Positions 1-64,000 of a DNA stretch of 64,000 bases are shown one piece after another. The notes beneath the pieces were generated by a model that worked only from the letters and a program-made list of their open reading frames with translations, did no database searches and was not told where the DNA came from. Position 1 is the first letter of the stretch. Each line of letters opens with the position of its first letter. Position numbers and translations under genes: made by a program. Source of the DNA: Flavobacteriales bacterium (GTDB lineage: Bacteria > Bacteroidota > Bacteroidia > Flavobacteriales_E > Vicingaceae); contig JAJCYO010000035.1 of the NCBI GenBank assembly GCA_029262875.1, positions 10,724 through 74,723 of the forward strand. The letters run 5' to 3'.

Positions 1-11
1 CCTCATTGATT

Positions 12-773
12 ATGTTAGAGATAGCAGGTAAAAAATTTAACTCAAGACTATTTACTGGTACAGGTAAATTTAGTTCCAGTCAATTAATGGCCGAAGCATT
101 GTATGCCTCAGGTTCTGAATTGGTGACAGTCGCATTGAAAAGAGTTGATGTAGCAGATAATGAAGATGATATTTTAAAGCACTTGAATCATCCTCAATTT
201 AATTTATTACCAAATACTTCAGGAGTTAGAACGGCAAAAGAAGCAATTTTTGCGGCAGAATTAGCTCGAGAAGCGTTGGAAACGAATTGGTTGAAATTAG
301 AAATTCATCCTGATCCAAAATACTTAATGCCTGATCCGATTGAGACCTTAAAGGCCGCGGAGGAATTGGCGAAAAAAGGATTTATTGTTTTACCATACAT
401 TCATGCAGACCCAGTTTTATGTAAACGATTAGAGGAAGTTGGAACTGCTGCCGTAATGCCTTTAGGATCTACCATTGGAAGTAATAAAGGACTAAAAACA
501 ATAGATTTTTTGGAAATTATTATTGAACAAAGCAATGTTCCAGTTGTTGTCGATGCTGGAATAGGTGCTCCATCGGATGCATCAAAAGCAATGGAGTTGG
601 GTGCAGATGCTGTATTGGTTAATACTGCCATAGCAGTTTCAGATAACCCTATAGAAATGGCTAAAGCGTTTAAGTTAGGAGTTGAAGCGGGAAGAATGGC
701 CTTTGAAGCACGATTAGGATCTCAAACAAACCAGGCAATGGCAAGCAGCCCATTAACATCCTTTTTAGATTAG
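12..773 (+). CDS. thiG: Thiazole synthase ThiG
   Basis: Translation from the ATG at 12 ('[20 protein letters not shown]...') is collinear with the ThiG N-terminus. The TTG at 6 in the ORF track looks like an over-extension. thiH follows with a TAGTG stop/start overlap. Confidence 0.9.
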
Positions 774-1882
774 TGAGCTCTTTTAAAACCATATTTGACA
801 ATTACAATTGGGATAATGTAAAACAAAGTATTTACACTAAAACTGAGCATGATGTTATTAATGCGTTGAGTAAAGAAAAAAGAACATTAGAAGATTTTAA
901 AGCATTAATTTCTCCAGCTGCGGAACCTTATTTAGAACAAATGGCTCAAATGAGTCATCAATTGACTCAAAAACGTTTTGGCAAAACGATACAGATGTAT
1001 ATTCCGCTGTATTTGAGTAATGAATGTCAAAATATATGTACTTATTGCGGCTTTAGTTTTACCAATCAAATACCTCGAAAAACGTTATCCAATGAGGAAA
1101 TAATTAAAGAAGTTGAATTCGTTAAATCAAAAGGATACGATCATATTTTATTGGTTACAGGGGAAGCCAATAAAACAGTTGGAATTGATTATTTAGAAAA
1201 TGCCGTGAAATTAGTTAGACCATATTTTTCACATATCTCAGTTGAAGTACAACCCATGGAAAAAGATGAGTATCAACGATTAATTAAAGTTGGAGTGAAT
1301 ACAGTATTGGTTTACCAAGAAACTTATCATCAAGAAGATTATAAAAAACACCATCCTAAAGGAAAAAAATCTAATTTCTATTATCGATTAGATACTCATG
1401 ACCGATTAGGACAAGCAGGAATTTATAAAATGGGGCTGGGTGTTTTAATTGGGTTAGAAGATTGGCGCACTGATAGTTTTTTTACAGCCCTTCACTTAAA
1501 TTATTTAGAGAAAATTTATTGGCAAGCTAAATATTCTATTTCATTCCCGAGGTTAAGACCGCATTCTGGTGGTTTAGAGCCAAAAGTTGAAATGAATGAT
1601 AAGGAGTTGGTTCAGTTAATTTGTGCTTACCGTTTATTAGATGAAGAATTAGAATTGTCAATTTCCACTCGTGAGTCTGAAGAGTTTAGAAACAACATTG
1701 TAAAACTTGGAGCAACCACATTTAGTGCAGAAAGCAAAACCAACCCAGGAGGTTATGTGGTTGAACCACAGTCGTTAGAGCAGTTTGAAATTTCTGATGA
1801 CAGGCCAACCAAAGAAGTAGAACAAGTCATAAAACAACAAGGATATGAACCAGTTTGGAAGGACTGGGAAAAATGTTACTAA
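773..1882 (+). CDS. thiH: 2-iminoacetate synthase ThiH (radical SAM)
   Basis: 369 aa with the radical-SAM CxxxCxxC motif 'CQNICTYCGF'. The GTG start overlaps the thiG stop. Position and length are typical of ThiH. Confidence 0.9.
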   Translation: MSSFKTIFDNYNWDNVKQSIYTKTEHDVINALSKEKRTLEDFKALISPAAEPYLEQMAQMSHQLTQKRFGKTIQMYIPLYLSNECQNICTYCGFSFTNQIPRKTLSNEEIIKEVEFVKSKGYDHILLVTGEANKTVGIDYLENAVKLVRPYFSHISVEVQPMEKDEYQRLIKVGVNTVLVYQETYHQEDYKKHHPKGKKSNFYYRLDTHDRLGQAGIYKMGLGVLIGLEDWRTDSFFTALHLNYLEKIYWQAKYSISFPRLRPHSGGLEPKVEMNDKELVQLICAYRLLDEELELSISTRESEEFRNNIVKLGATTFSAESKTNPGGYVVEPQSLEQFEISDDRPTKEVEQVIKQQGYEPVWKDWEKCY

Positions 1883-2094
1883 ATACCACTTTCATGGTAT
1901 TGTTTAGAACGAATCTAAATAGTACATTTGTTTCAGATATGAAACACATTTCAACATACAATTTTCCTTCAGAGAGAAATTCCTTGATCATTGAAGTTAA
2001 GAAGAAGAAAAAGAAGAAAGATACTTGTTGCGAAAAATTCAAGAAAAAAGGAAAAGGATGCTGTAAGTCTTGTCCACTGAATTGGGGTTAATTC

Positions 2095-3384
2095 TTATTT
2101 AGGAAATAACATTAATTTTACATCTCCAGTTTCATCATTGTGTTCAATCAGAGCATTTTTGTAATCATCTACATCATCACGATAAAACATTTTGTCTCTG
2201 CTTTTATTTGCTTCCCAATAAACTTCCCTTGCAGAATCATCATCTTTTCCTGCTACTAGAGGTTTTCCATCTCCTGATAATTCCCAATAAATTCCAGAAG
2301 TTGAAAGTCTAACAGTTTGATTGTCTTTAATAAGAAAGTCCATACTTAGAATATCACCAGTACCAGCATTCAAGCCTTCTATATCAAAATTCCACAATAA
2401 TTCCCCATCAAAATCATATTTTTTGATAAATATGGTTCGCATATGGTTTTCCCTAACATTTGCTTTTAATTGTTCTAAACCAAAAAAATAAATATGGTCA
2501 TTTTTAGTGTCAATTCTAATTGCACATTTACTTCTAGGAAGCATTACTCCATTTGATGATGTTAAATCATCACCACCAGCATTAACACTATTTAATCGTT
2601 CTACGTTAGTTCTATCAAAACTAATTTTCACCTTTTTTAAGGTAGTATTGTAATAGTCTTTTTTAACAATGTTCGCATTAATAGTAAATCCGTTGTCCAT
2701 TTTTACAGTGTTAATTGATGCAAAATAAATTCCTTCCTCATTGTGATTTTCATACGACCAAAAGGATGTCTTTTTCACATCTGAGTTAATTTTAGGGAGC
2801 TTTAAGTTCATTTTTTTTGATTTGTAGCTATCAAACTTAACTTTATAAAGAATCAGTTTTTCTTCTGCTTTTTTCTTAGGATGGGCCTCATCACCATTCT
2901 TTGAAGAGATGTAGCAAACAGCACTATCAGTTACAAAAACATGTTTTAAATTTCCAGGAGATGCAGTTTTCCATTTTTCTTTGGATATTTGGTGTTCGGT
3001 AAATGTTCCGTCCAAACTTATTTGTCTTATTACACTTTTTCCTACCCCATAATCTTTAATAAAGATAATTTTATCACCTGATGGTACTCCAAAAATTTTA
3101 CTTGGGTGAATTGTGGCTTTAGATTTTATTGGGGTATGAAGTTTCAGATTTAAATCCAAATCATAATACCTTAAATCCCAAGGAAACGCTTTATTATAAG
3201 TATAACCACGTCCTGCTTTAGCGACAAGAACTATTAAACCCTTACCATAAACTGGAATGGTTCGATAAATTTCTTCTCTTCCTTTAATTTTTTCTTCAAT
3301 TTTAAATGAAATTTCTTTTTCTTGAGCATTTAGATTAAAAATTACAACCAATGATAGTAAAAATGTGATAAGCTTAATTTTCAT
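2095..3384 (-). CDS. Hypothetical secreted protein
   Basis: 429-aa ORF with a signal-peptide-like N-terminus 'MKIKLITFLLSLVVIFNLNAQ'. No family recognised by eye. Confidence 0.6.
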   Translation of the reverse strand: MKIKLITFLLSLVVIFNLNAQEKEISFKIEEKIKGREEIYRTIPVYGKGLIVLVAKAGRGYTYNKAFPWDLRYYDLDLNLKLHTPIKSKATIHPSKIFGVPSGDKIIFIKDYGVGKSVIRQISLDGTFTEHQISKEKWKTASPGNLKHVFVTDSAVCYISSKNGDEAHPKKKAEEKLILYKVKFDSYKSKKMNLKLPKINSDVKKTSFWSYENHNEEGIYFASINTVKMDNGFTINANIVKKDYYNTTLKKVKISFDRTNVERLNSVNAGGDDLTSSNGVMLPRSKCAIRIDTKNDHIYFFGLEQLKANVRENHMRTIFIKKYDFDGELLWNFDIEGLNAGTGDILSMDFLIKDNQTVRLSTSGIYWELSGDGKPLVAGKDDDSAREVYWEANKSRDKMFYRDDVDDYKNALIEHNDETGDVKLMLFPK

Positions 3385-3429
3385 AAGAACTTAGTTTAGT
3401 GTTTTTCAAATATATAAATAAAATAATAG

Positions 3430-5238
3430 CTATTTTAATGAGTGCAAAGAGGCACCATTCTCAAACAATTTATCCACTCGTTTTTCAATCTCGGCATCTT
3501 TAACTAATGCTGGCGCATGATGAGGTTTTGCCCTTGCATCAATTATTAATGGCCCCTCACAACCCCAATGCTTGTGTTTGGTAAAACTATTTACACCATA
3601 AATATCTTTGGCAGGATTACTTCGTGTAAAGGTGATCCATAAAAAGTTGTTTAAATTTTGCTCTATGAAACTCGCGTCATCCGCCAACACAATGAGCATG
3701 ATTCCTTCTAAATTCTGGCCAGTTAATTTTTGGGTGTATTCTCCAACTTCTTCTTTTGCAGCATTGTAATTGGTAAACGGGGTGAAATTGCAGGCCACAA
3801 TTCCAGGAATTACCATTTCAAAATTTTCTCCAGGTCCAGCCCCCAACAGGTTACGTTTTTTATCTCCTACTGCTGCAATAATCACTTTAGATCCTTCATT
3901 TATTCTTGAACCACTATAGTCTAAAGTGTCAATTGTAGTTTTCGTTTGAAAATGAATGTCTCTTGTCCAATCAACTCTTTCTAAAATATGAGTAAAAAAT
4001 CGTTGGATGTTATTGCAACTTAAATCAGGCGCATCTTCTTTATTAGAAATAAACAAGTATTTGGCTAAACTTAATTGTCCTTTACCTAAAATATGGTTGG
4101 CTATGGTCAACAATTCTTGTGGTTGCATTAATTCAGAATAAGGGGTATAACGTTCACTCCCTATTGCCAGTAATAATGGATGAACTCCAGCGGCATCAAC
4201 AGCATTTATTTCATGTAATCCAGGTATTTCTGTTTGTATAGCGGAACCAGCTATCTTGTGGATTAACGCTCCAAATTGAGTGTCTTCTTGTGGTGGCCTT
4301 CCAACAACAGTGAATGGCCAAATAGCATTTTGGCTATGGTAAACTTTGTGAACTTTTAAAACTGGAAACTCGTGGGTTAGACTGTAATAACCTAAATGGT
4401 CTCCAAAAGGTCCTTCGGGTTTTGTATCGTTAGGGTAAACTTCCCCAGTAATTACAAAATCAGCTTCTGTGGCAATACAGTAGCCATCAACATAAGTGTA
4501 TTTAAAGCGATTTTCTCCTAAAGCACCGGCAAATGTTAATTCAGACAATCCTTCGGGTAAAGGCATTACAGCTGCTAAAGTATGTGCTGGAGGGCCACCA
4601 ATAAAAATAGAAACTTTTAAGGGTTTGCCAAATTCATTTGCTTTGGTTTGATGCACTCCAATACCTCTATGGATTTGATAATGTAAGCCTACTTCTTTAT
4701 TGAGCTCATAATCGTTTCCATTCAATTGAATTCGGTACATTCCCAAATTAGAATTCATTACACCTTGGGTAGCCGGATCTTCAGAATAAACTTGAGGTAA
4801 GGTAATGAAGGCACCACCATCATCTGGCCAACATTTAATTAAAGGAAGCTTATCTATAGTAGTCTCTTTAAAATGAGAAGGGAGACTCGAAACTTTTTTT
4901 GGCAACGATTTTTTAGCCATCATGGCCAAAGAGAAATTCTTGAAAGGAGCTTTTAGAATTTTTAAGGGATCATTTTTTAACTCAATCAATTGTTGAACTT
5001 TATTTAATGAATTTCTAAAAATAAACTCACTTCTTTCAGCTGTTCCAAATAAATTAGAAACAGCTTTAAATTCACAACCTTTTATGTTTTCAAATAAAAT
5101 AGCTGGGCCACCTTTTTCGTAAACGCGTAATTGTATGGCAGCTATTTCGAGATTGGGATCAATCTCTTCTTTAATTCTGATTAAATGACCATTTCTTTCA
5201 AGGTCGTTAATGCAGTCTATGGTGCTTTTGTATATCAC
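3430..5238 (-). CDS. UbiD-family (prenyl-FMN dependent) decarboxylase, menaquinone/ubiquinone-type
   Basis: 602 aa with a GTG start. It has the UbiD-like signature 'EGPFGDHLGYYS' and the conserved 'GGPPAHTLAAVMPLPEG' block. Confidence 0.8.
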   Translation of the reverse strand: MIYKSTIDCINDLERNGHLIRIKEEIDPNLEIAAIQLRVYEKGGPAILFENIKGCEFKAVSNLFGTAERSEFIFRNSLNKVQQLIELKNDPLKILKAPFKNFSLAMMAKKSLPKKVSSLPSHFKETTIDKLPLIKCWPDDGGAFITLPQVYSEDPATQGVMNSNLGMYRIQLNGNDYELNKEVGLHYQIHRGIGVHQTKANEFGKPLKVSIFIGGPPAHTLAAVMPLPEGLSELTFAGALGENRFKYTYVDGYCIATEADFVITGEVYPNDTKPEGPFGDHLGYYSLTHEFPVLKVHKVYHSQNAIWPFTVVGRPPQEDTQFGALIHKIAGSAIQTEIPGLHEINAVDAAGVHPLLLAIGSERYTPYSELMQPQELLTIANHILGKGQLSLAKYLFISNKEDAPDLSCNNIQRFFTHILERVDWTRDIHFQTKTTIDTLDYSGSRINEGSKVIIAAVGDKKRNLLGAGPGENFEMVIPGIVACNFTPFTNYNAAKEEVGEYTQKLTGQNLEGIMLIVLADDASFIEQNLNNFLWITFTRSNPAKDIYGVNSFTKHKHWGCEGPLIIDARAKPHHAPALVKDAEIEKRVDKLFENGASLHSLK

Positions 5239-5341
5239 GGTTTAAATTTACATCATTAAAAATAATAATGAGTATATTGAAGGTAATTATAAAAAGTAAA
5301 ACTAATTAATAATCAAAAAGAGCAATTTAATATTTTTAATT

Positions 5342-5641
5342 TTGGGAATTCTACTTTCATTTATTCCAATATATTCCACTACTGGTCTAATATATACCTC
5401 TTATGCGTACCCGGAATTGGGTGGTGAAGAATGGCTTGACTTATACCATTCTAAGGTTATGTTTGGAATTTTTGAAGGAAGATACACTAATGGTTTGGCT
5501 TCCTTTATACCTGGTGTTGCTTCAATACTATTATTATATAGGCTTAAATTTCAGAAAATTAATAAATTGAAATCACTGAATATTTTCTTTTTAGTACTTA
5601 GTTCAATATTTACTATGCTTGGAATATTTAGGTTTATGTGA
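5342..5641 (+). CDS. Possible small membrane protein
   Basis: 99-aa ORF with a TTG start and hydrophobic segments. No homology recognised, so it may not be a real gene. Confidence 0.3.
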   Translation: MGILLSFIPIYSTTGLIYTSYAYPELGGEEWLDLYHSKVMFGIFEGRYTNGLASFIPGVASILLLYRLKFQKINKLKSLNIFFLVLSSIFTMLGIFRFM

Positions 5642-5659
5642 TTTATATTTTATAACTCT

Positions 5660-6793
5660 TTAGTTAAAATAATCTTTCATTCTGTCAAAGAAACCTTTGT
5701 CTTTACTTGTTGGATTCGGCTTAAAATTCTCAGAACCTTTTAATTTCTCTAACATCTCTTTTTCTTCTTTAGTTAATTTCTGAGGAGTCCAAACATTCAC
5801 ATAAATTAAAAAGTCCCCTTTACCGTATCCTTGAATATTTGGTATACCTTTTCCTTTTAAGCGTAATACTTTTCCACTTTGAGTACCTGGTTCTATTTTG
5901 ATTTTCACTTTTCCATCTATCGTTTTAATTTCCATGGAAGTTCCCACAGCAGCATCAACAAAGTTGAGGTATAAATCATACAATAAATTGGTGCCATCTC
6001 TTTTAATGGTATCATGTTTATCTTCTTCAATAAGAACAATTAAATCACCTGCGACTCCATCTTTAGGTCCTGCATTTCCTTTTCCTGTAACAGAAAGCTG
6101 CATTCCATCTTCTACTCCAGCTGGAATGTCAATGGTAATAACTTCTTCTTTTTTAATTAAACCATCTGCATTGGCCCCATCTGGTTTTTTATCAATCATT
6201 TTCCCATCTCCACCACAAGTATTACATGGAGATGATGTTTGCATTTGCCCTAATATTGTATTTGCAATTCGAGTAACCTGACCTGTTCCATTACACTGGG
6301 AGCACGTTTTAGTAGTTACACCTTCCGCGTTAACTAATTTGGTTACTTTAATTTTTTTCTCAACACCCTTAGCGATATCTTCTAAAGACATTTTTACTCT
6401 AACACGTAAATTACTTCCTCTTCTAACTCTTCTTCCTCGGCCTCCACCACCGAAACCTCCGAAGCCTCCGCCTCCACCAAAACCTCCGCCTCCGAAAATG
6501 TCGCCAAATTGAGAGAAAATATCATCCATATTCATTCCGCCACCACCGAATCCACCTCCAGCTGCTCCACCAACACCTTGATGGCCAAATTGGTCATATC
6601 GTTGTTTCTTTTCTGCGTTGCTAAGGACTTCATAAGCTTCTGCGGCTTCTTTAAACTTATCTTCCGCAGATTTATCATCTGGATTTTTATCGGGATGGTA
6701 CTTAATGGCCATCTTACGATAAGCTTTTTTTATTTCAGACTCGGAAGCATCCTTGCTCACTCCCAATACTTCGTAATAATCTCTTTTACTCAT
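5660..6793 (-). CDS. dnaJ: Molecular chaperone DnaJ
   Basis: J domain with 'YHPDKNP', a long Gly/Phe linker, CxxCxGxG motifs ('CSQCNGTG', 'CNTCGGDG') and a C-terminal substrate-binding domain. Located directly after grpE. Confidence 0.95.
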
Positions 6794-6794
6794 C

Positions 6795-7337
6795 TTATTG
6801 ACCTATAACTACTTTTGTAAATCGTATTACTTTTCCATTTAGTTGGTATCCTTTTTCAATCACGTCCATTACTTTCCCTTTTTCCTTTTTTGAAGGAGCA
6901 GGGATTTGGGTAATTGCTTCATGGAATTCCAAGTCAAAATCTTTTCCCACTGCAGACTCCACTTCTTCTAATCCTTTTTGTTTAAGAATGGTCAGCATCT
7001 TATCATGAATGAGTTTAACGCCATCTTTTACTCCTTGAACATCGTCTGATTCTTCCATTGCTTTTTGAGCCCTTTCAAAATCATCTATTATTGGGAGAAT
7101 AGCAGAAATAACATCTTCCCCAGCGGTTTTGTAAAGTTCTATTTTCTCTTTTTGAGTTCTCTTTCTAAAGTTGTCAAATTCAGAATATAACCTTAAGTAT
7201 TTATCAGTTGCTTCCTTAACCTTTGCTTCCAATTCTTCTTCCGCAGACAACTCAATTGTTTCCTCTTGGTTATCTTCCATTTGTGGTTCCTCTTGGTTTT
7301 CAATTTCTTCTTCTTGTACTTTATCTTTCTTGCTCAT
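6795..7337 (-). CDS. grpE: Nucleotide exchange factor GrpE
   Basis: 180 aa with an acidic N-terminus and a coiled-coil/beta-domain pattern. Its stop lies 1 nt from the dnaJ start (grpE-dnaJ operon). Confidence 0.9.
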
Positions 7338-7441
7338 TTTATATGATTTTAATTCTCGGAAAACGAGTGGGCAAAAATACTACCATTGTCCTAATTAGAG
7401 CCATAATGACAGTTATTTTCTCAATCAGAAACATTTAGACG

Positions 7442-7472
7442 TAAAAAAGGCAGAAGAATCGGTTCTTCTGCC
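7442..7472 (-). terminator. Rho-independent terminator after the TlpA-like gene
   Basis: Perfect 10-bp stem ggcagaagaa (7449-7458) / ttcttctgcc (7463-7472) with loop tcgg. The A-run at 7443-7448 reads as a U-run on the minus strand. Confidence 0.65.
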
Positions 7473-7495
7473 TTAATAATAGGGTTGTTCTACCC

Positions 7496-8035
7496 TTATT
7501 TTTTAACGTGTTTCTCTAAAGCTGCATCTAAAGCCGCTCCTCTTAAATTTTTAGCCAGAATAGTTCCCTTTCCATCAATTAAGTAATTCATAGGGATAGA
7601 ATTTACACCGTACAATTTTGATCCTTCAGAGGCCCAACCTTTCAAATCACTAACGTGATAAGTCCAAGTTAGATTATCTTTTTTAATAGCTGCTTTCCAT
7701 CTATTTACATCTTTATCCAAAGAATAACTGAAAACAGTAAATCCTTTACCATTTACAAATTTCTTATCCTTATACTTTTTGTAAGCATTCACAACTGCGG
7801 GGTTTTCTCTTCTACATGGACCACACCAAGAAGCCCAAAAATCAATTAATACTACCTGTCCTTTTAATGAGGATAGCTTAATCTCTTTTCCGTCAGGGCT
7901 TTTAAATGCTAATTCAGGAGCTTTGGAACCAACAGCAAAACCAGAAGGTTTGAGCATAAAACCTGCTGCCACTATAATAATTGCACCAAGAATAATGGTC
8001 GCTTTAAACTTTTTAATCATATCTAAAATTTTCAT
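7496..8035 (-). CDS. TlpA/ResA-family thiol:disulfide oxidoreductase
   Basis: 179 aa with an N-terminal membrane anchor and a thioredoxin-fold CxxC motif 'WASWCGPCRRE'. Confidence 0.85.
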   Translation of the reverse strand: MKILDMIKKFKATIILGAIIIVAAGFMLKPSGFAVGSKAPELAFKSPDGKEIKLSSLKGQVVLIDFWASWCGPCRRENPAVVNAYKKYKDKKFVNGKGFTVFSYSLDKDVNRWKAAIKKDNLTWTYHVSDLKGWASEGSKLYGVNSIPMNYLIDGKGTILAKNLRGAALDAALEKHVKK

Positions 8036-8109
8036 AATAAGAAGTAAAGGTAGGTTTTTTTTAGCGTTGAAGTCTGTATCCAGAGCGACATTAACGATTT
8101 ATTAACGTT

Positions 8110-9414
8110 TTATAGACGGGTAATATCAGCCCCTATTGCATTCAATCTATCATCAATAAATTGATAGCCCCTGTCTATTTGTTCAATGTTATGAATGGTA
8201 CTTTCCCCATCCGCAGAAAGCGCAGCAATTAACAACGATACACCAGCTCTAATATCTGGAGAAGACATTGAAGTTCCTCTTAAATTATATTCTTTATTAA
8301 TACCAATAACGGTCGCTCTGTGAGGGTCACATAAAATGATTTGAGCCCCCATATCTTTCAACCTATCAATGAAGAATAAACGACTGTCAAACATCTTTTG
8401 ATGGATTAATACCGTACCCTTTGCTTGAATAGCTGTTACCAAAACGATACTTAATAGGTCGGGGGTGAAACCAGGCCATACAGCATCATAAATTGTTGGT
8501 ATGGAACCATCAATCATTCTCTTTATTTCATAATTGCTTTGAGAAGGAATATAGATGTCATCTCCTTTTATTTGAACGTCAATGCCTAACCTTCTAAACG
8601 TATCAGGAATTCTTCCTAACATATCTACTCTACAATCTTTAATCGTAATTTCTGATTGTGTCATGGCAGCTAATCCAATAAAGGAACCTATTTCAATGAA
8701 ATCTGGTAGTAATCTATGCTCACAACCTCCCAACTCATCAACGCCTTCAATAACCAATAGGTTTGAACCTACACCAGAAATTTTTGCTCCCATACTGTTA
8801 AGCATGGAACATAACTGTTGTAAATATGGTTCACAAGCAGCGTTGTAAATGGTCGTTTTCCCTTTTGCCAGTACTGCTGTCATCAAAATATTTGCTGTAC
8901 CGGTTACCGAAGGTTCGTCCAATAAAATGTACTGCCCCTCCAAGTTATCAGCTTTTAGAGAATAAAAACCAGTATCAGCATCATAAGTATATGTTGCTCC
9001 TAATTTAGTGAACCCTAAAAAGTGAGTGTCTAATGGACGAGCGCCAATTTTATCTCCTCCAGGTTTTGGCATGTAAGCTTTCTTAAATCTTGCCAACAGA
9101 GGACCCATTATCATAATAGAGCCTCTTAGCGAAGCAGCTCTTTTTTTGAAATCTTCTGTATGGAGGTAATCAATGTTTACATTGTCGGCCTGAAAATGAA
9201 CGGTACCATTTCCAGCTCTGTCTACTTTAACACCTAATTCTTCTAATAAATCGATTAAAAAATTAACGTCTCTAATAAAAGGAAGATTGGTAAGCGTAAC
9301 TTTTTCAGAGGTTAATAATATTGCGCTAACAACTTGTAACGCTTCATTTTTTGCTCCTTGAGGGATAAGCTCCCCTTTTAATTTGTTTCCACCTTTTATT
9401 TTAAAAGTAGCCAT
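8110..9414 (-). CDS. murA: UDP-N-acetylglucosamine 1-carboxyvinyltransferase MurA
   Basis: 434 aa starting 'MATFKIKGGNKLKGEL', with active-site loop 'KPGGDKIGARPLD'. Full-length collinearity with MurA. Confidence 0.95.
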   Translation of the reverse strand: MATFKIKGGNKLKGELIPQGAKNEALQVVSAILLTSEKVTLTNLPFIRDVNFLIDLLEELGVKVDRAGNGTVHFQADNVNIDYLHTEDFKKRAASLRGSIMIMGPLLARFKKAYMPKPGGDKIGARPLDTHFLGFTKLGATYTYDADTGFYSLKADNLEGQYILLDEPSVTGTANILMTAVLAKGKTTIYNAACEPYLQQLCSMLNSMGAKISGVGSNLLVIEGVDELGGCEHRLLPDFIEIGSFIGLAAMTQSEITIKDCRVDMLGRIPDTFRRLGIDVQIKGDDIYIPSQSNYEIKRMIDGSIPTIYDAVWPGFTPDLLSIVLVTAIQAKGTVLIHQKMFDSRLFFIDRLKDMGAQIILCDPHRATVIGINKEYNLRGTSMSSPDIRAGVSLLIAALSADGESTIHNIEQIDRGYQFIDDRLNAIGADITRL

Positions 9415-10073
9415 TAATATCTACGTTTTTTGTAGTGTTGTTTCTTGTTGTTTTGCTTATGATTCCTATTGTTATTAGAGTTGGTTCTTTTCTTTTTAGT
9501 CATGGCAAGAACTTCATTGGTAGAAATCATTTGGAAACCTTCTGGAGCTGTTAATTTGTCTTTAGACATTAACTTTAAGTCGGCAAAAAGTTGATTATCA
9601 TCTACAGAATCTTGATTAAAGGTAAGGTAGGTCTTCTTCATTAAATTGAGAATAACACCTGTTAATGCGCTTTGTTCAGCCTTATCTTCTATTGCAGTAG
9701 CCGCATCAATCAAATCTTTAACAGATTTCCCATAATGCTTAAACCTATTTTCTGTTTTTGGATAAACCATTCTTTCTGGTTTCTCGAAAAGCACCTCTTT
9801 GTTAGGTAATGGGTAGGGTGAGTCTACATCTAATTTAAAATCTGATATAATGAATAAATGATCCCACAATTTATGTTTGAAATCTGCAATATCTCTCAAG
9901 TGAGGGTTTAATTGTCCCATTACACTAATAATAGCATTAGCCATTTTATTTCGCTCATCTTTATCTTCTAAAGCAATGGCATGCTCTACCATTTTTTGAA
10001 TGTTTCTTCCATACTCAGGAATTACCATCTGAGTTCTATTGGTATTGTAGTCTTTATCTTCTGTAGCTTCCAT
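9414..10073 (-). CDS. DUF4290-like protein
   Basis: 219 aa. Its stop overlaps the murA start (TAATG), the arrangement usual for DUF4290 in Bacteroidota. It has a basic Asn/Lys-rich C-terminal tail. Confidence 0.6.
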   Translation of the reverse strand: MEATEDKDYNTNRTQMVIPEYGRNIQKMVEHAIALEDKDERNKMANAIISVMGQLNPHLRDIADFKHKLWDHLFIISDFKLDVDSPYPLPNKEVLFEKPERMVYPKTENRFKHYGKSVKDLIDAATAIEDKAEQSALTGVILNLMKKTYLTFNQDSVDDNQLFADLKLMSKDKLTAPEGFQMISTNEVLAMTKKKRTNSNNNRNHKQNNKKQHYKKRRY

Positions 10074-10112
10074 TTAATCTGTTCAATTTTAACAAGTTCA
10101 AAAGTAAATATA

Positions 10113-12428
10113 TTATTTGATTATTGTAAGCTTGGCAAATTTTAATAATAATTGCTTGTTTCCTATGTTTTGAAAATTAATAGTCGCTTTTCCATTTTCA
10201 AGGGTTTCAATAACACCATTACCAAATTTTTGATGATTGACCATCATCCCTTTTTCTAAGTTAAGACTTGCCGCACTATCTACCGTTGCTGTTGTAGAAG
10301 TGTTAGAGACTTTTGTTAGATTTTTAGGAGTAGTGTGAACCGTTTTTGGTGGAGGGTTCTTTTTAGCAGGCATTGTGCTCTTTTTCTTATAATTATTGGA
10401 AGAAGAATAGCTGTTCTCATAATTAGAAGACTGTCTTTGTTCTGGTTGACTTCCTTTCTGAAAGGTGAATTCTAAAAATTCATCGCTGATTTCTTCAATA
10501 AATCGACTTGGTTCACAAAAAATAAGTGAGCCCCATCTGTACCTGCTTGCGGCAAATGATAAATGAATTTCTTTTTCTGCTCGTGTAATGGCAACATAAA
10601 ACAACCTGCGTTCTTCCTCTAAATCTGCTCTTGAGGTTAGTGACATTTGAGATGGGAAAAGATTTTCCTCTAACCCCACAACATGTACATAAGGAAATTC
10701 TAATCCTTTAGCCGAATGGATAGTCATTAAAGTAACCTTGTCTCTATCTTCGTCTTTTTCATTGTCAGCATTGGTTAATAATGCAACATCTTGTAAAAAT
10801 TCAGCCAATCCTCTCGGAGTAACATCACCATCTTCCTCATTTTCGGTCTCCGTAAATTCTTTTAGTCCGTTTAATAGTTCTTGTATGTTTTCATATCGAC
10901 TAATTCCTTCGGGAGTTCTATCAGTGTAAAGTTCTTTTAAAATTCCTGTTGTAGAAGCAATTTCATTGCCCAATTCATAAGCATTTTTACTCATCAATTG
11001 GGAAGCAAAACTCTTCATCATTTCTATGAAATTGCCAATTTTAGTTTGAGCACCATTATTTATTCCAACATTATATTGGTTAAGGTTTGTAATAATTTGC
11101 CAAATACTTTTCTGATTGTTATTTGCGGTAATGGCTATTTTATCCATAGTGGTTTTACCAATTCCTCTGGCAGGATAGTTGATTATTCTTTTTAGTGCTT
11201 CCTCATCATTTGGATTAATAATCATTCGAAAATAAGAGAGAAGGTCTTTTACTTCTATTCTTTGATAAAAAGACAGTCCTCCATAAATTTTATAAGGAAT
11301 GTTTTTTCTTCGTAATGCTTCTTCCATTGCTCTTGATTGAGCATTGGTTCGGTACAAAATGGCAAAATCTTTATTATGTGCTTGTGCGGCTAATTGATTG
11401 TCGAAAATTAAATTGGCAACAATTTTACCTTCTTCGTTGTCTGTCGCTGCCCGATGAATTTTAATTTTACTACCTTCAACATTAGAAGTGAAAACATTTT
11501 TTTCAATTTGCTCTTTATTGTGTTTGATAATGCTATTAGCCGCATTGACAATGTTTTTAGTCGACCGATAATTTTCTTCTAATTTAAACGTCTTTGCTTC
11601 AGAATAATCGGTTTTAAAGTTTAAGATGTTTTGGATGTTTGCTCCACGAAAAGCATAAATACTTTGAGCATCATCTCCGACCACGCATATATTCTCGAAA
11701 GCAGCAGCCAATTTTTTCACAATAATGTATTGAGAGAAATTGGTGTCCTGATACTCATCTACTAAGATGTATTTAAAACGATGTTGATAGTTATTTAATA
11801 CTGCTGGATGATCTCTTAAAAGCACATTAGTTTTAAATAATAAATCATCAAAGTCCATTGCTCCAGCTTTAAAACAACGGCTTTCATAAATTTTATAAAC
11901 TTCACCAATTTTCGGTTTTGCAGCCTGTCTATCTTCTGATTGAATAGTAGTGTTATTAATATATGCTGCAGCTGAGAGCAAATTATTTTTTGCTGCTGAA
12001 ATTCTATTGTATACTAAATTAGGTTTATAAATTTTCTCATCTAATCCTTGTTCTTTAAGAATTGTTTTGATCAGGTTTTTTGCATCTTGAGTATCATAAA
12101 TGGTGAAATTTTGTGGGTAACCGATTTTTTCTGCCTCACTTCTTAAAATTCGAGCAAAGACAGAGTGAAATGTTCCCATCCATATATTTCGAGCTTCAGA
12201 ATAACCAACAATTTTACCAATTCGCTCTTTCATTTCTTGAGCAGCTTTGTTGGTAAATGTTAATGAAAGAATATTAAAAGGATCAACACCTTTGTTAATG
12301 AGATGAGCGATTCTATAGGTTAGTACCCTCGTTTTTCCAGATCCAGCACCAGCAATTACCATTGCTGGACCCTCCGTTGCTTCAACGGCTTCTTTCTGAG
12401 AATCATTCAGTTCATTTAGGTAATTCAT
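10113..12428 (-). CDS. uvrD: UvrD/PcrA-type ATP-dependent DNA helicase
   Basis: 771 aa with Walker A 'AGAGSGKTRVLT', motif II 'DEYQDTN', 'VTLMTIHSAKGLEF', and a low-complexity linker before a small C-terminal domain. Confidence 0.9.
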   Translation of the reverse strand: MNYLNELNDSQKEAVEATEGPAMVIAGAGSGKTRVLTYRIAHLINKGVDPFNILSLTFTNKAAQEMKERIGKIVGYSEARNIWMGTFHSVFARILRSEAEKIGYPQNFTIYDTQDAKNLIKTILKEQGLDEKIYKPNLVYNRISAAKNNLLSAAAYINNTTIQSEDRQAAKPKIGEVYKIYESRCFKAGAMDFDDLLFKTNVLLRDHPAVLNNYQHRFKYILVDEYQDTNFSQYIIVKKLAAAFENICVVGDDAQSIYAFRGANIQNILNFKTDYSEAKTFKLEENYRSTKNIVNAANSIIKHNKEQIEKNVFTSNVEGSKIKIHRAATDNEEGKIVANLIFDNQLAAQAHNKDFAILYRTNAQSRAMEEALRRKNIPYKIYGGLSFYQRIEVKDLLSYFRMIINPNDEEALKRIINYPARGIGKTTMDKIAITANNNQKSIWQIITNLNQYNVGINNGAQTKIGNFIEMMKSFASQLMSKNAYELGNEIASTTGILKELYTDRTPEGISRYENIQELLNGLKEFTETENEEDGDVTPRGLAEFLQDVALLTNADNEKDEDRDKVTLMTIHSAKGLEFPYVHVVGLEENLFPSQMSLTSRADLEEERRLFYVAITRAEKEIHLSFAASRYRWGSLIFCEPSRFIEEISDEFLEFTFQKGSQPEQRQSSNYENSYSSSNNYKKKSTMPAKKNPPPKTVHTTPKNLTKVSNTSTTATVDSAASLNLEKGMMVNHQKFGNGVIETLENGKATINFQNIGNKQLLLKFAKLTIIK

Positions 12429-12475
12429 TTGGCAAAAGTAAGATTATAGCGTATGAATTTTATAGTTGTGAATAA

Positions 12476-13606
12476 CTATTCTTGGTTAAAAAAAATGCTT
12501 ATTTTTTCTACTATAAAATTAATTTCCTTGAACGTTAAATAATGGTGTAGAGGTAAGCGGATTAAAGTGTTATTAAACCTTGTTGCATTCGGGAAATCGT
12601 TGTTACTCTGTTTGCCAGAATGGAATTTGCTCTGATGTAGTGGGTAAAAATGTTTTACAGCTGAGATGTTGTTCTTTGCTAAATAATCAATTAATTCATT
12701 GGTGTCATTTTCATTTTGAACAGTAATAAAAAAGGTGTGATTATTTGAGGTAGCGTTTGAATTGATTTCGGGCAATTTAAATGTTGAACCTGAAGCTAAA
12801 CCTTTTAAAGCATTAAAATAATGATCCCATAATTTTTTTCTATTTTGAGAAACCACATCAATATCTTGTAATTGAGCATACAAAAATATAGCATTAATTT
12901 CTGATTGAAAGAAAGCCAACCCTAAACCAACACTTTCATAATGAGGTAAATTGTATTGCTTAAAAGAAGCTCGGTTTGTACCATATTCCCGAGCAATATT
13001 AGCTTTTTCGATTAAATTAAGGTTATTAATAGCAATCAATCCACCTTCTCCACAAGTAATGTTTTTGGTGTAATGAAATGATAAGACACTAATGTCACCA
13101 AAAGAACCCAAGGGCTTGTTTTTGTAATAGGCATCAATACACTGAGCTGCATCTTCAATTAGATAAAGGTCATGTTGTTTGCATAGTGCTAAAATTTCAT
13201 TCATATCACATGCAACACCTCCATAATGCATTATCATTACTGCTTTCGTATTAGGAGTAATTAGTTCTTTGACATGTTCAGGACTTATATTTGGATAGTT
13301 TTTATCACAATCCGCTAAAACAACTTTAACCTTTGAAATGATAAAAGGGTTAGGGCACGTGGAGAAAGTATAGCTTGGAATAATAATTTCATCTTCAGGT
13401 TGTAGGTCTAAAGTCAGCATGGCCATTTCGATGGCTGAAGTACAACTCGGTGTTAAATAACATTTGTTGAAACCATATTTTTCTTGAAAGAATGACTGAC
13501 ATAGCTTAGTGTATTGTCCATCACTTTCAATACCACTTTCTGATATAGCAGAAGAAATTAGCTTTTCTTCATTTCCAGAGATATAAGGCTTATTAAATTT
13601 TATCAC
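12476..13606 (-). CDS. WecE/DegT-family PLP aminotransferase (dTDP-4-amino-4,6-dideoxyhexose type)
   Basis: 376 aa. 'KFNKPYISGNE...LTPSCTSAIEMA...IIPSYTF...HYGGVACDM...IEDAAQ...SFHYTKN' is collinear with E. coli WecE, including the PLP-lysine motif. Confidence 0.85.
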   Translation of the reverse strand: MIKFNKPYISGNEEKLISSAISESGIESDGQYTKLCQSFFQEKYGFNKCYLTPSCTSAIEMAMLTLDLQPEDEIIIPSYTFSTCPNPFIISKVKVVLADCDKNYPNISPEHVKELITPNTKAVMIMHYGGVACDMNEILALCKQHDLYLIEDAAQCIDAYYKNKPLGSFGDISVLSFHYTKNITCGEGGLIAINNLNLIEKANIAREYGTNRASFKQYNLPHYESVGLGLAFFQSEINAIFLYAQLQDIDVVSQNRKKLWDHYFNALKGLASGSTFKLPEINSNATSNNHTFFITVQNENDTNELIDYLAKNNISAVKHFYPLHQSKFHSGKQSNNDFPNATRFNNTLIRLPLHHYLTFKEINFIVEKISIFFNQE

Positions 13607-13729
13607 AACACTAAAGTAAATATTATTCCTTTCCAGAAAAAAATAGAAGACTAAGAATATGATTTTTAATTTTAATGTTCATTTATTTAAACTTTTAAAG
13701 TACCTTAGTTTTAATCAAAAAATTAAGAA

Positions 13730-14776
13730 TTGGTATATATAAATGCAATAAGTAGTTATTTCCCAAAAAAGACTTTAGACAATAAAGAGATTATTGAAGC
13801 CTATGTAAAGTTTTGTGATCCTTCAGAGAAAAAAGAAATCACAGAAGAGGACATTTTTAATCAATGCGGGATAAGGAAAAGGTATGCAGCTGAAATTGAA
13901 GAGACGGCAAAAGATATAGGTAATAAATCTGTAGAAAAGCTCTTTGAAGAATGGGATATTGATAGAGATAGTATAGAGTATATCATCTTTATTTCTGATG
14001 CATTGGATTATAAAGGGCCTACTACTGCATGTGTTATGCAGCATGATTTAAGATTGCCTGAAGCATGTGGAGCAATTGATGTTTTACATGGCTGTACGGG
14101 ATATATCTATGGACTTAGTTTGGCGAAAGGGTTAATTGTCTCAGAACAATGTAACAATGTATTAATCGTTACAGCGGATACACCATCAAAAGTAGTACAT
14201 CCTGCTGATATTGATTTAAGTGCAATTTTTAGTGATGCTGCTGCAGCTACTTTAGTATCTAATCAAAAGATGGAAGGCAAACTTAATTTTGAAGTGTCAA
14301 ATTTTATATTTGGTACAGATGGAAAAGGGGAAAAGAATCTTTTTGTTGAACGATCCGCAACCAAAAATCCGGCTGATGTTGCATGGCTTAAACAACATGA
14401 ACATCTTCCTGGTGGATTAAAAAGGGGGAGAATGTTTATGAATAGTCCACAAATATTTTTGTTTGCGTTGAGAAAAGTGCCACAATTGATAGATCAAGTT
14501 TTAAATAAAAATAATGTTAAATTTGAAAAAATAGATTATTTTGTTCTTCATCAAGCCAATGGGAAAATGTTAGACTTTATTCGTAAAAGACTAAAAATTT
14601 CTGAAGAAAAGTTTATTATAAATATTGAAAATATTGGCAACACCGTTTCTGCTACAATACCTATAGCTTTAAAAGAAATGGCAGATGAGAAAAGTGTTTT
14701 AAGGGAAAAGAACAAAGTATTGTTAGGCGGATTTGGAATAGGATATTCATGGGGAGGAACAATAATAACAGTTTAA
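13730..14776 (+). CDS. KAS III (FabH)-like condensing enzyme
   Basis: 348 aa with a TTG start. The Cys/His/Asn triad contexts 'HGCTGYIYG', 'LHQANGKM' and 'NIGNTVSATIP' are present. Confidence 0.85.
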   Translation: MVYINAISSYFPKKTLDNKEIIEAYVKFCDPSEKKEITEEDIFNQCGIRKRYAAEIEETAKDIGNKSVEKLFEEWDIDRDSIEYIIFISDALDYKGPTTACVMQHDLRLPEACGAIDVLHGCTGYIYGLSLAKGLIVSEQCNNVLIVTADTPSKVVHPADIDLSAIFSDAAAATLVSNQKMEGKLNFEVSNFIFGTDGKGEKNLFVERSATKNPADVAWLKQHEHLPGGLKRGRMFMNSPQIFLFALRKVPQLIDQVLNKNNVKFEKIDYFVLHQANGKMLDFIRKRLKISEEKFIINIENIGNTVSATIPIALKEMADEKSVLREKNKVLLGGFGIGYSWGGTIITV

Positions 14777-14794
14777 AAAAATAGAAAAATAACC

Positions 14795-15031
14795 ATGGAA
14801 GATATATTTGAATTTATTAAGAAGATAGAATTTGAAATTGATGAAATTGATGAAGGGATGCTACAACCAGAAACTAATTATAGAGAAATGGAGGGGTGGA
14901 GTTCAATGCTCGGCTTGATATTTATTGCATTAATTGACACAGAATATGATGTTACCATAAATGGTGAGGAATTAATAAATTGCGCTACAATACAAGATCT
15001 TTATGATGTTGTTAAGGCAAAAAAACAGTAA
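14795..15031 (+). CDS. Acyl/peptidyl carrier protein (phosphopantetheine-binding)
   Basis: 78-aa acidic protein with 'GWSSM' in the position of the (D/W)S(L/M) phosphopantetheine attachment motif. It lies between two KAS III genes, and its stop abuts the next ATG. Confidence 0.7.
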   Translation: MEDIFEFIKKIEFEIDEIDEGMLQPETNYREMEGWSSMLGLIFIALIDTEYDVTINGEELINCATIQDLYDVVKAKKQ

Positions 15032-16087
15032 ATGGGGTTAACAACTATTCCAAATATTAGTATAAAAGCAATTGCGGCATGTGTTCCCAAGAAAGAGGAG
15101 AGTAACTTTGATTATTCGTTATTGACTGAGTCAGAACAAAAATTATTAGTAAAAACTACAGGAATTGAAAAAAGAAGAGTGGCATCAGAATCACTTTGCA
15201 CCTCTGATATGTGTTTTGAATCGGCTGAAAAAATAATAGAAGAGCTTAACATTAACAGAGCCGAAATTGATGTTTTAATATTAGTATCTCAAACCATTGA
15301 CTATTTTTTACCTGCAACGAGCATTATTTTACAAGATAGGCTAAAACTATCTAAAAATACAGTTGCATTTGATATCGTTTTGGGATGTTCAGGATATGTC
15401 TATGGACTTTCTGTGATTAGCAGTTTAATGAGTAGTGGTAATTTCAAAAAAGGACTTCTATTGGTGGGAGATAAATCAACTTTTTCATTGTCAAAAGAAG
15501 ATAAAAGTACTTACCCATTGTTTGGAGATGCAGGAACAGCTACTTATCTTGAATATGATCCAGAAGCTATTCCAATTGACTTTAACTTACAAAGTGATGG
15601 GAGTGGCTATGATGCGATAATAATACCCGATGGAGCTACTCGTTCTCCTTGGACACCTGAATCGGATGAGATGATAGACCTTGGAGTGGGGATAAAAAGG
15701 AGTAAAAGAAATTTATGGTTAGATGGAATAGAAGTATTCAATTTTTCTTTGAGGGAGGCTCCGCCCAATGTTAAAGAACTATTGTCGTATAACAATACAG
15801 ACATAGAAGATTATGATTATTATTTGTTTCATCAAGCAAATAAATTAATGAATGAATCGATAAGAAAGAAGCTAAAAATAACACCTGAAAAAGTACCTTA
15901 TTCATTGCAAAATTTTGGGAATACGAGTTCGGGGTCTATCCCTTTAACTATGGTCACTGAATTGGGCGATAAACTGGGAAAACCAACAAACTTATTATTA
16001 TCTGCATTTGGAGTAGGGCTAAGTTGGGCATCTGCAGCTATTAAAAATGCAGAAATAAAATGTTTACCTTTAATAGAAGTCGATTAA
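15032..16087 (+). CDS. KAS III (FabH)-like condensing enzyme, second copy
   Basis: 351 aa with triad contexts 'LGCSGYVYG', 'FHQANKLM' and 'NFGNTSSGSIP'. Confidence 0.85.
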   Translation: MGLTTIPNISIKAIAACVPKKEESNFDYSLLTESEQKLLVKTTGIEKRRVASESLCTSDMCFESAEKIIEELNINRAEIDVLILVSQTIDYFLPATSIILQDRLKLSKNTVAFDIVLGCSGYVYGLSVISSLMSSGNFKKGLLLVGDKSTFSLSKEDKSTYPLFGDAGTATYLEYDPEAIPIDFNLQSDGSGYDAIIIPDGATRSPWTPESDEMIDLGVGIKRSKRNLWLDGIEVFNFSLREAPPNVKELLSYNNTDIEDYDYYLFHQANKLMNESIRKKLKITPEKVPYSLQNFGNTSSGSIPLTMVTELGDKLGKPTNLLLSAFGVGLSWASAAIKNAEIKCLPLIEVD

Positions 16088-16088
16088 T

Positions 16089-16841
16089 ATGAGTACGCCA
16101 TTTCATTTACATAATAAAGTGATATTAGTTACTGGAGCATCTTCAGGGATTGGTAAGCAAATAGCAATTAGTGCTAATGAAATGGGTGCGGATGTTATCA
16201 TAACAGGAAGGAGTAAGGAACGATTAGAAGAGACGTTTAAATCTCTAAAAAAGGGTAATAACGGTCAGTTAATTGCCGATCTTCAAAATCAGGAAGAACT
16301 CAATCAATTGGTTGAAAGCCTTCCCGAATTAGATGGAATAGTTCATTGTGCAGGAATTGTTAAACCATTTCCAATAAAATTTCTTACTCAAGAAAAAATT
16401 ACAGAAACTTTTGATGTTAATTATAGCATTCAATTGTTATTAATGGCCCAAATTTCACGTAAAAAGAAGTTGAAGAAAAATGCATCCATTGTGTTTTCAT
16501 CGTCTATTTCAGCAGCTCACCCTCATAAAGGAGGAGCTTTGTATTCAGGGTCAAAGGCAGCTTTGGAATCGTTCAGTAAAGTAATTGTTTTGGAGTTTTC
16601 TTATTTGAAAGTTCGTTCAAACTGTATCGCTTCAGCAATGGTAAAAACACCTATGTATGAATATGCTCAGCAACAAGGCACAAAAGAACAAATGGATGAA
16701 CATGTTAATAAATATCCATTAGGAGTTGGGTTACCAGAAGATGTTTCTAACGCTGCAGTTTTCTTATTGTCAGATGCTTCGAGGTGGATGACAGGTCAAA
16801 CGATTACACTGGATGGAGGGTTTTTATTAGGAGATTTTTAA
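16089..16841 (+). CDS. Short-chain dehydrogenase/reductase (FabG-like ketoreductase)
   Basis: 250 aa with the Rossmann motif 'VTGASSGIGKQIA' and the catalytic motif 'YSGSKAALESF'. Confidence 0.85.
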   Translation: MSTPFHLHNKVILVTGASSGIGKQIAISANEMGADVIITGRSKERLEETFKSLKKGNNGQLIADLQNQEELNQLVESLPELDGIVHCAGIVKPFPIKFLTQEKITETFDVNYSIQLLLMAQISRKKKLKKNASIVFSSSISAAHPHKGGALYSGSKAALESFSKVIVLEFSYLKVRSNCIASAMVKTPMYEYAQQQGTKEQMDEHVNKYPLGVGLPEDVSNAAVFLLSDASRWMTGQTITLDGGFLLGDF

Positions 16842-17770
16842 TGGATAAAATAACTAAAATATCTGTGGTTATTCCTGTTTTTAACAGTGAAAATGCCATT
16901 CCTGAATTAATACAACGGTTAATTAAAACCTTTAAAACACTGAAAGAGCATACACTTGAAATTGTGATGGTGAACGATGGCAGTACAGATAACAGTTGGG
17001 CTGTATTATTGCAAGAAAAACAAAAGTATCCAGAAGTGATAAAGGCAATTAACTTAACCAAGAACTATGGACAACACAATGCAATTTTATGTGGATTCAA
17101 TTTTTGTGTTGGCAACTACATTGTTACTATGGATGATGATCTACAGCATATTCCTGAGGAAATAATTAAATTGATTGAGAAACAACAGGAAACCGATGCA
17201 GACATAACATATGGAATATATCAAACTAAACAACATTCCATGATTAGGAACTTTGCAAGTTCTGTTGTGAGAAATACTTCCGATTTTAAATCACAGAACA
17301 AAGAGGGGGGCTCATCGTTTCGTTTAATAAAAAAGGAGCTTGTTAATACAATTATAGAACAGCATCAAAATCATTTTTTGTTTTTAGATGCTATTTTGAA
17401 TTGGTACACTGGAAATGTTAAAACTGTTCAGGTTCAACACCAAGTTAGAGAAAAGGGAAGATCAGGATATACGTTATTCAAACTTTTTTCCATTTATCTT
17501 AATGTTTTATATTATTATAGCACTACTCCTTTAAAAGTGATAATTTATGGCGGTTTATTATCATCTATTGTTTCTTTTCTAATAGGGTTAAAATTTATTT
17601 ATAAGAAATTGATGTATGATGTTCCTCTTGGGTATACATCTATTATTGTGGCGATCATGTTCAGCACAAGCCTCGTTCTTTTTTGCCTTGGAATAATTGG
17701 GAACTATTTATACAAGTTATACCAAATGCAACAAAACAAACCACCATATTCTATCAAAAAGATTATTTAA
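16841..17770 (+). CDS. GT2 polyprenyl-phosphate glycosyltransferase (GtrB/ArnC/DPM1-like)
   Basis: The ATG at 16841 overlaps the SDR stop (TAATG). 'VVIPVFNSE...VNDGSTDNS', DxD 'TMDDDLQH' and two C-terminal TM helices match the GtrB/ArnC architecture. The ORF-track start at 16784 is rejected. Confidence 0.8.
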   Translation: MDKITKISVVIPVFNSENAIPELIQRLIKTFKTLKEHTLEIVMVNDGSTDNSWAVLLQEKQKYPEVIKAINLTKNYGQHNAILCGFNFCVGNYIVTMDDDLQHIPEEIIKLIEKQQETDADITYGIYQTKQHSMIRNFASSVVRNTSDFKSQNKEGGSSFRLIKKELVNTIIEQHQNHFLFLDAILNWYTGNVKTVQVQHQVREKGRSGYTLFKLFSIYLNVLYYYSTTPLKVIIYGGLLSSIVSFLIGLKFIYKKLMYDVPLGYTSIIVAIMFSTSLVLFCLGIIGNYLYKLYQMQQNKPPYSIKKII

Positions 17771-18450
17771 TGATTATTTCTAAATACGGTATATCATTAG
17801 TTAGATTAGCTCTTAACGATGTTGAGTTGATTCGAGAAAAACGTAATTTACCAGAAATTAGAAATAGCATGATTTTTAAAGAATTCATTACACTTGAGAT
17901 GCAAATGGATTGGTTTAATTCAATTAATAACATCTACAATAATTATTTCATTATTGAATATGACAATAAAAAGGTAGGGTTGATAAATGGTAAAAATATA
18001 GACTATGAAAAACGCACTTCTGAAGGAGGGGTTTTTTTTTGGGAAGATTTTGGAACCACTAAGTTTATACCTGCACTTTGTTCTACTATAATGAATGATT
18101 ATACTTTTTTAATCAATGAATTTTATGGTAGCTACATAAAAGTGTTAAATAATAATTCAAGTGCAATTTCATACAATAAACAAATTGGGTATAAAAAAAC
18201 CGAGAGTTTAGAAACGGATGGTTCTTTTTCTTGGTATGAGCTTACTAAAGAAGGTTATCTTAGAAATAGTAATAGAATAAGAAAGGGAATAGGTGTTCTA
18301 ACGGGAGATGTTAGCCCTCTTGATATTGCCAATTTTTCGTTTGTAAATGATACTGATTATGATTTAGTGGAACTTTATAGCCCCCTTCCTCAATATTTAA
18401 AAGATAAAATTAATATTGCGTTAAGAAGAGAAAATCGTATTTTAATATAA
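17770..18450 (+). CDS. GNAT-type N-acyltransferase, PseH-like
   Basis: The ATG at 17770 overlaps the GT2 stop (TAATG). The pattern 'LVRLALNDVELIREKRNLPEIRNSM...ITLEMQMDWFNSI...YFIIEYDNKKVGLI' resembles PseH-type aminosugar N-acetyltransferases. Assigned by eye only. Confidence 0.5.
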   Translation: MIISKYGISLVRLALNDVELIREKRNLPEIRNSMIFKEFITLEMQMDWFNSINNIYNNYFIIEYDNKKVGLINGKNIDYEKRTSEGGVFFWEDFGTTKFIPALCSTIMNDYTFLINEFYGSYIKVLNNNSSAISYNKQIGYKKTESLETDGSFSWYELTKEGYLRNSNRIRKGIGVLTGDVSPLDIANFSFVNDTDYDLVELYSPLPQYLKDKINIALRRENRILI

Positions 18451-18464
18451 GCCATTAAGCTGTT

Positions 18465-19217
18465 ATGGAAAACCCTTGGTATTGTTTTTTGCATGAAAAA
18501 AGTCTAACAATTGAAGATGAAACTTATTTTAATTCAGAACAATTTGAGTGGTCAAAATTGATAGAAGATAATTTCCAGATAATAAATGATGAAATTATTG
18601 ACTACTTGAGTAAAAATGAAAGTGAGTTAAAGCCATATTTTGCCATAGACATGATGAATGCTCCAAAAAAATGGAAAGCATTTAGTTTTTACTTTTGGGG
18701 ATTACCAATGTCAAAAAAAAGAATAAGATCTTGTTCAAAAACAATATCTATTTTAGAAAAGATTCCACATATACTAACGGCTTCAGTTAGTATATTAGAA
18801 CCAAATTCTGAAATAAAACCGCATTATGGTGATACCGATGCGGTATACCGCTGTCATATGCCTATTGTTGTCCCGTCACCATTGCCAGATTGTGGGTTTA
18901 GGGTAGGTTATGAAGACAGGTCATGGGAAAAGGGTAAATTGATGGTGTTTAATGATGCAGCTTATCATAAAGCATGGAATTTTACTGATAAAAGAAGGGT
19001 GATTTTATTGTTTGATGTACTTAAACCTGAATTAGCGACCCAAAAAAAATGGATTTGTGCTTTAGTAAGAGGGAGTGTTTATTGGCAGATGGTTGTTAAG
19101 CCCTTTCCGATGGTTAGTAAAATAAAAAATAAATTCACAAAAACAGTTTGTATGTTCTTTGCTTCTTTAGTCTATGTTTGGTTGTCTTTTTCAAATAAAA
19201 AATCAGCATGGTTATAA
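18465..19217 (+). CDS. Aspartyl/asparaginyl beta-hydroxylase family (LpxO-like) dioxygenase
   Basis: 250 aa. 'IKPHYGDTDAVYRCHMPIVVP...WEKGKLMVFNDAAYHKAWN...RRVILLFDV' matches the Asp/Arg hydroxylase family pattern. There is a hydrophobic C-terminal segment. Confidence 0.7.
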   Translation: MENPWYCFLHEKSLTIEDETYFNSEQFEWSKLIEDNFQIINDEIIDYLSKNESELKPYFAIDMMNAPKKWKAFSFYFWGLPMSKKRIRSCSKTISILEKIPHILTASVSILEPNSEIKPHYGDTDAVYRCHMPIVVPSPLPDCGFRVGYEDRSWEKGKLMVFNDAAYHKAWNFTDKRRVILLFDVLKPELATQKKWICALVRGSVYWQMVVKPFPMVSKIKNKFTKTVCMFFASLVYVWLSFSNKKSAWL

Positions 19218-20260
19218 TAAGTAGAGAGTTTAAACCAATCGAATATTTTTTTTGAAATAAAACCAGTAAAATCTCTCAAAAAGAAGGGTGATTTGTAATA
19301 GGTTTTTATAACCCAGAAATCTATTTTATATCGAACGTTACCTAAAAAAGACCTGTATCGTAACAATAAAGATGATTTGTTGGTTGTAGGAAAATAATCG
19401 TATGTTTTTGCATAATCGCCACATATTAAATCTAATAATTCAACATCTTGAGTTGATAAAGATTTTTTCCATTTATTTATTTGTTTAGTATTGATTGGAT
19501 TCACTAAATTTTTATGAATAGAATCTAATGCTTCAAAATCATTTTCTTTCTTTATAGATGAAATTTTCTCATGAAAGTTTAACATTTCTTGATTATAATC
19601 TATACCTAAAAAAGTGCAAATTTCTTTTGTTTTTTGTTTAGGGGAGGTTACTAAATCTATATATCTGATGGTGTAAAAATAGTTAGGTTTATTTTTTTTA
19701 ATTTTTTCGATACCTAAATTAAATGCTAACCAGCCATTTCCTAAAGCGGCTGTCGCTTTTCGAGTAAAAGAGGCTCGGTTTGAAACGACATTATCTCGAT
19801 AATCTCTAATAATCTGTATAAATTTTGCATCAGGAAAGATTTCTAATAAATCTTCAATAAAGATAGAGTATATAGGGTTTTTGTCACCTATTAAGTTGAT
19901 TTTTTCTTTATCGAAAGGAGAAGGATAGCTTAAATAAATAATCTTACAAATGGTAGCAAAACTTAGTTTTTCAATAGGATACGTTTTTATTTTCTTTGTT
20001 AATTCAACTTTATTAATACCCCAAAAGGTGTTAAATTTTTTATCTTTATATAAATCTTGAATAAGTTCATCAACAAGAATTGAATTCCAATGCGTAATTC
20101 TAAAATATTTTTGTTTGAGATGAATAATTAAACGAGATTCGATAGGTAGAATTACATTTTCATTGGCGTCTAAAACATTCTGTAGTAATGTTGTACCAGA
20201 TCTTCCTCTACCCACAATAAATACAAAAGGAATTTTTTCTATTTCATCAAGATCTATCAT
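19172..20260 (-). CDS. PAPS-dependent sulfotransferase
   Basis: 362 aa with the 5'-PSB loop 'VGRGRSGTTLL' and the 3'-PB-like 'IRDYRDNVVS'. Confidence 0.8.
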   Translation of the reverse strand: MIDLDEIEKIPFVFIVGRGRSGTTLLQNVLDANENVILPIESRLIIHLKQKYFRITHWNSILVDELIQDLYKDKKFNTFWGINKVELTKKIKTYPIEKLSFATICKIIYLSYPSPFDKEKINLIGDKNPIYSIFIEDLLEIFPDAKFIQIIRDYRDNVVSNRASFTRKATAALGNGWLAFNLGIEKIKKNKPNYFYTIRYIDLVTSPKQKTKEICTFLGIDYNQEMLNFHEKISSIKKENDFEALDSIHKNLVNPINTKQINKWKKSLSTQDVELLDLICGDYAKTYDYFPTTNKSSLLLRYRSFLGNVRYKIDFWVIKTYYKSPFFLRDFTGFISKKIFDWFKLSTYYNHADFLFEKDNQT

Positions 20261-20312
20261 ATAAGGAGCGTGTAAACAGTTTTAGATGAACTAAAGGTAA
20301 AATTAATATTTA

Positions 20313-20320
20313 TATATTTG
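20313..20320 (+). promoter_or_regulatory. Candidate Bacteroidota -7 promoter box for the TMTC-like gene pair
   Basis: Perfect TAnnTTTG (tatatttg) 22 nt upstream of the ATG at 20342. No clear -33 TTG found. Confidence 0.35.
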
Positions 20321-20341
20321 TTCGCAAATAACCTTACATGA

Positions 20342-22330
20342 ATGAAAATAAATATTGCTAATATTAAGCATTCACGGTTTTACATTTTAATTGTTGTGTT
20401 CACATTTATAATCTATGGAAATGGAATCAACAATGAATACTCCTTAGATGATAATATAGTCGTGGAGAATAACAAATTAGTCGTTGGGGGATTTAAAGCA
20501 ATACCAAAAATATTTTCTTCTCGTTATGCTGAAGATAAAGACCAAACCTATGATTATCGACCATTGGTCATCGCTTCTTTTGCAATAGAGAAACAGTTCT
20601 TTAAAAAATTACCAGCTTCACAAACAAAAGCTCAGAAATTAAAAAAGGATAAATTAACACAGGCCAACATAAGCCATTTTATTAATGTGTTGCTGTATGC
20701 ACTAACATGTGTATTAATTTTTCAAGTGCTATCTAATGTACTTAGTGAATACAACATCATTTTGACATTAGTTATAACCTTAATTTTTTTAGTACACCCC
20801 TTACATACGGAAGTTGTTGATAATATTAAAAGTAGAGATGAGTTATTGATGTTTTTAGGGATGTTACTTTCATTAAAGTATTACTTAAAATATGCCAAGA
20901 CTTCAAATGTTAAATTTTTAATCATAGCACCTATCTTTGTTTTAATGTCTTTCTTTTCTAAAAAAAATGGTTTTGCAATTGCTGGAGTCTTACCAGTTGT
21001 TTTGTATTTCAAATCTTATGATTATAAAAAAATTCTATTTTCAATGTTCACTCTTTTTGCCATTTTTGGTGTTTTTGTTCTTATAAAAAAGGGTTTATTA
21101 ACTTCTAAAGGAGTTAGGAATTTTAAATACTTTGAGAACCCTTTAATCTTTTCAGATAATTTTATGGATAGGATTACAGTTGGGCTCTATTGCTCTTTGT
21201 TTTATTTGGAAATGTTGTTTATTCCTAAGGATTTATCATTTTATTATGGGTATAATCAAATACCAATGGCTACCTGGTCTAATTGGCGCGTATGGGTTAG
21301 CGTTGTTGTGTTTGTACCATTAGGTGCTTTTGGGTTATTACAATTCTATAAGAGAAAGGTTTTAGGTTTAGGGATTGTTTTATGGTTAGGGATTATGTTA
21401 AGTGTTGTGAATGTAATATTTCCGATAGTGGGTATTGTGGGAGATAGATTCACGTATACATTTTCGTTAGGTTTTTGTATAGTAGTAGGTTATTTACTTT
21501 TAAAACTTTTTAAGGTTGACTTAGATAAAAAGGCATATAAGGTCAATCTATCAACTGGGTTTTTAGCTGTTTTCGCAGGTATATTAATTATATATTCAGG
21601 AAGAACAATAGCTCGGAACCCTGATTGGCATGATCAGATGTCCCTCTATACACACGATGTTGAGCATTTAACAGAATCTGCTAAAGCAAATGCGTTATGG
21701 TCAAATACGTATTATCCTATTTTGGCAAAAGAGATTAAAAATAATCCCGCGAATCCTGAAAATGCAGCAAACATTCAAAAACTAATTTTCCATTACGAAG
21801 AAGCGCTCAGAATAGATTCCAACTACTTAACAAGTATAAATAATTTAGGATCCGTCTATGTCAACTTTCTTACTGATTATGATAAGACAATTTACTACTG
21901 TGAAAAAGCTGTAAGTATGGACCCAGAATATTTTGAAGCCCACTTAAATTTAGCCAATTCATACAGTGTAAAAGGAAATTCTGAAAAAGCTTTAGAACAC
22001 TATTCCAGGGTTATAGAAATAAACCCTAATTATATGCAAGGCTATGAAGCATTCAACAATTCGGCTAATAAATATGGGAAGATAACAGAAGCAATAGAAA
22101 TCTTAAAGATCTCAGCTACAAAAGTTGAACAGCCAAAAAACATATACCTAAACATAGCCAACTTACATAGTTTGGACAATTATAATGTGAGCCAGTCCAT
22201 TGTCTATTTTGTTAAGGCTTATGAAATTGACAAAACGGATAAGAAGTTGTGTAGCCATATTTCAAACTTGTATAATTCAATTGGAGATACAGAAAAGGCA
22301 AATTTTTACTTTTCATTATGTGCACAATAA
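20342..22330 (+). CDS. TMTC-like GT-C-fold glycosyltransferase candidate with C-terminal TPR domain (copy 1)
   Basis: 662 aa with about 10 or more TM segments and an acidic 'DD' (res 36-37) in the first loop after TM1. Also 'YDYRPLV', 'SHFINVLLYALTC', a DUF1736-like 'HPLHTEVVDNIKSRDELL', and C-terminal TPR repeats ('AHLNLANSYSVKGNSEKALEHYSRVIEINPNY'). Confidence 0.7.
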   Translation: MKINIANIKHSRFYILIVVFTFIIYGNGINNEYSLDDNIVVENNKLVVGGFKAIPKIFSSRYAEDKDQTYDYRPLVIASFAIEKQFFKKLPASQTKAQKLKKDKLTQANISHFINVLLYALTCVLIFQVLSNVLSEYNIILTLVITLIFLVHPLHTEVVDNIKSRDELLMFLGMLLSLKYYLKYAKTSNVKFLIIAPIFVLMSFFSKKNGFAIAGVLPVVLYFKSYDYKKILFSMFTLFAIFGVFVLIKKGLLTSKGVRNFKYFENPLIFSDNFMDRITVGLYCSLFYLEMLFIPKDLSFYYGYNQIPMATWSNWRVWVSVVVFVPLGAFGLLQFYKRKVLGLGIVLWLGIMLSVVNVIFPIVGIVGDRFTYTFSLGFCIVVGYLLLKLFKVDLDKKAYKVNLSTGFLAVFAGILIIYSGRTIARNPDWHDQMSLYTHDVEHLTESAKANALWSNTYYPILAKEIKNNPANPENAANIQKLIFHYEEALRIDSNYLTSINNLGSVYVNFLTDYDKTIYYCEKAVSMDPEYFEAHLNLANSYSVKGNSEKALEHYSRVIEINPNYMQGYEAFNNSANKYGKITEAIEILKISATKVEQPKNIYLNIANLHSLDNYNVSQSIVYFVKAYEIDKTDKKLCSHISNLYNSIGDTEKANFYFSLCAQ

Positions 22331-22336
22331 TTTCTT

Positions 22337-24325
22337 ATGAAATCTACATCAGTTTCTAAACTAAATAAAATAATATACGGAAGTATAGTTGTTTTGTCAT
22401 TTTTGATTTATGGAAATAGCATTAAAAATGGGTATGCTATAGATGATGGTTTTGTAACAACTACCAATCCAGAAACCCCAAACCTTAGAATTGAAAAAGG
22501 AATAAAAGGAATACCAGAAATATTTTCAACACATTATGTTGAATCAGAAAAACAGAGTTTTGAATACCGGCCAATAGTCCTTGTTACCTATGCATTAGAG
22601 TATCATTTTTTTGAAAGTAACCCTAGTATTAGTCATTTTATAAATGTGTTAGTTTATGCATTAACATGTCTCTTGTTATTTATTGTACTTTCTAATCTTT
22701 TAAGAAAATACCATCTTGTTTTGCCTCTGCTTATTACTTTTTTATTCATAGTTCATCCTATCCATAGTGAAGTGGTGAACAATTTGAAAAGTAGAGATGA
22801 GTTGCTTTCCTTTTTCTTTGGAATAAGTTCATTGTATTTTTTTCTCAAACAAATAGAATTTGGCAAATGGCAGAATTTGCTTTTGGGAATACTATTTTTC
22901 ACGTTAGCTTTATTATCTAAAAAAACGGCTATTATATTTATAGCAATTATTCCATTAACGATTTATTTTTTCACAGATGCTAAATTGAAGAATGTACTTT
23001 TTTATGGCCTTGTTGCACCTATTGTTTTCTTATGCTATGCCATAACATTGAAGTTTGTATTTCAGGCTCCAGGAATGAGAGAGTATGCCTTTTTTGAAAA
23101 TCCATTGTTTTATGAACCTGATTTTTTTAAAAGGATTCCTATGGCATTTTATACAGCAGGGTACTACCTGAAACTACTTGTACTTCCTCACCCTCTTTCA
23201 TCCTATTATGGGTTCAAGACTATTTCTTTGGTGAGTTGGTCATCAGTCTTAATGTGGTGTTCCTTAATTTTTCATGTTGCACTTGGAATTTATGCCCTAT
23301 TGGGACTTAAAAAGAAAAGAATTATTTCCTATGGAATTCTCATTTATTTAATCGGTATTTTCCCTTTCATTAATCTCGTCACACCGGTTGTAGGTGTCGT
23401 AGGGGAACGATTTATTTACCTTGCATCTTTCGGTTTTTGTATAGGGTTGGCGTATCTTTTGTTATTGACGTTTAAGGTAGGTTATGCTAACAAAACTACG
23501 AAATGGAGTTATTTTAAGCTCGCTTTCAAAGTAACAACGGTTATCATTTTATGCATTTACTCGGTAAAAATAGTTTCAAGGAATTCTGACTGGAAGGATG
23601 AACTTACCTTATTCAGAAATGATGTGGCCCATTTTGAAAATTCATGCAATCTAAACTATATCACAGCAAATGCTTTGTCTAACAAAATAGCTCATACACC
23701 AGCGGGGGTTGAAAGAAATGCATTAATACAAGAAGCGACTTTTTATTACAAAAAGACAGTAGAATTAATGGCTGAAGGGATAAAAAAATACCCACAAGAT
23801 TACATTACATCAAATAATCTTGGAACCATTTATGTAGATATTTTTAAGGATGCAACTAATGCTCAACCTCTCTTTAAAAAAGTGATAGAAACTAACCCTG
23901 ACAACCTGGAAGGACGATATAATTATGGATTTTGTTATGAAAGTAGAAATTTGCCAGACTCGGCCATTACCTGGTACGAAAAAATGCTTTCGGATCAAAT
24001 AAAGTACTTTCCAGCTTATATTCGTCTTCATGATTTGTATTACAAAAAGCAAGACTATAATAAAGCAATTGTTAGTGGTAAAAAAGTGCTTTCTCTGTAT
24101 CCTGAAAAAATAGAGCTTTACATTAACTTAGGTAATTCATATATGTTAAGTGGTGATACATTGAGTGGATTAGAATATTTTGAAAAGGCCGCGGCAAAAC
24201 CACCTTTAGATTATGTCTTACTACAAAATGTTGCTAATGTTTTTAAAACAATTGGAAACAATTCAAAAGCAGCTGAATACCAAGAGAAATCAAAAATAGT
24301 AATGGGCCAGACTCAATATAAATAG
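22337..24325 (+). CDS. TMTC-like GT-C-fold glycosyltransferase candidate with C-terminal TPR domain (copy 2)
   Basis: Also 662 aa and collinear with copy 1: 'DD' at res 36-37, 'FEYRPIV', 'SHFINVLVYALTC', 'HPIHSEVVNNLKSRDELL', 'GERFIYLASFGFCIGLAYLL', and a TPR tail. Confidence 0.7.
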   Translation: MKSTSVSKLNKIIYGSIVVLSFLIYGNSIKNGYAIDDGFVTTTNPETPNLRIEKGIKGIPEIFSTHYVESEKQSFEYRPIVLVTYALEYHFFESNPSISHFINVLVYALTCLLLFIVLSNLLRKYHLVLPLLITFLFIVHPIHSEVVNNLKSRDELLSFFFGISSLYFFLKQIEFGKWQNLLLGILFFTLALLSKKTAIIFIAIIPLTIYFFTDAKLKNVLFYGLVAPIVFLCYAITLKFVFQAPGMREYAFFENPLFYEPDFFKRIPMAFYTAGYYLKLLVLPHPLSSYYGFKTISLVSWSSVLMWCSLIFHVALGIYALLGLKKKRIISYGILIYLIGIFPFINLVTPVVGVVGERFIYLASFGFCIGLAYLLLLTFKVGYANKTTKWSYFKLAFKVTTVIILCIYSVKIVSRNSDWKDELTLFRNDVAHFENSCNLNYITANALSNKIAHTPAGVERNALIQEATFYYKKTVELMAEGIKKYPQDYITSNNLGTIYVDIFKDATNAQPLFKKVIETNPDNLEGRYNYGFCYESRNLPDSAITWYEKMLSDQIKYFPAYIRLHDLYYKKQDYNKAIVSGKKVLSLYPEKIELYINLGNSYMLSGDTLSGLEYFEKAAAKPPLDYVLLQNVANVFKTIGNNSKAAEYQEKSKIVMGQTQYK

Positions 24326-24349
24326 GATATTCAATCATTTTTTTTTGTA

Positions 24350-24379
24350 ATATGCAACTTTTTTTTAAAAAAATACGTC
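24350..24379 (+). promoter_or_regulatory. Conserved upstream element, copy A (ATATGCAAC-Y-T7-AAA-N4-CGTC)
   Basis: atatgcaacttttttttaaaaaaatacgtc. It aligns without gaps to 28559-28588, upstream of the second small-protein/adhesin module. Confidence 0.4.
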
Positions 24380-24385
24380 ACGATG

Positions 24386-24418
24386 TTGTTAGTTAGTAGC
24401 GAAGATTTTATATATTTG
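24386..24418 (+). promoter_or_regulatory. Candidate promoter (-33 TTG / -7 TAnnTTTG) for 24459-28456
   Basis: TTG at 24386-24388 and tatatttg at 24411-24418. The 22-nt spacer is slightly long. Confidence 0.35.
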
Positions 24419-24458
24419 GTTGCAGCTCAACATTGCACTATAATTAAAACCCTAACAG

Positions 24459-24962
24459 ATGAAAAATAAGAAAGGATTAGTAATTGCCATATTATTGGCT
24501 ATAATGATAACCCCTCAGTTTAGCTTTTCGCAAGCTGCTAATAGAGAAACTACTGCAGCACATGGATATGGAGAGTCATGGATGCCAATTAATAAATTTA
24601 AAAATCCAAGCAGTAGTACAGAAACAAATGCCAAAGTTGGCCCTGCACCCTTAATTAATATCTTAAATGGGGTTTCTTTCTATGTGAAAAATACCAAGTG
24701 TAATACTGTAAATGTTGCACTGCTAAAACTTATAAATACAAATAATTATCCTGTTAAAGTGTCATGGAAAATGGCTCCAGAGTCTCCCGTTTCATTTGTT
24801 GAGGTTCCTGCTAGGTATACTTCAGAAGGAGCTTGCGCTAAGACGAAGAAGACAGAAACAACTGATTTGGTTATTGAGCTGTTATCAGGAACAGCTGCTG
24901 AAAAAGCAAAAAAGAAACGTTACATACTTTCAAGTATAACAGTTACTCAAGTAAAAAAATAA
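24459..24962 (+). CDS. Small secreted hypothetical protein
   Basis: 167 aa with signal peptide 'MKNKKGLVIAILLAIMITPQFSFSQA'. Located 26 nt upstream of adhesin 1. No family recognised. Confidence 0.55.
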   Translation: MKNKKGLVIAILLAIMITPQFSFSQAANRETTAAHGYGESWMPINKFKNPSSSTETNAKVGPAPLINILNGVSFYVKNTKCNTVNVALLKLINTNNYPVKVSWKMAPESPVSFVEVPARYTSEGACAKTKKTETTDLVIELLSGTAAEKAKKKRYILSSITVTQVKK

Positions 24963-24988
24963 GTTCTAATTTTTAATATACTAACACT

Positions 24989-27900
24989 ATGAAAAACCCC
25001 ACCATAGTCATTTTATCTTCTTTATGTTTATTGTTTAGCATTTTTCTAAGCGGTACTTTAAAAGCACAAACAGCTTCGGTTACTATAAATTATACCGGGT
25101 TTCAAGCATGTGGTGGATGTACTGTTTGTGGGCAAGATTATTGGTGTTTTAATACACTTTCAAGCTGGTGTGGAAACACAGCTGCTTGTGGAACACAAAG
25201 TTTTACAGACCCAGTTCCTCCAGGGAATATTATTACCAACATATCTATTAACTATTTTTCTGGACAATGTAATGGAGGTAGTTTAACCGCAACCATCAAT
25301 GGAAGTACTTTCCCTACTGTAAATGAAGGAAGTTTGGGTTGCCCATGTTCTTCAAACCCATGCGGTGTTGCTGCTTCTACGGGATCAACATTTCCATGTG
25401 GTATTCCAAGTTATAACTATGGAGCGTCAAACAATTTTCAATTATGTACTGGGGCCGATGTGTGCGTTAATAATGCAGTACTGACCATGACTTATGTCCC
25501 CGCAAATCAAGCGTCACCTGCAACTCAGCCTGGAGCTATATCTGGGACTAGTCCAGTTTGTGTTGCAGTAGCTCAAAATTATTCAATACCAGCTGTGGCT
25601 AACGCAAGTTCTTATACATGGACGGTCCCCGCAGGGTGGACAATAAACTCTGGACAAGGGACAACTGGGATAAATGCCACACCTGGATCTTCAGGTAATA
25701 TTTGTGTTACAGCAAGTAATTTATGTGGAACAAGTGCTTCCACATGCTTTAATGTTACAGTGGGGCCACCAATTACTCCAACCTTTACACAGGTAAATCC
25801 AATCTGTAGTGGCAGTCCATTAGGAGCTTTGCCAACAACATCAAATAATGGAATTACAGGAACGTGGTCGCCAGCGATGAATAATACATCAACAACCCTA
25901 TATACCTTTACCCCTACAGCAGGCTTGTGTGCTAATACAACAACGATGACCATAACGGTTAACCCTAATGTTACTCCAACCTTTACACCGGTTGCGGCAA
26001 TATGTAATGGGGATCCATTGGGAGCTTTACCAACAACTTCGAATAATGGAATAACAGGAACTTGGTCACCAGCAATCAATAATACGTCAACGACTTTGTA
26101 TACGTTTACACCGACAGCTGGAGCATGTGCAACGACAGCAACAATGACGATAACAGTAACTCCTAATACAACACCAACTTTTACTCAAGTAAATCCAATA
26201 TGTGATGGAGATCCATTGGCAGCTTTGCCAACGACATCAAATAATGGAGTAACAGGAACGTGGTCACCAGCTGTAGATAATACTATTACAACGTTGTATA
26301 CCTTTACACCGTCAGCTGGATTATGTTCTCCTACAACAACAATGACGATAACAGTAACACCAAATACCACCCCAACCTTTACACAAGTAAATCCAATATG
26401 TGATGGAGATCCATTGGCAGCATTGCCAACCACATCAAATAATGGAGTGACAGGAACATGGTCACCAGCGATCAATAATACGTCAACGACTTTGTACACG
26501 TTTACACCTACGGCAGGAGTATGTGCTACAACAGCTACAATGACAATAACGGTAACACCGAACACGACCCCAACCTTTACACCAGTAGCTGCAATATGTG
26601 ATGGAGACCCATTGGCCGCTTTACCAACCACATCAACTAATGGAGTAACAGGGACATGGTCACCAGCGATTAATAATACGTCAACAACTTTGTATACGTT
26701 TACACCAACAGCTGGATTATGTGCTACAACAACAACGATGACGATAACAGTTAATCCAATTGTTGCACCAACATTTACACAGGTAAATGCAATATGTGAT
26801 GGAGGAGCTTTGGCCGCTTTACCAACCACATCAACTAATGGAGTAACAGGAACATGGTCACCAGCAATCAATAATACATCAACAACCTTGTACACATTTA
26901 CGCCTATAGCAGGAGCATGCGCAACAACAACAACGATGACAATCACAGTTAATCCTAATGATGATCCAAATTTTGCCTATGCATCAGGAACCTATTGTTT
27001 AACAGGAACCGATCCGTTGCCATCGGTAATAACAACACCAGGAGGTACATTTACCATTACTGCGCCTGGGTCAATTAATCCAACAACGGGGTTAATTGAT
27101 TTGGGAACATCTGGATTAGGAGCATTTACCGTAACCTATAATACACCTGGAGCAAATCCATGCCCTTCTTCAACAACATTCTTAATTACAATAACAGCTG
27201 CACCGTCAGCTGGATTTAATTATGGTCAAGCAGCGTTTTGTCAAGATTCTATAGACCCTGTTTTAACTATGAATGCGGGAGCTGTTAGTGGAGTATTTAG
27301 TGCTACTCCAGGAGGGTTAACGATTGATGCAGCTGGAAATATAATTTTAGCATCAAGTACTCCTGGAATTTACACGATTTATAATAATGTTGCGTCAGCA
27401 GGAGGGTGTGCAGCGGCAGTAGATTCTACCACATTTGAAGTGTTGCAAGTAGATTCTGCTTTGTTTAATTATGGTAGTTCATCTTATTGTGTTAGTGGGC
27501 TTGATCCAATAGCTGCAATTACTGGAACAGCAGGCGGAATATTTACGATATCTGCACCTGGAGCTATTAACAGTGGGGATGGTACGATAGATTTAAGCAC
27601 ATCTGGGTTGGGAACATTTACAATCTATTATAATACAGCACCAGCTGGTAATGCTTGTCCTGCTCTTGATTCAATACAAATCACAATAGATTCAGTAAAT
27701 ACGATTACCCCTAACCCTATAGTGCCAATATGTGCAACTGACCCTTTAACACTTACTGCAACAGGTAGTGGTGTTGGAGTTATTACCTGGTACAGTGATG
27801 CAGGAGGAACAACTTCAATAGGAACAGGATCTCCTTTACTATTGTCAAATCCAGGCGTAGGAATATTTACTTATTATGTAAATAATGTTGGGTCTTGTTC

Positions 27901-28456
27901 AAGCACAATGGATTCTGTAGTTGTCGTTGTAGGTGGAGTTAGTGCAGTAATAAATGCAGCACCTGTTACTGGAGCAATACCATTAAGTGTATTCTTTGGA
28001 AATGGAAGTACAACAGGAGCTGGAATAACTTACACTTGGGATTTTGGTGATGGAAATACAAGTAACCAATTTGAGCCAACTAATGTTTATAATGGGGCAG
28101 GAACTTATACTGCAATCTTAATTGTAACCGATGGTATTTGTTCTGACACAACTTCAATAATTATAGATGCATTTGGAGAGTCAGCTATTTTAATACCAAA
28201 TGTGTTTTCACCAAATGGGGATGGATCAAATGATGTGTTCACAGTTGATGGAATTAACCTTGAATCTGTTGAAGGAGAAATATTTAACAGATGGGGACAA
28301 AAAATGTTCTCTTGGGGTAATGTAAAAGGGTATTGGGATGGAAGAACGTTGGCAGGATCTGAAGCCCCCGAAGGAACCTACTTTTATATTATTAAGGCGA
28401 AAGGATTCGATGGAAGTGAATATTTTGAAAAAGGTGGAGTTAGTTTGATAAGATAA
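24989..28456 (+). CDS. Giant repeat adhesin with type B T9SS (gliding-motility) C-terminal domain, paralog 1
   Basis: 1155 aa. Order of parts: signal peptide; Cys-rich head (13 Cys in about 140 aa); a PKD-like 'SSYTWTVPAGW' module; six 66-aa repeats; Ig-like A/B modules; a PKD-like 'YTWDFGDGNTS' domain; a C-terminal 'IPNVFSPNGDGSNDVF...IFNRWGQKMF...WDGR...GTYFYII...GGVSLIR' (gliding motility-associated CTD). Confidence 0.85.
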   Translation: MKNPTIVILSSLCLLFSIFLSGTLKAQTASVTINYTGFQACGGCTVCGQDYWCFNTLSSWCGNTAACGTQSFTDPVPPGNIITNISINYFSGQCNGGSLTATINGSTFPTVNEGSLGCPCSSNPCGVAASTGSTFPCGIPSYNYGASNNFQLCTGADVCVNNAVLTMTYVPANQASPATQPGAISGTSPVCVAVAQNYSIPAVANASSYTWTVPAGWTINSGQGTTGINATPGSSGNICVTASNLCGTSASTCFNVTVGPPITPTFTQVNPICSGSPLGALPTTSNNGITGTWSPAMNNTSTTLYTFTPTAGLCANTTTMTITVNPNVTPTFTPVAAICNGDPLGALPTTSNNGITGTWSPAINNTSTTLYTFTPTAGACATTATMTITVTPNTTPTFTQVNPICDGDPLAALPTTSNNGVTGTWSPAVDNTITTLYTFTPSAGLCSPTTTMTITVTPNTTPTFTQVNPICDGDPLAALPTTSNNGVTGTWSPAINNTSTTLYTFTPTAGVCATTATMTITVTPNTTPTFTPVAAICDGDPLAALPTTSTNGVTGTWSPAINNTSTTLYTFTPTAGLCATTTTMTITVNPIVAPTFTQVNAICDGGALAALPTTSTNGVTGTWSPAINNTSTTLYTFTPIAGACATTTTMTITVNPNDDPNFAYASGTYCLTGTDPLPSVITTPGGTFTITAPGSINPTTGLIDLGTSGLGAFTVTYNTPGANPCPSSTTFLITITAAPSAGFNYGQAAFCQDSIDPVLTMNAGAVSGVFSATPGGLTIDAAGNIILASSTPGIYTIYNNVASAGGCAAAVDSTTFEVLQVDSALFNYGSSSYCVSGLDPIAAITGTAGGIFTISAPGAINSGDGTIDLSTSGLGTFTIYYNTAPAGNACPALDSIQITIDSVNTITPNPIVPICATDPLTLTATGSGVGVITWYSDAGGTTSIGTGSPLLLSNPGVGIFTYYVNNVGSCSSTMDSVVVVVGGVSAVINAAPVTGAIPLSVFFGNGSTTGAGITYTWDFGDGNTSNQFEPTNVYNGAGTYTAILIVTDGICSDTTSIIIDAFGESAILIPNVFSPNGDGSNDVFTVDGINLESVEGEIFNRWGQKMFSWGNVKGYWDGRTLAGSEAPEGTYFYIIKAKGFDGSEYFEKGGVSLIR
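25775..26962 (+). repeat. In-frame 198-bp (66-aa) tandem repeat array, 6 copies
   Basis: Unit consensus 'TPTFT(P/Q)V(AA/NP)IC(S/N/D)GDPLAALPTTS(N/T)NG(V/I)TGTWSPAINNTSTTLYTFTPTAG(L/V/A)CATTTTMTITV(N/T)PN(V/T)'. Period confirmed on the DNA. Confidence 0.9.
26963..27690 (+). repeat. Second-class Ig-like repeat modules (A-B-A), each about 80 aa
   Basis: Alternating 'YC(L/V)(T/S)G.DP...FTI(T/S)APG.IN...G.IDL.TSGLG.FT..YNT...C' and 'FCQDS.DPVL...GLTIDAAGNI.LASSTPGIYT.YNNV...GGCAAAVDSTT.EV' modules. Confidence 0.75.
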
Positions 28457-28466
28457 AAAGCAAGAC

Positions 28467-28504
28467 GAACTAAACATATTCCAATTTTTTAGTTCTACTT
28501 TTTT
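28467..28504 (+). terminator. Weak terminator-like hairpin after adhesin 1
   Basis: gaactaaa (28467-28474) pairs with tttagttc (28488-28495) across a 13-nt loop, followed by a T-rich run. The stem is AT-rich and the loop is large, so confidence is low. Confidence 0.3.
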
Positions 28505-28558
28505 CTTAAAGTACCTTAGTATTATACCATAATTTGTTTATGACTCATTCGCTCATAG

Positions 28559-28588
28559 ATATGCAACCTTTTTTTTTAAACAAGCGTC
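28559..28588 (+). promoter_or_regulatory. Conserved upstream element, copy B
   Basis: atatgcaacctttttttttaaacaagcgtc. It matches 24 of 30 positions of 24350-24379 in a gapless alignment. Confidence 0.4.
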
Positions 28589-28713
28589 TTATTAACTCAG
28601 AATTATTGTTTTTTCTTTATTAGAATTCTAATATTTTAGATAACTAAAAAACTTTATTTTGTGCCATTAGAATAATATCTATACCTTTAAAAATTAAACC
28701 AAAAACTAAAACA

Positions 28714-29112
28714 TTGAATATGAAAGCCTTACAAATTAATTTAGCATTAGCAACAGCATTATTATTGACTTCTTTTTCAGTTAATGCACAATCTAATAAA
28801 ACCAAAGAAACTGCGGTAAAGCAAAGAACTGAAGCAAAACAACAGATAGAATTAAGCAAAGAAATACCAACTGCAAAAAAAACGGTTACGGTAAATGCAA
28901 CACCTGCACAAAGACCTGTAAAAGTATCTGACTACATGAGTTTAGAGAAAAAAATTATGGCATGGTCAATTGATGGTAAAATCCCTGCTACTTTACCTAA
29001 ACACAAAGAAGGACAAACGAAGGAACAATATACTGGAATTATCAGAGATTGGGCTAAGAATAATTTGAACTTAATTAAGAAAGAATATCACGCAAAAGTA
29101 CTTTCAAAATAA
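28714..29112 (+). CDS. Small secreted hypothetical protein
   Basis: 132 aa with signal peptide 'MNMKALQINLALATALLLTSFSVNAQ'. Lys/Thr-rich. Located 65 nt upstream of adhesin 2. Not visibly related to 24459-24962. Confidence 0.55.
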   Translation: MNMKALQINLALATALLLTSFSVNAQSNKTKETAVKQRTEAKQQIELSKEIPTAKKTVTVNATPAQRPVKVSDYMSLEKKIMAWSIDGKIPATLPKHKEGQTKEQYTGIIRDWAKNNLNLIKKEYHAKVLSK

Positions 29113-29177
29113 GCATTTAGCGATTTAGATTAGACATATTGCAGATCAATATATTGATTTCTCATACCCTAAAAAAC

Positions 29178-32100
29178 ATGAAACGAACATACCATTTTTT
29201 TGTTGGATTATTAACAGTTGTATTATTATTTGCTAATACTTCTTTGTCATTTGGGCAAGGAGCAACATGTGCAACTGCAGATCCTTTTTGTACCTCAACA
29301 GTATATGCTTTTCCGAACCAAGTTAATAATGGTTCAGCACCAGCTTGTGGAAATGATTATGATTGTTTATCTACAACACCCAATCCAGTATGGTATTACA
29401 TGGAAATTGGGACAAGTGGAAACCTTGTTTTTGATATCACTCAAAGTGATGGAAATGGAAGTGGAATTGATGTTGATTTTATTCTATATGGACCTTTTAC
29501 CAATTTAGCAAATGCACAATCTGAATGTTGTAATTTAGGGAATGGAACTGCTGCGAACAATACAGTAATTGATTGTAGCTATGCTCCTGCACCTCAGGAA
29601 ACTGCTACCATTGGAGGAGCCGTTGCTGGTGAAGTTTATATGATGTTGATTACTAATTTTTCTAATCAAACAGGAACCATTACTTTTCAACAAACTGGTG
29701 GTACAGGATCGACTAATTGTGCAATAGTACAGCCTCCATGTCCTACTGTAGGTATTCATGCCGAGGATGCAAGTCAAAATATTTTTCCATTTCCTATTGC
29801 CCTTGATTGTGATGTTGCAGGGTGGGTTACGATACGAGAAGATGATATTGCCACCGCAGGAGGAATTATAGCTCCAGCCGTAGTAGTCGATATACAACCC
29901 ACTAATGCTAATGCTACAGGAAATCATATTTATGGTTGGGAAAATAACCTTCCAGGGCCTACATGGAATAATTACTGGGGTCTTAATAATGCTCCCGCCA
30001 ATAGTAATTACACCTTCACAATGTTAGAGGTGGATAATGGGCCAGGGACAACCCAAATTGGGGTTGAATTATGTAGTCAATTTGCCGGAGCAAATATGCC
30101 ATATACAATAACTGATGCTGCTTGTGGTGGAGTTATAACTACTGGGACTTGGATAGCCGGAGGTGATCCAGCAGGTCCAGGAGGCCCAGCGGGAGGGTGT
30201 CAATTTATTACAATTCCAGTTGGTTCAGTTGGAGGTAGCGCGGTTTATACCTGTCCTACCTGTCCACCAGGATCTTTTGTGACAACCGATTACGGACGTG
30301 CATTTTTTAATCCATCTATAGCAGGGCCAGGAAGTTATGATATAACCTATTGTTTTGACAATGGATGTGCGGTACCTAACAATTGCCAAGGTTGTGCTAC
30401 CGAAACAATTGTTGTTAACAATGCGTTTGCTGCAACAAGTTTGAGTTATACTACACCTGTTTGTCAATTGACAGGGGGTACCATTTCACCTACACTAACA
30501 GCTGATGCTGGAGGAACGTATTCTGCAACACCAGCTGGATTAACGATTAATCCTACTACAGGAGTTATAACTGTAGGATCAAGTACGCCTAATACATACA
30601 CAGTAAGTTATTTTGTTGGTACTGCATTACCATCAACTTGTAATGCGACTGTTAATACTACAGTGACAATAACGGCTCCTACGACACCAGCTTTTAATCC
30701 AGTAGCTGCAATATGTAGTGGAGATCCATTGGCTGCATTACCAACAACTTCTACTAATGGAGTGACGGGAACATGGTCACCAGCAATTAACAATACATCA
30801 ACGACTTTATACACGTTTACGCCTACAGCAGGATTGTGTGCTACAACCACAACGATGACCATAACAGTCAATCCAAATGTAACACCAACATTTACGCCAG
30901 TAGCTGCAATATGTAGTGGAGATCCATTGGCAGCATTGCCAACAACTTCTAACAATGGAGTTACAGGAACATGGTCACCAGCGATTAATAATACATCAAC
31001 GACCTTGTACACTTTTACACCTACCGCTGGGGTATGTGCTACGACCACAACGATGACCATAACGGTTAATCCACCTACTACGCCAACATTTACGCCAGTA
31101 GCTGCAATATGTAATGGAGACCCATTGGCCGCATTGCCAACAACATCTACGAATGGAATAACAGGAACATGGTCACCAGCGATAAACAATACATCAACGA
31201 CTTTATACACGTTTACACCTACCGCAGGATTATGTGCTACAACGACAACGATGACCATAACAGTTAATCCAAATGTAACACCAACGTTTACACCGGTAGC
31301 TGCAATATGTAGTGGAGATCCATTGGCTGCATTGCCGACAACCTCTACAAATGGAGTTACGGGAACGTGGTCACCAGCGATTAACAATACATCAACTACT
31401 TTGTACACATTTACCCCTACAGCGGGAGTTTGTGCTACAACTACAACTATGACGATAACGGTTAATCCAAATGTAACACCAACATTTACTCCTGTAGCTG
31501 CGATATGTAGTGGAGATCCGTTAGCCACATTGCCAACAACATCTAACAATGGGGTTACAGGAACATGGTCACCAGCAATCAATAATACATCAACGACCTT
31601 GTATACATTTACACCTACCGCAGGAGTATGTGCTACAACTACAACGATGACTATTATTGTAACACCAAATGTAACACCAACATTTACTCCAGTAGCTGCA
31701 ATATGTAATGGAGATCCATTAGCCGCATTGCCAACAACATCTAACAATGGAGTAACGGGAACATGGTCACCTGCAATTAACAATACATCAACGACCTTAT
31801 ACACATTTACACCTACAGCAGGATTATGTGCTACAACTACAACGATGACCATAACAGTTAATCCTAATGTAACACCAACGTTTACACCGGTAGCCGCAAT
31901 ATGTAGTGGAGACCCATTAGCTGCATTACCAACAACATCTAATAATGGAGTAACAGGAACATGGTCGCCAGCGATAGATAACACGATTACAACATTATAC
32001 ACGTTTACACCTACGGCAGGATTGTGTTCGCCTACCACAACAATGACCATAACAGTTAATCCAAATGTTACGCCAACGTTTACACCAGTGAATCCAATTT

Positions 32101-35100
32101 GTGATGGAGATCCGTTAGCCGCGTTGCCTACAACTTCTAATAACGGAATAACAGGAACATGGTCACCAGCGATAAACAATACATCAACGACTTTATATAC
32201 GTTTACACCTACAGCAGGGGTATGTGCTACAACAGCTACAATGACAATAACGGTAACACCAAATACAGTTCCAACCTTTACACCGGTAGCCGCAATATGT
32301 AATGGAGATCCATTGGCAGCTTTACCAACGATATCTAATAATGGGGTAACAGGAACATGGTCCCCTGCAATTAACAATACATCAACGACTTTATACACGT
32401 TTACACCTACCGCAGGATTGTGTGCTACGACATCAACGATGACCATAACGGTTAATCCAAATGTAACGCCAACCTTTGCACCAGTAGCTGCAATTTGTGA
32501 TGGAGCACCATTGGCAGCATTGCCAACAACATCTACGAATGGAATAACAGGAACATGGTCACCTGCTATAAATAATACATCAACGACTTTATATACGTTT
32601 ACACCTACAGCAGGGGTATGTGCTACAACTACAACGATGACGATAACGGTTAATCCTAATGATGATCCAAATTTTGCTTACGCATCTGGAACATACTGCT
32701 TGACAGGAACTGATCCGTCACCATCTGTTATTACAACACCAGGTGGTACCTTTACCATTACCGCACCTGGCTCGATTAATCCAACAACTGGGCTAATTGA
32801 TTTGGGAACATCAGGGTTAGGAGCATTTACAGTAACCTATAATACACCTGGAGCAAATCCATGTCCTTCTTCAACAACGTTCCCAGTTACAATAACTGCC
32901 GCTCCAAGTGCAGCATTTAGTTACGATGGACCTACTTATTGTCAAGACGCAACTGCACCTATACTAACATACGGGCCAGGGGCAAGTGGAGGAGTTTTTA
33001 CCACGGCACCTGTAGGGTTGAGCATCAATCCTGGAACTGGAGCAGTAAATTTAGTTAACAGCACTCCAGGTTTATATACTGTTTACAATACAATAGTTGC
33101 GGCTGGAGGTTGTGCTGCAGCTTTAGATTCAACAACGATAGAAATATTCCAAATGGATTCAGCATTATTCAGCTATAGTCCTACAACCTATTGTTTAACA
33201 GGAACTGATCCTTCAGCCACTCTGGGAGGAAATGCTACCCCAGGAGGCGTATTTACAATAACAGCACCTGGTGTAATAAATGCAGGAAATGGAACCATTG
33301 ATTTAAGCTCATCAGGATTGGGAGTATTTACAGTTTATTACAATACAACTATTGTAGGTAATCCATGCCCAAGTATTGATTCGGTTTCAATTACGATAAC
33401 ATCGGCTCCAACAGCTGGTTTTGTTTATGATGCTCCTCAATTTTGTCAAGACTCATTAAACCCTGTTCTTTCTTTTGTTGGTGCTGGGAGTGCTGGAGCA
33501 TTTACTTCGTCACCTGTCGGTTTGAGTTTAAATGGTATAACAGGAGCTGTTGATTTGGCACTTAGTACACCAGGCTTGTATACGGTTTACAATACAATTG
33601 TAGCTGCTGGTGGATGTGCTGCAGCTGTGGACTCTACTACTATAGAAGTATTACAGGTAGACTCGGCATTATTCTCTTACAGCAATGGAACTTACTGTTT
33701 AACAGGAACTGATCCAGCCGCAATAATTACAGGGACGACTGGTGGTACGTTTACAATAACAGCTCCAGGTGTGATAAATCCAACTACGGGATTAGTTGAT
33801 TTGACTAGCTCCGGATTAGGAACGTTTACTATTTATTACAATACTAATACAGCAGGAAATGCTTGTTCAGCATCAGATTCATTACAAATTATTATTACTT
33901 CTTCACCAACAGCAGGTTTTGTGTATGATGCTGGACAGTTTTGTCAGGACTCAATAGCACCAGTTTTAACGATGAATGCTGGGGCTTCTTCTGGAGTATT
34001 TAGCGCTTCACCAGCCGGTTTAACAATCGATGCGGCAGGGAATATTACTTTGGCAACGAGTACTCCTGGTATTTATACCGTATATAATAATGTTGCTGCT
34101 GGAGGTGGTTGTGCTGCAGCTGTTGATTCAACTACCATTGAAGTATTACAAGTGGATGATGCTAGTTTCTCTTTTGCAAATGGAAGCACATATTGTTTAG
34201 GAGATCCTAACCCTACTGCTACGTTAAATGGAACTGTAGGCGGTGGATTTACTATAAGCGCTCCAGGTTCTATTAATGGAACCACTGGAGAAATTGATAT
34301 TGCAGCATCAGGTGCTGGAACATTTACCGTTTACTACAATACTGTTAATGTAGGAAATCCTTGTTCAGAAATGGATTCTGTTGTAATTACGATTAATCCT
34401 CAGAATTCAATTAATCCAGATCCTTGGGGACCAATCTGTTTTGGTGATCCAATAACATTAACATCAACAGGTAGTGGTAATGGAACCATAACATGGTATA
34501 GTGATGCTGCAGGAACAAATGTTCTTCAAACAGGAAGCCCATACTCTCCATCTGTTCCGGGACCAGGCACATATACATATTATGTTAATGAAGCCGGAGC
34601 ATGTCCAAGTCAAATGGATTCAGTTGTTGTGATTGTTGGTGGTGTTGTTGCCGTTATTAATGCTGCACCTACAACAGGTCCAATTCCATTGAGTGTATTC
34701 TTTGGAAATGGGAGTACAACAGGAGCAGGGATAACATATGATTGGGATTTCGGTGATGGAAATACGAGTACTCAATTTGAACCAACAAATGTGTACAATA
34801 GCACAGGGACATTTGCGGTGACACTAATTGTTTCAGATGGTATTTGTTCAGATACTGCAACAATAATAATTGATGCCTTTGGAGAATCAGCTATTTTAAT
34901 ACCAAACGTCTTTACTCCAAATGGAGATGGGTCAAATGATATCTTTACCGTTGATGGTGTTAACCTTGAATCCGTTGAAGGGGAAATATTCAATAGATGG
35001 GGTCAATTAATGTTCTCATGGGATATTGTTAAAGGAAGTTGGGATGGAAGAACGCTTGCAGGTACAGAAGCCCCTGATGGAACGTATTTCTATATCATTA

Positions 35101-35162
35101 CAGCGAAAGGATTTGACGGAACTGAGTATTTTGAGAAAGGCGGTTTTAGTCTAATTCGTTAA
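29178..35162 (+). CDS. Giant repeat adhesin with type B T9SS (gliding-motility) C-terminal domain, paralog 2
   Basis: The ATG at 29178 gives signal peptide 'MKRTYHFFVGLLTVVLLFANTSLSFG' (track start 29139 rejected). Order of parts: a distinct about 470-aa head; ten 66-aa repeats; 3.5 A/B double modules; a PKD-like 'YDWDFGDGNTS' domain; a C-terminal domain 'IPNVFTPNGDGSNDIF...IFNRWGQLMF...GTYFYII...GGFSLIR'. Confidence 0.85.
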   Translation: MKRTYHFFVGLLTVVLLFANTSLSFGQGATCATADPFCTSTVYAFPNQVNNGSAPACGNDYDCLSTTPNPVWYYMEIGTSGNLVFDITQSDGNGSGIDVDFILYGPFTNLANAQSECCNLGNGTAANNTVIDCSYAPAPQETATIGGAVAGEVYMMLITNFSNQTGTITFQQTGGTGSTNCAIVQPPCPTVGIHAEDASQNIFPFPIALDCDVAGWVTIREDDIATAGGIIAPAVVVDIQPTNANATGNHIYGWENNLPGPTWNNYWGLNNAPANSNYTFTMLEVDNGPGTTQIGVELCSQFAGANMPYTITDAACGGVITTGTWIAGGDPAGPGGPAGGCQFITIPVGSVGGSAVYTCPTCPPGSFVTTDYGRAFFNPSIAGPGSYDITYCFDNGCAVPNNCQGCATETIVVNNAFAATSLSYTTPVCQLTGGTISPTLTADAGGTYSATPAGLTINPTTGVITVGSSTPNTYTVSYFVGTALPSTCNATVNTTVTITAPTTPAFNPVAAICSGDPLAALPTTSTNGVTGTWSPAINNTSTTLYTFTPTAGLCATTTTMTITVNPNVTPTFTPVAAICSGDPLAALPTTSNNGVTGTWSPAINNTSTTLYTFTPTAGVCATTTTMTITVNPPTTPTFTPVAAICNGDPLAALPTTSTNGITGTWSPAINNTSTTLYTFTPTAGLCATTTTMTITVNPNVTPTFTPVAAICSGDPLAALPTTSTNGVTGTWSPAINNTSTTLYTFTPTAGVCATTTTMTITVNPNVTPTFTPVAAICSGDPLATLPTTSNNGVTGTWSPAINNTSTTLYTFTPTAGVCATTTTMTIIVTPNVTPTFTPVAAICNGDPLAALPTTSNNGVTGTWSPAINNTSTTLYTFTPTAGLCATTTTMTITVNPNVTPTFTPVAAICSGDPLAALPTTSNNGVTGTWSPAIDNTITTLYTFTPTAGLCSPTTTMTITVNPNVTPTFTPVNPICDGDPLAALPTTSNNGITGTWSPAINNTSTTLYTFTPTAGVCATTATMTITVTPNTVPTFTPVAAICNGDPLAALPTISNNGVTGTWSPAINNTSTTLYTFTPTAGLCATTSTMTITVNPNVTPTFAPVAAICDGAPLAALPTTSTNGITGTWSPAINNTSTTLYTFTPTAGVCATTTTMTITVNPNDDPNFAYASGTYCLTGTDPSPSVITTPGGTFTITAPGSINPTTGLIDLGTSGLGAFTVTYNTPGANPCPSSTTFPVTITAAPSAAFSYDGPTYCQDATAPILTYGPGASGGVFTTAPVGLSINPGTGAVNLVNSTPGLYTVYNTIVAAGGCAAALDSTTIEIFQMDSALFSYSPTTYCLTGTDPSATLGGNATPGGVFTITAPGVINAGNGTIDLSSSGLGVFTVYYNTTIVGNPCPSIDSVSITITSAPTAGFVYDAPQFCQDSLNPVLSFVGAGSAGAFTSSPVGLSLNGITGAVDLALSTPGLYTVYNTIVAAGGCAAAVDSTTIEVLQVDSALFSYSNGTYCLTGTDPAAIITGTTGGTFTITAPGVINPTTGLVDLTSSGLGTFTIYYNTNTAGNACSASDSLQIIITSSPTAGFVYDAGQFCQDSIAPVLTMNAGASSGVFSASPAGLTIDAAGNITLATSTPGIYTVYNNVAAGGGCAAAVDSTTIEVLQVDDASFSFANGSTYCLGDPNPTATLNGTVGGGFTISAPGSINGTTGEIDIAASGAGTFTVYYNTVNVGNPCSEMDSVVITINPQNSINPDPWGPICFGDPITLTSTGSGNGTITWYSDAAGTNVLQTGSPYSPSVPGPGTYTYYVNEAGACPSQMDSVVVIVGGVVAVINAAPTTGPIPLSVFFGNGSTTGAGITYDWDFGDGNTSTQFEPTNVYNSTGTFAVTLIVSDGICSDTATIIIDAFGESAILIPNVFTPNGDGSNDIFTVDGVNLESVEGEIFNRWGQLMFSWDIVKGSWDGRTLAGTEAPDGTYFYIITAKGFDGTEYFEKGGFSLIR
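30684..32663 (+). repeat. In-frame 198-bp (66-aa) tandem repeat array, 10 copies
   Basis: Same unit as 25775-26962. For example, gtagctgcaatatgtagtgg recurs at 30702 and 30900. The array ends at '...VNPND', as in paralog 1. Confidence 0.9.
32664..34403 (+). repeat. Second-class Ig-like A/B modules, about 3.5 double units of roughly 165 aa
   Basis: Recurring 'YCLTGTDP...FTITAPG.IN..TG..DL.SSGLG.FT.YYNT' and 'FCQDS..PVL...STPG.YTVYN..(V/A)AGGCAAA.DSTTIE(V/I)' blocks. Confidence 0.75.
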
Positions 35163-35188
35163 ATAAAAACAAAATAATAATTAAAAAA

Positions 35189-35214
35189 GGGAGTGCTTTA
35201 GCACTCCCTTTTTT
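35189..35214 (+). terminator. Strong rho-independent (bidirectional-looking) terminator after adhesin 2
   Basis: gggagtgc (35189-35196), loop ttta, gcactccc (35201-35208), then TTTTTT. An A-run precedes the stem. Confidence 0.85.
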
Positions 35215-35288
35215 GATGCTGTTAATAAAATGGTGGATAAGTTATATAAGGTAGAATATAAAAGAGATTCAAAAAAAAACTATAGATG

Positions 35289-35318
35289 TTGTATTTATTA
35301 AAAATAATTGTATTTTTG
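35289..35318 (+). promoter_or_regulatory. Candidate promoter of the rpsL (str) operon
   Basis: TTG at 35289-35291, a 19-nt spacer, then a perfect TAnnTTTG (tatttttg) at 35311-35318. This lies 44 nt before the rpsL ATG. Confidence 0.5.
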
Positions 35319-35361
35319 CACTCCCTTTTTAGGGAGGAGTATGTATTTTAATTAATAAATT

Positions 35362-35736
35362 ATGCCAACTATACAGCAATTAGTAAGAAAAGGAAGAACT
35401 AAAATGGTAAAGACAAGTAAGTCTGCTGCATTAGATTCTTGTCCACAAAGAAGAGGTGTTTGTGTAAGAGTTTATACAACAACACCAAAAAAACCTAATT
35501 CAGCAATGAGAAAAGTTGCAAGGGTTAGATTAACAAATGGAAAAGAAGTGAATGCTTACATCGGTGGTGAGGGACATAACTTGCAAGAACACTCTATTGT
35601 TTTAGTAAGAGGTGGGAGAGTAAAAGATTTACCAGGTGTGAGATATCATATAGTAAGAGGGGCATTAGATACTGCTGGGGTAGATGGTAGAACACAAAGA
35701 AGATCTAAATACGGTACAAAAAGACCAAAAAAATAA
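35362..35736 (+). CDS. rpsL: 30S ribosomal protein S12
   Basis: 124 aa, '[12 protein letters not shown]...' (canonical S12). Confidence 0.97.
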
Positions 35737-35762
35737 TCTATAATAAAGATTGATATAATAAG

Positions 35763-36233
35763 ATGAGAAAATCTAGAGCAAAAAAAAGAGTATTACTTCC
35801 AGACCCAAAGTTTAACGATAAATTGGTTACACGATTTGTCAATAACTTAATGTTGGATGGTAAGAAGAGCGTTGCATTTGAAATTTTTTACAACGCACTG
35901 GATATTGTTAATGAAAAAATGGAAGAGGAAAGTAGTTTGGATGTTTGGAAAAAAGCATTGACTAATATTACTCCTGGAGTAGAGGTAAGAAGTAGAAGAA
36001 TTGGAGGGGCAACATTTCAAATTCCACAACCAATTAGAGACGATAGAAAAATTTCTATGGGAATGAAGTGGTTAATTGATGCTGCAAGAAAAAGAAATGA
36101 AAAAACAATGGCTCAAAAATTAGCTGCAGAAGTTATGGCAGGGTTTAAAGAAGAAGGGGCTGCATTTAAAAAGAAAGAAGATACTCACAGAATGGCAGAT
36201 GCGAATAAAGCATTTTCTCATTTTAGATTCTAA
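35763..36233 (+). CDS. rpsG: 30S ribosomal protein S7
   Basis: 156 aa, '[17 protein letters not shown]...'. Follows rpsL. Confidence 0.97.
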
Positions 36234-36253
36234 TTGATATAAGCTTTAGAAAA

Positions 36254-38359
36254 ATGGCAAGAGATTTAAAATTTACAAGAAACATAGGTATTGCTGCTCA
36301 TATTGACGCAGGTAAAACTACAACTACGGAACGTATTCTTTATTATGGTGGTGTAAGTCACAAAATTGGAGAAGTACATGATGGTGCTGCAACCATGGAT
36401 TGGATGGAGCAAGAGCAAGAAAGAGGTATTACAATTACTTCTGCTGCTACGACATTGTCTTGGCCATACAGAGGGGATGATTACCACGTAAATATTATTG
36501 ATACTCCTGGTCACGTTGATTTTACTGTTGAGGTAAATAGATCGTTAAGAGTATTAGACGGTTTAGTATTCTTGTTTAGTGCTGTAGATGGTGTTGAGCC
36601 ACAATCAGAAACTAACTGGAGATTAGCTGATAATTATAACGTTCCAAGAATTGGATTCGTTAATAAAATGGATAGACAAGGTGCTGACTTCTTAAATGTT
36701 TGTAAGCAAGTGAAAGAAATGTTAGGAAGCCATGCTTTACCGTTGCAATTGAATATTGGTGCAGAGGATGACTTTAGAGGGGTGGTTGATTTAATCAATT
36801 TCAAAGGAATAACTTGGAATGAAGAAGATCAAGGAATGACATTTCAAGAAATTGAAATTCCAGCTGATATTTTAGATGAAGCAAAACAATTAAGAGAAGA
36901 ATTGTTAGAAGCTGTTGCTGAATTTGATGATACCTTATTGGAAAAGTATTTTGAAGATTCGGAATCATTAACAGAAAGAGAAATTTTGGATGCATTAAGA
37001 GAAGCTACTATTGCTGGTAAAGTTATACCAATGATGTGTGGTTCTGCATTTAAAAATAAAGGAGTACAAGCTATGCTTGATATGGTAATGGAAATTTTGC
37101 CTTCTCCCTTAGATACAGAAGCTATTGAAGGAGTTAATCCTGATACAGAAGAAATGGAAAGTAGAAAGCCTTCTTTTGAAGAGCCTTTTGCAGCATTAGC
37201 ATTTAAGATTGCAACTGATCCATTTGTTGGTCGTTTATGTTTTACAAGAGCTTACTCTGGTAATTTAGATGCAGGTTCTTATGTGTTGAATACACGTACA
37301 GGAAACAAAGAGCGTATCTCAAGAATTTTCCAAATGCATGCGGATAAGCAAAATCAGGTTCCTGCTTTAGGGTGTGGTGATATTGCTGCATTAGTTGGAT
37401 TTAAGGATATTAAGACTGGAGATACGTTGTGCGATTTAAAATCGCCAATAGTATTAGAGTCTATGGATTTTCCTGATCCAGTTATCGGTATTGCAATTGA
37501 GCCAAAAACACAAGCAGATGTAGATAAATTAGGTATTGCTTTAGGAAAATTGTCTGAAGAAGATCCAACATTAACAATTCATACTGATGAAGATTCTGGT
37601 CAAACAGTATTAAGTGGTATGGGAGAGTTACACTTAGATATTATTTTAGATCGTTTAAAAAGAGAATTTAAAGTAGAGTGTAATCAAGGAGCGCCACAAG
37701 TTGCTTACAAAGAAGCAATTTCTGGAAGAGTTGAACATAGAGAGGTTTATAAGAAACAATCTGGTGGACGAGGTAAGTTCGCGGATATATCATTTATATT
37801 AGAACCAGTTGAGGATACAGAGAAAGAAGGACTTGAGTTTATAGATAAGATTAAAGGAGGTAATATTCCTAAAGAATTCATTCCATCAATAGAAAAAGGA
37901 TTTAAAGAAGCAATGAAAGCTGGTGTATTAGCTGGTTTCTCAGTTGATAGTTTGAAAATAACTTTATTAGATGGGTCTTTCCACGCGGTAGATTCTGATC
38001 AATTATCTTTTGAGATTGCTGCAAAAATGGCATACAGAAATGCAATGCCAATGGCGGGACCTGTTTTGTTGGAGCCTATCATGAAATTGGAAGTGGTTAC
38101 TCCAGAAGAAAACATGGGTGACATTGTTGGTGATTTAAATAGAAGAAGAGGTCAGGTAGAAGGAATGGATGATAGAAATGGTGCTAAGATTGTAAAAGCA
38201 AAAGTTCCATTGTCAGAAATGTTCGGATACGTTACTGATCTAAGAACAATGTCTTCAGGAAGAGCGTCATCAACAATGGAATTTCATCATTTTGAAACTG
38301 CTCCAAGAAACATTGCAGATGATGTAATTGCAAAAGCAAAAGGAAAAGTAGAAGCTTAA
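36254..38359 (+). CDS. fusA: Elongation factor G
   Basis: 701 aa with G1 'AHIDAGKTT' and 'DTPGHVDF'. Position in the str operon. Confidence 0.97.
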
Positions 38360-38371
38360 TACATATATAGA

Positions 38372-38677
38372 ATGAGCCAAAAAATTAGAATAAAACTTAA
38401 ATCTTACGATTTCAATTTAGTTGATAGATCAGCTGAAAAAATTGTAAAAACTGTAAAAAGTACAGGTGCTGTTGTTAGTGGACCAATACCATTGCCAACA
38501 CATAAAAAAATCTTTACAGTATTAAGATCACCACACGTAAACAAAAAAGCAAGAGAGCAATTTCAATTATGTGCTTATAAAAGGCTAATTGATATTTACG
38601 GTTCTTCATCGAAGACTGTTGATGCACTAATGAAATTGGAGTTGCCAAGTGGGGTAGACGTTCAAATTAAAGTTTAA
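38372..38677 (+). CDS. rpsJ: 30S ribosomal protein S10
   Basis: 101 aa, '[13 protein letters not shown]...'. Confidence 0.97.
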
Positions 38678-38726
38678 TAATTAAATAAGTTATAAAATAC
38701 CAAAATTAATAGGTAAAAAAATAGGT

Positions 38727-39314
38727 ATGACTAGCGTCTACAGTGCCGAGGGTAAGAATGTACCATGCACAGTGATAGAAGCTGGTCCTTGTGTTGTTAC
38801 ACAGGTAAAAAAGGTAGATACCGATGGCTATGATGCAGTTCAGTTGGCTTATGGAGACAAAAGAGAGAAGAATACTCCTAAAGCTTTACAAGGACACTTT
38901 AAAAAAGCTAATACATCACCTAAAAGAAAAGTAGTAGAATTTCAAGATTTTGAAGAAGAAAAAAACTTGGGAGATACAATAACAGTTGAAATGTTTGAAG
39001 AAGGAGACTGGGTAGATGTTGTTGGAACTTCAAAAGGAAAAGGTTTTCAAGGTGTTGTAAAAAGACACGGATTTCATGGTGTTGGAGATGCAACTCACGG
39101 TCAGCATAATAGATTAAGAGCTCCTGGTTCTTTAGGTGCTGGTTCTACTCCATCAAGAGTAATGAAAGGAATGAAGATGGCAGGAAGAATGGGTGGCGAT
39201 CGAGTAAAACAACAAAACCTTAAAGTTGTTAAAATATATTCAGATAAGAATTTAATCGTAGTATCAGGATCAATTCCTGGGGCTAAAGGTTCTTTTGTAT
39301 TAATTGAAAAATAA
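38727..39314 (+). CDS. rplC: 50S ribosomal protein L3 (coordinates from the first ATG; the true start is probably upstream, see findings)
   Basis: '[23 protein letters not shown]...' is L3. The conserved 'LIGKKIG' block is encoded in frame just upstream of this ATG (38706-38726). Confidence 0.9.
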
Positions 39315-39330
39315 ATAGAGGAGAATAGAA

Positions 39331-39957
39331 ATGGACATAGTTGTAAAAAATATTAGTGGAAAAGACACAAAGAAGAAAGTTTCTTTGGATAAATCTATCT
39401 ACGGAATAGAGCCGAATGATCATGCTATCTATTTGGATGTAAAACAATATTTAGCAAATCAAAGGCAAGGTACTCATAAAGCAAAAGAAAGAGGAGAGGT
39501 AAAAGGAAGTACTAGAAAAATTAAGAAACAAAAAGGAACAGGTACAGCTCGTGCAGGTGACATTAAAAACCCATTATTTAAAGGTGGAGGTAGAGTATTT
39601 GGACCAAGACCAAGAAATTACGGGTTTAAATTGAACATCAAACAAAAGCGTCTAGCACGTAAATCTGCTTTATCGTATAAAGCTAAAGAAGGTGCTATCA
39701 CTGTTCTTGAAGATTTTTCTTTTGATGCGCCTCAAACTAAAAAGTATTCTGAATTATTAAGCAATTTAGATGCCTTAGATAAAAAGTCTTTATTGGTGCT
39801 TTCTGATTCAAATAATAATGTATATTTGTCCTCCCGAAATTTAAAGAGGGCTAAAGTTGTAACTGCTTCTCAAATAAATACTTATGATTTGATGAATGCA
39901 TCAAGTATTATTTTAGCTGAAGGGTCAATTGAGAAAATTGAAAATATTTTAAAGTAA
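39331..39957 (+). CDS. rplD: 50S ribosomal protein L4
   Basis: 208 aa with '[11 protein letters not shown]'. Operon position. Confidence 0.95.
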
Positions 39958-39964
39958 TTAAGGG

Positions 39965-40255
39965 ATGGAGATTTTAATAAAACCAGTTGTATCGGAAAAA
40001 ATGACTGACCAAAGCGAGAAGTTAAATCGCTACGGTTTTGTTGTTCATCATGCAGCAAATAAAATAGAGATTAAGAAGGCAATTGAAAAAGCTTATGGTG
40101 TTACTGTTGAAGCAGTTAATACTATGAACTATGGAGGGAAATCTAAATCAAGATTTACGAAAGCTGGATTAATTCAAGGTAAGACGAATAAATTTAAGAA
40201 GGCAGTTATAACGGTTGCTGACGGAGATGTTATAGATTTCTATAGCAACATATAA
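39965..40255 (+). CDS. rplW: 50S ribosomal protein L23
   Basis: 96 aa. Located between L4 and L2. Confidence 0.93.
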   Translation: MEILIKPVVSEKMTDQSEKLNRYGFVVHHAANKIEIKKAIEKAYGVTVEAVNTMNYGGKSKSRFTKAGLIQGKTNKFKKAVITVADGDVIDFYSNI

Positions 40256-40306
40256 TTTTTATATTAACTATACGGGGGCTCCAACCCTCTTAAGACATAA
40301 ACAAAA

Positions 40307-41131
40307 ATGGCAGTAAGAAAATTAAAACCCACTACACCTGGGCAAAGACATAAGATTGTAAATGAATTTGATTCAGTAACTGCATCTAAGCCAGAAAAGA
40401 GTTTGGTGAAGGGTAGAACAAAATCAGGTGGTAGAAACAACACAGGTAAGATGACTATGCGCTATATTGGTGGTGGTCACAAACAAAAAAATCGTGTTGT
40501 TGATTTCAAAAGAGATAAAGACGGAATTCCAGGAGTTGTAAAATCTGTAGAGTATGATCCAGGAAGAACAGCAAGAATCGCTTTGATCTATTATAAAGAT
40601 GGTGAAAAGAGATATATTATTGCTCCTAATGGATTACAGGTTGGACAAGAAATTATGTCTGGAAAAGATGCTGAACCAGAAGTAGGGAATACAATGTTTT
40701 TAAGCGACATTCCTTTAGGAACAGTAGTTCATAATGTTGAGTTAAGACCAAAGCAAGGTGCTAAGATGGCAAGAAGTGCTGGTTCTTATGCCCAACTTAC
40801 AGCAAAAGACGGAAAATTTGTAGTTATCAAATTACCTTCTGGTGAAACTAGATTGATTTTAGCTACATGTAAAGCAACTATTGGTACAGTTTCTAATTCT
40901 GAACATATGTTAGAAAGATCTGGTAAAGCGGGTCGAAGCAGATGGTTAGGAAGAAGACCAAGAGTTAGAGGTGTTGTTATGAATCCTGTTGATCACCCAA
41001 TGGGAGGTGGTGAAGGAAAGAATTCTGGAGGTCACCCAAGATCTAGAAATGGTATTCCAGCAAAAGGATACAAAACTAGAGCTAAAAAGAAAAAATCAAA
41101 TAAGTACATTATTGAAGGTAGAAAGAAATAA
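40307..41131 (+). CDS. rplB: 50S ribosomal protein L2
   Basis: 274 aa with '[14 protein letters not shown]' and '[13 protein letters not shown]'. Confidence 0.97.
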
Positions 41132-41134
41132 GAT

Positions 41135-41404
41135 ATGAGTCGTTCACTAAAAAAACCACCATTTATACATTACAAGCTTCAGACTAGAGTTGACAACGCT
41201 CAGCAGTCTACGAAGAAAACTGTAATTAAAACATGGTCAAGAGCATCAATGATTTCTCCAGATTTTGTTGGATTAACAATTGCTGTTCATAATGGAAATA
41301 AATTTATTCCTGTTTATGTAACTGAAAATATGGTTGGACATAAATTAGGCGAATTTGCACCAACGAGAACCTATAGAGGTCATGGAGCAAATAAGAAAAG
41401 ATAA
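41135..41404 (+). CDS. rpsS: 30S ribosomal protein S19
   Basis: 89 aa, '[10 protein letters not shown]'. Confidence 0.97.
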
Positions 41405-41427
41405 GCAAATAGATAAAAGAATTAACT

Positions 41428-41832
41428 ATGGGTGCTAGAAAAAGAAATAGAGCAGAGCAAAATAAGGAAGCAAAAAAAACAATAAGTTTTGCTAAACTTA
41501 ACAATTGCCCAACTTCTCCAAGAAAGATGAGAAAAGTTTCTGATATGATTAGAGGAGAAGAAGTTTTTAAAGCTTTAGGTATATTACAATTTAGTCCACA
41601 AGATGCGGCAAAAAGATTAGAAGTATTACTTCGATCTGCTATAGCAAACTGGGAAGCTAAAAATGAAGGTGAAAGACCTGAAGATAATAACTTAATTGTA
41701 AAAGAAATTCAAGTGGATAGTGCTAGAATGTTGAAAAGAATTCAACCAGCTCCACAAGGACGTGCTCATAGAATCAGAAAAAGATCTAATCACGTTACAT
41801 TAATAGTTGACAGTAAAAAAGTAGAAGCATAA
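41428..41832 (+). CDS. rplV: 50S ribosomal protein L22
   Basis: 134 aa. Operon position, and its stop overlaps the rpsC start. Confidence 0.93.
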
Positions 41833-42566
41833 TGGGACAAAAAGTAAATCCAATTTCAAACAGATTAGGAATCATCAAAGGATGGGACTCTAATTGGTAC
41901 GGTGGAAACGACTATGGAGATAAAATAGTTGAAGACTATAAGATTAGAAAGTATTTAATGGCTCGTTTACATAAAGCCAGTGTTTCTAAGATTATTATTG
42001 AAAGAACTTTAAAACTGATTACAATAACTATTAATAGCTCTAGACCAGGAATTATTATTGGTAAAGGAGGACAAGAAGTTGATAAGTTAAGAGAAGAGCT
42101 TAAAAAGATTACTAAAAAAGATGTTCAGATAAACATCTTTGAAATAAAAAGGCCAGAGCTTGATGCAAAATTAGTTGCTGATAGTGTTGCAAAACAGATT
42201 GAAGGAAGAATTTCTTTTCGTAGAGCAGCAAAGATGGCAGTAGCATCATCTATGAGAATGGGGGCTGAAGGAATTAAGGTTCAGGTTGCAGGAAGATTAG
42301 GTGGAGCTGAGATGGCAAGAACGGAAGGATATAAAGAAGGAAGAATACCATTGCATACGTTTAGAGCAGATATTGATTATGCTTTAACTGAAGCACATAC
42401 TCAATATGGAAGAATAGGTGTTAAAGTATGGATTTGTAAAGGTGAAGTCTATGGAAAAAGAGATTTATCTCCAAATGTAGGCCAAGCGAAAGGAAAAGGA
42501 AAAGGAAGATCTGGATCAGACAGAAAAAGAGGTGGTGGAAATAGAGGTGGTGGAAACAGAAGATAA
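41832..42566 (+). CDS. rpsC: 30S ribosomal protein S3
   Basis: 244 aa with 'MGQKVNPI' and a KH domain. Gly/Arg-rich tail. Confidence 0.97.
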
Positions 42567-42601
42567 TTAATAAGAATAACAGAAGATTAAAATAAGAAAC
42601 A

Positions 42602-43021
42602 ATGTTACAACCGAAAAGAACGAAGTTTAGGAAAATGCAAAAAGGGCGTATGAAAGGAAACGCTCAGAGAGGTTCTCAAATTGCATTTGGATCGTTTGCT
42701 ATTAAATCTTTAGAAGAATGTTGGATGACAGCAAGACAGATAGAGGCAGCAAGGATTGCAGTAACAAGATATATGAAAAGAGAAGGTCAAGTTTGGATTA
42801 GAGTATTTCCAGACAAGCCTGTAACAAAAAAACCTGCAGAGGTAAGAATGGGGAAAGGAAAAGGTGCTCCTGAATTATGGGTAGCAATTGTTAAACCTGG
42901 AAAAATAATTTTTGAAGTTGATGGAGTTCCTTCTGAGATTGCTAAAGAAGCATTAAGATTAGCAGCTCAAAAGCTACCAATTAAAACAAAATTTATTACA
43001 AGAAGAGATTACGCAGAATAA
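42602..43021 (+). CDS. rplP: 50S ribosomal protein L16
   Basis: 139 aa, '[11 protein letters not shown]'. Confidence 0.97.
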
Positions 43022-43033
43022 TAATTTAAGACG

Positions 43034-43231
43034 ATGAAACAACTTGATATAAAAGACCTTTCAGTTGATGACCTAACTGAAAAATTTGCAGAACAAAAAG
43101 AGGTGCTGGCTAAAATGAAATTAAGCCACGCAGTTTCTCCATTGGAGAACCCAATGCAAATAAAGCAAACAAGAAGAACTGTTGCTAGGCTTAAAACAGA
43201 ATTAAGAAAAAGAGAACTTCAAGCAAAATAA
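43034..43231 (+). CDS. rpmC: 50S ribosomal protein L29
   Basis: 65 aa. Operon position. Confidence 0.92.
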
Positions 43232-43242
43232 ATATTCTTGAA

Positions 43243-43500
43243 ATGGAAAATAGAAATTTAAGAAAAGAAAGAGTAGGTTTAGTTATGAGTAACAAAATGG
43301 ATAAATCCATTGTTATCTCTGTAGAACGTAAAGTGAAGCACCCTATGTATGGGAAATTCGTAAAAACGACAACTAAATTTATGGCTCATGATGAAAAAAA
43401 TGACTGTAACATTGGTGACACTGTTAAAATCATGGAAATAAAACCAATGAGCAAAAACAAATGTTGGAGATTAGTTGAAATTATTGAAAGAGCTAAATAG
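43243..43500 (+). CDS. rpsQ: 30S ribosomal protein S17
   Basis: 85 aa. Operon position. Confidence 0.93.
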
Positions 43501-43502
43501 TT

Positions 43503-43871
43503 ATGATACAGCAAGAATCAAGATTAAAAGTTGCAGATAACAGTGGTGCCAAAGAAGTACTTTGTATAAAAGTATTGGGTGGATCTAAGAAAAGGTACGC
43601 TTCAATTGGTGATACTATTGTTGTTTCTGTAAAACATGCAATGCCAGCTGGTAACATGAAAAAAGGAGCTGTTGCAAAAGCAGTTGTTGTTAGAACAAAG
43701 AAGGAAATTAGAAGACCAGATGGTTCATACATCAGATTTGATGATAATGCTGCAGTTATATTAAATGAAGCTGGTGAAATGTCTGGAACTCGTATTTTCG
43801 GACCTGTTGCAAGAGAATTACGTGAAAAAGAGTTTATGAAAATTGTATCATTAGCTCCAGAAGTACTTTAA
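43503..43871 (+). CDS. rplN: 50S ribosomal protein L14
   Basis: 122 aa, '[17 protein letters not shown]'. Confidence 0.97.
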
Positions 43872-43891
43872 AAAGAGAATAAATTTTAGTT

Positions 43892-44218
43892 ATGGCTAAA
43901 TTACACATAAAGAAAGGAGATACAGTACAGGTAATGGCTGGAGAATCGAAAGGTGCTCAAGGCGTTGTTAGAAAAGTATATCCTGAAAAAAGTAGAGCGA
44001 TAGTGGAAGGTAAAGATATTAAGATGATATCTAAACACACTAAACCTAATGCTGCAAACCCTGATGGAGGGATTGTAAAAGAGGAAGCTCCAATTCACAT
44101 TTCTAACCTAATGGTGATTGATCCTAAATCAGGAGAACCAACAAGAGTAGGTAGAAAAGTGGATGATGAAGGAAATAAAGTTCGTTATGCAAAAAAATCA
44201 GGGGAGGTAATATCATGA
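43892..44218 (+). CDS. rplX: 50S ribosomal protein L24
   Basis: 108 aa with the KOW motif '[11 protein letters not shown]'. Confidence 0.95.
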
Positions 44219-44766
44219 GTTATATACCTAGGTTAAAAACACAGTACAAAGAAGAGATAGTTAATTCTTTGAAAGAGAAATTTGCTTATACATCTGTTAT
44301 GCAAGTTCCTAAGATTCAAAAAATTTGCTTAAACCAAGGAGTTGGTGATGCTGTTTCTGATAAAAGATTAGTTGATGCTGCAATAGAAGAAATGACATTA
44401 ATTTCTGGACAAAAAGCAAATGTAACTTATTCTAAAAAAGATATTTCTAATTTCAAATTAAGAAAAGGAATGCCTATTGGAGCTAAAGTTACTTTAAGAG
44501 GAGATCAGATGTATGAATTCTTAGATAGATTAGTAGCGGTTGCATTACCAAGAACTAGAGACTTTAGAGGAATTGAATCAAAAGGATTTGATGGTAGGGG
44601 AAATTATACTTTAGGGATAAAAGAACAAATCATTTTTCCAGAAATAGATATCGATAAAATTAAATCAGTTACAGGGATGGATATAACGATAGTTACATCT
44701 GCTCAATCTGATGAAGAAGGAAAAGCATTATTAACAGAATTTGGTTTACCATTTAAGAAAAATTAA
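44215..44766 (+). CDS. rplE: 50S ribosomal protein L5
   Basis: 183 aa. ATGA overlap with rplX. Confidence 0.95.
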
Positions 44767-44771
44767 ACAAC

Positions 44772-45041
44772 ATGGCTAAAGAATCAATGAAAGCGAGAGA
44801 ACGCAAAAGAGAAAGATTAGTTGCTCAGTATGCAGAAAAAAGAGCTGCATTAAAAGCTGCTGGTGATTGGGATGCGTTACAAAAATTACCAAAGAACTCT
44901 TCAAAAGTTAGGTTGCATAACAGATGCAAATTAACAGGAAGACCAAGAGGTTATATGAGACAATTTGGGATATCTCGTGTTACATTTAGAGAAATGGCAT
45001 CAGCAGGTCTGATACCAGGGATTACAAAAGCAAGTTGGTAA
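44772..45041 (+). CDS. rpsN: 30S ribosomal protein S14 (long, non-zinc form)
   Basis: 89 aa, ending '[21 protein letters not shown]'. Confidence 0.95.
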
Positions 45042-45070
45042 AAAATAGTATTTAAAAAAAAGGATTAAAA

Positions 45071-45466
45071 ATGACAGATCCAATAGCAGATTATTTAACA
45101 AGACTTAGAAACGCAGTAAACGCTAAGCATAGAGTAGTTGATATTCCAGCATCAAACATTAAGAAAGAGATGACTAAAATCTTGTTTGATAAAGGATATA
45201 TTTTAAACTACAAATTTGAAGATGAAGCAGTTCAAGGTAATATTAAGATTGCATTGAAATACCATCCTCAATCAAAAGTTTCTGCAATAACTAAGTTAGA
45301 AAGAGTTAGTACACCTGGATTAAGAAATTATACAGGAGTAAGTACAATGCCTAGAGTAATAAATGGTTTAGGTATCGCTATCGTTTCAACTTCTAAAGGT
45401 GTAATGACCGATAAAGAAGCACGAAGAGAGAATGTTGGTGGCGAAGTATTGTGTCATATATATTAA
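45071..45466 (+). CDS. rpsH: 30S ribosomal protein S8
   Basis: 131 aa, 'MTDPIADYLTRLRNA'. Confidence 0.97.
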   Translation: MTDPIADYLTRLRNAVNAKHRVVDIPASNIKKEMTKILFDKGYILNYKFEDEAVQGNIKIALKYHPQSKVSAITKLERVSTPGLRNYTGVSTMPRVINGLGIAIVSTSKGVMTDKEARRENVGGEVLCHIY

Positions 45467-45488
45467 TAAAGAAGAAAGAATTTAAGTT

Positions 45489-46040
45489 ATGTCAAGAATT
45501 GGAAACGCACCGATAGAAGTCCCTCAAGGAGTTGAAATAAACATTGAGAAGGGATTGGTGAGTGTAAAAGGTCCTAAGGGAGAATTGTCACAAGATATTG
45601 ATACAGCAATCACTGTCGAATTAAATGATAATGAAATTACGTTAAAGAGACATACAGAACAAAAAGATCATAAAGCAAAACATGGTTTATACAGATCATT
45701 AATTGCTAATATGGTTGAAGGTGTTTCTAAAGGATATAAAACGCAACAAGAATTAGTTGGTGTTGGATATAGAGCTTCAAATCAAGGGCAAAAATTAGAG
45801 TTATTGTTAGGATACTCTCATGCTATAGTTTTTGAGTTACCAGCAGAAATTAAGGTTACTTGTGAATCTGAAAGAGGTAAAAATCCAATAGTTACATTAG
45901 AATCCCATGACAAGCAATTAATTGGTCATGTGGCTGCTAAAATTAGGTCATTAAGAAAACCTGAACCATACAAAGGAAAAGGAATTAAGTTCGTTGGAGA
46001 ACAATTAAGAAGAAAGGCTGGTAAATCAGCTGCTAAATAA
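45489..46040 (+). CDS. rplF: 50S ribosomal protein L6
   Basis: 183 aa, 'MSRIGNAPIEVPQGV'. Confidence 0.97.
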   Translation: MSRIGNAPIEVPQGVEINIEKGLVSVKGPKGELSQDIDTAITVELNDNEITLKRHTEQKDHKAKHGLYRSLIANMVEGVSKGYKTQQELVGVGYRASNQGQKLELLLGYSHAIVFELPAEIKVTCESERGKNPIVTLESHDKQLIGHVAAKIRSLRKPEPYKGKGIKFVGEQLRRKAGKSAAK

Positions 46041-46061
46041 AACATCATAATAAAAGATATT

Positions 46062-46415
46062 ATGGCACTTAGTAAAAAAGATAGAAGATTAAGAATAAAA
46101 AGAAGAATTAGAAAGGTTGTTGCTGGAACTGCAGAACAACCTAGGTTGGCTGTATTCAGAAGTAATAAAGAGATTTATGCTCAAATTATTAATGATGCAA
46201 CGGGTTCAACATTAGTTGCTGCTTCTTCTAAACAAAAAGATATTAAAGCAAAAGGTACTAAAATAGAAGTAGCTGCTACCGTTGGTAAAGCTATTGCTGA
46301 AAAAGCTGTTAAAGCTGGAATTAAAAACATTTCTTTTGATAGAGGTGGGTACTTATATCACGGTAGAGTTAAAGCATTAGCTGAAGCTGCTCGTGAAGGA
46401 GGGCTAAAATTTTAA
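46062..46415 (+). CDS. rplR: 50S ribosomal protein L18
   Basis: 117 aa, with '[15 protein letters not shown]'. Confidence 0.95.
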
Positions 46416-46435
46416 TTTGATATATTAGAAAAGAT

Positions 46436-46954
46436 ATGGCAAAATCAAATGCAAAAAAAGTAAGAGCTAGTGAAGCTGAGTTGAAAGACAAATTAGTAGC
46501 TATCAACAGGGTAACAAAAGTTACTAAAGGTGGTAGAAACTTTAGTTTTTCGGCAATCGTAGTTGTTGGAGATGAAAACGGTGTTGTAGGACATGGTTTA
46601 GGAAAAGCGAATGAAGTAACGGAAGCAATTACTAAAGGAATAGACATAGCTAAAAGAAACTGTATTAAAGTTCCTATCATTAATGGAACAGTGCCTCACG
46701 AGCAAAATGGAAAATATTCTGGAGCTCAAGTTTTTATGAGACCAGCTGCACATGGTACCGGAGTTATTGCTGGTGGTGCAATGCGTGCTGTTTTTGAAAG
46801 CGTTGGAATTACAGATGTATTGGCAAAATCAAAAGGATCTTCAAACCCTCACAATGTGGTTAAAGCTACTTTAGATGCATTAGGTCAACTAAGAGATGCA
46901 TATACAGTTGCTGATCAAAGAGGAGTTGAATTAGATACAGTTTTTAACGGATAG
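46436..46954 (+). CDS. rpsE: 30S ribosomal protein S5
   Basis: 172 aa, with '[21 protein letters not shown]'. Confidence 0.96.
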
Positions 46955-46969
46955 AGAAACCAAGAAGTA

Positions 46970-47152
46970 ATGGGAAAAGTTAAAATAAAACAAATTAAAA
47001 GTAAGATAAAGCAACCTGCTCGTCAGAAGAAAACACTAACAGCGTTAGGACTTCGTAAGATGCATCAGGTAGTAGAACACGAAGCAACACCTCAAATTAT
47101 GGGGATGATTGCAAAAGTGCAACACTTACTTTCAGTAGAAGAAATTAAATAA
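46970..47152 (+). CDS. rpmD: 50S ribosomal protein L30
   Basis: 60 aa. Operon position. Confidence 0.92.
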
Positions 47153-47172
47153 TAATAGTTAAGATTTATAAA

Positions 47173-47829
47173 ATGGACTTATCAAATTTACAACCTGCGG
47201 AAGGTGCAACAAAACAGCGTAAGCGAGTAGGACGTGGTCAAGGATCAGGAAGAGGTGGAACTTCAACAAGAGGTCACAAAGGAGCTAAATCTAGATCAGG
47301 ATACTCACGTAAAATCGGATTTGAAGGTGGTCAAATGCCGCTTCAGAAAAGAGTTCCTAAGTTTGGGTTCACCAATATTAATAGAAAAGAGTTTAAAGGA
47401 GTAAACCTTGATACGCTACAGTTTTTGGTTGATACTAAAAAAGTGAAAGAAATCACTAAAGAAGTATTAGTTGAAAACGGATTAGTGGCTAAAAAAGATT
47501 TAGTTAAGATTTTAGGAAGAGGAGAATTAAAAGCAAAACTAAATGTTACTGTTGATTCTTTTTCTGCAAGTGCAAAAGCTGCTATAGAAAAAGCAGGTGG
47601 TAAAGCAACAGCTTTATATGTTCCTAAAGATGCTCCAGTTGAAGAAGAAGCTAAACCGAAGAAAGCAGCAGCCCCAAAGGCTGAAAAGAAAGCTGAAGAG
47701 GTTAAGGCAGAAGTGAAAAAAGAAGCAAAAGAAGAAAAAACGGAGGATGCTGCAACTGAGAAGGAAGCTCCGAAAGCAAAAAAGGAGACTCCTAAATCGG
47801 ATGATTCAAAAGAGTCTAAAGAAGATTAA
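47173..47829 (+). CDS. rplO: 50S ribosomal protein L15 with a long Lys/Glu/Ala-rich C-terminal extension
   Basis: 218 aa. The L15 core runs to about residue 148, followed by a roughly 70-aa charged tail. Confidence 0.95.
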   Translation: MDLSNLQPAEGATKQRKRVGRGQGSGRGGTSTRGHKGAKSRSGYSRKIGFEGGQMPLQKRVPKFGFTNINRKEFKGVNLDTLQFLVDTKKVKEITKEVLVENGLVAKKDLVKILGRGELKAKLNVTVDSFSASAKAAIEKAGGKATALYVPKDAPVEEEAKPKKAAAPKAEKKAEEVKAEVKKEAKEEKTEDAATEKEAPKAKKETPKSDDSKESKED

Positions 47830-47837
47830 TTAAGAGG

Positions 47838-49190
47838 ATGAAAAAACTTTTTACAACCATAAAAAACATTTGGAGTATTGATGATTTGAGGGTTCGAATC
47901 ATCACTACACTGAGTTTGCTATTAGTATATAGATTAGGTTCTTATGTAGTACTTCCTGGTGTTGATGCTGCTGCATTAGAAGCAGCTAATGCAGGCAAAA
48001 CAGGTGGTGGTATTATGGATTTGATTAATATTTTTGCAGGTGGAGCTTTTAATAGAGCTTCGATTTTTGCATTAGGAATAATGCCTTATATATCTGCATC
48101 TATTGTTATTCAACTATTAGGAATGGCAATTCCTTATTTCCAAAGATTACAGAAAGAAGGAGAAAGTGGAAGAAGAAAAATCAATCAAATTACAAGAATA
48201 TTAACGATTGTAATTACTGGTTTTCAAGCTCCAGGATACATTGCTTCTCAAGTAACAAATAACCCTGGTGTTGTGCCAAATGATGGCCCAATGTGGTGGT
48301 TTTCCACGGTTCTATTATTGGTAACAGGTACTGTGTTTGTAATGTGGATTGGAGAAAGAATTACAGAGAAAGGAATCGGAAATGGTATTTCATTATTAAT
48401 AATGATTGGTATTATTGCCAATTTACCATCGGCATTCGTATTTGAAATTGGATCTAGATTCGGTGTTGGAGGAATAGGTGGTCCGATAATTTTATTGGTT
48501 GAAATAGCAGTGTTATTAATTGTAGTAATTGTTTCAATACTCTTGGTACAAGGAACAAGGCGTATCCCTGTTCAATATGCTAAACGTGTAGTTGGGAATA
48601 AGCAATATGGTGGAGTAAGACAATACATTCCACTTAAAGTAAATGCTTCTGGAGTAATGCCAATCATTTTTGCTCAAGCGATTATGTTTGTTCCTATGAC
48701 AGTAGCCAGTTTTGGTGAAGCAGGAGCTGCTTCTTCATGGATACTTAGTGTGTTTGGTAATCCTAATGGATTTGGATATAATTTAACGTTCTTTTTAATG
48801 ATTGTTGCTTTTACTTACTTCTATACGGCAGTTACAGTAAATCCAAACCAGATGGCGGACGAAATGAAAAGAAATGGAGGGTTTATACCAGGAATTAGAC
48901 CAGGTAAAAAGACAGCTGAATTTATTGATGATGTAATGTCAAGAATTACTTTACCAGGATCTATGTTTTTGGCCTTGGTTGCTATTTTGCCAGCGTTTGC
49001 TGCATTAGCAGGAGTTAATCAGGCATTTGCATACTTCTATGGAGGTACATCACTACTGATTATGGTAGGAGTTATATTAGATACGTTACAACAAATAGAA
49101 AGTCATTTATTGATGCGTCATTATGATGGATTAATGAAAACAGGAAAGATTAAAGGAAGATCGAGTACTGGTATGGGAATGGCTGGATAA
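47838..49190 (+). CDS. secY: Preprotein translocase subunit SecY
   Basis: 450 aa, 10 TM segments. Operon position. Confidence 0.96.
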   Translation: MKKLFTTIKNIWSIDDLRVRIITTLSLLLVYRLGSYVVLPGVDAAALEAANAGKTGGGIMDLINIFAGGAFNRASIFALGIMPYISASIVIQLLGMAIPYFQRLQKEGESGRRKINQITRILTIVITGFQAPGYIASQVTNNPGVVPNDGPMWWFSTVLLLVTGTVFVMWIGERITEKGIGNGISLLIMIGIIANLPSAFVFEIGSRFGVGGIGGPIILLVEIAVLLIVVIVSILLVQGTRRIPVQYAKRVVGNKQYGGVRQYIPLKVNASGVMPIIFAQAIMFVPMTVASFGEAGAASSWILSVFGNPNGFGYNLTFFLMIVAFTYFYTAVTVNPNQMADEMKRNGGFIPGIRPGKKTAEFIDDVMSRITLPGSMFLALVAILPAFAALAGVNQAFAYFYGGTSLLIMVGVILDTLQQIESHLLMRHYDGLMKTGKIKGRSSTGMGMAG

Positions 49191-49202
49191 GTTGTTTGTG
49201 AG

Positions 49203-49988
49203 ATGGGAAGGATCATTTACAAGACGGATGAGGAAATAGAATTAATTAGAGAAAGTTCTTTGCTTGTTGGAAAAACTTTAGCTGAAGTTGCTAAAATCAT
49301 AAAACCAGGGGTTACAACCCTTGATTTAGATAAAGTTGCTGAAGAGTTTATATTGGATAATAATGCCATTCCTGGATTTAAAGGATTGTATGATTTTCCA
49401 AATACACTTTGTACATCTGCAAATGAAGCAGTAGTACACGGAATACCAAATAATAAACCCTTACAAAATGGTGATATTATTTCGGTGGATTGCGGTGTGA
49501 TTATGAATGAGTTTTTTGGGGATGTTGCTTATACTTTTGAAGTAGGAGAAGTAAAACCAGAAATTAAGAAACTATTAGAAGTAACTAAAGAATGTTTAAA
49601 TAGAGGAATTGAACAAGCCGTTGTTGGAAATAGAATTGGAGACATTGGCTATGCAATTCAGAGCTTAGCAGAAGAAAATGGATACGGTGTAGTAAGAGAA
49701 TTAGTTGGACATGGCTTGGGAAAAGATTTGCATGAAGAACCTCAAGTACCAAATTATGGTAGACGAGGAAATGGATTGCAACTAAAAGAAGGAATGGTGA
49801 TTGCGATTGAGCCTATGATTAATTTAGGTAAAAGAAATGTAAAGCAACATGATGATGGTTCAACTATTATCACAACGGATGGATTAGCATCAGCACATTT
49901 TGAGCATGATGTAGCAATAAGAAAAGGAAAAGCAGAAGTTTTATCAACACATGAATTTGTTGAAGAAGTATTAAAAAATAAAAATTAA
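49203..49988 (+). CDS. map: Type I methionine aminopeptidase
   Basis: 261 aa with metal-ligand contexts 'DIISVDCG', 'GHGLG' and 'IAIEPM'. Confidence 0.95.
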   Translation: MGRIIYKTDEEIELIRESSLLVGKTLAEVAKIIKPGVTTLDLDKVAEEFILDNNAIPGFKGLYDFPNTLCTSANEAVVHGIPNNKPLQNGDIISVDCGVIMNEFFGDVAYTFEVGEVKPEIKKLLEVTKECLNRGIEQAVVGNRIGDIGYAIQSLAEENGYGVVRELVGHGLGKDLHEEPQVPNYGRRGNGLQLKEGMVIAIEPMINLGKRNVKQHDDGSTIITTDGLASAHFEHDVAIRKGKAEVLSTHEFVEEVLKNKN

Positions 49989-49997
49989 GAATATACG

Positions 49998-50216
49998 ATG
50001 GCAAAACAGGCATCTATAGAACAAGACGGAACAATAATAGAAGCATTATCTAATGCAATGTTCAGAGTTGAACTTGAAAATGGGCACATACTTACTGCTC
50101 ATATTTCGGGTAAGATGAGAATGCATTATATAAGAATTCTTCCTGGAGATAAAGTTAAACTGGAGATGTCTCCATATGATTTAACAAAAGGAAGAATAAC
50201 ATTTAGATATAAATAA
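49998..50216 (+). CDS. infA: Translation initiation factor IF-1
   Basis: 72 aa with an S1-like fold, '[16 protein letters not shown]'. Confidence 0.96.
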
Positions 50217-50225
50217 TTAGGACTC

Positions 50226-50342
50226 ATGAAAGTAAGAGCATCAGTAAAGAAAAGAAGTGCAGACTGCAAGATTGTTAGAAGGAAAGGTCGTTTGTACGTG
50301 ATTAACAAAAAGAACCCTAGGTTTAAACAAAGACAAGGATAA
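50226..50342 (+). CDS. rpmJ: 50S ribosomal protein L36
   Basis: Not in the ORF track because it is under 60 aa. My translation is '[38 protein letters not shown]' (38 aa). It lies between infA and rpsM. Confidence 0.93.
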
Positions 50343-50361
50343 TTTTATAATAGACTAAATT

Positions 50362-50739
50362 ATGGCAAGAATTGCAGGTATTGATTTACCAAAACAAAAA
50401 AGAGGTGTTATCGGATTAACTTATATTTTCGGTATCGGAAGATCTTCTGCTAAAAGTATTTTAGCTGAAGCGAAAATCTCTGAAGATAAAAAAGTTGAAG
50501 ATTGGGATGATAATGATTTATCAAAGATCAGAACAATTCTAACAGATTCTTATAAAATTGAAGGTGCTTTAAGATCAGAAGTTCAATTAAACATTAAACG
50601 TTTAATGGATGTTGGGTGCTATAGAGGTATTAGACATAGAGCAGGTTTACCCCTAAGAGGTCAGAAAACCAAAAATAACTCTAGAACTAGAAAAGGAAGA
50701 AGAAAGACTGTTGCGAACAAAAAAATTGCAACTAAATAA
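50362..50739 (+). CDS. rpsM: 30S ribosomal protein S13
   Basis: 125 aa, '[10 protein letters not shown]'. Confidence 0.97.
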
Positions 50740-50757
50740 TAAATAAAGAAGCATAAG

Positions 50758-51144
50758 ATGGCAAAATCGAACGCAAAAAAGAAGAAGAAAGTAAAAGTTG
50801 AAGCTTACGGACAAGCTCACATTCACGCTTCTTTTAATAACATAATTATTAGTTTAACTAATAATACTGGACAAGTAATTTCATGGTCTTCTGCAGGGAA
50901 GATGGGATTTAGAGGTTCTAAAAAGAACACTCCTTACGCTGCACAAATGGCAGCAGAAGATTGTGCAAAAGAAGCTTTTGAAAACGGCTTAAGAAAAGTA
51001 AAAGTTTTTGTAAAAGGACCAGGAAATGGAAGAGAGTCAGCAATGAGATCTCTACACAATAATGGTATTACTGTTACAGAAATAGTTGATGTTACACCAT
51101 TACCACATAATGGTTGTCGTCCACCAAAAAGAAGAAGAGTATAA
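50758..51144 (+). CDS. rpsK: 30S ribosomal protein S11
   Basis: 128 aa, with '[14 protein letters not shown]'. Confidence 0.97.
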
Positions 51145-51224
51145 ATTATTAACCAGGGAAGAGAAAACAATTATCGAAGGATATTGACCTTAATTCATAA
51201 TTTCTCTTTCATAAATATTTAAAA

Positions 51225-51830
51225 ATGGCTAGATATAGAGGTCCAAAATCGAAAATTGCACGTAAGTTCAGAGAACCAATCTTTGGACCTGATGCAGTAT
51301 TGGAAAAAAAGAATTATGGTCCAGGACAACATGGACCTAATAAGAGAAGAGGTAAGCAATCTGAATATTCTATTCAGTTAGCAGAAAAACAAAAGGCAAA
51401 ATACACTTATGGTATTTTAGAAAAACAATTTTCTAATTTATTTAAATCTGCTTCAAGAAAAAGAGGTATTACAGGTGAAGTGTTATTACAACTTTGTGAA
51501 TCACGCTTAGATAATGTTGTTTTTAGATTAGGTATTGCACCTACAAGAAGTGGCGCAAGACAATTAGTTGGACATAAGCATATTACTGTTAATGGACAAT
51601 TGGTTAACATCCCATCTTATTCAGTTAAGGAAGGTGATGTTGTAGGTGTTAGAGAGAAATCTCAATCATTAGAAGCAATTACTGCATCGTTAGCAGCTAA
51701 CCCAATGAACTTTGATTGGTTAGAATGGAATGAGACTCAAATGACAGGTAGATTTATTAATACGCCTGAAAGAACTCAGATTCCTGAAAATATCAAAGAA
51801 CAATTAATAGTAGAACTTTACTCTAAATAA
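51225..51830 (+). CDS. rpsD: 30S ribosomal protein S4
   Basis: 201 aa, '[15 protein letters not shown]'. Confidence 0.97.
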
Positions 51831-51851
51831 CTTTTTAAAAGATATATAACT

Positions 51852-52844
51852 ATGGCAATATTAGATTTCCAAAAACCAGATAAAGTAATCATGATTAACT
51901 CAGATGATTATGAAGGTACTTTTGAGTTTCGTCCATTAGAACCAGGATACGGTATTACAGTAGGTAACGCTTTAAGAAGAGTCTTATTAAACTCATTAGA
52001 GGGATTTGCTGTAACATCAGTAAAAATAGAAGGAGTAGATCACGAATTTTCAACTATTAAAGGAGTTGTTGAGGATGTGACTCAAATTATATTAAACCTT
52101 AAACAAGTTAGATTTAAACAACAAATTGAAGGTACAGATAAAGAAACACTTATAGTAACTGTTGGTGGTCAAGATAAATTGACTGCTGGTGATATAGGTA
52201 AATTTACATCTGCATTTCAAGTGTTAAACATAGATCACGTAATTTGCAATATGGAATCTTCAGTTAACCTACAGTTAGAATTAACTATTGGTAAAGGAAG
52301 AGGATATGTTCCATCTGAAGAAAATAAAGCATTAGACACAAACCTTGGTGTAATTTCAATTGATTCAATTCATACACCAATTAAGAATGTGAAGTATACT
52401 GTTGAAAATCACAGGGTAGGACAAAAAACGGATTACGAAAAATTAGTTTTTGATATTGTTACTGATGGTTCAATACACCCGAAAGATGCATTAACAGAAG
52501 GAGCTAAGATATTGATTCATCACTTTATGTTGTTTTCTGATGAGAGAATTACATTGGATACAGAAGAGAAATCTGCTGTAGAAGATTTTGATGAAGATTC
52601 ATTACACATGAGACAATTGTTAAAAACGAAATTAATTGATATGGATTTATCAGTTAGAGCGTTAAACTGTCTTAAAGCTGCTGATGTTGATACATTAGGT
52701 GACTTAGTTACATTTAACAAAAACGATTTGTTGAAATTCAGAAACTTCGGTAAAAAGTCGTTAACTGAATTAGACGAATTAGTTGAAAATAAAGGCTTAA
52801 CATTCGGGATGAATGTTGCGGCTTACAAATTAGATAAAGAATAA
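51852..52844 (+). CDS. rpoA: DNA-directed RNA polymerase subunit alpha
   Basis: 330 aa with an NTD and the alpha-CTD motif '[12 protein letters not shown]'. Confidence 0.97.
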
Positions 52845-52848
52845 AGAG

Positions 52849-53634
52849 ATGAGACACGGAAAGAAATTTAACCATTTAAGCAGACAAGCACCTCATAGAA
52901 AGGCGATGCTAGCTAATATGGCTTGTTCTCTTATCGAGCATAAAAGAGTGAACACGACAGTGGCGAAAGCAAAAGCTTTGAAAAAGTTTGTGGAGCCATT
53001 GATTACTAAATCTAAAACGGATTCTACACATTCTCGTAGAGTTGTTTTCAGATACTTAAGAAGCAAAGAAGCTGTAACTGAATTATTCAGGGATGTATCT
53101 GCTAAAGTAGCTGATAGACCAGGAGGATATACAAGAATCTTAAAAACTGGATTTAGACAAGGTGATAACGCTGAAATGTGCTTTATAGAATTAGTTGACT
53201 ACAACGAGAACATGTTGAAAGATACTAAGAAGAAAAAAACTTCAAGAAGAAGAAGAGGTGGATCTAAAAAAACAGATGATGTAGTTGCTACAACTGCGGT
53301 TGAAGAAACAACAGAAACTGTAGAAGCAACAGAGGCTGATACTAAAGCAGAGGTGGTTGAAGAAGCTCCGGCTGCAGAAGTTGTGGAGGAAGTTGTTGAA
53401 GAAGCTAAAGCAGAAGAAACAACTGAGGACGCGGTGGCTGAGAAGGTTGAAGCTGAAGAGGTTGTTGAAGAACCAAAAGCTGAAGAGACTGTTGAGGAAG
53501 TGAAAGCTGAAGCTGCTGATGAGGTAGTTGAAGAAAAAACTGAAGAAGCAGCAGCTCCAGAAGCAAAAGCTGAAGATGCTCCAGAAGAACCAAAAGAGGA
53601 AGACAATTCAGAAGAAGAGAAAAAAGAAGAATAA
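52849..53634 (+). CDS. rplQ: 50S ribosomal protein L17 with a long acidic C-terminal extension
   Basis: 261 aa. '[12 protein letters not shown]' and the L17 core run to about residue 120, followed by a roughly 140-aa Glu/Ala/Val/Thr-rich tail. Confidence 0.95.
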
Positions 53635-53661
53635 AGTTTGATAACTTTTTTAGAAAAATAC

Positions 53662-53696
53662 AAAAGGATGAAGTAATTTTACTTCATCCTTTTTTT
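53662..53696 (+). terminator. Rho-independent terminator ending the ribosomal super-operon
   Basis: ggatgaagt (53666-53674), loop aatttt, acttcatcc (53681-53689), then 7 T. An A-run lies upstream. Confidence 0.85.
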
Positions 53697-53722
53697 ATGG
53701 AAATTATTTAGAGACTTTACGA

Positions 53723-54841
53723 ATGGACAACACAGAAAACAACGCGATTTTACTACTTGAAGATGGTACTGTAATGCAGGGAAATGCAGCAGGATTAATA
53801 GGAACAACCACTGGTGAGATTTGTTTTAATACTGGAATGACTGGTTATCAAGAGATTTTTACAGACCCTTCCTACTATGGGCAAATTATGATTACAACTA
53901 CCGCTCATATTGGTAATTATGGAACTTCTAACGAAGAAGTTGAATCTGAAAATGTTAATATTTCTGGCCTGGTTTGTAAGAAATTTTCTGATGTTTTTTC
54001 TCGTGATTTTGCAGATACATCACTCCAAGAATATTTTGAAAAGCATAAAATCGTTGCAATTTCTGATATTGATACACGTAAACTTGTTCGTCATATAAGA
54101 GATAAAGGAGCTATGAATGCAATTATATCTTCAGAAGTTTTTGACGTAGAAGAATTAAAAAAGAAATTAGCTGGAGTTCCTTCAATGGAAGGCTTAGAGC
54201 TTTCCTCAAAGGTATGTACAAAAGAACCTTTCTTTTTTGGTGATAAAAATGCTACGCATAAAGTAGCCGTTTTAGATTTGGGAGTAAAGAAAAGTATCCT
54301 AAAATGCTTGGCAGAAAGAGATTGTTATTTACAAGTATTTCCAATGGATGCATCATTAGAAGAGATGATGGCATGGAATCCAGATGGTTTTATGCTTTCT
54401 AATGGACCCGGAGATCCTTCAGTAATGGACCAGCAAATAGAAACGGTAAAACAAATCAAAGATGCTGGGTTACCAGTTTTTGGAATCTGTTTAGGACATC
54501 AAATATTAGCTATTTCCTGTGGACTATCGACTTCTAAAATGTTTAATGGACATAGAGGCTGCAACCATCCAGTAATGAACATGGAGACAGGAAAAGGAGA
54601 AATCACATCTCAAAATCATGGATTTGTTGTTGATGTTGAATCAGCGGAACAAAATTCAAATGTGGAGGTAACACATAAACATTTGAATGATGGAACATTG
54701 GCAGGACTACGTTTAAAGGATAGAAATGTGTTTTCTGTTCAATATCATCCTGAAGCATCACCTGGGCCACATGATTCACGATACTTGTTTGATAATTTTA
54801 TCGAAAACATCGTGAAAAGTAAAAAATTGGTTTCGGCTTAA
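53723..54841 (+). CDS. carA: Carbamoyl-phosphate synthase small (glutaminase) subunit
   Basis: 372 aa with the CPSase small-chain N-domain and GATase motifs 'GICLGHQ' and '[13 protein letters not shown]'. Confidence 0.93.
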
Positions 54842-54899
54842 TTTTTACCCTAAAAATTCACTGAAAATTCTTATTTATAAGCATTTGTATGCTTTTTTG

Positions 54900-54907
54900 T
54901 ACCTTTG
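54900..54907 (+). promoter_or_regulatory. Candidate -7 box immediately upstream of clpX
   Basis: Perfect TAnnTTTG (tacctttg) ending 4 nt before the clpX ATG at 54912. No well-spaced -33 TTG. Confidence 0.3.
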
Positions 54908-54911
54908 TGCC

Positions 54912-56144
54912 ATGGATAATCAAGAAGTGAAGTGTTCCTTTTGTGGACGAGCAAAAAATGAGGTAGAAGTGATGATAGCTGGAGTTACCGGTCATATCTG
55001 TAATCATTGTATTTCTCAGGCTCAAAACATTGTAAAGGAAGAAGTTTCAGGGAAAGCAAACAGAGATATTTCTGATCAAATACAGCTCTTAAAACCAAAA
55101 GAGATTAAGATTCATTTGGATGAGTATGTTATTGGTCAAGATGATGCTAAAAAAGTGCTTTCAGTGGCTGTTTACAATCACTATAAAAGATTAAAACAAC
55201 AAGGAGAAGGGGATAAGGAAATTGAAATAGAGAAATCAAATATATTATTGGTTGGAGAAACAGGAACAGGTAAAACATTAATGGCAAAAACAATTGCTAA
55301 AATTCTACATGTTCCTTTCTGTATAGCAGATGCCACCATTTTAACCGAAGCAGGTTATGTTGGGGAAGACGTAGAAAGCATTCTTTCAAGGTTACTACAG
55401 GCTGCAGATTATGATGTGGATGCTGCCCAAAGAGGTATTGTTTTTATTGATGAAATAGATAAAATTGCACGTAAGAGTGATAATGCTTCAATTACAAGAG
55501 ATGTAAGCGGTGAAGGAGTGCAGCAGGCGCTCTTAAAATTATTAGAAGGTTCTGTTGTAAATGTTCCGCCACAAGGAGGAAGAAAACACCCAGAACAGAA
55601 ATTAATTGCTTTAGAAACGAAAAATATACTGTTCGTTTGCGGAGGTGCTTTTGATGGGATTACCAGAAAAATTGCCAATCGATTACAAACTCAGGCAATT
55701 GGGTTTAAACCTGCGGATAAAGAAGAGTTTGACAAAGAAAACTTGTTGCAATATATTTCACCACAAGACATTAAAGCATTTGGTTTAATCCCAGAATTAA
55801 TAGGTAGGTTACCTGTATTATCTTATTTAAACCCACTGGATAAGACTGCGTTAAGAAGAATCTTAACAGAGCCTAAAAACTCTATTATCAAGCAATACAT
55901 TAAGTTGTTTGAAATGGATGAAATCAAACTTTCCTTTGATAAAGGAGTACTTGATTTTATTGTTGAAAAAGCAATAGAGTATAAATTAGGAGCAAGAGGA
56001 TTACGTTCTATCTGTGAAGCTATTATGTTGGACGCAATGTTTGATTTGCCTTCAGATGAAAAGCAAAAAGACCATAAAGTAACACTAAGGTATGCCAAGA
56101 ATAAGTTTAAAAAAGCAAAAATTAGTAGCTTGAAAGTGGCTTAA
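54912..56144 (+). CDS. clpX: ATP-dependent Clp protease ATP-binding subunit ClpX
   Basis: The start '[13 protein letters not shown]...CNHC' forms the zinc ribbon. Walker A 'GETGTGKT' and Walker B 'IVFIDEIDK' are present. The ORF-track TTG start at 54885 is rejected. Confidence 0.95.
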
Positions 56145-56243
56145 GGTTACCGTTTATTGAATAGATATTACCATTCAGAAGGTTAAAGTTACTACCTGTT
56201 AAGTACTCAACACTTATTGTATTTAAATAACTAACTTAGCTGT

Positions 56244-57956
56244 ATGCGTTTTGTGTGTATAATTATATTTTGCCTTTTTAATATTTGTGCTATTTCCCAA
56301 AACCTGGAATGGGCAAAATCGATAGGATCTACTGATCATGATTGGTATAGGGATATCTTTATTGCAAAGAATAACGATGTTATATCTTTTGGTGATTATA
56401 CTGCCTCAATAGATTTAGATCCAGAGAGTGGGGTCTCTTTGCATTCCAATTCTGGGGGAAGTGATGCATTTGTACAAAGATTAGATGCTAATGGTAACTA
56501 TAAATGGAGTAAATCATGGGGAAATGGGGGTTATGGTAATGTAATTTTGGATGTAGCTGAAGATAAGTATGGGAACTTGTATTTTACGGGTAGTTATGGG
56601 GGTACTTTAGACTTTGATCCTGGAAGTGGTGTGTTTAATATGGTAGCAGTTCAGTATATAGATTATTTTATTTTAAAGTTAGATTCTAATGGAAATTTTT
56701 TATGGGCTACTTCAATGGGTGGGTCTGGCAATGATCAAGGGGCGTCTATATTTGTAGATGATAATATGAATATTTATACTTCTGGTGTATTTAGCACAAC
56801 GGTAGATTTTGACCCAAAAGCAGGAGTGAGTAATGTAATTTCAAATGGACTAACTGATGCTTTCATTCAAAAACTGGATAGCTTAGGGAATTTGATTTGG
56901 GTTTATGGTTATGGTAATTGGGATGGGGATGATGCATCAAACATGTCTTATGATGGGTTAGGAAATATTTATGTAGTTGGAGGATTTGCTGGAAATGTAG
57001 ATTTTGATTTTAGTACAGGGATAGATACACTTAATGGAAATTATGATGTTTATGTCTTGAAAATTGATACTAATGCCAGCTTCCAATGGGTAAAATATTT
57101 TAATGGCCCAGCTATTAGTGTCTTTGCAACAGATATGGAAATCGATAAAAATGGTAATGTTTATATAGTTGGAGGGTTTGGTTATAATAATCAACCAGGA
57201 GGTGCAGCTGTTGACTTTGATCCATCAAATTCTGTCTTGAATAAATATAATTCAGGAGAAGAAGATATTTTTGAAGTGAGTTTGGATTCTGATGGCAATT
57301 TGAGATGGGTAAATGCTATTGGAGGTGCATATAATGATAGAGGAATGGGAGTTACACTTGATAATTTAGGTAATGTTTTTTTTGTAGGAGCTTATGAGGG
57401 GTCAGTAGATTTTGATGTGGGACCAGGTGTAGATGTTTTGTCAACGTACGCTGTATGGCCCGGAATGTATACTGACAGGTTATATTTACATGCTGTTGAT
57501 ACTAATGGATTACATAAGTGGGCTTTATATTTTGGTGGAGATGTTGGAAATACAGCAAATATTACAACAAATAATTTTGACAAACTGTTATTAAATGGTT
57601 CTTATAAAGGGGGAGGTGGAGATTTTGACCCTAATTCTGGTAGCACTATTTTGCCCTCTTATGGTATTGGAGATGACGCTTTTATTTTAAAATTTAACTC
57701 ATTCCCTGTTGGTTTAGAACAGGTAGATCTTAATAATAATTTTATTATTTACCCTAATCCAGTTTTAGATATTATCCATATTCAATCAGAAGAAGAAATA
57801 GAATCAATTGAAATTATTGATATTTCAGGTAGAAAAGTCTCAGTGGAATTGAATTCTAATAGCGAGATTCAAGTTACAAACTTATCCTCTGGTGTTTATA
57901 TTTTAAGAGCAGTTTTTAAACGAGGTATTTTTAGTCAAAAGTTTATCAAGAAATAA
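56244..57956 (+). CDS. Secreted SBBP/beta-propeller-repeat protein with type A T9SS C-terminal sorting domain
   Basis: 570 aa with a signal peptide and repeated 'D.a..i.vD..GN.Y..G.f.g..DFDP' units. The C-terminus 'IIYPNPVLDIIHIQ...ISGRKV...LSSGVYILRAVF...' resembles a Por secretion tail. Confidence 0.8.
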   Translation: MRFVCIIIFCLFNICAISQNLEWAKSIGSTDHDWYRDIFIAKNNDVISFGDYTASIDLDPESGVSLHSNSGGSDAFVQRLDANGNYKWSKSWGNGGYGNVILDVAEDKYGNLYFTGSYGGTLDFDPGSGVFNMVAVQYIDYFILKLDSNGNFLWATSMGGSGNDQGASIFVDDNMNIYTSGVFSTTVDFDPKAGVSNVISNGLTDAFIQKLDSLGNLIWVYGYGNWDGDDASNMSYDGLGNIYVVGGFAGNVDFDFSTGIDTLNGNYDVYVLKIDTNASFQWVKYFNGPAISVFATDMEIDKNGNVYIVGGFGYNNQPGGAAVDFDPSNSVLNKYNSGEEDIFEVSLDSDGNLRWVNAIGGAYNDRGMGVTLDNLGNVFFVGAYEGSVDFDVGPGVDVLSTYAVWPGMYTDRLYLHAVDTNGLHKWALYFGGDVGNTANITTNNFDKLLLNGSYKGGGGDFDPNSGSTILPSYGIGDDAFILKFNSFPVGLEQVDLNNNFIIYPNPVLDIIHIQSEEEIESIEIIDISGRKVSVELNSNSEIQVTNLSSGVYILRAVFKRGIFSQKFIKK

Positions 57957-57963
57957 ATAACAA

Positions 57964-58569
57964 TTATTTTTTACTATACCCTTCATTAATACTTCCAATG
58001 TAGTTTAGAATGTTTTCTTTGCCTGTTTTTCCGGTTGAAGAAGAGGTAAAAGAAATAGGCATTTCTTCCCAGTATTTGAGCATCTCTTTTTTATAAGCCA
58101 ATAAGTTTTTATTCAACTTAGAGCTGGTTAGTTTATCCGTCTTGGTAAAAACAATAGAGAAAGGAATCCCTTTAATACCAAGCCATTCCATAAAATCTAA
58201 ATCTATTGTTTGGGCCGGTAATCTCGAATCTATCAGCACAAACAAATTCAATAAGGTTTCTCTTTTTAGAATATATTCAGCGATAAACTCCTGCCACTTA
58301 AGGCGATTTTTTTTCGAAGTTTTGGCATATCCGTAACCCGGTAAATCCACAAAATAAAACTCATCATTAATCATAAAATGATTGATTAATTGTGTTTTTC
58401 CCGGCCTACCAGATGTTTTGGCTAATTTTTTATTGTCAGTGATGTAGTTAATCAAGGAAGATTTCCCAACATTAGAGCGACCAATGAAAGCATATTCTGC
58501 TCTGTCCGCCTTTGGACAAAGGGATAGCTTGGTATTGCTAATTACAAATTCAGAGGTATTAATCTTCAT
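57964..58569 (-). CDS. engB: Ribosome biogenesis GTP-binding protein YsxC/EngB
   Basis: 201 aa with G1 'GRSNVGKSSLIN', 'DLPGYG' and 'TKTDK'. Confidence 0.92.
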   Translation of the reverse strand: MKINTSEFVISNTKLSLCPKADRAEYAFIGRSNVGKSSLINYITDNKKLAKTSGRPGKTQLINHFMINDEFYFVDLPGYGYAKTSKKNRLKWQEFIAEYILKRETLLNLFVLIDSRLPAQTIDLDFMEWLGIKGIPFSIVFTKTDKLTSSKLNKNLLAYKKEMLKYWEEMPISFTSSSTGKTGKENILNYIGSINEGYSKK

Positions 58570-58702
58570 TTACAGCTAATAAAAAGCCAAAAATAGACAT
58601 TTAAAAATTCCTTCCAAAAACCATCTTTTTTCAACACTCATTCACCTATAATTATCAGTCATAGCAATAATTTTCAACCATTTCCGTTAAAAGTTATCAA
58701 CA

Positions 58703-58735
58703 AAGTGGTAAAAAGTGGTAAATTGTGGTAAAAAT
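58703..58735 (+). promoter_or_regulatory. Putative MraZ operator: three direct GTGG(T) boxes at 10-bp phasing
   Basis: aAGTGGTAAAAAGTGGTAAATTGTGGTAAAAA, with GTGG at 58705, 58715 and 58725. It lies just upstream of a near-consensus -7 box tatattta (58741-58748) and of mraZ. Confidence 0.6.
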
Positions 58736-58788
58736 TCAGCTATATTTACCCATTAATTAAATAAAGACTTGACAATTAGCAGATTGCA

Positions 58789-59262
58789 ATGACAAACTTT
58801 ATCGGAGAATTCGAATGTAAATTGGATGCCAAAGGAAGGCTAATGCTTCCGTCCAGTTTAAGAAAGCAGCTGGATCCAGCCGCTCAGGAGAGGTTTGTGA
58901 TGAATCGAGGGTTTGAAAAATGTCTGGTATTGTATCCAAAAAATGATTGGGAATACATTAGTGCAGAAGTGAACAAACTCAATCAGTATGTCAAGAAGAA
59001 TAGAGAATTTATTCGCTATTTCTACCGTGGAGCAACAGAGTTAGGGTTGGATGGAACAGGAAGGATGTTGTTCCCGAAAAGATTATTGGCGTACGCTGGG
59101 GCGAAAAAAGAGGTAGTGCTTTTTGCTCATGGAAATAGAATTGAAGTTTGGGATAAAAAAGCATACAACGAATTATTGACTGATGAACCAGATGAGTTCG
59201 CAAACTTGGCGGAAGAAGTGATGGGTGGTTCAGATAATCAGGATGAAGATGGAATATCATAA
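58789..59262 (+). CDS. mraZ: Transcriptional regulator MraZ
   Basis: 157 aa with two SpoVT/AbrB-like halves carrying 'DAKGRLMLP' and 'DGTGRMLFP'. First gene of the dcw cluster. Confidence 0.93.
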   Translation: MTNFIGEFECKLDAKGRLMLPSSLRKQLDPAAQERFVMNRGFEKCLVLYPKNDWEYISAEVNKLNQYVKKNREFIRYFYRGATELGLDGTGRMLFPKRLLAYAGAKKEVVLFAHGNRIEVWDKKAYNELLTDEPDEFANLAEEVMGGSDNQDEDGIS

Positions 59263-60148
59263 TCCTGTATTGTTACAAGAGTCGGTTGATGGATTAAATA
59301 TTAAGAATGATGAGATATGTGTTGATGTCACGTTTGGTGGAGGGGGTCATTCTAAAGAGATATTAAAAAGGTTGGGTGAAGGTGGAAAACTGTTTGGTTT
59401 TGATCAGGATAAAGATGCTGAAGCGAATGATTTGAAAGATGAACGGTTTGAGTTGGTGAAACAGAACTTTCGTTATTTGAAAAATTTTTTAAAATTCCAT
59501 CAGGCTATTCCTGCGGATTGTGTATTAGCTGATTTAGGCGTTTCCTCTCATCAGTTTAATGAAGGAGAAAGAGGGTTCTCGATTCGTTTTGAAGGTCCGT
59601 TAGACATGAGAATGAATCAAGCTGGGGAATTAACAGCAGAGAAAATAATTAATGATTATGAAGAAGCGGATTTGGTTAGAATTTTTAAAGAATACGGAGA
59701 AGTCAAAAATGCTCAAAAAGTAGTTTTTGAAATTATAAACCGAAGAGAAGAAGGAAAAATAAAAACGACACAAGAATTGATTGAAATAATTGAAGGCTGT
59801 GTGCCAGGAAAATTGAGAAACAAATATTTAGCTCAGGTTTTTCAGGCATTAAGAATAGAAGTGAATGATGAGTTAGGAGCACTAAGAGACATGTTAGAAC
59901 AAAGTCATGAAGTGTTAAAGACCGGAGGGAGATTGTCAGTAATTACCTACCATTCTTTAGAAGATAGGTTGGTAAAGAATTTTTTTAAGAAGGGAAAGTT
60001 TGAAGGTGAATTGGAAAAGGATTTTTATGGAAATCCACAATTGAAGTTCAAGCAAATAAATAGAAAACCAATTCTTCCTACAGCGGAGGAAATTAAAAAC
60101 AACAACAGAGCACGAAGCGCAAAACTTCGGATAGCCGAGAAATTATGA
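59243..60148 (+). CDS. rsmH: 16S rRNA (cytosine1402-N4)-methyltransferase RsmH
   Basis: 'MKMEYHNPVLLQESVDGL...DVTFGGGGHS...' (SAM motif). The start is ATG 59243 or 59249; the track GTG at 59225 is rejected. Confidence 0.92.
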   Translation: MKMEYHNPVLLQESVDGLNIKNDEICVDVTFGGGGHSKEILKRLGEGGKLFGFDQDKDAEANDLKDERFELVKQNFRYLKNFLKFHQAIPADCVLADLGVSSHQFNEGERGFSIRFEGPLDMRMNQAGELTAEKIINDYEEADLVRIFKEYGEVKNAQKVVFEIINRREEGKIKTTQELIEIIEGCVPGKLRNKYLAQVFQALRIEVNDELGALRDMLEQSHEVLKTGGRLSVITYHSLEDRLVKNFFKKGKFEGELEKDFYGNPQLKFKQINRKPILPTAEEIKNNNRARSAKLRIAEKL

Positions 60149-60156
60149 AAGGGTAA

Positions 60157-60552
60157 GTGAACACATTTAAGAAAGAAGAAAAGCCAAAGAAGAAAAAAGA
60201 AGCTGGTAAAGTTTCGAAATCGTTGGCGAATATATTTTCTGGAAACTTCTTGTCAAGAGACAATGTAGTCGGACTTCTACCCTTCATATTTTTCTTAACC
60301 TTTTTGGGAATTCTCTACATAGGAAACGGGTATTATGCAGAGAAAATAGTACGGGATTTACATAAGACAGGGAATGACGTAAAGGAGTTAAGGTCAGAGT
60401 ACATTACCATAAAGTCAGATTTAAATTTTAAAAGTAAACAGTCACAAGTGGCTCAAGCAACTGACCCACTTAAGGTGTATGAGTCAACTATTCCTCCGAC
60501 AAAAATAGTAGTTGATGAAACTGATATGGAGAAAATAACGAAGAATAACTAA
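60157..60552 (+). CDS. ftsL: FtsL-like cell division protein
   Basis: 131 aa with a GTG start, a basic N-terminus, a single TM segment 'LLPFIFFLTFLGILYIG' and a coiled-coil region. Located between rsmH and ftsI. Confidence 0.7.
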   Translation: MNTFKKEEKPKKKKEAGKVSKSLANIFSGNFLSRDNVVGLLPFIFFLTFLGILYIGNGYYAEKIVRDLHKTGNDVKELRSEYITIKSDLNFKSKQSQVAQATDPLKVYESTIPPTKIVVDETDMEKITKNN

Positions 60553-62669
60553 TGGAACAAAAGCAAATCATATTCTCAAGAGTGTACCTGATATACGGGA
60601 TGATTTGCTTGTTTGCAGTAATCATTGTTTTTCAAACTTTAAAACTGCAATTGTCAATTTTCGAAGGCGACAAATGGAGAGCTAAAGAAGAATCGCTTAC
60701 CCGAAATTTACGTGAAATTGAAGCCATTCGAGGAAACATTTATGCAGCTGATGAAAGTTTGTTGGCAACTTCAATTCCAAAGTATGAAGTAAGATTCGAT
60801 GCCAATACGGATGCATTAACAGATACGTATTTTAACGATAATGTAGATTCTTTGGCTTATCAGCTGTCAAGATTATTTCCGGAAAAACCGAAGTCTGAAT
60901 ACCTAACCGAGCTTAAAATGGCTCGAGCAGGAGGGAAAAGGTATCACCTGATCAGAAGAAATGTAAAATTCACTGAATTAAAACTCCTTAAAGAATTTCC
61001 AATTTTTAGAAAAGGAAAATTCAAGGGTGGTTTTATAAGTGTACAACAAAATAAACGAGTTCGTCCGTTTAAAATATTAGCAGCCAGAACCATTGGGTAT
61101 GAACGAGAAGGAAGTAAGCCAGTTGGCTTAGAGGGGGCATATAGTAAGGAGTTGAGTGGAGTCAAAGGACAGCAGTTAATGCAAAAAATTGCTGGAGGTA
61201 TTTGGATGCCAATTAATGAAGAGAATGGAAGAGAGTCTGAAGATGGAAGTGACATCTATACCACCATAGATGTGAACATTCAGGATGTTGCAGAAAGTGC
61301 ATTGTTAAATCAGTTGGAAACGCATCAGGCAGATCATGGCTGTGTGGCATTAATGGAAGTTTCAACAGGGGATATAAAAGCAATAGCCAACCTTAAAAGA
61401 AATAAAAAAGGAACGTATTACGAAAGTTATAACTATGTAGTTGGGGAAAGTACTGAGCCTGGATCGACATTTAAGTTAGCCTCATTAATGGCCGCTTTCG
61501 AAGATGGTTACCTTGATTTAGATGATATGGTGGATACAGAAAATGGGACCACTAAATTCTATGATTTAACCATGCGTGATTCCCATATCGGAGGTTACGG
61601 CAAAATATCCATCAAAGAATCATTTATCAAGTCTTCAAATGTGGGAATATCTAAGGAAATAAACAGGGTTTATTCAGCTAAGCCTCAAGAATTTGTGGAT
61701 AGGCTTTATAAAATGGATCTGAATAAAAAATTGGGGATAGAAATTGCTGGAGAAGGTTCCCCTTTAATTAAAAGTACTGATAATGAGTATTGGTCTGGAG
61801 TTTCAATTCCAATGATGTCCATTGGCTATGAAGTACAAATGACACCGTTACAAATCTTAACTTTTTACAATGCCATCGCCAATAACGGTAAAATGGTGAA
61901 ACCAAGATTTGTAAAGGAAGTTCGTCAAAGTGGAACATTAGTAAAACATTATGATACGGAAGTAATTAATAATTCTATCTGTTCCAAAAAAACGATTAAA
62001 ATGGCGAAAGAGATGTTGGAAGGAGTTGTTGAATCAGGGACTGCCAAAAATCTAAAAAATAGCAGGTATAAAATTGCGGGAAAAACTGGAACGGCCCAGA
62101 TAGCAAATGCAAAATATGGATATAAATACGATTCAAAAGTGAGCCATCAAGCTTCTTTTGTAGGGTATTTTCCAGCAGACAACCCTAAATACACTTGCAT
62201 TGTTGTAGTAAATGCACCAACACAAAATGTGTATTACGGGAATTTAGTTGCAGGACCAATTTTTAAAGAAGTTGCAGATAAAGTTTACGCGAATAGCATT
62301 CAAATTCATGATGAGTTAGATACTAAAGAGCATTTTGCTCTTTCAAGAATTCCTTATGCAAAGGATGGATATTATAATGATCTCTCTAAAGTTTATTCAG
62401 AATTAGATATCAAAACTTCTCATGACGGTGTAAATCCAAAATGGGCAAAAATAAGTACGAGCGACAAAGAGGTTAAAGTTTATAAAAAGAAAATCCCTGA
62501 AATATATGTTCCTGATGTAACAGGTATGAGCATTAAAGATGCCTTATACATATTAGAAAATCAAGGAATGAGAGTTCGTTTTACTGGGAACGGGGTAGTT
62601 AAAACACAATCCATTTTACCAGGAGAAAAATTAATTAAAGGAGAGAAAATAACATTAGAGTTGGTTTGA
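60552..62669 (+). CDS. ftsI: Penicillin-binding protein (FtsI/PBP3-type transpeptidase) with C-terminal PASTA domain
   Basis: 705 aa with SxxK 'STFK', 'SSN', 'KTGT', and a terminal PASTA-like 'VPDVTGMSIKDALYILENQGMRV'. TAATG overlap with ftsL. Confidence 0.92.
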   Translation: MEQKQIIFSRVYLIYGMICLFAVIIVFQTLKLQLSIFEGDKWRAKEESLTRNLREIEAIRGNIYAADESLLATSIPKYEVRFDANTDALTDTYFNDNVDSLAYQLSRLFPEKPKSEYLTELKMARAGGKRYHLIRRNVKFTELKLLKEFPIFRKGKFKGGFISVQQNKRVRPFKILAARTIGYEREGSKPVGLEGAYSKELSGVKGQQLMQKIAGGIWMPINEENGRESEDGSDIYTTIDVNIQDVAESALLNQLETHQADHGCVALMEVSTGDIKAIANLKRNKKGTYYESYNYVVGESTEPGSTFKLASLMAAFEDGYLDLDDMVDTENGTTKFYDLTMRDSHIGGYGKISIKESFIKSSNVGISKEINRVYSAKPQEFVDRLYKMDLNKKLGIEIAGEGSPLIKSTDNEYWSGVSIPMMSIGYEVQMTPLQILTFYNAIANNGKMVKPRFVKEVRQSGTLVKHYDTEVINNSICSKKTIKMAKEMLEGVVESGTAKNLKNSRYKIAGKTGTAQIANAKYGYKYDSKVSHQASFVGYFPADNPKYTCIVVVNAPTQNVYYGNLVAGPIFKEVADKVYANSIQIHDELDTKEHFALSRIPYAKDGYYNDLSKVYSELDIKTSHDGVNPKWAKISTSDKEVKVYKKKIPEIYVPDVTGMSIKDALYILENQGMRVRFTGNGVVKTQSILPGEKLIKGEKITLELV

Positions 62670-64000
62670 AATTATTAAAGGACATAATATACAAAGCAGG
62701 AATAGAAGAGGTACTTGGATCTACACAAGTTGCTATAGAGAAGATATGCTTCGATTCAAGAGAGATAGAAAAGTTTAGTCTTTTTATTGCCGTTTCGGGA
62801 ACTCAGGTTGATGGCCATCAATTTATAAAAAAAGGGATTACAGATGGCGCGATTGCCATTGTTTGTGAGAAGTTTCCAGAAGAGATTAATGAAGAAGTGA
62901 CTTATATTAAAGTACAAAATAGTAGTGCAGCTTTAGGAGTGATAGCAGCTAATTTTTATGATAACCCTGCTTCAGAAATTAAGCTGGTTGGTATAACAGG
63001 AACAAATGGGAAAACGACAACGGCAACTTTGCTTCATGATTTATACACACAATTAGGTTGTAAATCGGGATTACTTTCTACCGTAGTAAATAAAATAGGA
63101 GTAGAAGAAATTTCAGCTACCCATACTACCCCTGATGCGATTCAATTAAATGCATTGTTGAGATATATGATTTCCGAGGATTGTGAGTATTGTTTTATGG
63201 AAGTGAGTTCTCATGCTATTCACCAAAATAGAATTGCTGGTCTCGACTTTACTGGAGCTGTATTTACAAACATTACCCATGATCATTTAGATTACCACAA
63301 AACTTTTGATGAGTATTTAAAAGCAAAGAAATTTTTCTTCGATTGTTTAAATGAAGATGCTTTTGCATTGGTGAATAAAGATGATAAGAATGGGATGGTA
63401 ATGATGCAAAATACCAAAGCAAAAAAAGTCACTTATGCATTAAAAAGTATGTCTGACTACAGTTGCAAAGTAATCGAAAGTGATTTTTCAGGAATGCAGT
63501 TAAACATTGATGGAAGTGAAGTTTGGACAAAATTAATAGGGCAGTTTAACGCGTACAATCTTTTGGCTATTTACTCAACGGCCGTTTTATTAGGACAAGA
63601 AAAATTGAATGTACTTACAGCGATAAGTAACCTTATTTCTGTTGATGGTAGATTCCAGTATGTAAAGTCACCTAACAATATAGCTGGAATTGTAGATTAT
63701 GCGCATACCCCTGATGCTTTAAAGAATGTACTAAAGACAATCAATGACATCAGAACAGGAAATGAACAATTAATAACCCTTGTTGGTTGTGGTGGGGATA
63801 GAGACAAAGAAAAGAGACCAGTAATGGCAAAAATAGCATGTGATTTGAGTGATAAGATTATCCTTACCTCAGACAACCCAAGATCAGAAAATCCAGATGA
63901 AATAATTAAGGACATGAGACAGGGGGTAGATGGACTTCACTTTAAAAAAGTACTTGCGATTGTAAATAGAGAAGAAGCAATTCGAACCGCTTGCTCATTG
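62666..64000 (+). CDS. murE: UDP-N-acetylmuramoyl-L-alanyl-D-glutamate--2,6-diaminopimelate ligase MurE (3' end beyond the window)
   Basis: Not in the ORF track because there is no stop in the window. My translation from TTG 62666 is 'LKLLKDIIYKAG...GITGTNGKTTTATLL...DYAHTPDAL...GCGGDRDKEKRP...DNPRSE'. The frame stays open to 64000. Confidence 0.9.
   Translation, partial: MKLLKDIIYKAGIEEVLGSTQVAIEKICFDSREIEKFSLFIAVSGTQVDGHQFIKKGITDGAIAIVCEKFPEEINEEVTYIKVQNSSAALGVIAANFYDNPASEIKLVGITGTNGKTTTATLLHDLYTQLGCKSGLLSTVVNKIGVEEISATHTTPDAIQLNALLRYMISEDCEYCFMEVSSHAIHQNRIAGLDFTGAVFTNITHDHLDYHKTFDEYLKAKKFFFDCLNEDAFALVNKDDKNGMVMMQNTKAKKVTYALKSMSDYSCKVIESDFSGMQLNIDGSEVWTKLIGQFNAYNLLAIYSTAVLLGQEKLNVLTAISNLISVDGRFQYVKSPNNIAGIVDYAHTPDALKNVLKTINDIRTGNEQLITLVGCGGDRDKEKRPVMAKIACDLSDKIILTSDNPRSENPDEIIKDMRQGVDGLHFKKVLAIVNREEAIRTACSL

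Follow-up and report, generated by a model that had tools for sequence, protein, structure and literature searches.

A Flavobacteriia gene cluster apparently built for an acylated, lipid-linked amino sugar that TMTC-like enzymes probably attach outside the cytoplasm

Introduction

ArnT and GtrC-type enzymes decorate glycan or lipid acceptors in the periplasm. Conceptual precedents for extracytoplasmic glycosylation of the kind considered here are the three-component systems (PMC11127046) and the streptococcal Pgf system, in which GtrB and GT-C functions serve adhesin glycosylation. In F. psychrophilum, the wfpC-D-E-F cassette is predicted to build a 3,5-dihydroxyhexanoyl group on an amino sugar (PMC6519341).

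Here we describe a Flavobacteriia gene cluster in a 64,000-nucleotide stretch of DNA (the window) that looks built to make, on a lipid carrier, an unusual amino sugar that is acylated and probably sulfated. Two relatives of the human TMTC protein-mannosyltransferases, both membrane enzymes, probably attach this sugar outside the cytoplasm, and the adjoining threonine-rich surface adhesins are the most likely acceptor. We consider it reasonably probable that the locus specifies glycosylation of the three-component type with an elaborately tailored donor, the steps of which we infer below.

Results

Genes for the predicted donor

Families were assigned by Pfam and NCBIfam profile searches of the window ORFs. 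The eleven genes of the preliminary description, from the aminotransferase to the second GT-C protein, are real ORFs in the window ORF list, and their order, predicted families, and quoted motifs were recovered. Neighbourhood counts refer to 66 loci from species-level Bacteroidota genomes in which the flanking sequence spans 8 kb or more.

The aminotransferase gene (12476..13606, minus strand) is transcribed divergently from the operon and encodes a WecE-type PLP enzyme (DegT_DnrJ_EryC1, 1.3e-79) with the SFHYTK lysine motif at residue 176. It is the predicted dTDP-4-amino-4,6-dideoxygalactose (Fuc4N) synthase, scoring 414.6 bits with NF008687, the NCBI equivalog model for that transaminase (cutoff 375), and just 175 bits, against 631, with the ArnB model. 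Among 82 related loci, just 12 have a WecE homolog no more than 10 kb away; the sugar may therefore vary between lineages, and this scarcity counts against the pathway proposed here.

The plus-strand operon begins with a KAS III-like condensing enzyme (13730..14776; ACP_syn_III and ACP_syn_III_C), likely the priming ketosynthase, in which the Cys121/His274/Asn304 context is intact and which is conserved in 41 of the 66 loci. It is followed on the same strand by a dedicated 78-aa acyl carrier protein (14795..15031; PP-binding 26.1 bits, cutoff 20.8; GWSSM serine motif) found in 38/66 loci, a second KAS III-like enzyme with the same two domains and Cys/His/Asn (15032..16087), possibly responsible for a second elongation, and a classical SDR (16089..16841; adh_short_C2 3e-43, FabG models ~1e-35; TGASSGIG and YSGSK motifs) predicted to be a 3-oxoacyl-ACP ketoreductase. 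The cassette contains no dehydratase or enoyl reductase, and the predicted product is a 3-hydroxybutyryl- or 3,5-dihydroxyhexanoyl-type chain. Its gene order is identical to that of wfpC-F in F. psychrophilum (PMC6519341), in agreement with the earlier suggestion of a carrier-protein-built N-acyl decoration.

Two further plus-strand genes encode an ArnC/GtrB-type GT2 (16841..17770; Glycos_transf_2 1e-28), predicted to act as a polyprenyl-phosphate glycosyltransferase and so to produce the lipid-linked donor, and a PseH-like GNAT N-acyltransferase (17770..18450; Acetyltransf_4 3e-5), predicted to acylate the 4-amino group. The GT2 aligns over its full length with the structures of ArnC (1.5e-42) and GtrB (5EKP, 6.7e-39). 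Its MDDDL motif fits the DxD described previously, and two hydrophobic stretches towards the C-terminus, 230-253 and 261-290, fit the paired membrane helices; the starts of both genes required correction to the likely ATGs at 16841 and 17770. Each start overlaps the preceding stop codon by 1 base, and these overlaps couple GT2 and GNAT translationally to the acyl cassette. The GNAT falls under the cutoff for all named families (PseH TIGR03585, 4e-12) and its use of acyl-ACP is a prediction, which weakens the case for the pathway.

The next plus-strand gene (18465..19217) encodes an Fe/2OG hydroxylase from the Asp_Arg_Hydrox (OlsC/LpxO) family (PF05118, 3.6e-40) that is predicted to be cytoplasmic, with neither a signal peptide nor a TM segment found. 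The earlier family assignment stands with a minor correction: OlsC scores better than LpxO (1.5e-32 versus 1.5e-16), with both under cutoff. Convergent with this gene and overlapping it by 46 nt is the anticipated PAPS-type sulfotransferase (19172..20260, minus strand; Sulfotransfer_3 1.2e-26, Sulfotransfer_1 3.6e-12), with the motifs GRGRSGTT and RDYRDNVVS. Related loci carry one to three copies of the hydroxylase (28/66) and of the sulfotransferase (37/66). As noted previously, neither a flippase nor a 4,6-dehydratase, nor RmlA/RmlB, was found in the Pfam scan of the window ORFs, which covered those outside the ribosomal-protein block from 35362 onward; the missing flippase and RmlA/RmlB count against the proposed pathway.

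TMTC-like GT-C proteins

Two paralogous 662-aa proteins, A (20342..22330, plus strand) and B (22337..24325, plus strand), each have 11 TM helices and then a TPR domain that lies in the periplasm; Pfam TPR models match both. A passes the PF08409 model (32.9 bits, cutoff 27), while B is under cutoff (21.6 bits, 2e-4) and also weakly matches PMT_2 (2e-3). PF08409 (TMTC_DUF1736) is matched by 14 of 16 TM domains, and homologs are annotated by JGI as protein O-mannosyl-transferase. In a Foldseek search of the PDB with the TM domain of an AF2 model of A (pLDDT 87.8), the best 25 matches were all GT-C enzymes, led by STT3 (6s7t, 1.7e-4, TMq 0.49) and Pmt4 (9i5k, 4.5e-4, TMq 0.50) and including Pmt1/2, PglB, AftD, and DPY19. 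As modelled, the TM domain thus adopts a GT-C fold; the TM-scores to solved structures are moderate (~0.5), which tells against the assignment.

Six residues (D36, D37, H155, E157, R165, and D166) are invariant in 36 homologs with identities down to 34-38%, and the acidic pair D36-D37 lies after TM1 in loop 1. The HPLHTE segment of A, which corresponds to HPIHSE in B (where an IDDG motif is also present), matches the segment AVHPIHT of human TMTC3 (PMC7801869). Identity between the paralogs is 39.5% over the TM domain and 24.3% over the TPR domain, and this greater divergence of the TPR domains than of the catalytic domains favours the link to adhesins.

Conserved neighbourhoods and adhesins

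A GT2 lies beside the TMTC-like gene in 48/66 loci, GT2 plus GNAT in 44/66, and the full KAS-ACP-KAS-SDR cassette in 35/66. These loci occur in Vicingaceae, Flavobacteriaceae, Saprospirales, Chitinophaga-like bacteria, and Bacteroidales, so the linkage to a TPR GT-C gene extends across several orders. In a Dokdonia genome, only WecE, GT2, GNAT, and TMTC-like genes form an island between the housekeeping genes nqr and apbE. With this island form and the recurrent TPR GT-C linkage, the locus is not a wzx/wzy O-antigen cluster of the ordinary kind. Related loci exchange hydroxylase, sulfotransferase, carbamoyl- and O-acyltransferase, radical-SAM, and FAAL genes. The two closest loci in a GT2-centred scan (L087 and L088) keep the cassette and have no TMTC-like gene in the DNA covered, which for L087 ends at a contig end; this also counts against the proposal.

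Downstream of B are two pairs of plus-strand genes, each comprising a small basic secreted protein and a T9SS type-B cargo adhesin. The first pair consists of a 167-aa protein (24459..24962; pI 9.7; signal-peptide-like N-terminus; no Pfam or NCBIfam match) and candidate acceptor adhesin 1 (24989..28456; 1155 aa; PKD_6, PKD, and CHU_C), with 18% Thr, 0.6% Lys, and six 66-aa repeats. The second consists of a 132-aa protein (28714..29112; pI 9.9; 18% Lys; no family match) and candidate acceptor adhesin 2 (29139..35162; 2007 aa; Ig_7, PKD, and CHU_C), with 19% Thr, 0.2% Lys, and ten 66-aa repeats. Both adhesins score above the cutoff of 35 for TIGR04131 (44.9 and 50 bits), the model of the T9SS type B sorting domain, and are the giant beta-sandwich-repeat proteins expected from the preliminary description.

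The two GT-C paralogs are each co-inherited with a small protein and an adhesin of their own. The 167-aa type follows B orthologs in five loci (L005, L020, L050, L058, and L070), and the 132-aa type follows A orthologs in at least seven loci and lies directly upstream of a GT-C gene in four (L029, L035, L038, and L039); adhesin 2 orthologs are downstream of A orthologs, with E-values down to 1e-286. Of 45 adhesin-like ORFs, 31 lie no more than 700 bp from the edge of the cluster, and in L050, L058, L070, and L081, for example, several GT-C paralogs per genome each adjoin an adhesin, away from the cassette. These triads strengthen the earlier suggestion that the adhesins are the target, while the acceptor itself is still a prediction.

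Discussion

Proposed pathway

In the cytoplasm, the WecE-type enzyme would convert dTDP-4-keto-6-deoxyglucose, supplied by RmlA/RmlB encoded elsewhere, to a dTDP-4-amino-4,6-dideoxyhexose. The two KAS III enzymes, dedicated ACP, and ketoreductase may build a short polyhydroxy acyl chain, which the GNAT would move onto the 4-amino group; the hydroxylase could add one more hydroxyl, and the sulfotransferase could sulfate a hydroxyl. We infer the sugar identity and the order of these tailoring steps. The GT2 would load the sugar on undecaprenyl phosphate for flipping by a transporter encoded outside the window. In the periplasm, both TMTC-like enzymes would use the lipid-linked monosaccharide, with transfer catalysed by the DD-containing first loop and the acceptor chosen by the TPR domains. 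The likeliest acceptors are Ser/Thr in the Thr-rich Ig/PKD-like repeats, with one adhesin per paralog; the small basic proteins are possibly adaptors or chaperones.

Alternative interpretations

The same donor could instead modify lipid A or core, O-antigen, or another surface polysaccharide, with the adhesins being bystanders or only indirectly affected. This would suit a GT2 closest to ArnC, a hydroxylase of a lipid-hydroxylase family, and the presence of TPR domains, which proteins of polysaccharide export can also carry (models of PgaA and PrsT match weakly). An adhesin-like gene is, moreover, nearby in only about half of the loci and missing from the Dokdonia island, which also counts against adhesins as acceptors. 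However, we regard a glycan or lipid acceptor as rather unlikely, given the paralog-specific triads, the clustering of adhesin genes at locus edges and beside GT-C paralogs remote from the cassette, and a hydroxylase that is soluble and cytoplasmic, unlike membrane-bound LpxO; the best fold matches, which are protein-modifying GT-C enzymes, point weakly in the same direction.

It is improbable that the TMTC-like proteins move a plain hexose, such as mannose from Und-P-Man, while the acyl, hydroxylase, and sulfotransferase genes make something else, for instance a sulfated N-acyl lipid or a polysaccharide side group, and share only the neighbourhood. The JGI annotation and PF08409 matches are compatible with this, some GT-C paralogs are far from any cassette, and OlsC-like hydroxylases and GNAT-fold N-acyltransferases serve in aminolipid pathways. 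However, the locus has no lipid-backbone genes, the aminotransferase scores above the cutoff of an equivalog model for a sugar-nucleotide enzyme, 1-nt overlaps tie GT2 and GNAT to the acyl cassette, and both remain linked to a GT-C gene in the four-gene island that lacks other tailoring genes. Very improbable is a role of the TMTC-like proteins as inactive TPR scaffolds or chaperones for giant-adhesin export or folding, with the sugar pathway feeding an unrelated O-antigen. The associated adhesins and small secreted proteins, and the sub-cutoff DUF1736 score of B, would be consistent with such a role, but DD, HPxH[T/S]E, RD, R259, E265, and R369 are invariant in distant homologs and both paralogs, the TM domain is better conserved than the TPR domain, and the linkage to a polyprenyl-phosphate GT2 is tight.

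Comparison with known systems

The Arn/Gtr-like interpretation of the preliminary description is supported by the modelled GT-C fold, the invariant loop-1 acids, and the conserved neighbourhood, and passed every computational test run. In the literature consulted, we found neither a comparable bacterial system nor a characterised bacterial TMTC-like enzyme. The results support the locus as a novel version of three-component extracytoplasmic glycosylation, in which the paralog-specific triads and the swapping of tailoring genes among related loci are new.

Gene Content and Genomic Setting

The locus at 12476–24325 consists of eleven closely packed genes, encoding a WecE-type aminotransferase (− strand), a KAS III enzyme, an ACP, a second KAS III enzyme, an SDR ketoreductase, a GT2, a GNAT, an Asp_Arg_Hydrox hydroxylase, a sulfotransferase (− strand), and two paralogous TMTC-like GT-C proteins. 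Pfam and NCBIfam profiles place all eleven in exactly the families named in the preliminary description, and every motif quoted there is found in the window proteins; the observation itself is confirmed. The most likely starts of the GT2 and GNAT genes are ATG codons at 16841 and 17770, each overlapping the upstream stop codon by 1 base, an arrangement suggestive of translational coupling to the acyl cassette. A scan of the window for sigma-70 promoters and terminators gave counts indistinguishable from those of shuffled sequence, with a sigma-70 model that does not cover Bacteroidota promoters. The hydroxylase and sulfotransferase genes are convergent, their 3' ends overlapping by 46 nt (19172–19217), a layout that recurs in many related loci from other genomes (e.g., L007, L009, L011, L026, and L027).

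The window derives from a member of the Flavobacteriia with low GC content (~33%), and the nearest relatives of its proteins are found in Vicingaceae and other Flavobacteriales MAGs. The locus is flanked by housekeeping genes, with UvrD, DUF4290, and an EPSP_synthase-family gene (MurA-like) upstream and, from 35362, rpsL-rpsG-fusA and the S10/spc ribosomal operons downstream. Its place on the chromosome, directly beside rpsL-rpsG-fusA, is preserved in several Vicingaceae-type genomes (window, 35362 onward; L003, 19307–21989; L087, 3624–5747). The sole Rfam match in the window is an S4-Flavobacteria ribosomal protein leader (RF03141; 51169–51202, + strand; 47 bits, gathering cutoff 35.2), located upstream of a 201-aa ORF (51225–51830) that is presumably rpsD; no tRNA genes were found. 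Between a ThiH-like radical-SAM gene and a UbiD-family gene there is a 429-aa ORF (2095–3384, − strand) with no Pfam match at E ≤ 1e-4.

TMTC-Like GT-C Enzymes

Structural modelling predicts that the two 662-aa proteins, paralog A (20342–22330, + strand) and paralog B (22337–24325, + strand), are TMTC-type GT-C enzymes. In an AlphaFold2 model of the full-length protein, built on 36 homologs (pLDDT 87.8, pTM 0.84), 11 long helices extend to residue 429 and TPR repeats follow as far as the C-terminus. Because a Foldseek search with this model returned TPR proteins only, the TM domain (residues 1–462) was modelled separately (pLDDT 80.8, pTM 0.86). Its top 25 Foldseek matches in the PDB are all GT-C glycosyltransferases (probabilities 0.87 to 1.0; TMq up to 0.50), among them STT3 of the human and yeast OST, Chaetomium Pmt4, yeast Pmt1/2, PglB, AftD, AftA, DPY19, and Emb. 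Searching the PDB with the TM-domain sequence profile gave only noise (GPCRs at E 0.19 and above), and an exact-sequence search with the window's own GT-C protein found no identical record.

The loop after TM1 contains D36 and D37, which are invariant in 36 sequences with identity down to 34–38%, and both paralogs have the DD pair; H155, E157, R165, D166, R259, E265, Y301-Y302-G303, and R369 are also invariant across homologs. Both the GT-C fold and the conserved acidic residues of loop 1, on which the preliminary description had staked its interpretation, were thus recovered. The segment LIFLVHPLHTE is close to LLFAVHPIHT of human TMTC3. PF08409 (TMTC_DUF1736; gathering cutoff 27) scores 32.9 bits in paralog A and 21.6 bits in paralog B, and matches 14 of 16 homolog TM domains at E ≤ 0.01. 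The architecture of 11 TM helices with C-terminal TPR repeats agrees with that described for TMTC1-4, in which a DD loop is present, DUF1736 forms the TM7–TM8 loop, and the TPR repeats are non-cytoplasmic (PMC7801869). With a basic N-terminus and an odd TM-helix count, the protein would expose both its DD loop and its TPR domain to the periplasm. The two proteins therefore have the structural and motif features of TMTC/GT105, with a Pfam score that is marginal for A and sub-threshold for B. The activity that defines TMTCs, transfer from Dol-P-Man to cadherin, is probably different here, as the WecE, GNAT, and acyl cassette genes in the genomic context argue for a sugar other than mannose.

Conservation and Variation across Bacteroidota

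Neighbourhood look-ups at four GT-C homologs in other genomes showed the window's cassette beside the TMTC-like gene in three (L001–L003); in the fourth, from Saprospiraceae (L004), the neighbours are limited to a sulfotransferase, a GT4, and large surface proteins. Scanning a single genome for each GTDB species then yielded 471 relatives, of which the best 80 loci were fetched and searched as six-frame ORFs with the window proteins. In the 66 loci whose flank measures 8 kb or more, the TMTC-like gene is accompanied by the GT2 in 48, by GT2 and GNAT in 44, and by the full KAS-ACP-KAS-SDR-GT2-GNAT set in 35; a sulfotransferase is present in 37 of the 66, an Asp_Arg_Hydrox hydroxylase in 28, and a WecE homolog in 10. 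Carriers span several orders, including Vicingaceae, Flavobacteriaceae (Dokdonia, Mesonia, Aequorivita, and Haloflavibacter), Saprospirales, Chitinophaga-like MAGs, and Bacteroidales/Lentimicrobiaceae.

The smallest version occurs in Dokdonia (L030; L031 is similar), where an island between nqrA-F and apbE consists solely of a divergent WecE, a GT2, a GNAT, and the TMTC-like gene. This four-gene island indicates that the core comprises an aminotransferase, an N-acyltransferase, a polyprenyl-phosphate transferase, and a GT-C enzyme; the acyl-ACP, hydroxylase, and sulfotransferase genes are therefore add-ons. Tailoring gene sets do differ between related loci: Asp_Arg_Hydrox and sulfotransferase genes each number one to three and Cupin_8/JmjC hydroxylases up to four, and loci may also contain a carbamoyltransferase, an MBOAT paired with a DUF1574-like protein, B12-radical-SAM enzymes, a fusion of a fatty-acyl-AMP-ligase (FAAL) with a carrier domain, or Acyl_transf_3. 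Such changes in tailoring or candidate flippase genes around a conserved core were noted in L002, L003, L016, L025, L049, L054, L063, L064, L071, and L088. Candidate flippases occur in some related loci only, as EamA (L064, L071), a 539-aa polytopic protein (L003, L025), or a MATE/Wzx-like protein (L088).

The possibility that the genes belong to an ordinary wzx/wzy O-antigen cluster was considered and rejected: none of the window ORFs scanned encodes Wzx, Wzy, or an initiating phosphoglycosyltransferase, serial GT genes are lacking, and the flanks are housekeeping. Nor do the ORFs scanned include RmlA/RmlB or a dedicated flippase (GtrA, ArnE/F-SMR, or MATE). The counts over 66 loci and the Dokdonia island likewise tie the donor genes to a TPR membrane protein, against the O-antigen setting that the preliminary description had named as counting against its hypothesis. 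In the reverse direction the linkage test is weak, since a GT2-centred metagenome scan gave only two close loci with usable flank. Both keep the cassette without a TMTC-like gene in the available sequence, one of them stopping at a contig end; most of the remaining matches are more distant ArnC-like genes that neighbour DegT aminotransferases, an arrangement known from Arn operons.

Predicted Donor Pathway

The aminotransferase scores 414.6 bits against NF008687, the dTDP-4-amino-4,6-dideoxygalactose transaminase equivalog (cutoff 375), and is below cutoff for TIGR02379 (360 bits; cutoff 435) and the ArnB model (175 bits; cutoff 631). The GT2 is below cutoff for the ArnC NCBIfam model (173 bits; cutoff 529), matches the PgfS model at 6.5e-39, and has two C-terminal hydrophobic segments. 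As its alignment to the structures of ArnC (1.5e-42) and GtrB (6.7e-39) is full-length and takes in the C-terminal TM hairpin, it would load the finished sugar onto undecaprenyl phosphate. The only NCBIfam matches of the GNAT are the PseH (4e-12) and SpeG models, with none to a WecD-type TDP-fucosamine acetyltransferase, and the window ORFs scanned include no formyltransferase/decarboxylase or deformylase genes.

The acyl cassette, KAS-ACP-KAS-ketoreductase without a dehydratase or enoyl reductase, lies next to the GNAT, a candidate amino-sugar N-acyltransferase. The wfpC-D-E-F genes of F. psychrophilum have the order ketosynthase, ACP, ketosynthase, ketoreductase, adjoin an N-acyltransferase, and are the proposed source of the 3,5-dihydroxyhexanoyl group seen by NMR on Qui2NAc4N of the O-antigen (PMC6519341). 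By analogy, the two condensing enzymes and one ketoreductase of the window may form a short polyhydroxy acyl-ACP, from which the PseH-like GNAT would move the acyl chain onto the 4-amino group made by WecE. The hydroxylase probably adds another hydroxyl to the acyl chain, OlsC and LpxO being acyl 2-hydroxylases, and the sulfotransferase may esterify a hydroxyl. Neither of these enzymes has a signal peptide or TM segment and PAPS is cytoplasmic, so the tailoring must come before flipping. A role for the hydroxylase in modifying secreted adhesins, as AspH does on EGF domains, was rejected on the same grounds, as the enzyme is cytoplasmic.

Adhesins and Candidate Acceptors

Directly downstream of the locus and on the same strand are four genes encoding a 167-aa basic secreted protein (24459–24962), a 1155-aa adhesin (ADH1; 24989–28456), a 132-aa basic secreted protein (28714–29112), and a 2007-aa adhesin (ADH2; 29139–35162). 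Both adhesins have a TIGR04131 T9SS type-B sorting domain (44.9 and 50 bits, respectively; cutoff 35) and match CHU_C (1.7e-20 and 3.4e-19). They contain 18–19% Thr, ~27% Ser+Thr, 0.2–0.6% Lys, and ~1% Glu and have a pI of ~4, and their genes stand out with 41–42% GC vs 33% for the genome. Within these genes, tandem 198-nt units with 81–83% identity occur at 25774–26959 (six copies) and 30684–32661 (ten copies), each encoding a 66-aa Thr-rich module (…TPTFTPVAAICSGDPLAALPTTSNNGVTGTWSPAINNTSTTLYTFTPTAGLCATTTTMTITVNPNV). Long antisense ORFs of 612, 155, and 253 aa within the repeat arrays (30608–32446 and 25612–26946, − strand) are in all likelihood not genes but artefacts of a repetitive sequence poor in stop codons. 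Elsewhere in the window, a 570-aa type A T9SS cargo protein with a Por_Secre_tail CTD and an SBBP beta-propeller repeat (56244–57956, + strand) is unrelated to both type-B adhesins.

The two small secreted proteins have a pI of 9.7 (167-aa type) and 9.9 (132-aa type), contain 12% and 18% Lys, and match no Pfam or NCBIfam family. Each of their genes lies ahead of an adhesin gene and is inherited across genomes together with one particular GT-C paralog; they are possibly an adaptor, chaperone, or acceptor. Orthologs of paralog A are followed by the 132-aa type and an adhesin with an ADH2-type N-terminus (L002, L006, L009, L016, L019, L020, and L021), and orthologs of paralog B by the 167-aa type and an ADH1-type adhesin (L005, L020, L050, and L070; L058 is truncated). 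Further GT-C paralogs have adhesin genes as neighbours but are well away from any cassette (L033, L040, L042, L081, and L084). In 82 loci searched for adhesin-like ORFs, 31 of 45 are <700 bp from the cluster edge and 41 of 45 <3 kb, where the mean free flank is 8.3 kb. Paralogs A and B are 39.5% identical in the catalytic domain and 24.3% in the TPR domain, the pattern expected of a common donor and different acceptors. Pairing, proximity, and divergence together fit a single donor pathway that supplies several GT-C enzymes of differing acceptor specificity, as Gtr pathways do.

Whether the adhesins themselves are the acceptors is close to evenly balanced in our estimation, leaning slightly against. 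About half of the related loci, among them the Dokdonia island, have no adhesin nearby, and in some Flavobacteriaceae (L029, L035, L038, and L039) a 132-aa-type gene immediately precedes the GT-C gene and there is no adhesin close by. Since not every locus shows the adhesin link, a glycan or lipid A stays a live alternative acceptor, set against the pairing and proximity of GT-C paralogs and adhesin genes. Modification of the adhesins by general Bacteroidota O-glycosylation is unlikely, as they contain only 7 and 12 D[ST][AILVMT] sites for ~27% Ser+Thr.

Functional Interpretation

Computation, as far as it allows, supports the Arn/Gtr-like interpretation of the preliminary description, and we consider the pathway logic of the locus reasonably probable. 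We place the locus among Gtr/Arn-type lipid-carrier glycosylation systems, here with TMTC-like TPR GT-C enzymes and genetic coupling to T9SS type-B adhesins, and regard its donor-tailoring cassette as variable and natural-product-like. More tentatively, and with our judgment inclined against it, the locus may represent a dedicated TMTC-type protein O-glycosylation system of Bacteroidota. Each TPR GT-C paralog would select one particular T9SS type-B adhesin, perhaps with a small lysine-rich protein of the periplasm as adaptor, and would decorate the near-uncharged Thr-rich Ig-like repeats with a polyhydroxyacyl-amido sulfated 6-deoxyhexose assembled on undecaprenyl phosphate.

If this dedicated system exists, the adhesin would gain a polyanionic coat that can be tuned, the exchangeable tailoring genes would serve as a toolkit for diversifying the surface, and the whole would be a prokaryotic counterpart of the animal TMTC-cadherin system. 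To our knowledge, TMTC enzymes are known from eukaryotes only, where they mannosylate cadherins; a full-text literature search found no characterised bacterial member, and a prior description is possible in subscription-only papers, which were outside its scope. With an obvious donor pathway and putative acceptors encoded alongside, a bacterial TMTC-like enzyme would offer a tractable model of protein-substrate choice by TPR GT-Cs. The system would be a second protein O-glycosylation route in Bacteroidota, whose general O-oligosaccharyltransferase is still unidentified according to a 2025 review (PMC12871550), and would tie glycosylation to T9SS type-B adhesins, the surface biology of which is poorly understood. 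The predicted sugar, with an ACP-built polyhydroxyacyl amide that is hydroxylated and sulfated, would be new glycan chemistry, and the variable tailoring genes suggest that surface properties diversify rapidly among Flavobacteriia of marine and freshwater habitats.

Comparison with Known Systems

The Arn pathway (ArnB-ArnA-ArnC-ArnD-ArnEF-ArnT) resembles the locus in its DegT-family aminotransferase, amino-sugar N-acylation, ArnC-like GT2, and GT-C transferase. However, the window aminotransferase is a WecE equivalog rather than ArnB, there is no ArnA, ArnD, or ArnEF, the GT-C enzymes are TMTC-like with ArnT absent from the top fold matches, and the Arn sugar is a pentose whereas a 6-deoxyhexose is predicted here. 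The ArnB and ArnC models being below cutoff and ArnA, ArnD, and ArnT being absent, this is not an Arn operon. The Fuc4NAc branch of ECA has the WecE equivalog in common with the window, but the absence of a WecD-type enzyme indicates that the locus is not the ECA pathway.

Compared by gene order and not by sequence, wfpC-D-E-F-G (PMC6519341) has the same KAS-ACP-KAS-ketoreductase arrangement, likewise lacking a dehydratase and an enoyl reductase, with an N-acyltransferase and an amino-sugar aminotransferase alongside. The wfp acyltransferase is a PglD homolog and its sugar enters a Wzx/Wzy O-antigen repeat, whereas in the window the acyltransferase is a GNAT and the sugar would pass to a polyprenyl-phosphate GT2 and a GT-C enzyme.

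Gtr systems (GtrA-GtrB-GtrC) and Citrobacter ORF12-15 (PMC11127046) also use a polyprenyl-phosphate GT2 to form a lipid-linked monosaccharide for periplasmic transfer by a GT-C enzyme, and several GT-C paralogs with different acceptors can draw on a single donor pathway. They differ in that no flippase gene was found among the window ORFs scanned, the window donor would be heavily tailored by acyl-ACP, hydroxylase, and sulfotransferase functions, and its GT-C has TPR repeats; the Gtr acceptor is O-antigen, whereas a protein is the putative acceptor here. The Streptococcus mutans Pgf system (PgfS-PgfM1-PgfE-PgfM2) and streptococcal GtrB/GT-C systems combine a GtrB-like GT2 with GT-C-type membrane enzymes and O-glycosylate Ser/Thr-rich regions of surface adhesins encoded nearby. 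Unlike the window, Pgf is Gram-positive and uses plain HexNAc/Hex donors without TPR repeats, acyl/sulfo tailoring, or T9SS.

The GT-C enzymes themselves resemble TMTC1-4 (CAZy GT105), with which they share 11 TM helices followed by a non-cytoplasmic TPR domain, the DD loop after TM1, HPxHT, a putative DUF1736 loop between TM7 and TM8, and the predicted GT-C fold. DUF1736 scores are marginal in the window (33 and 22 bits), whereas human TMTCs match at E < 1e-30 (PMC7801869). The window enzymes are bacterial and predicted to be periplasmic, and in place of Dol-P-Man their predicted donor is an N-acylated, possibly sulfated amino-deoxyhexose carried on undecaprenyl phosphate. In both cases the acceptors, known for TMTC1-4 (cadherins) and candidate for the window (Ig/PKD-like repeat adhesins), are adhesion proteins built of beta-sandwich repeats.
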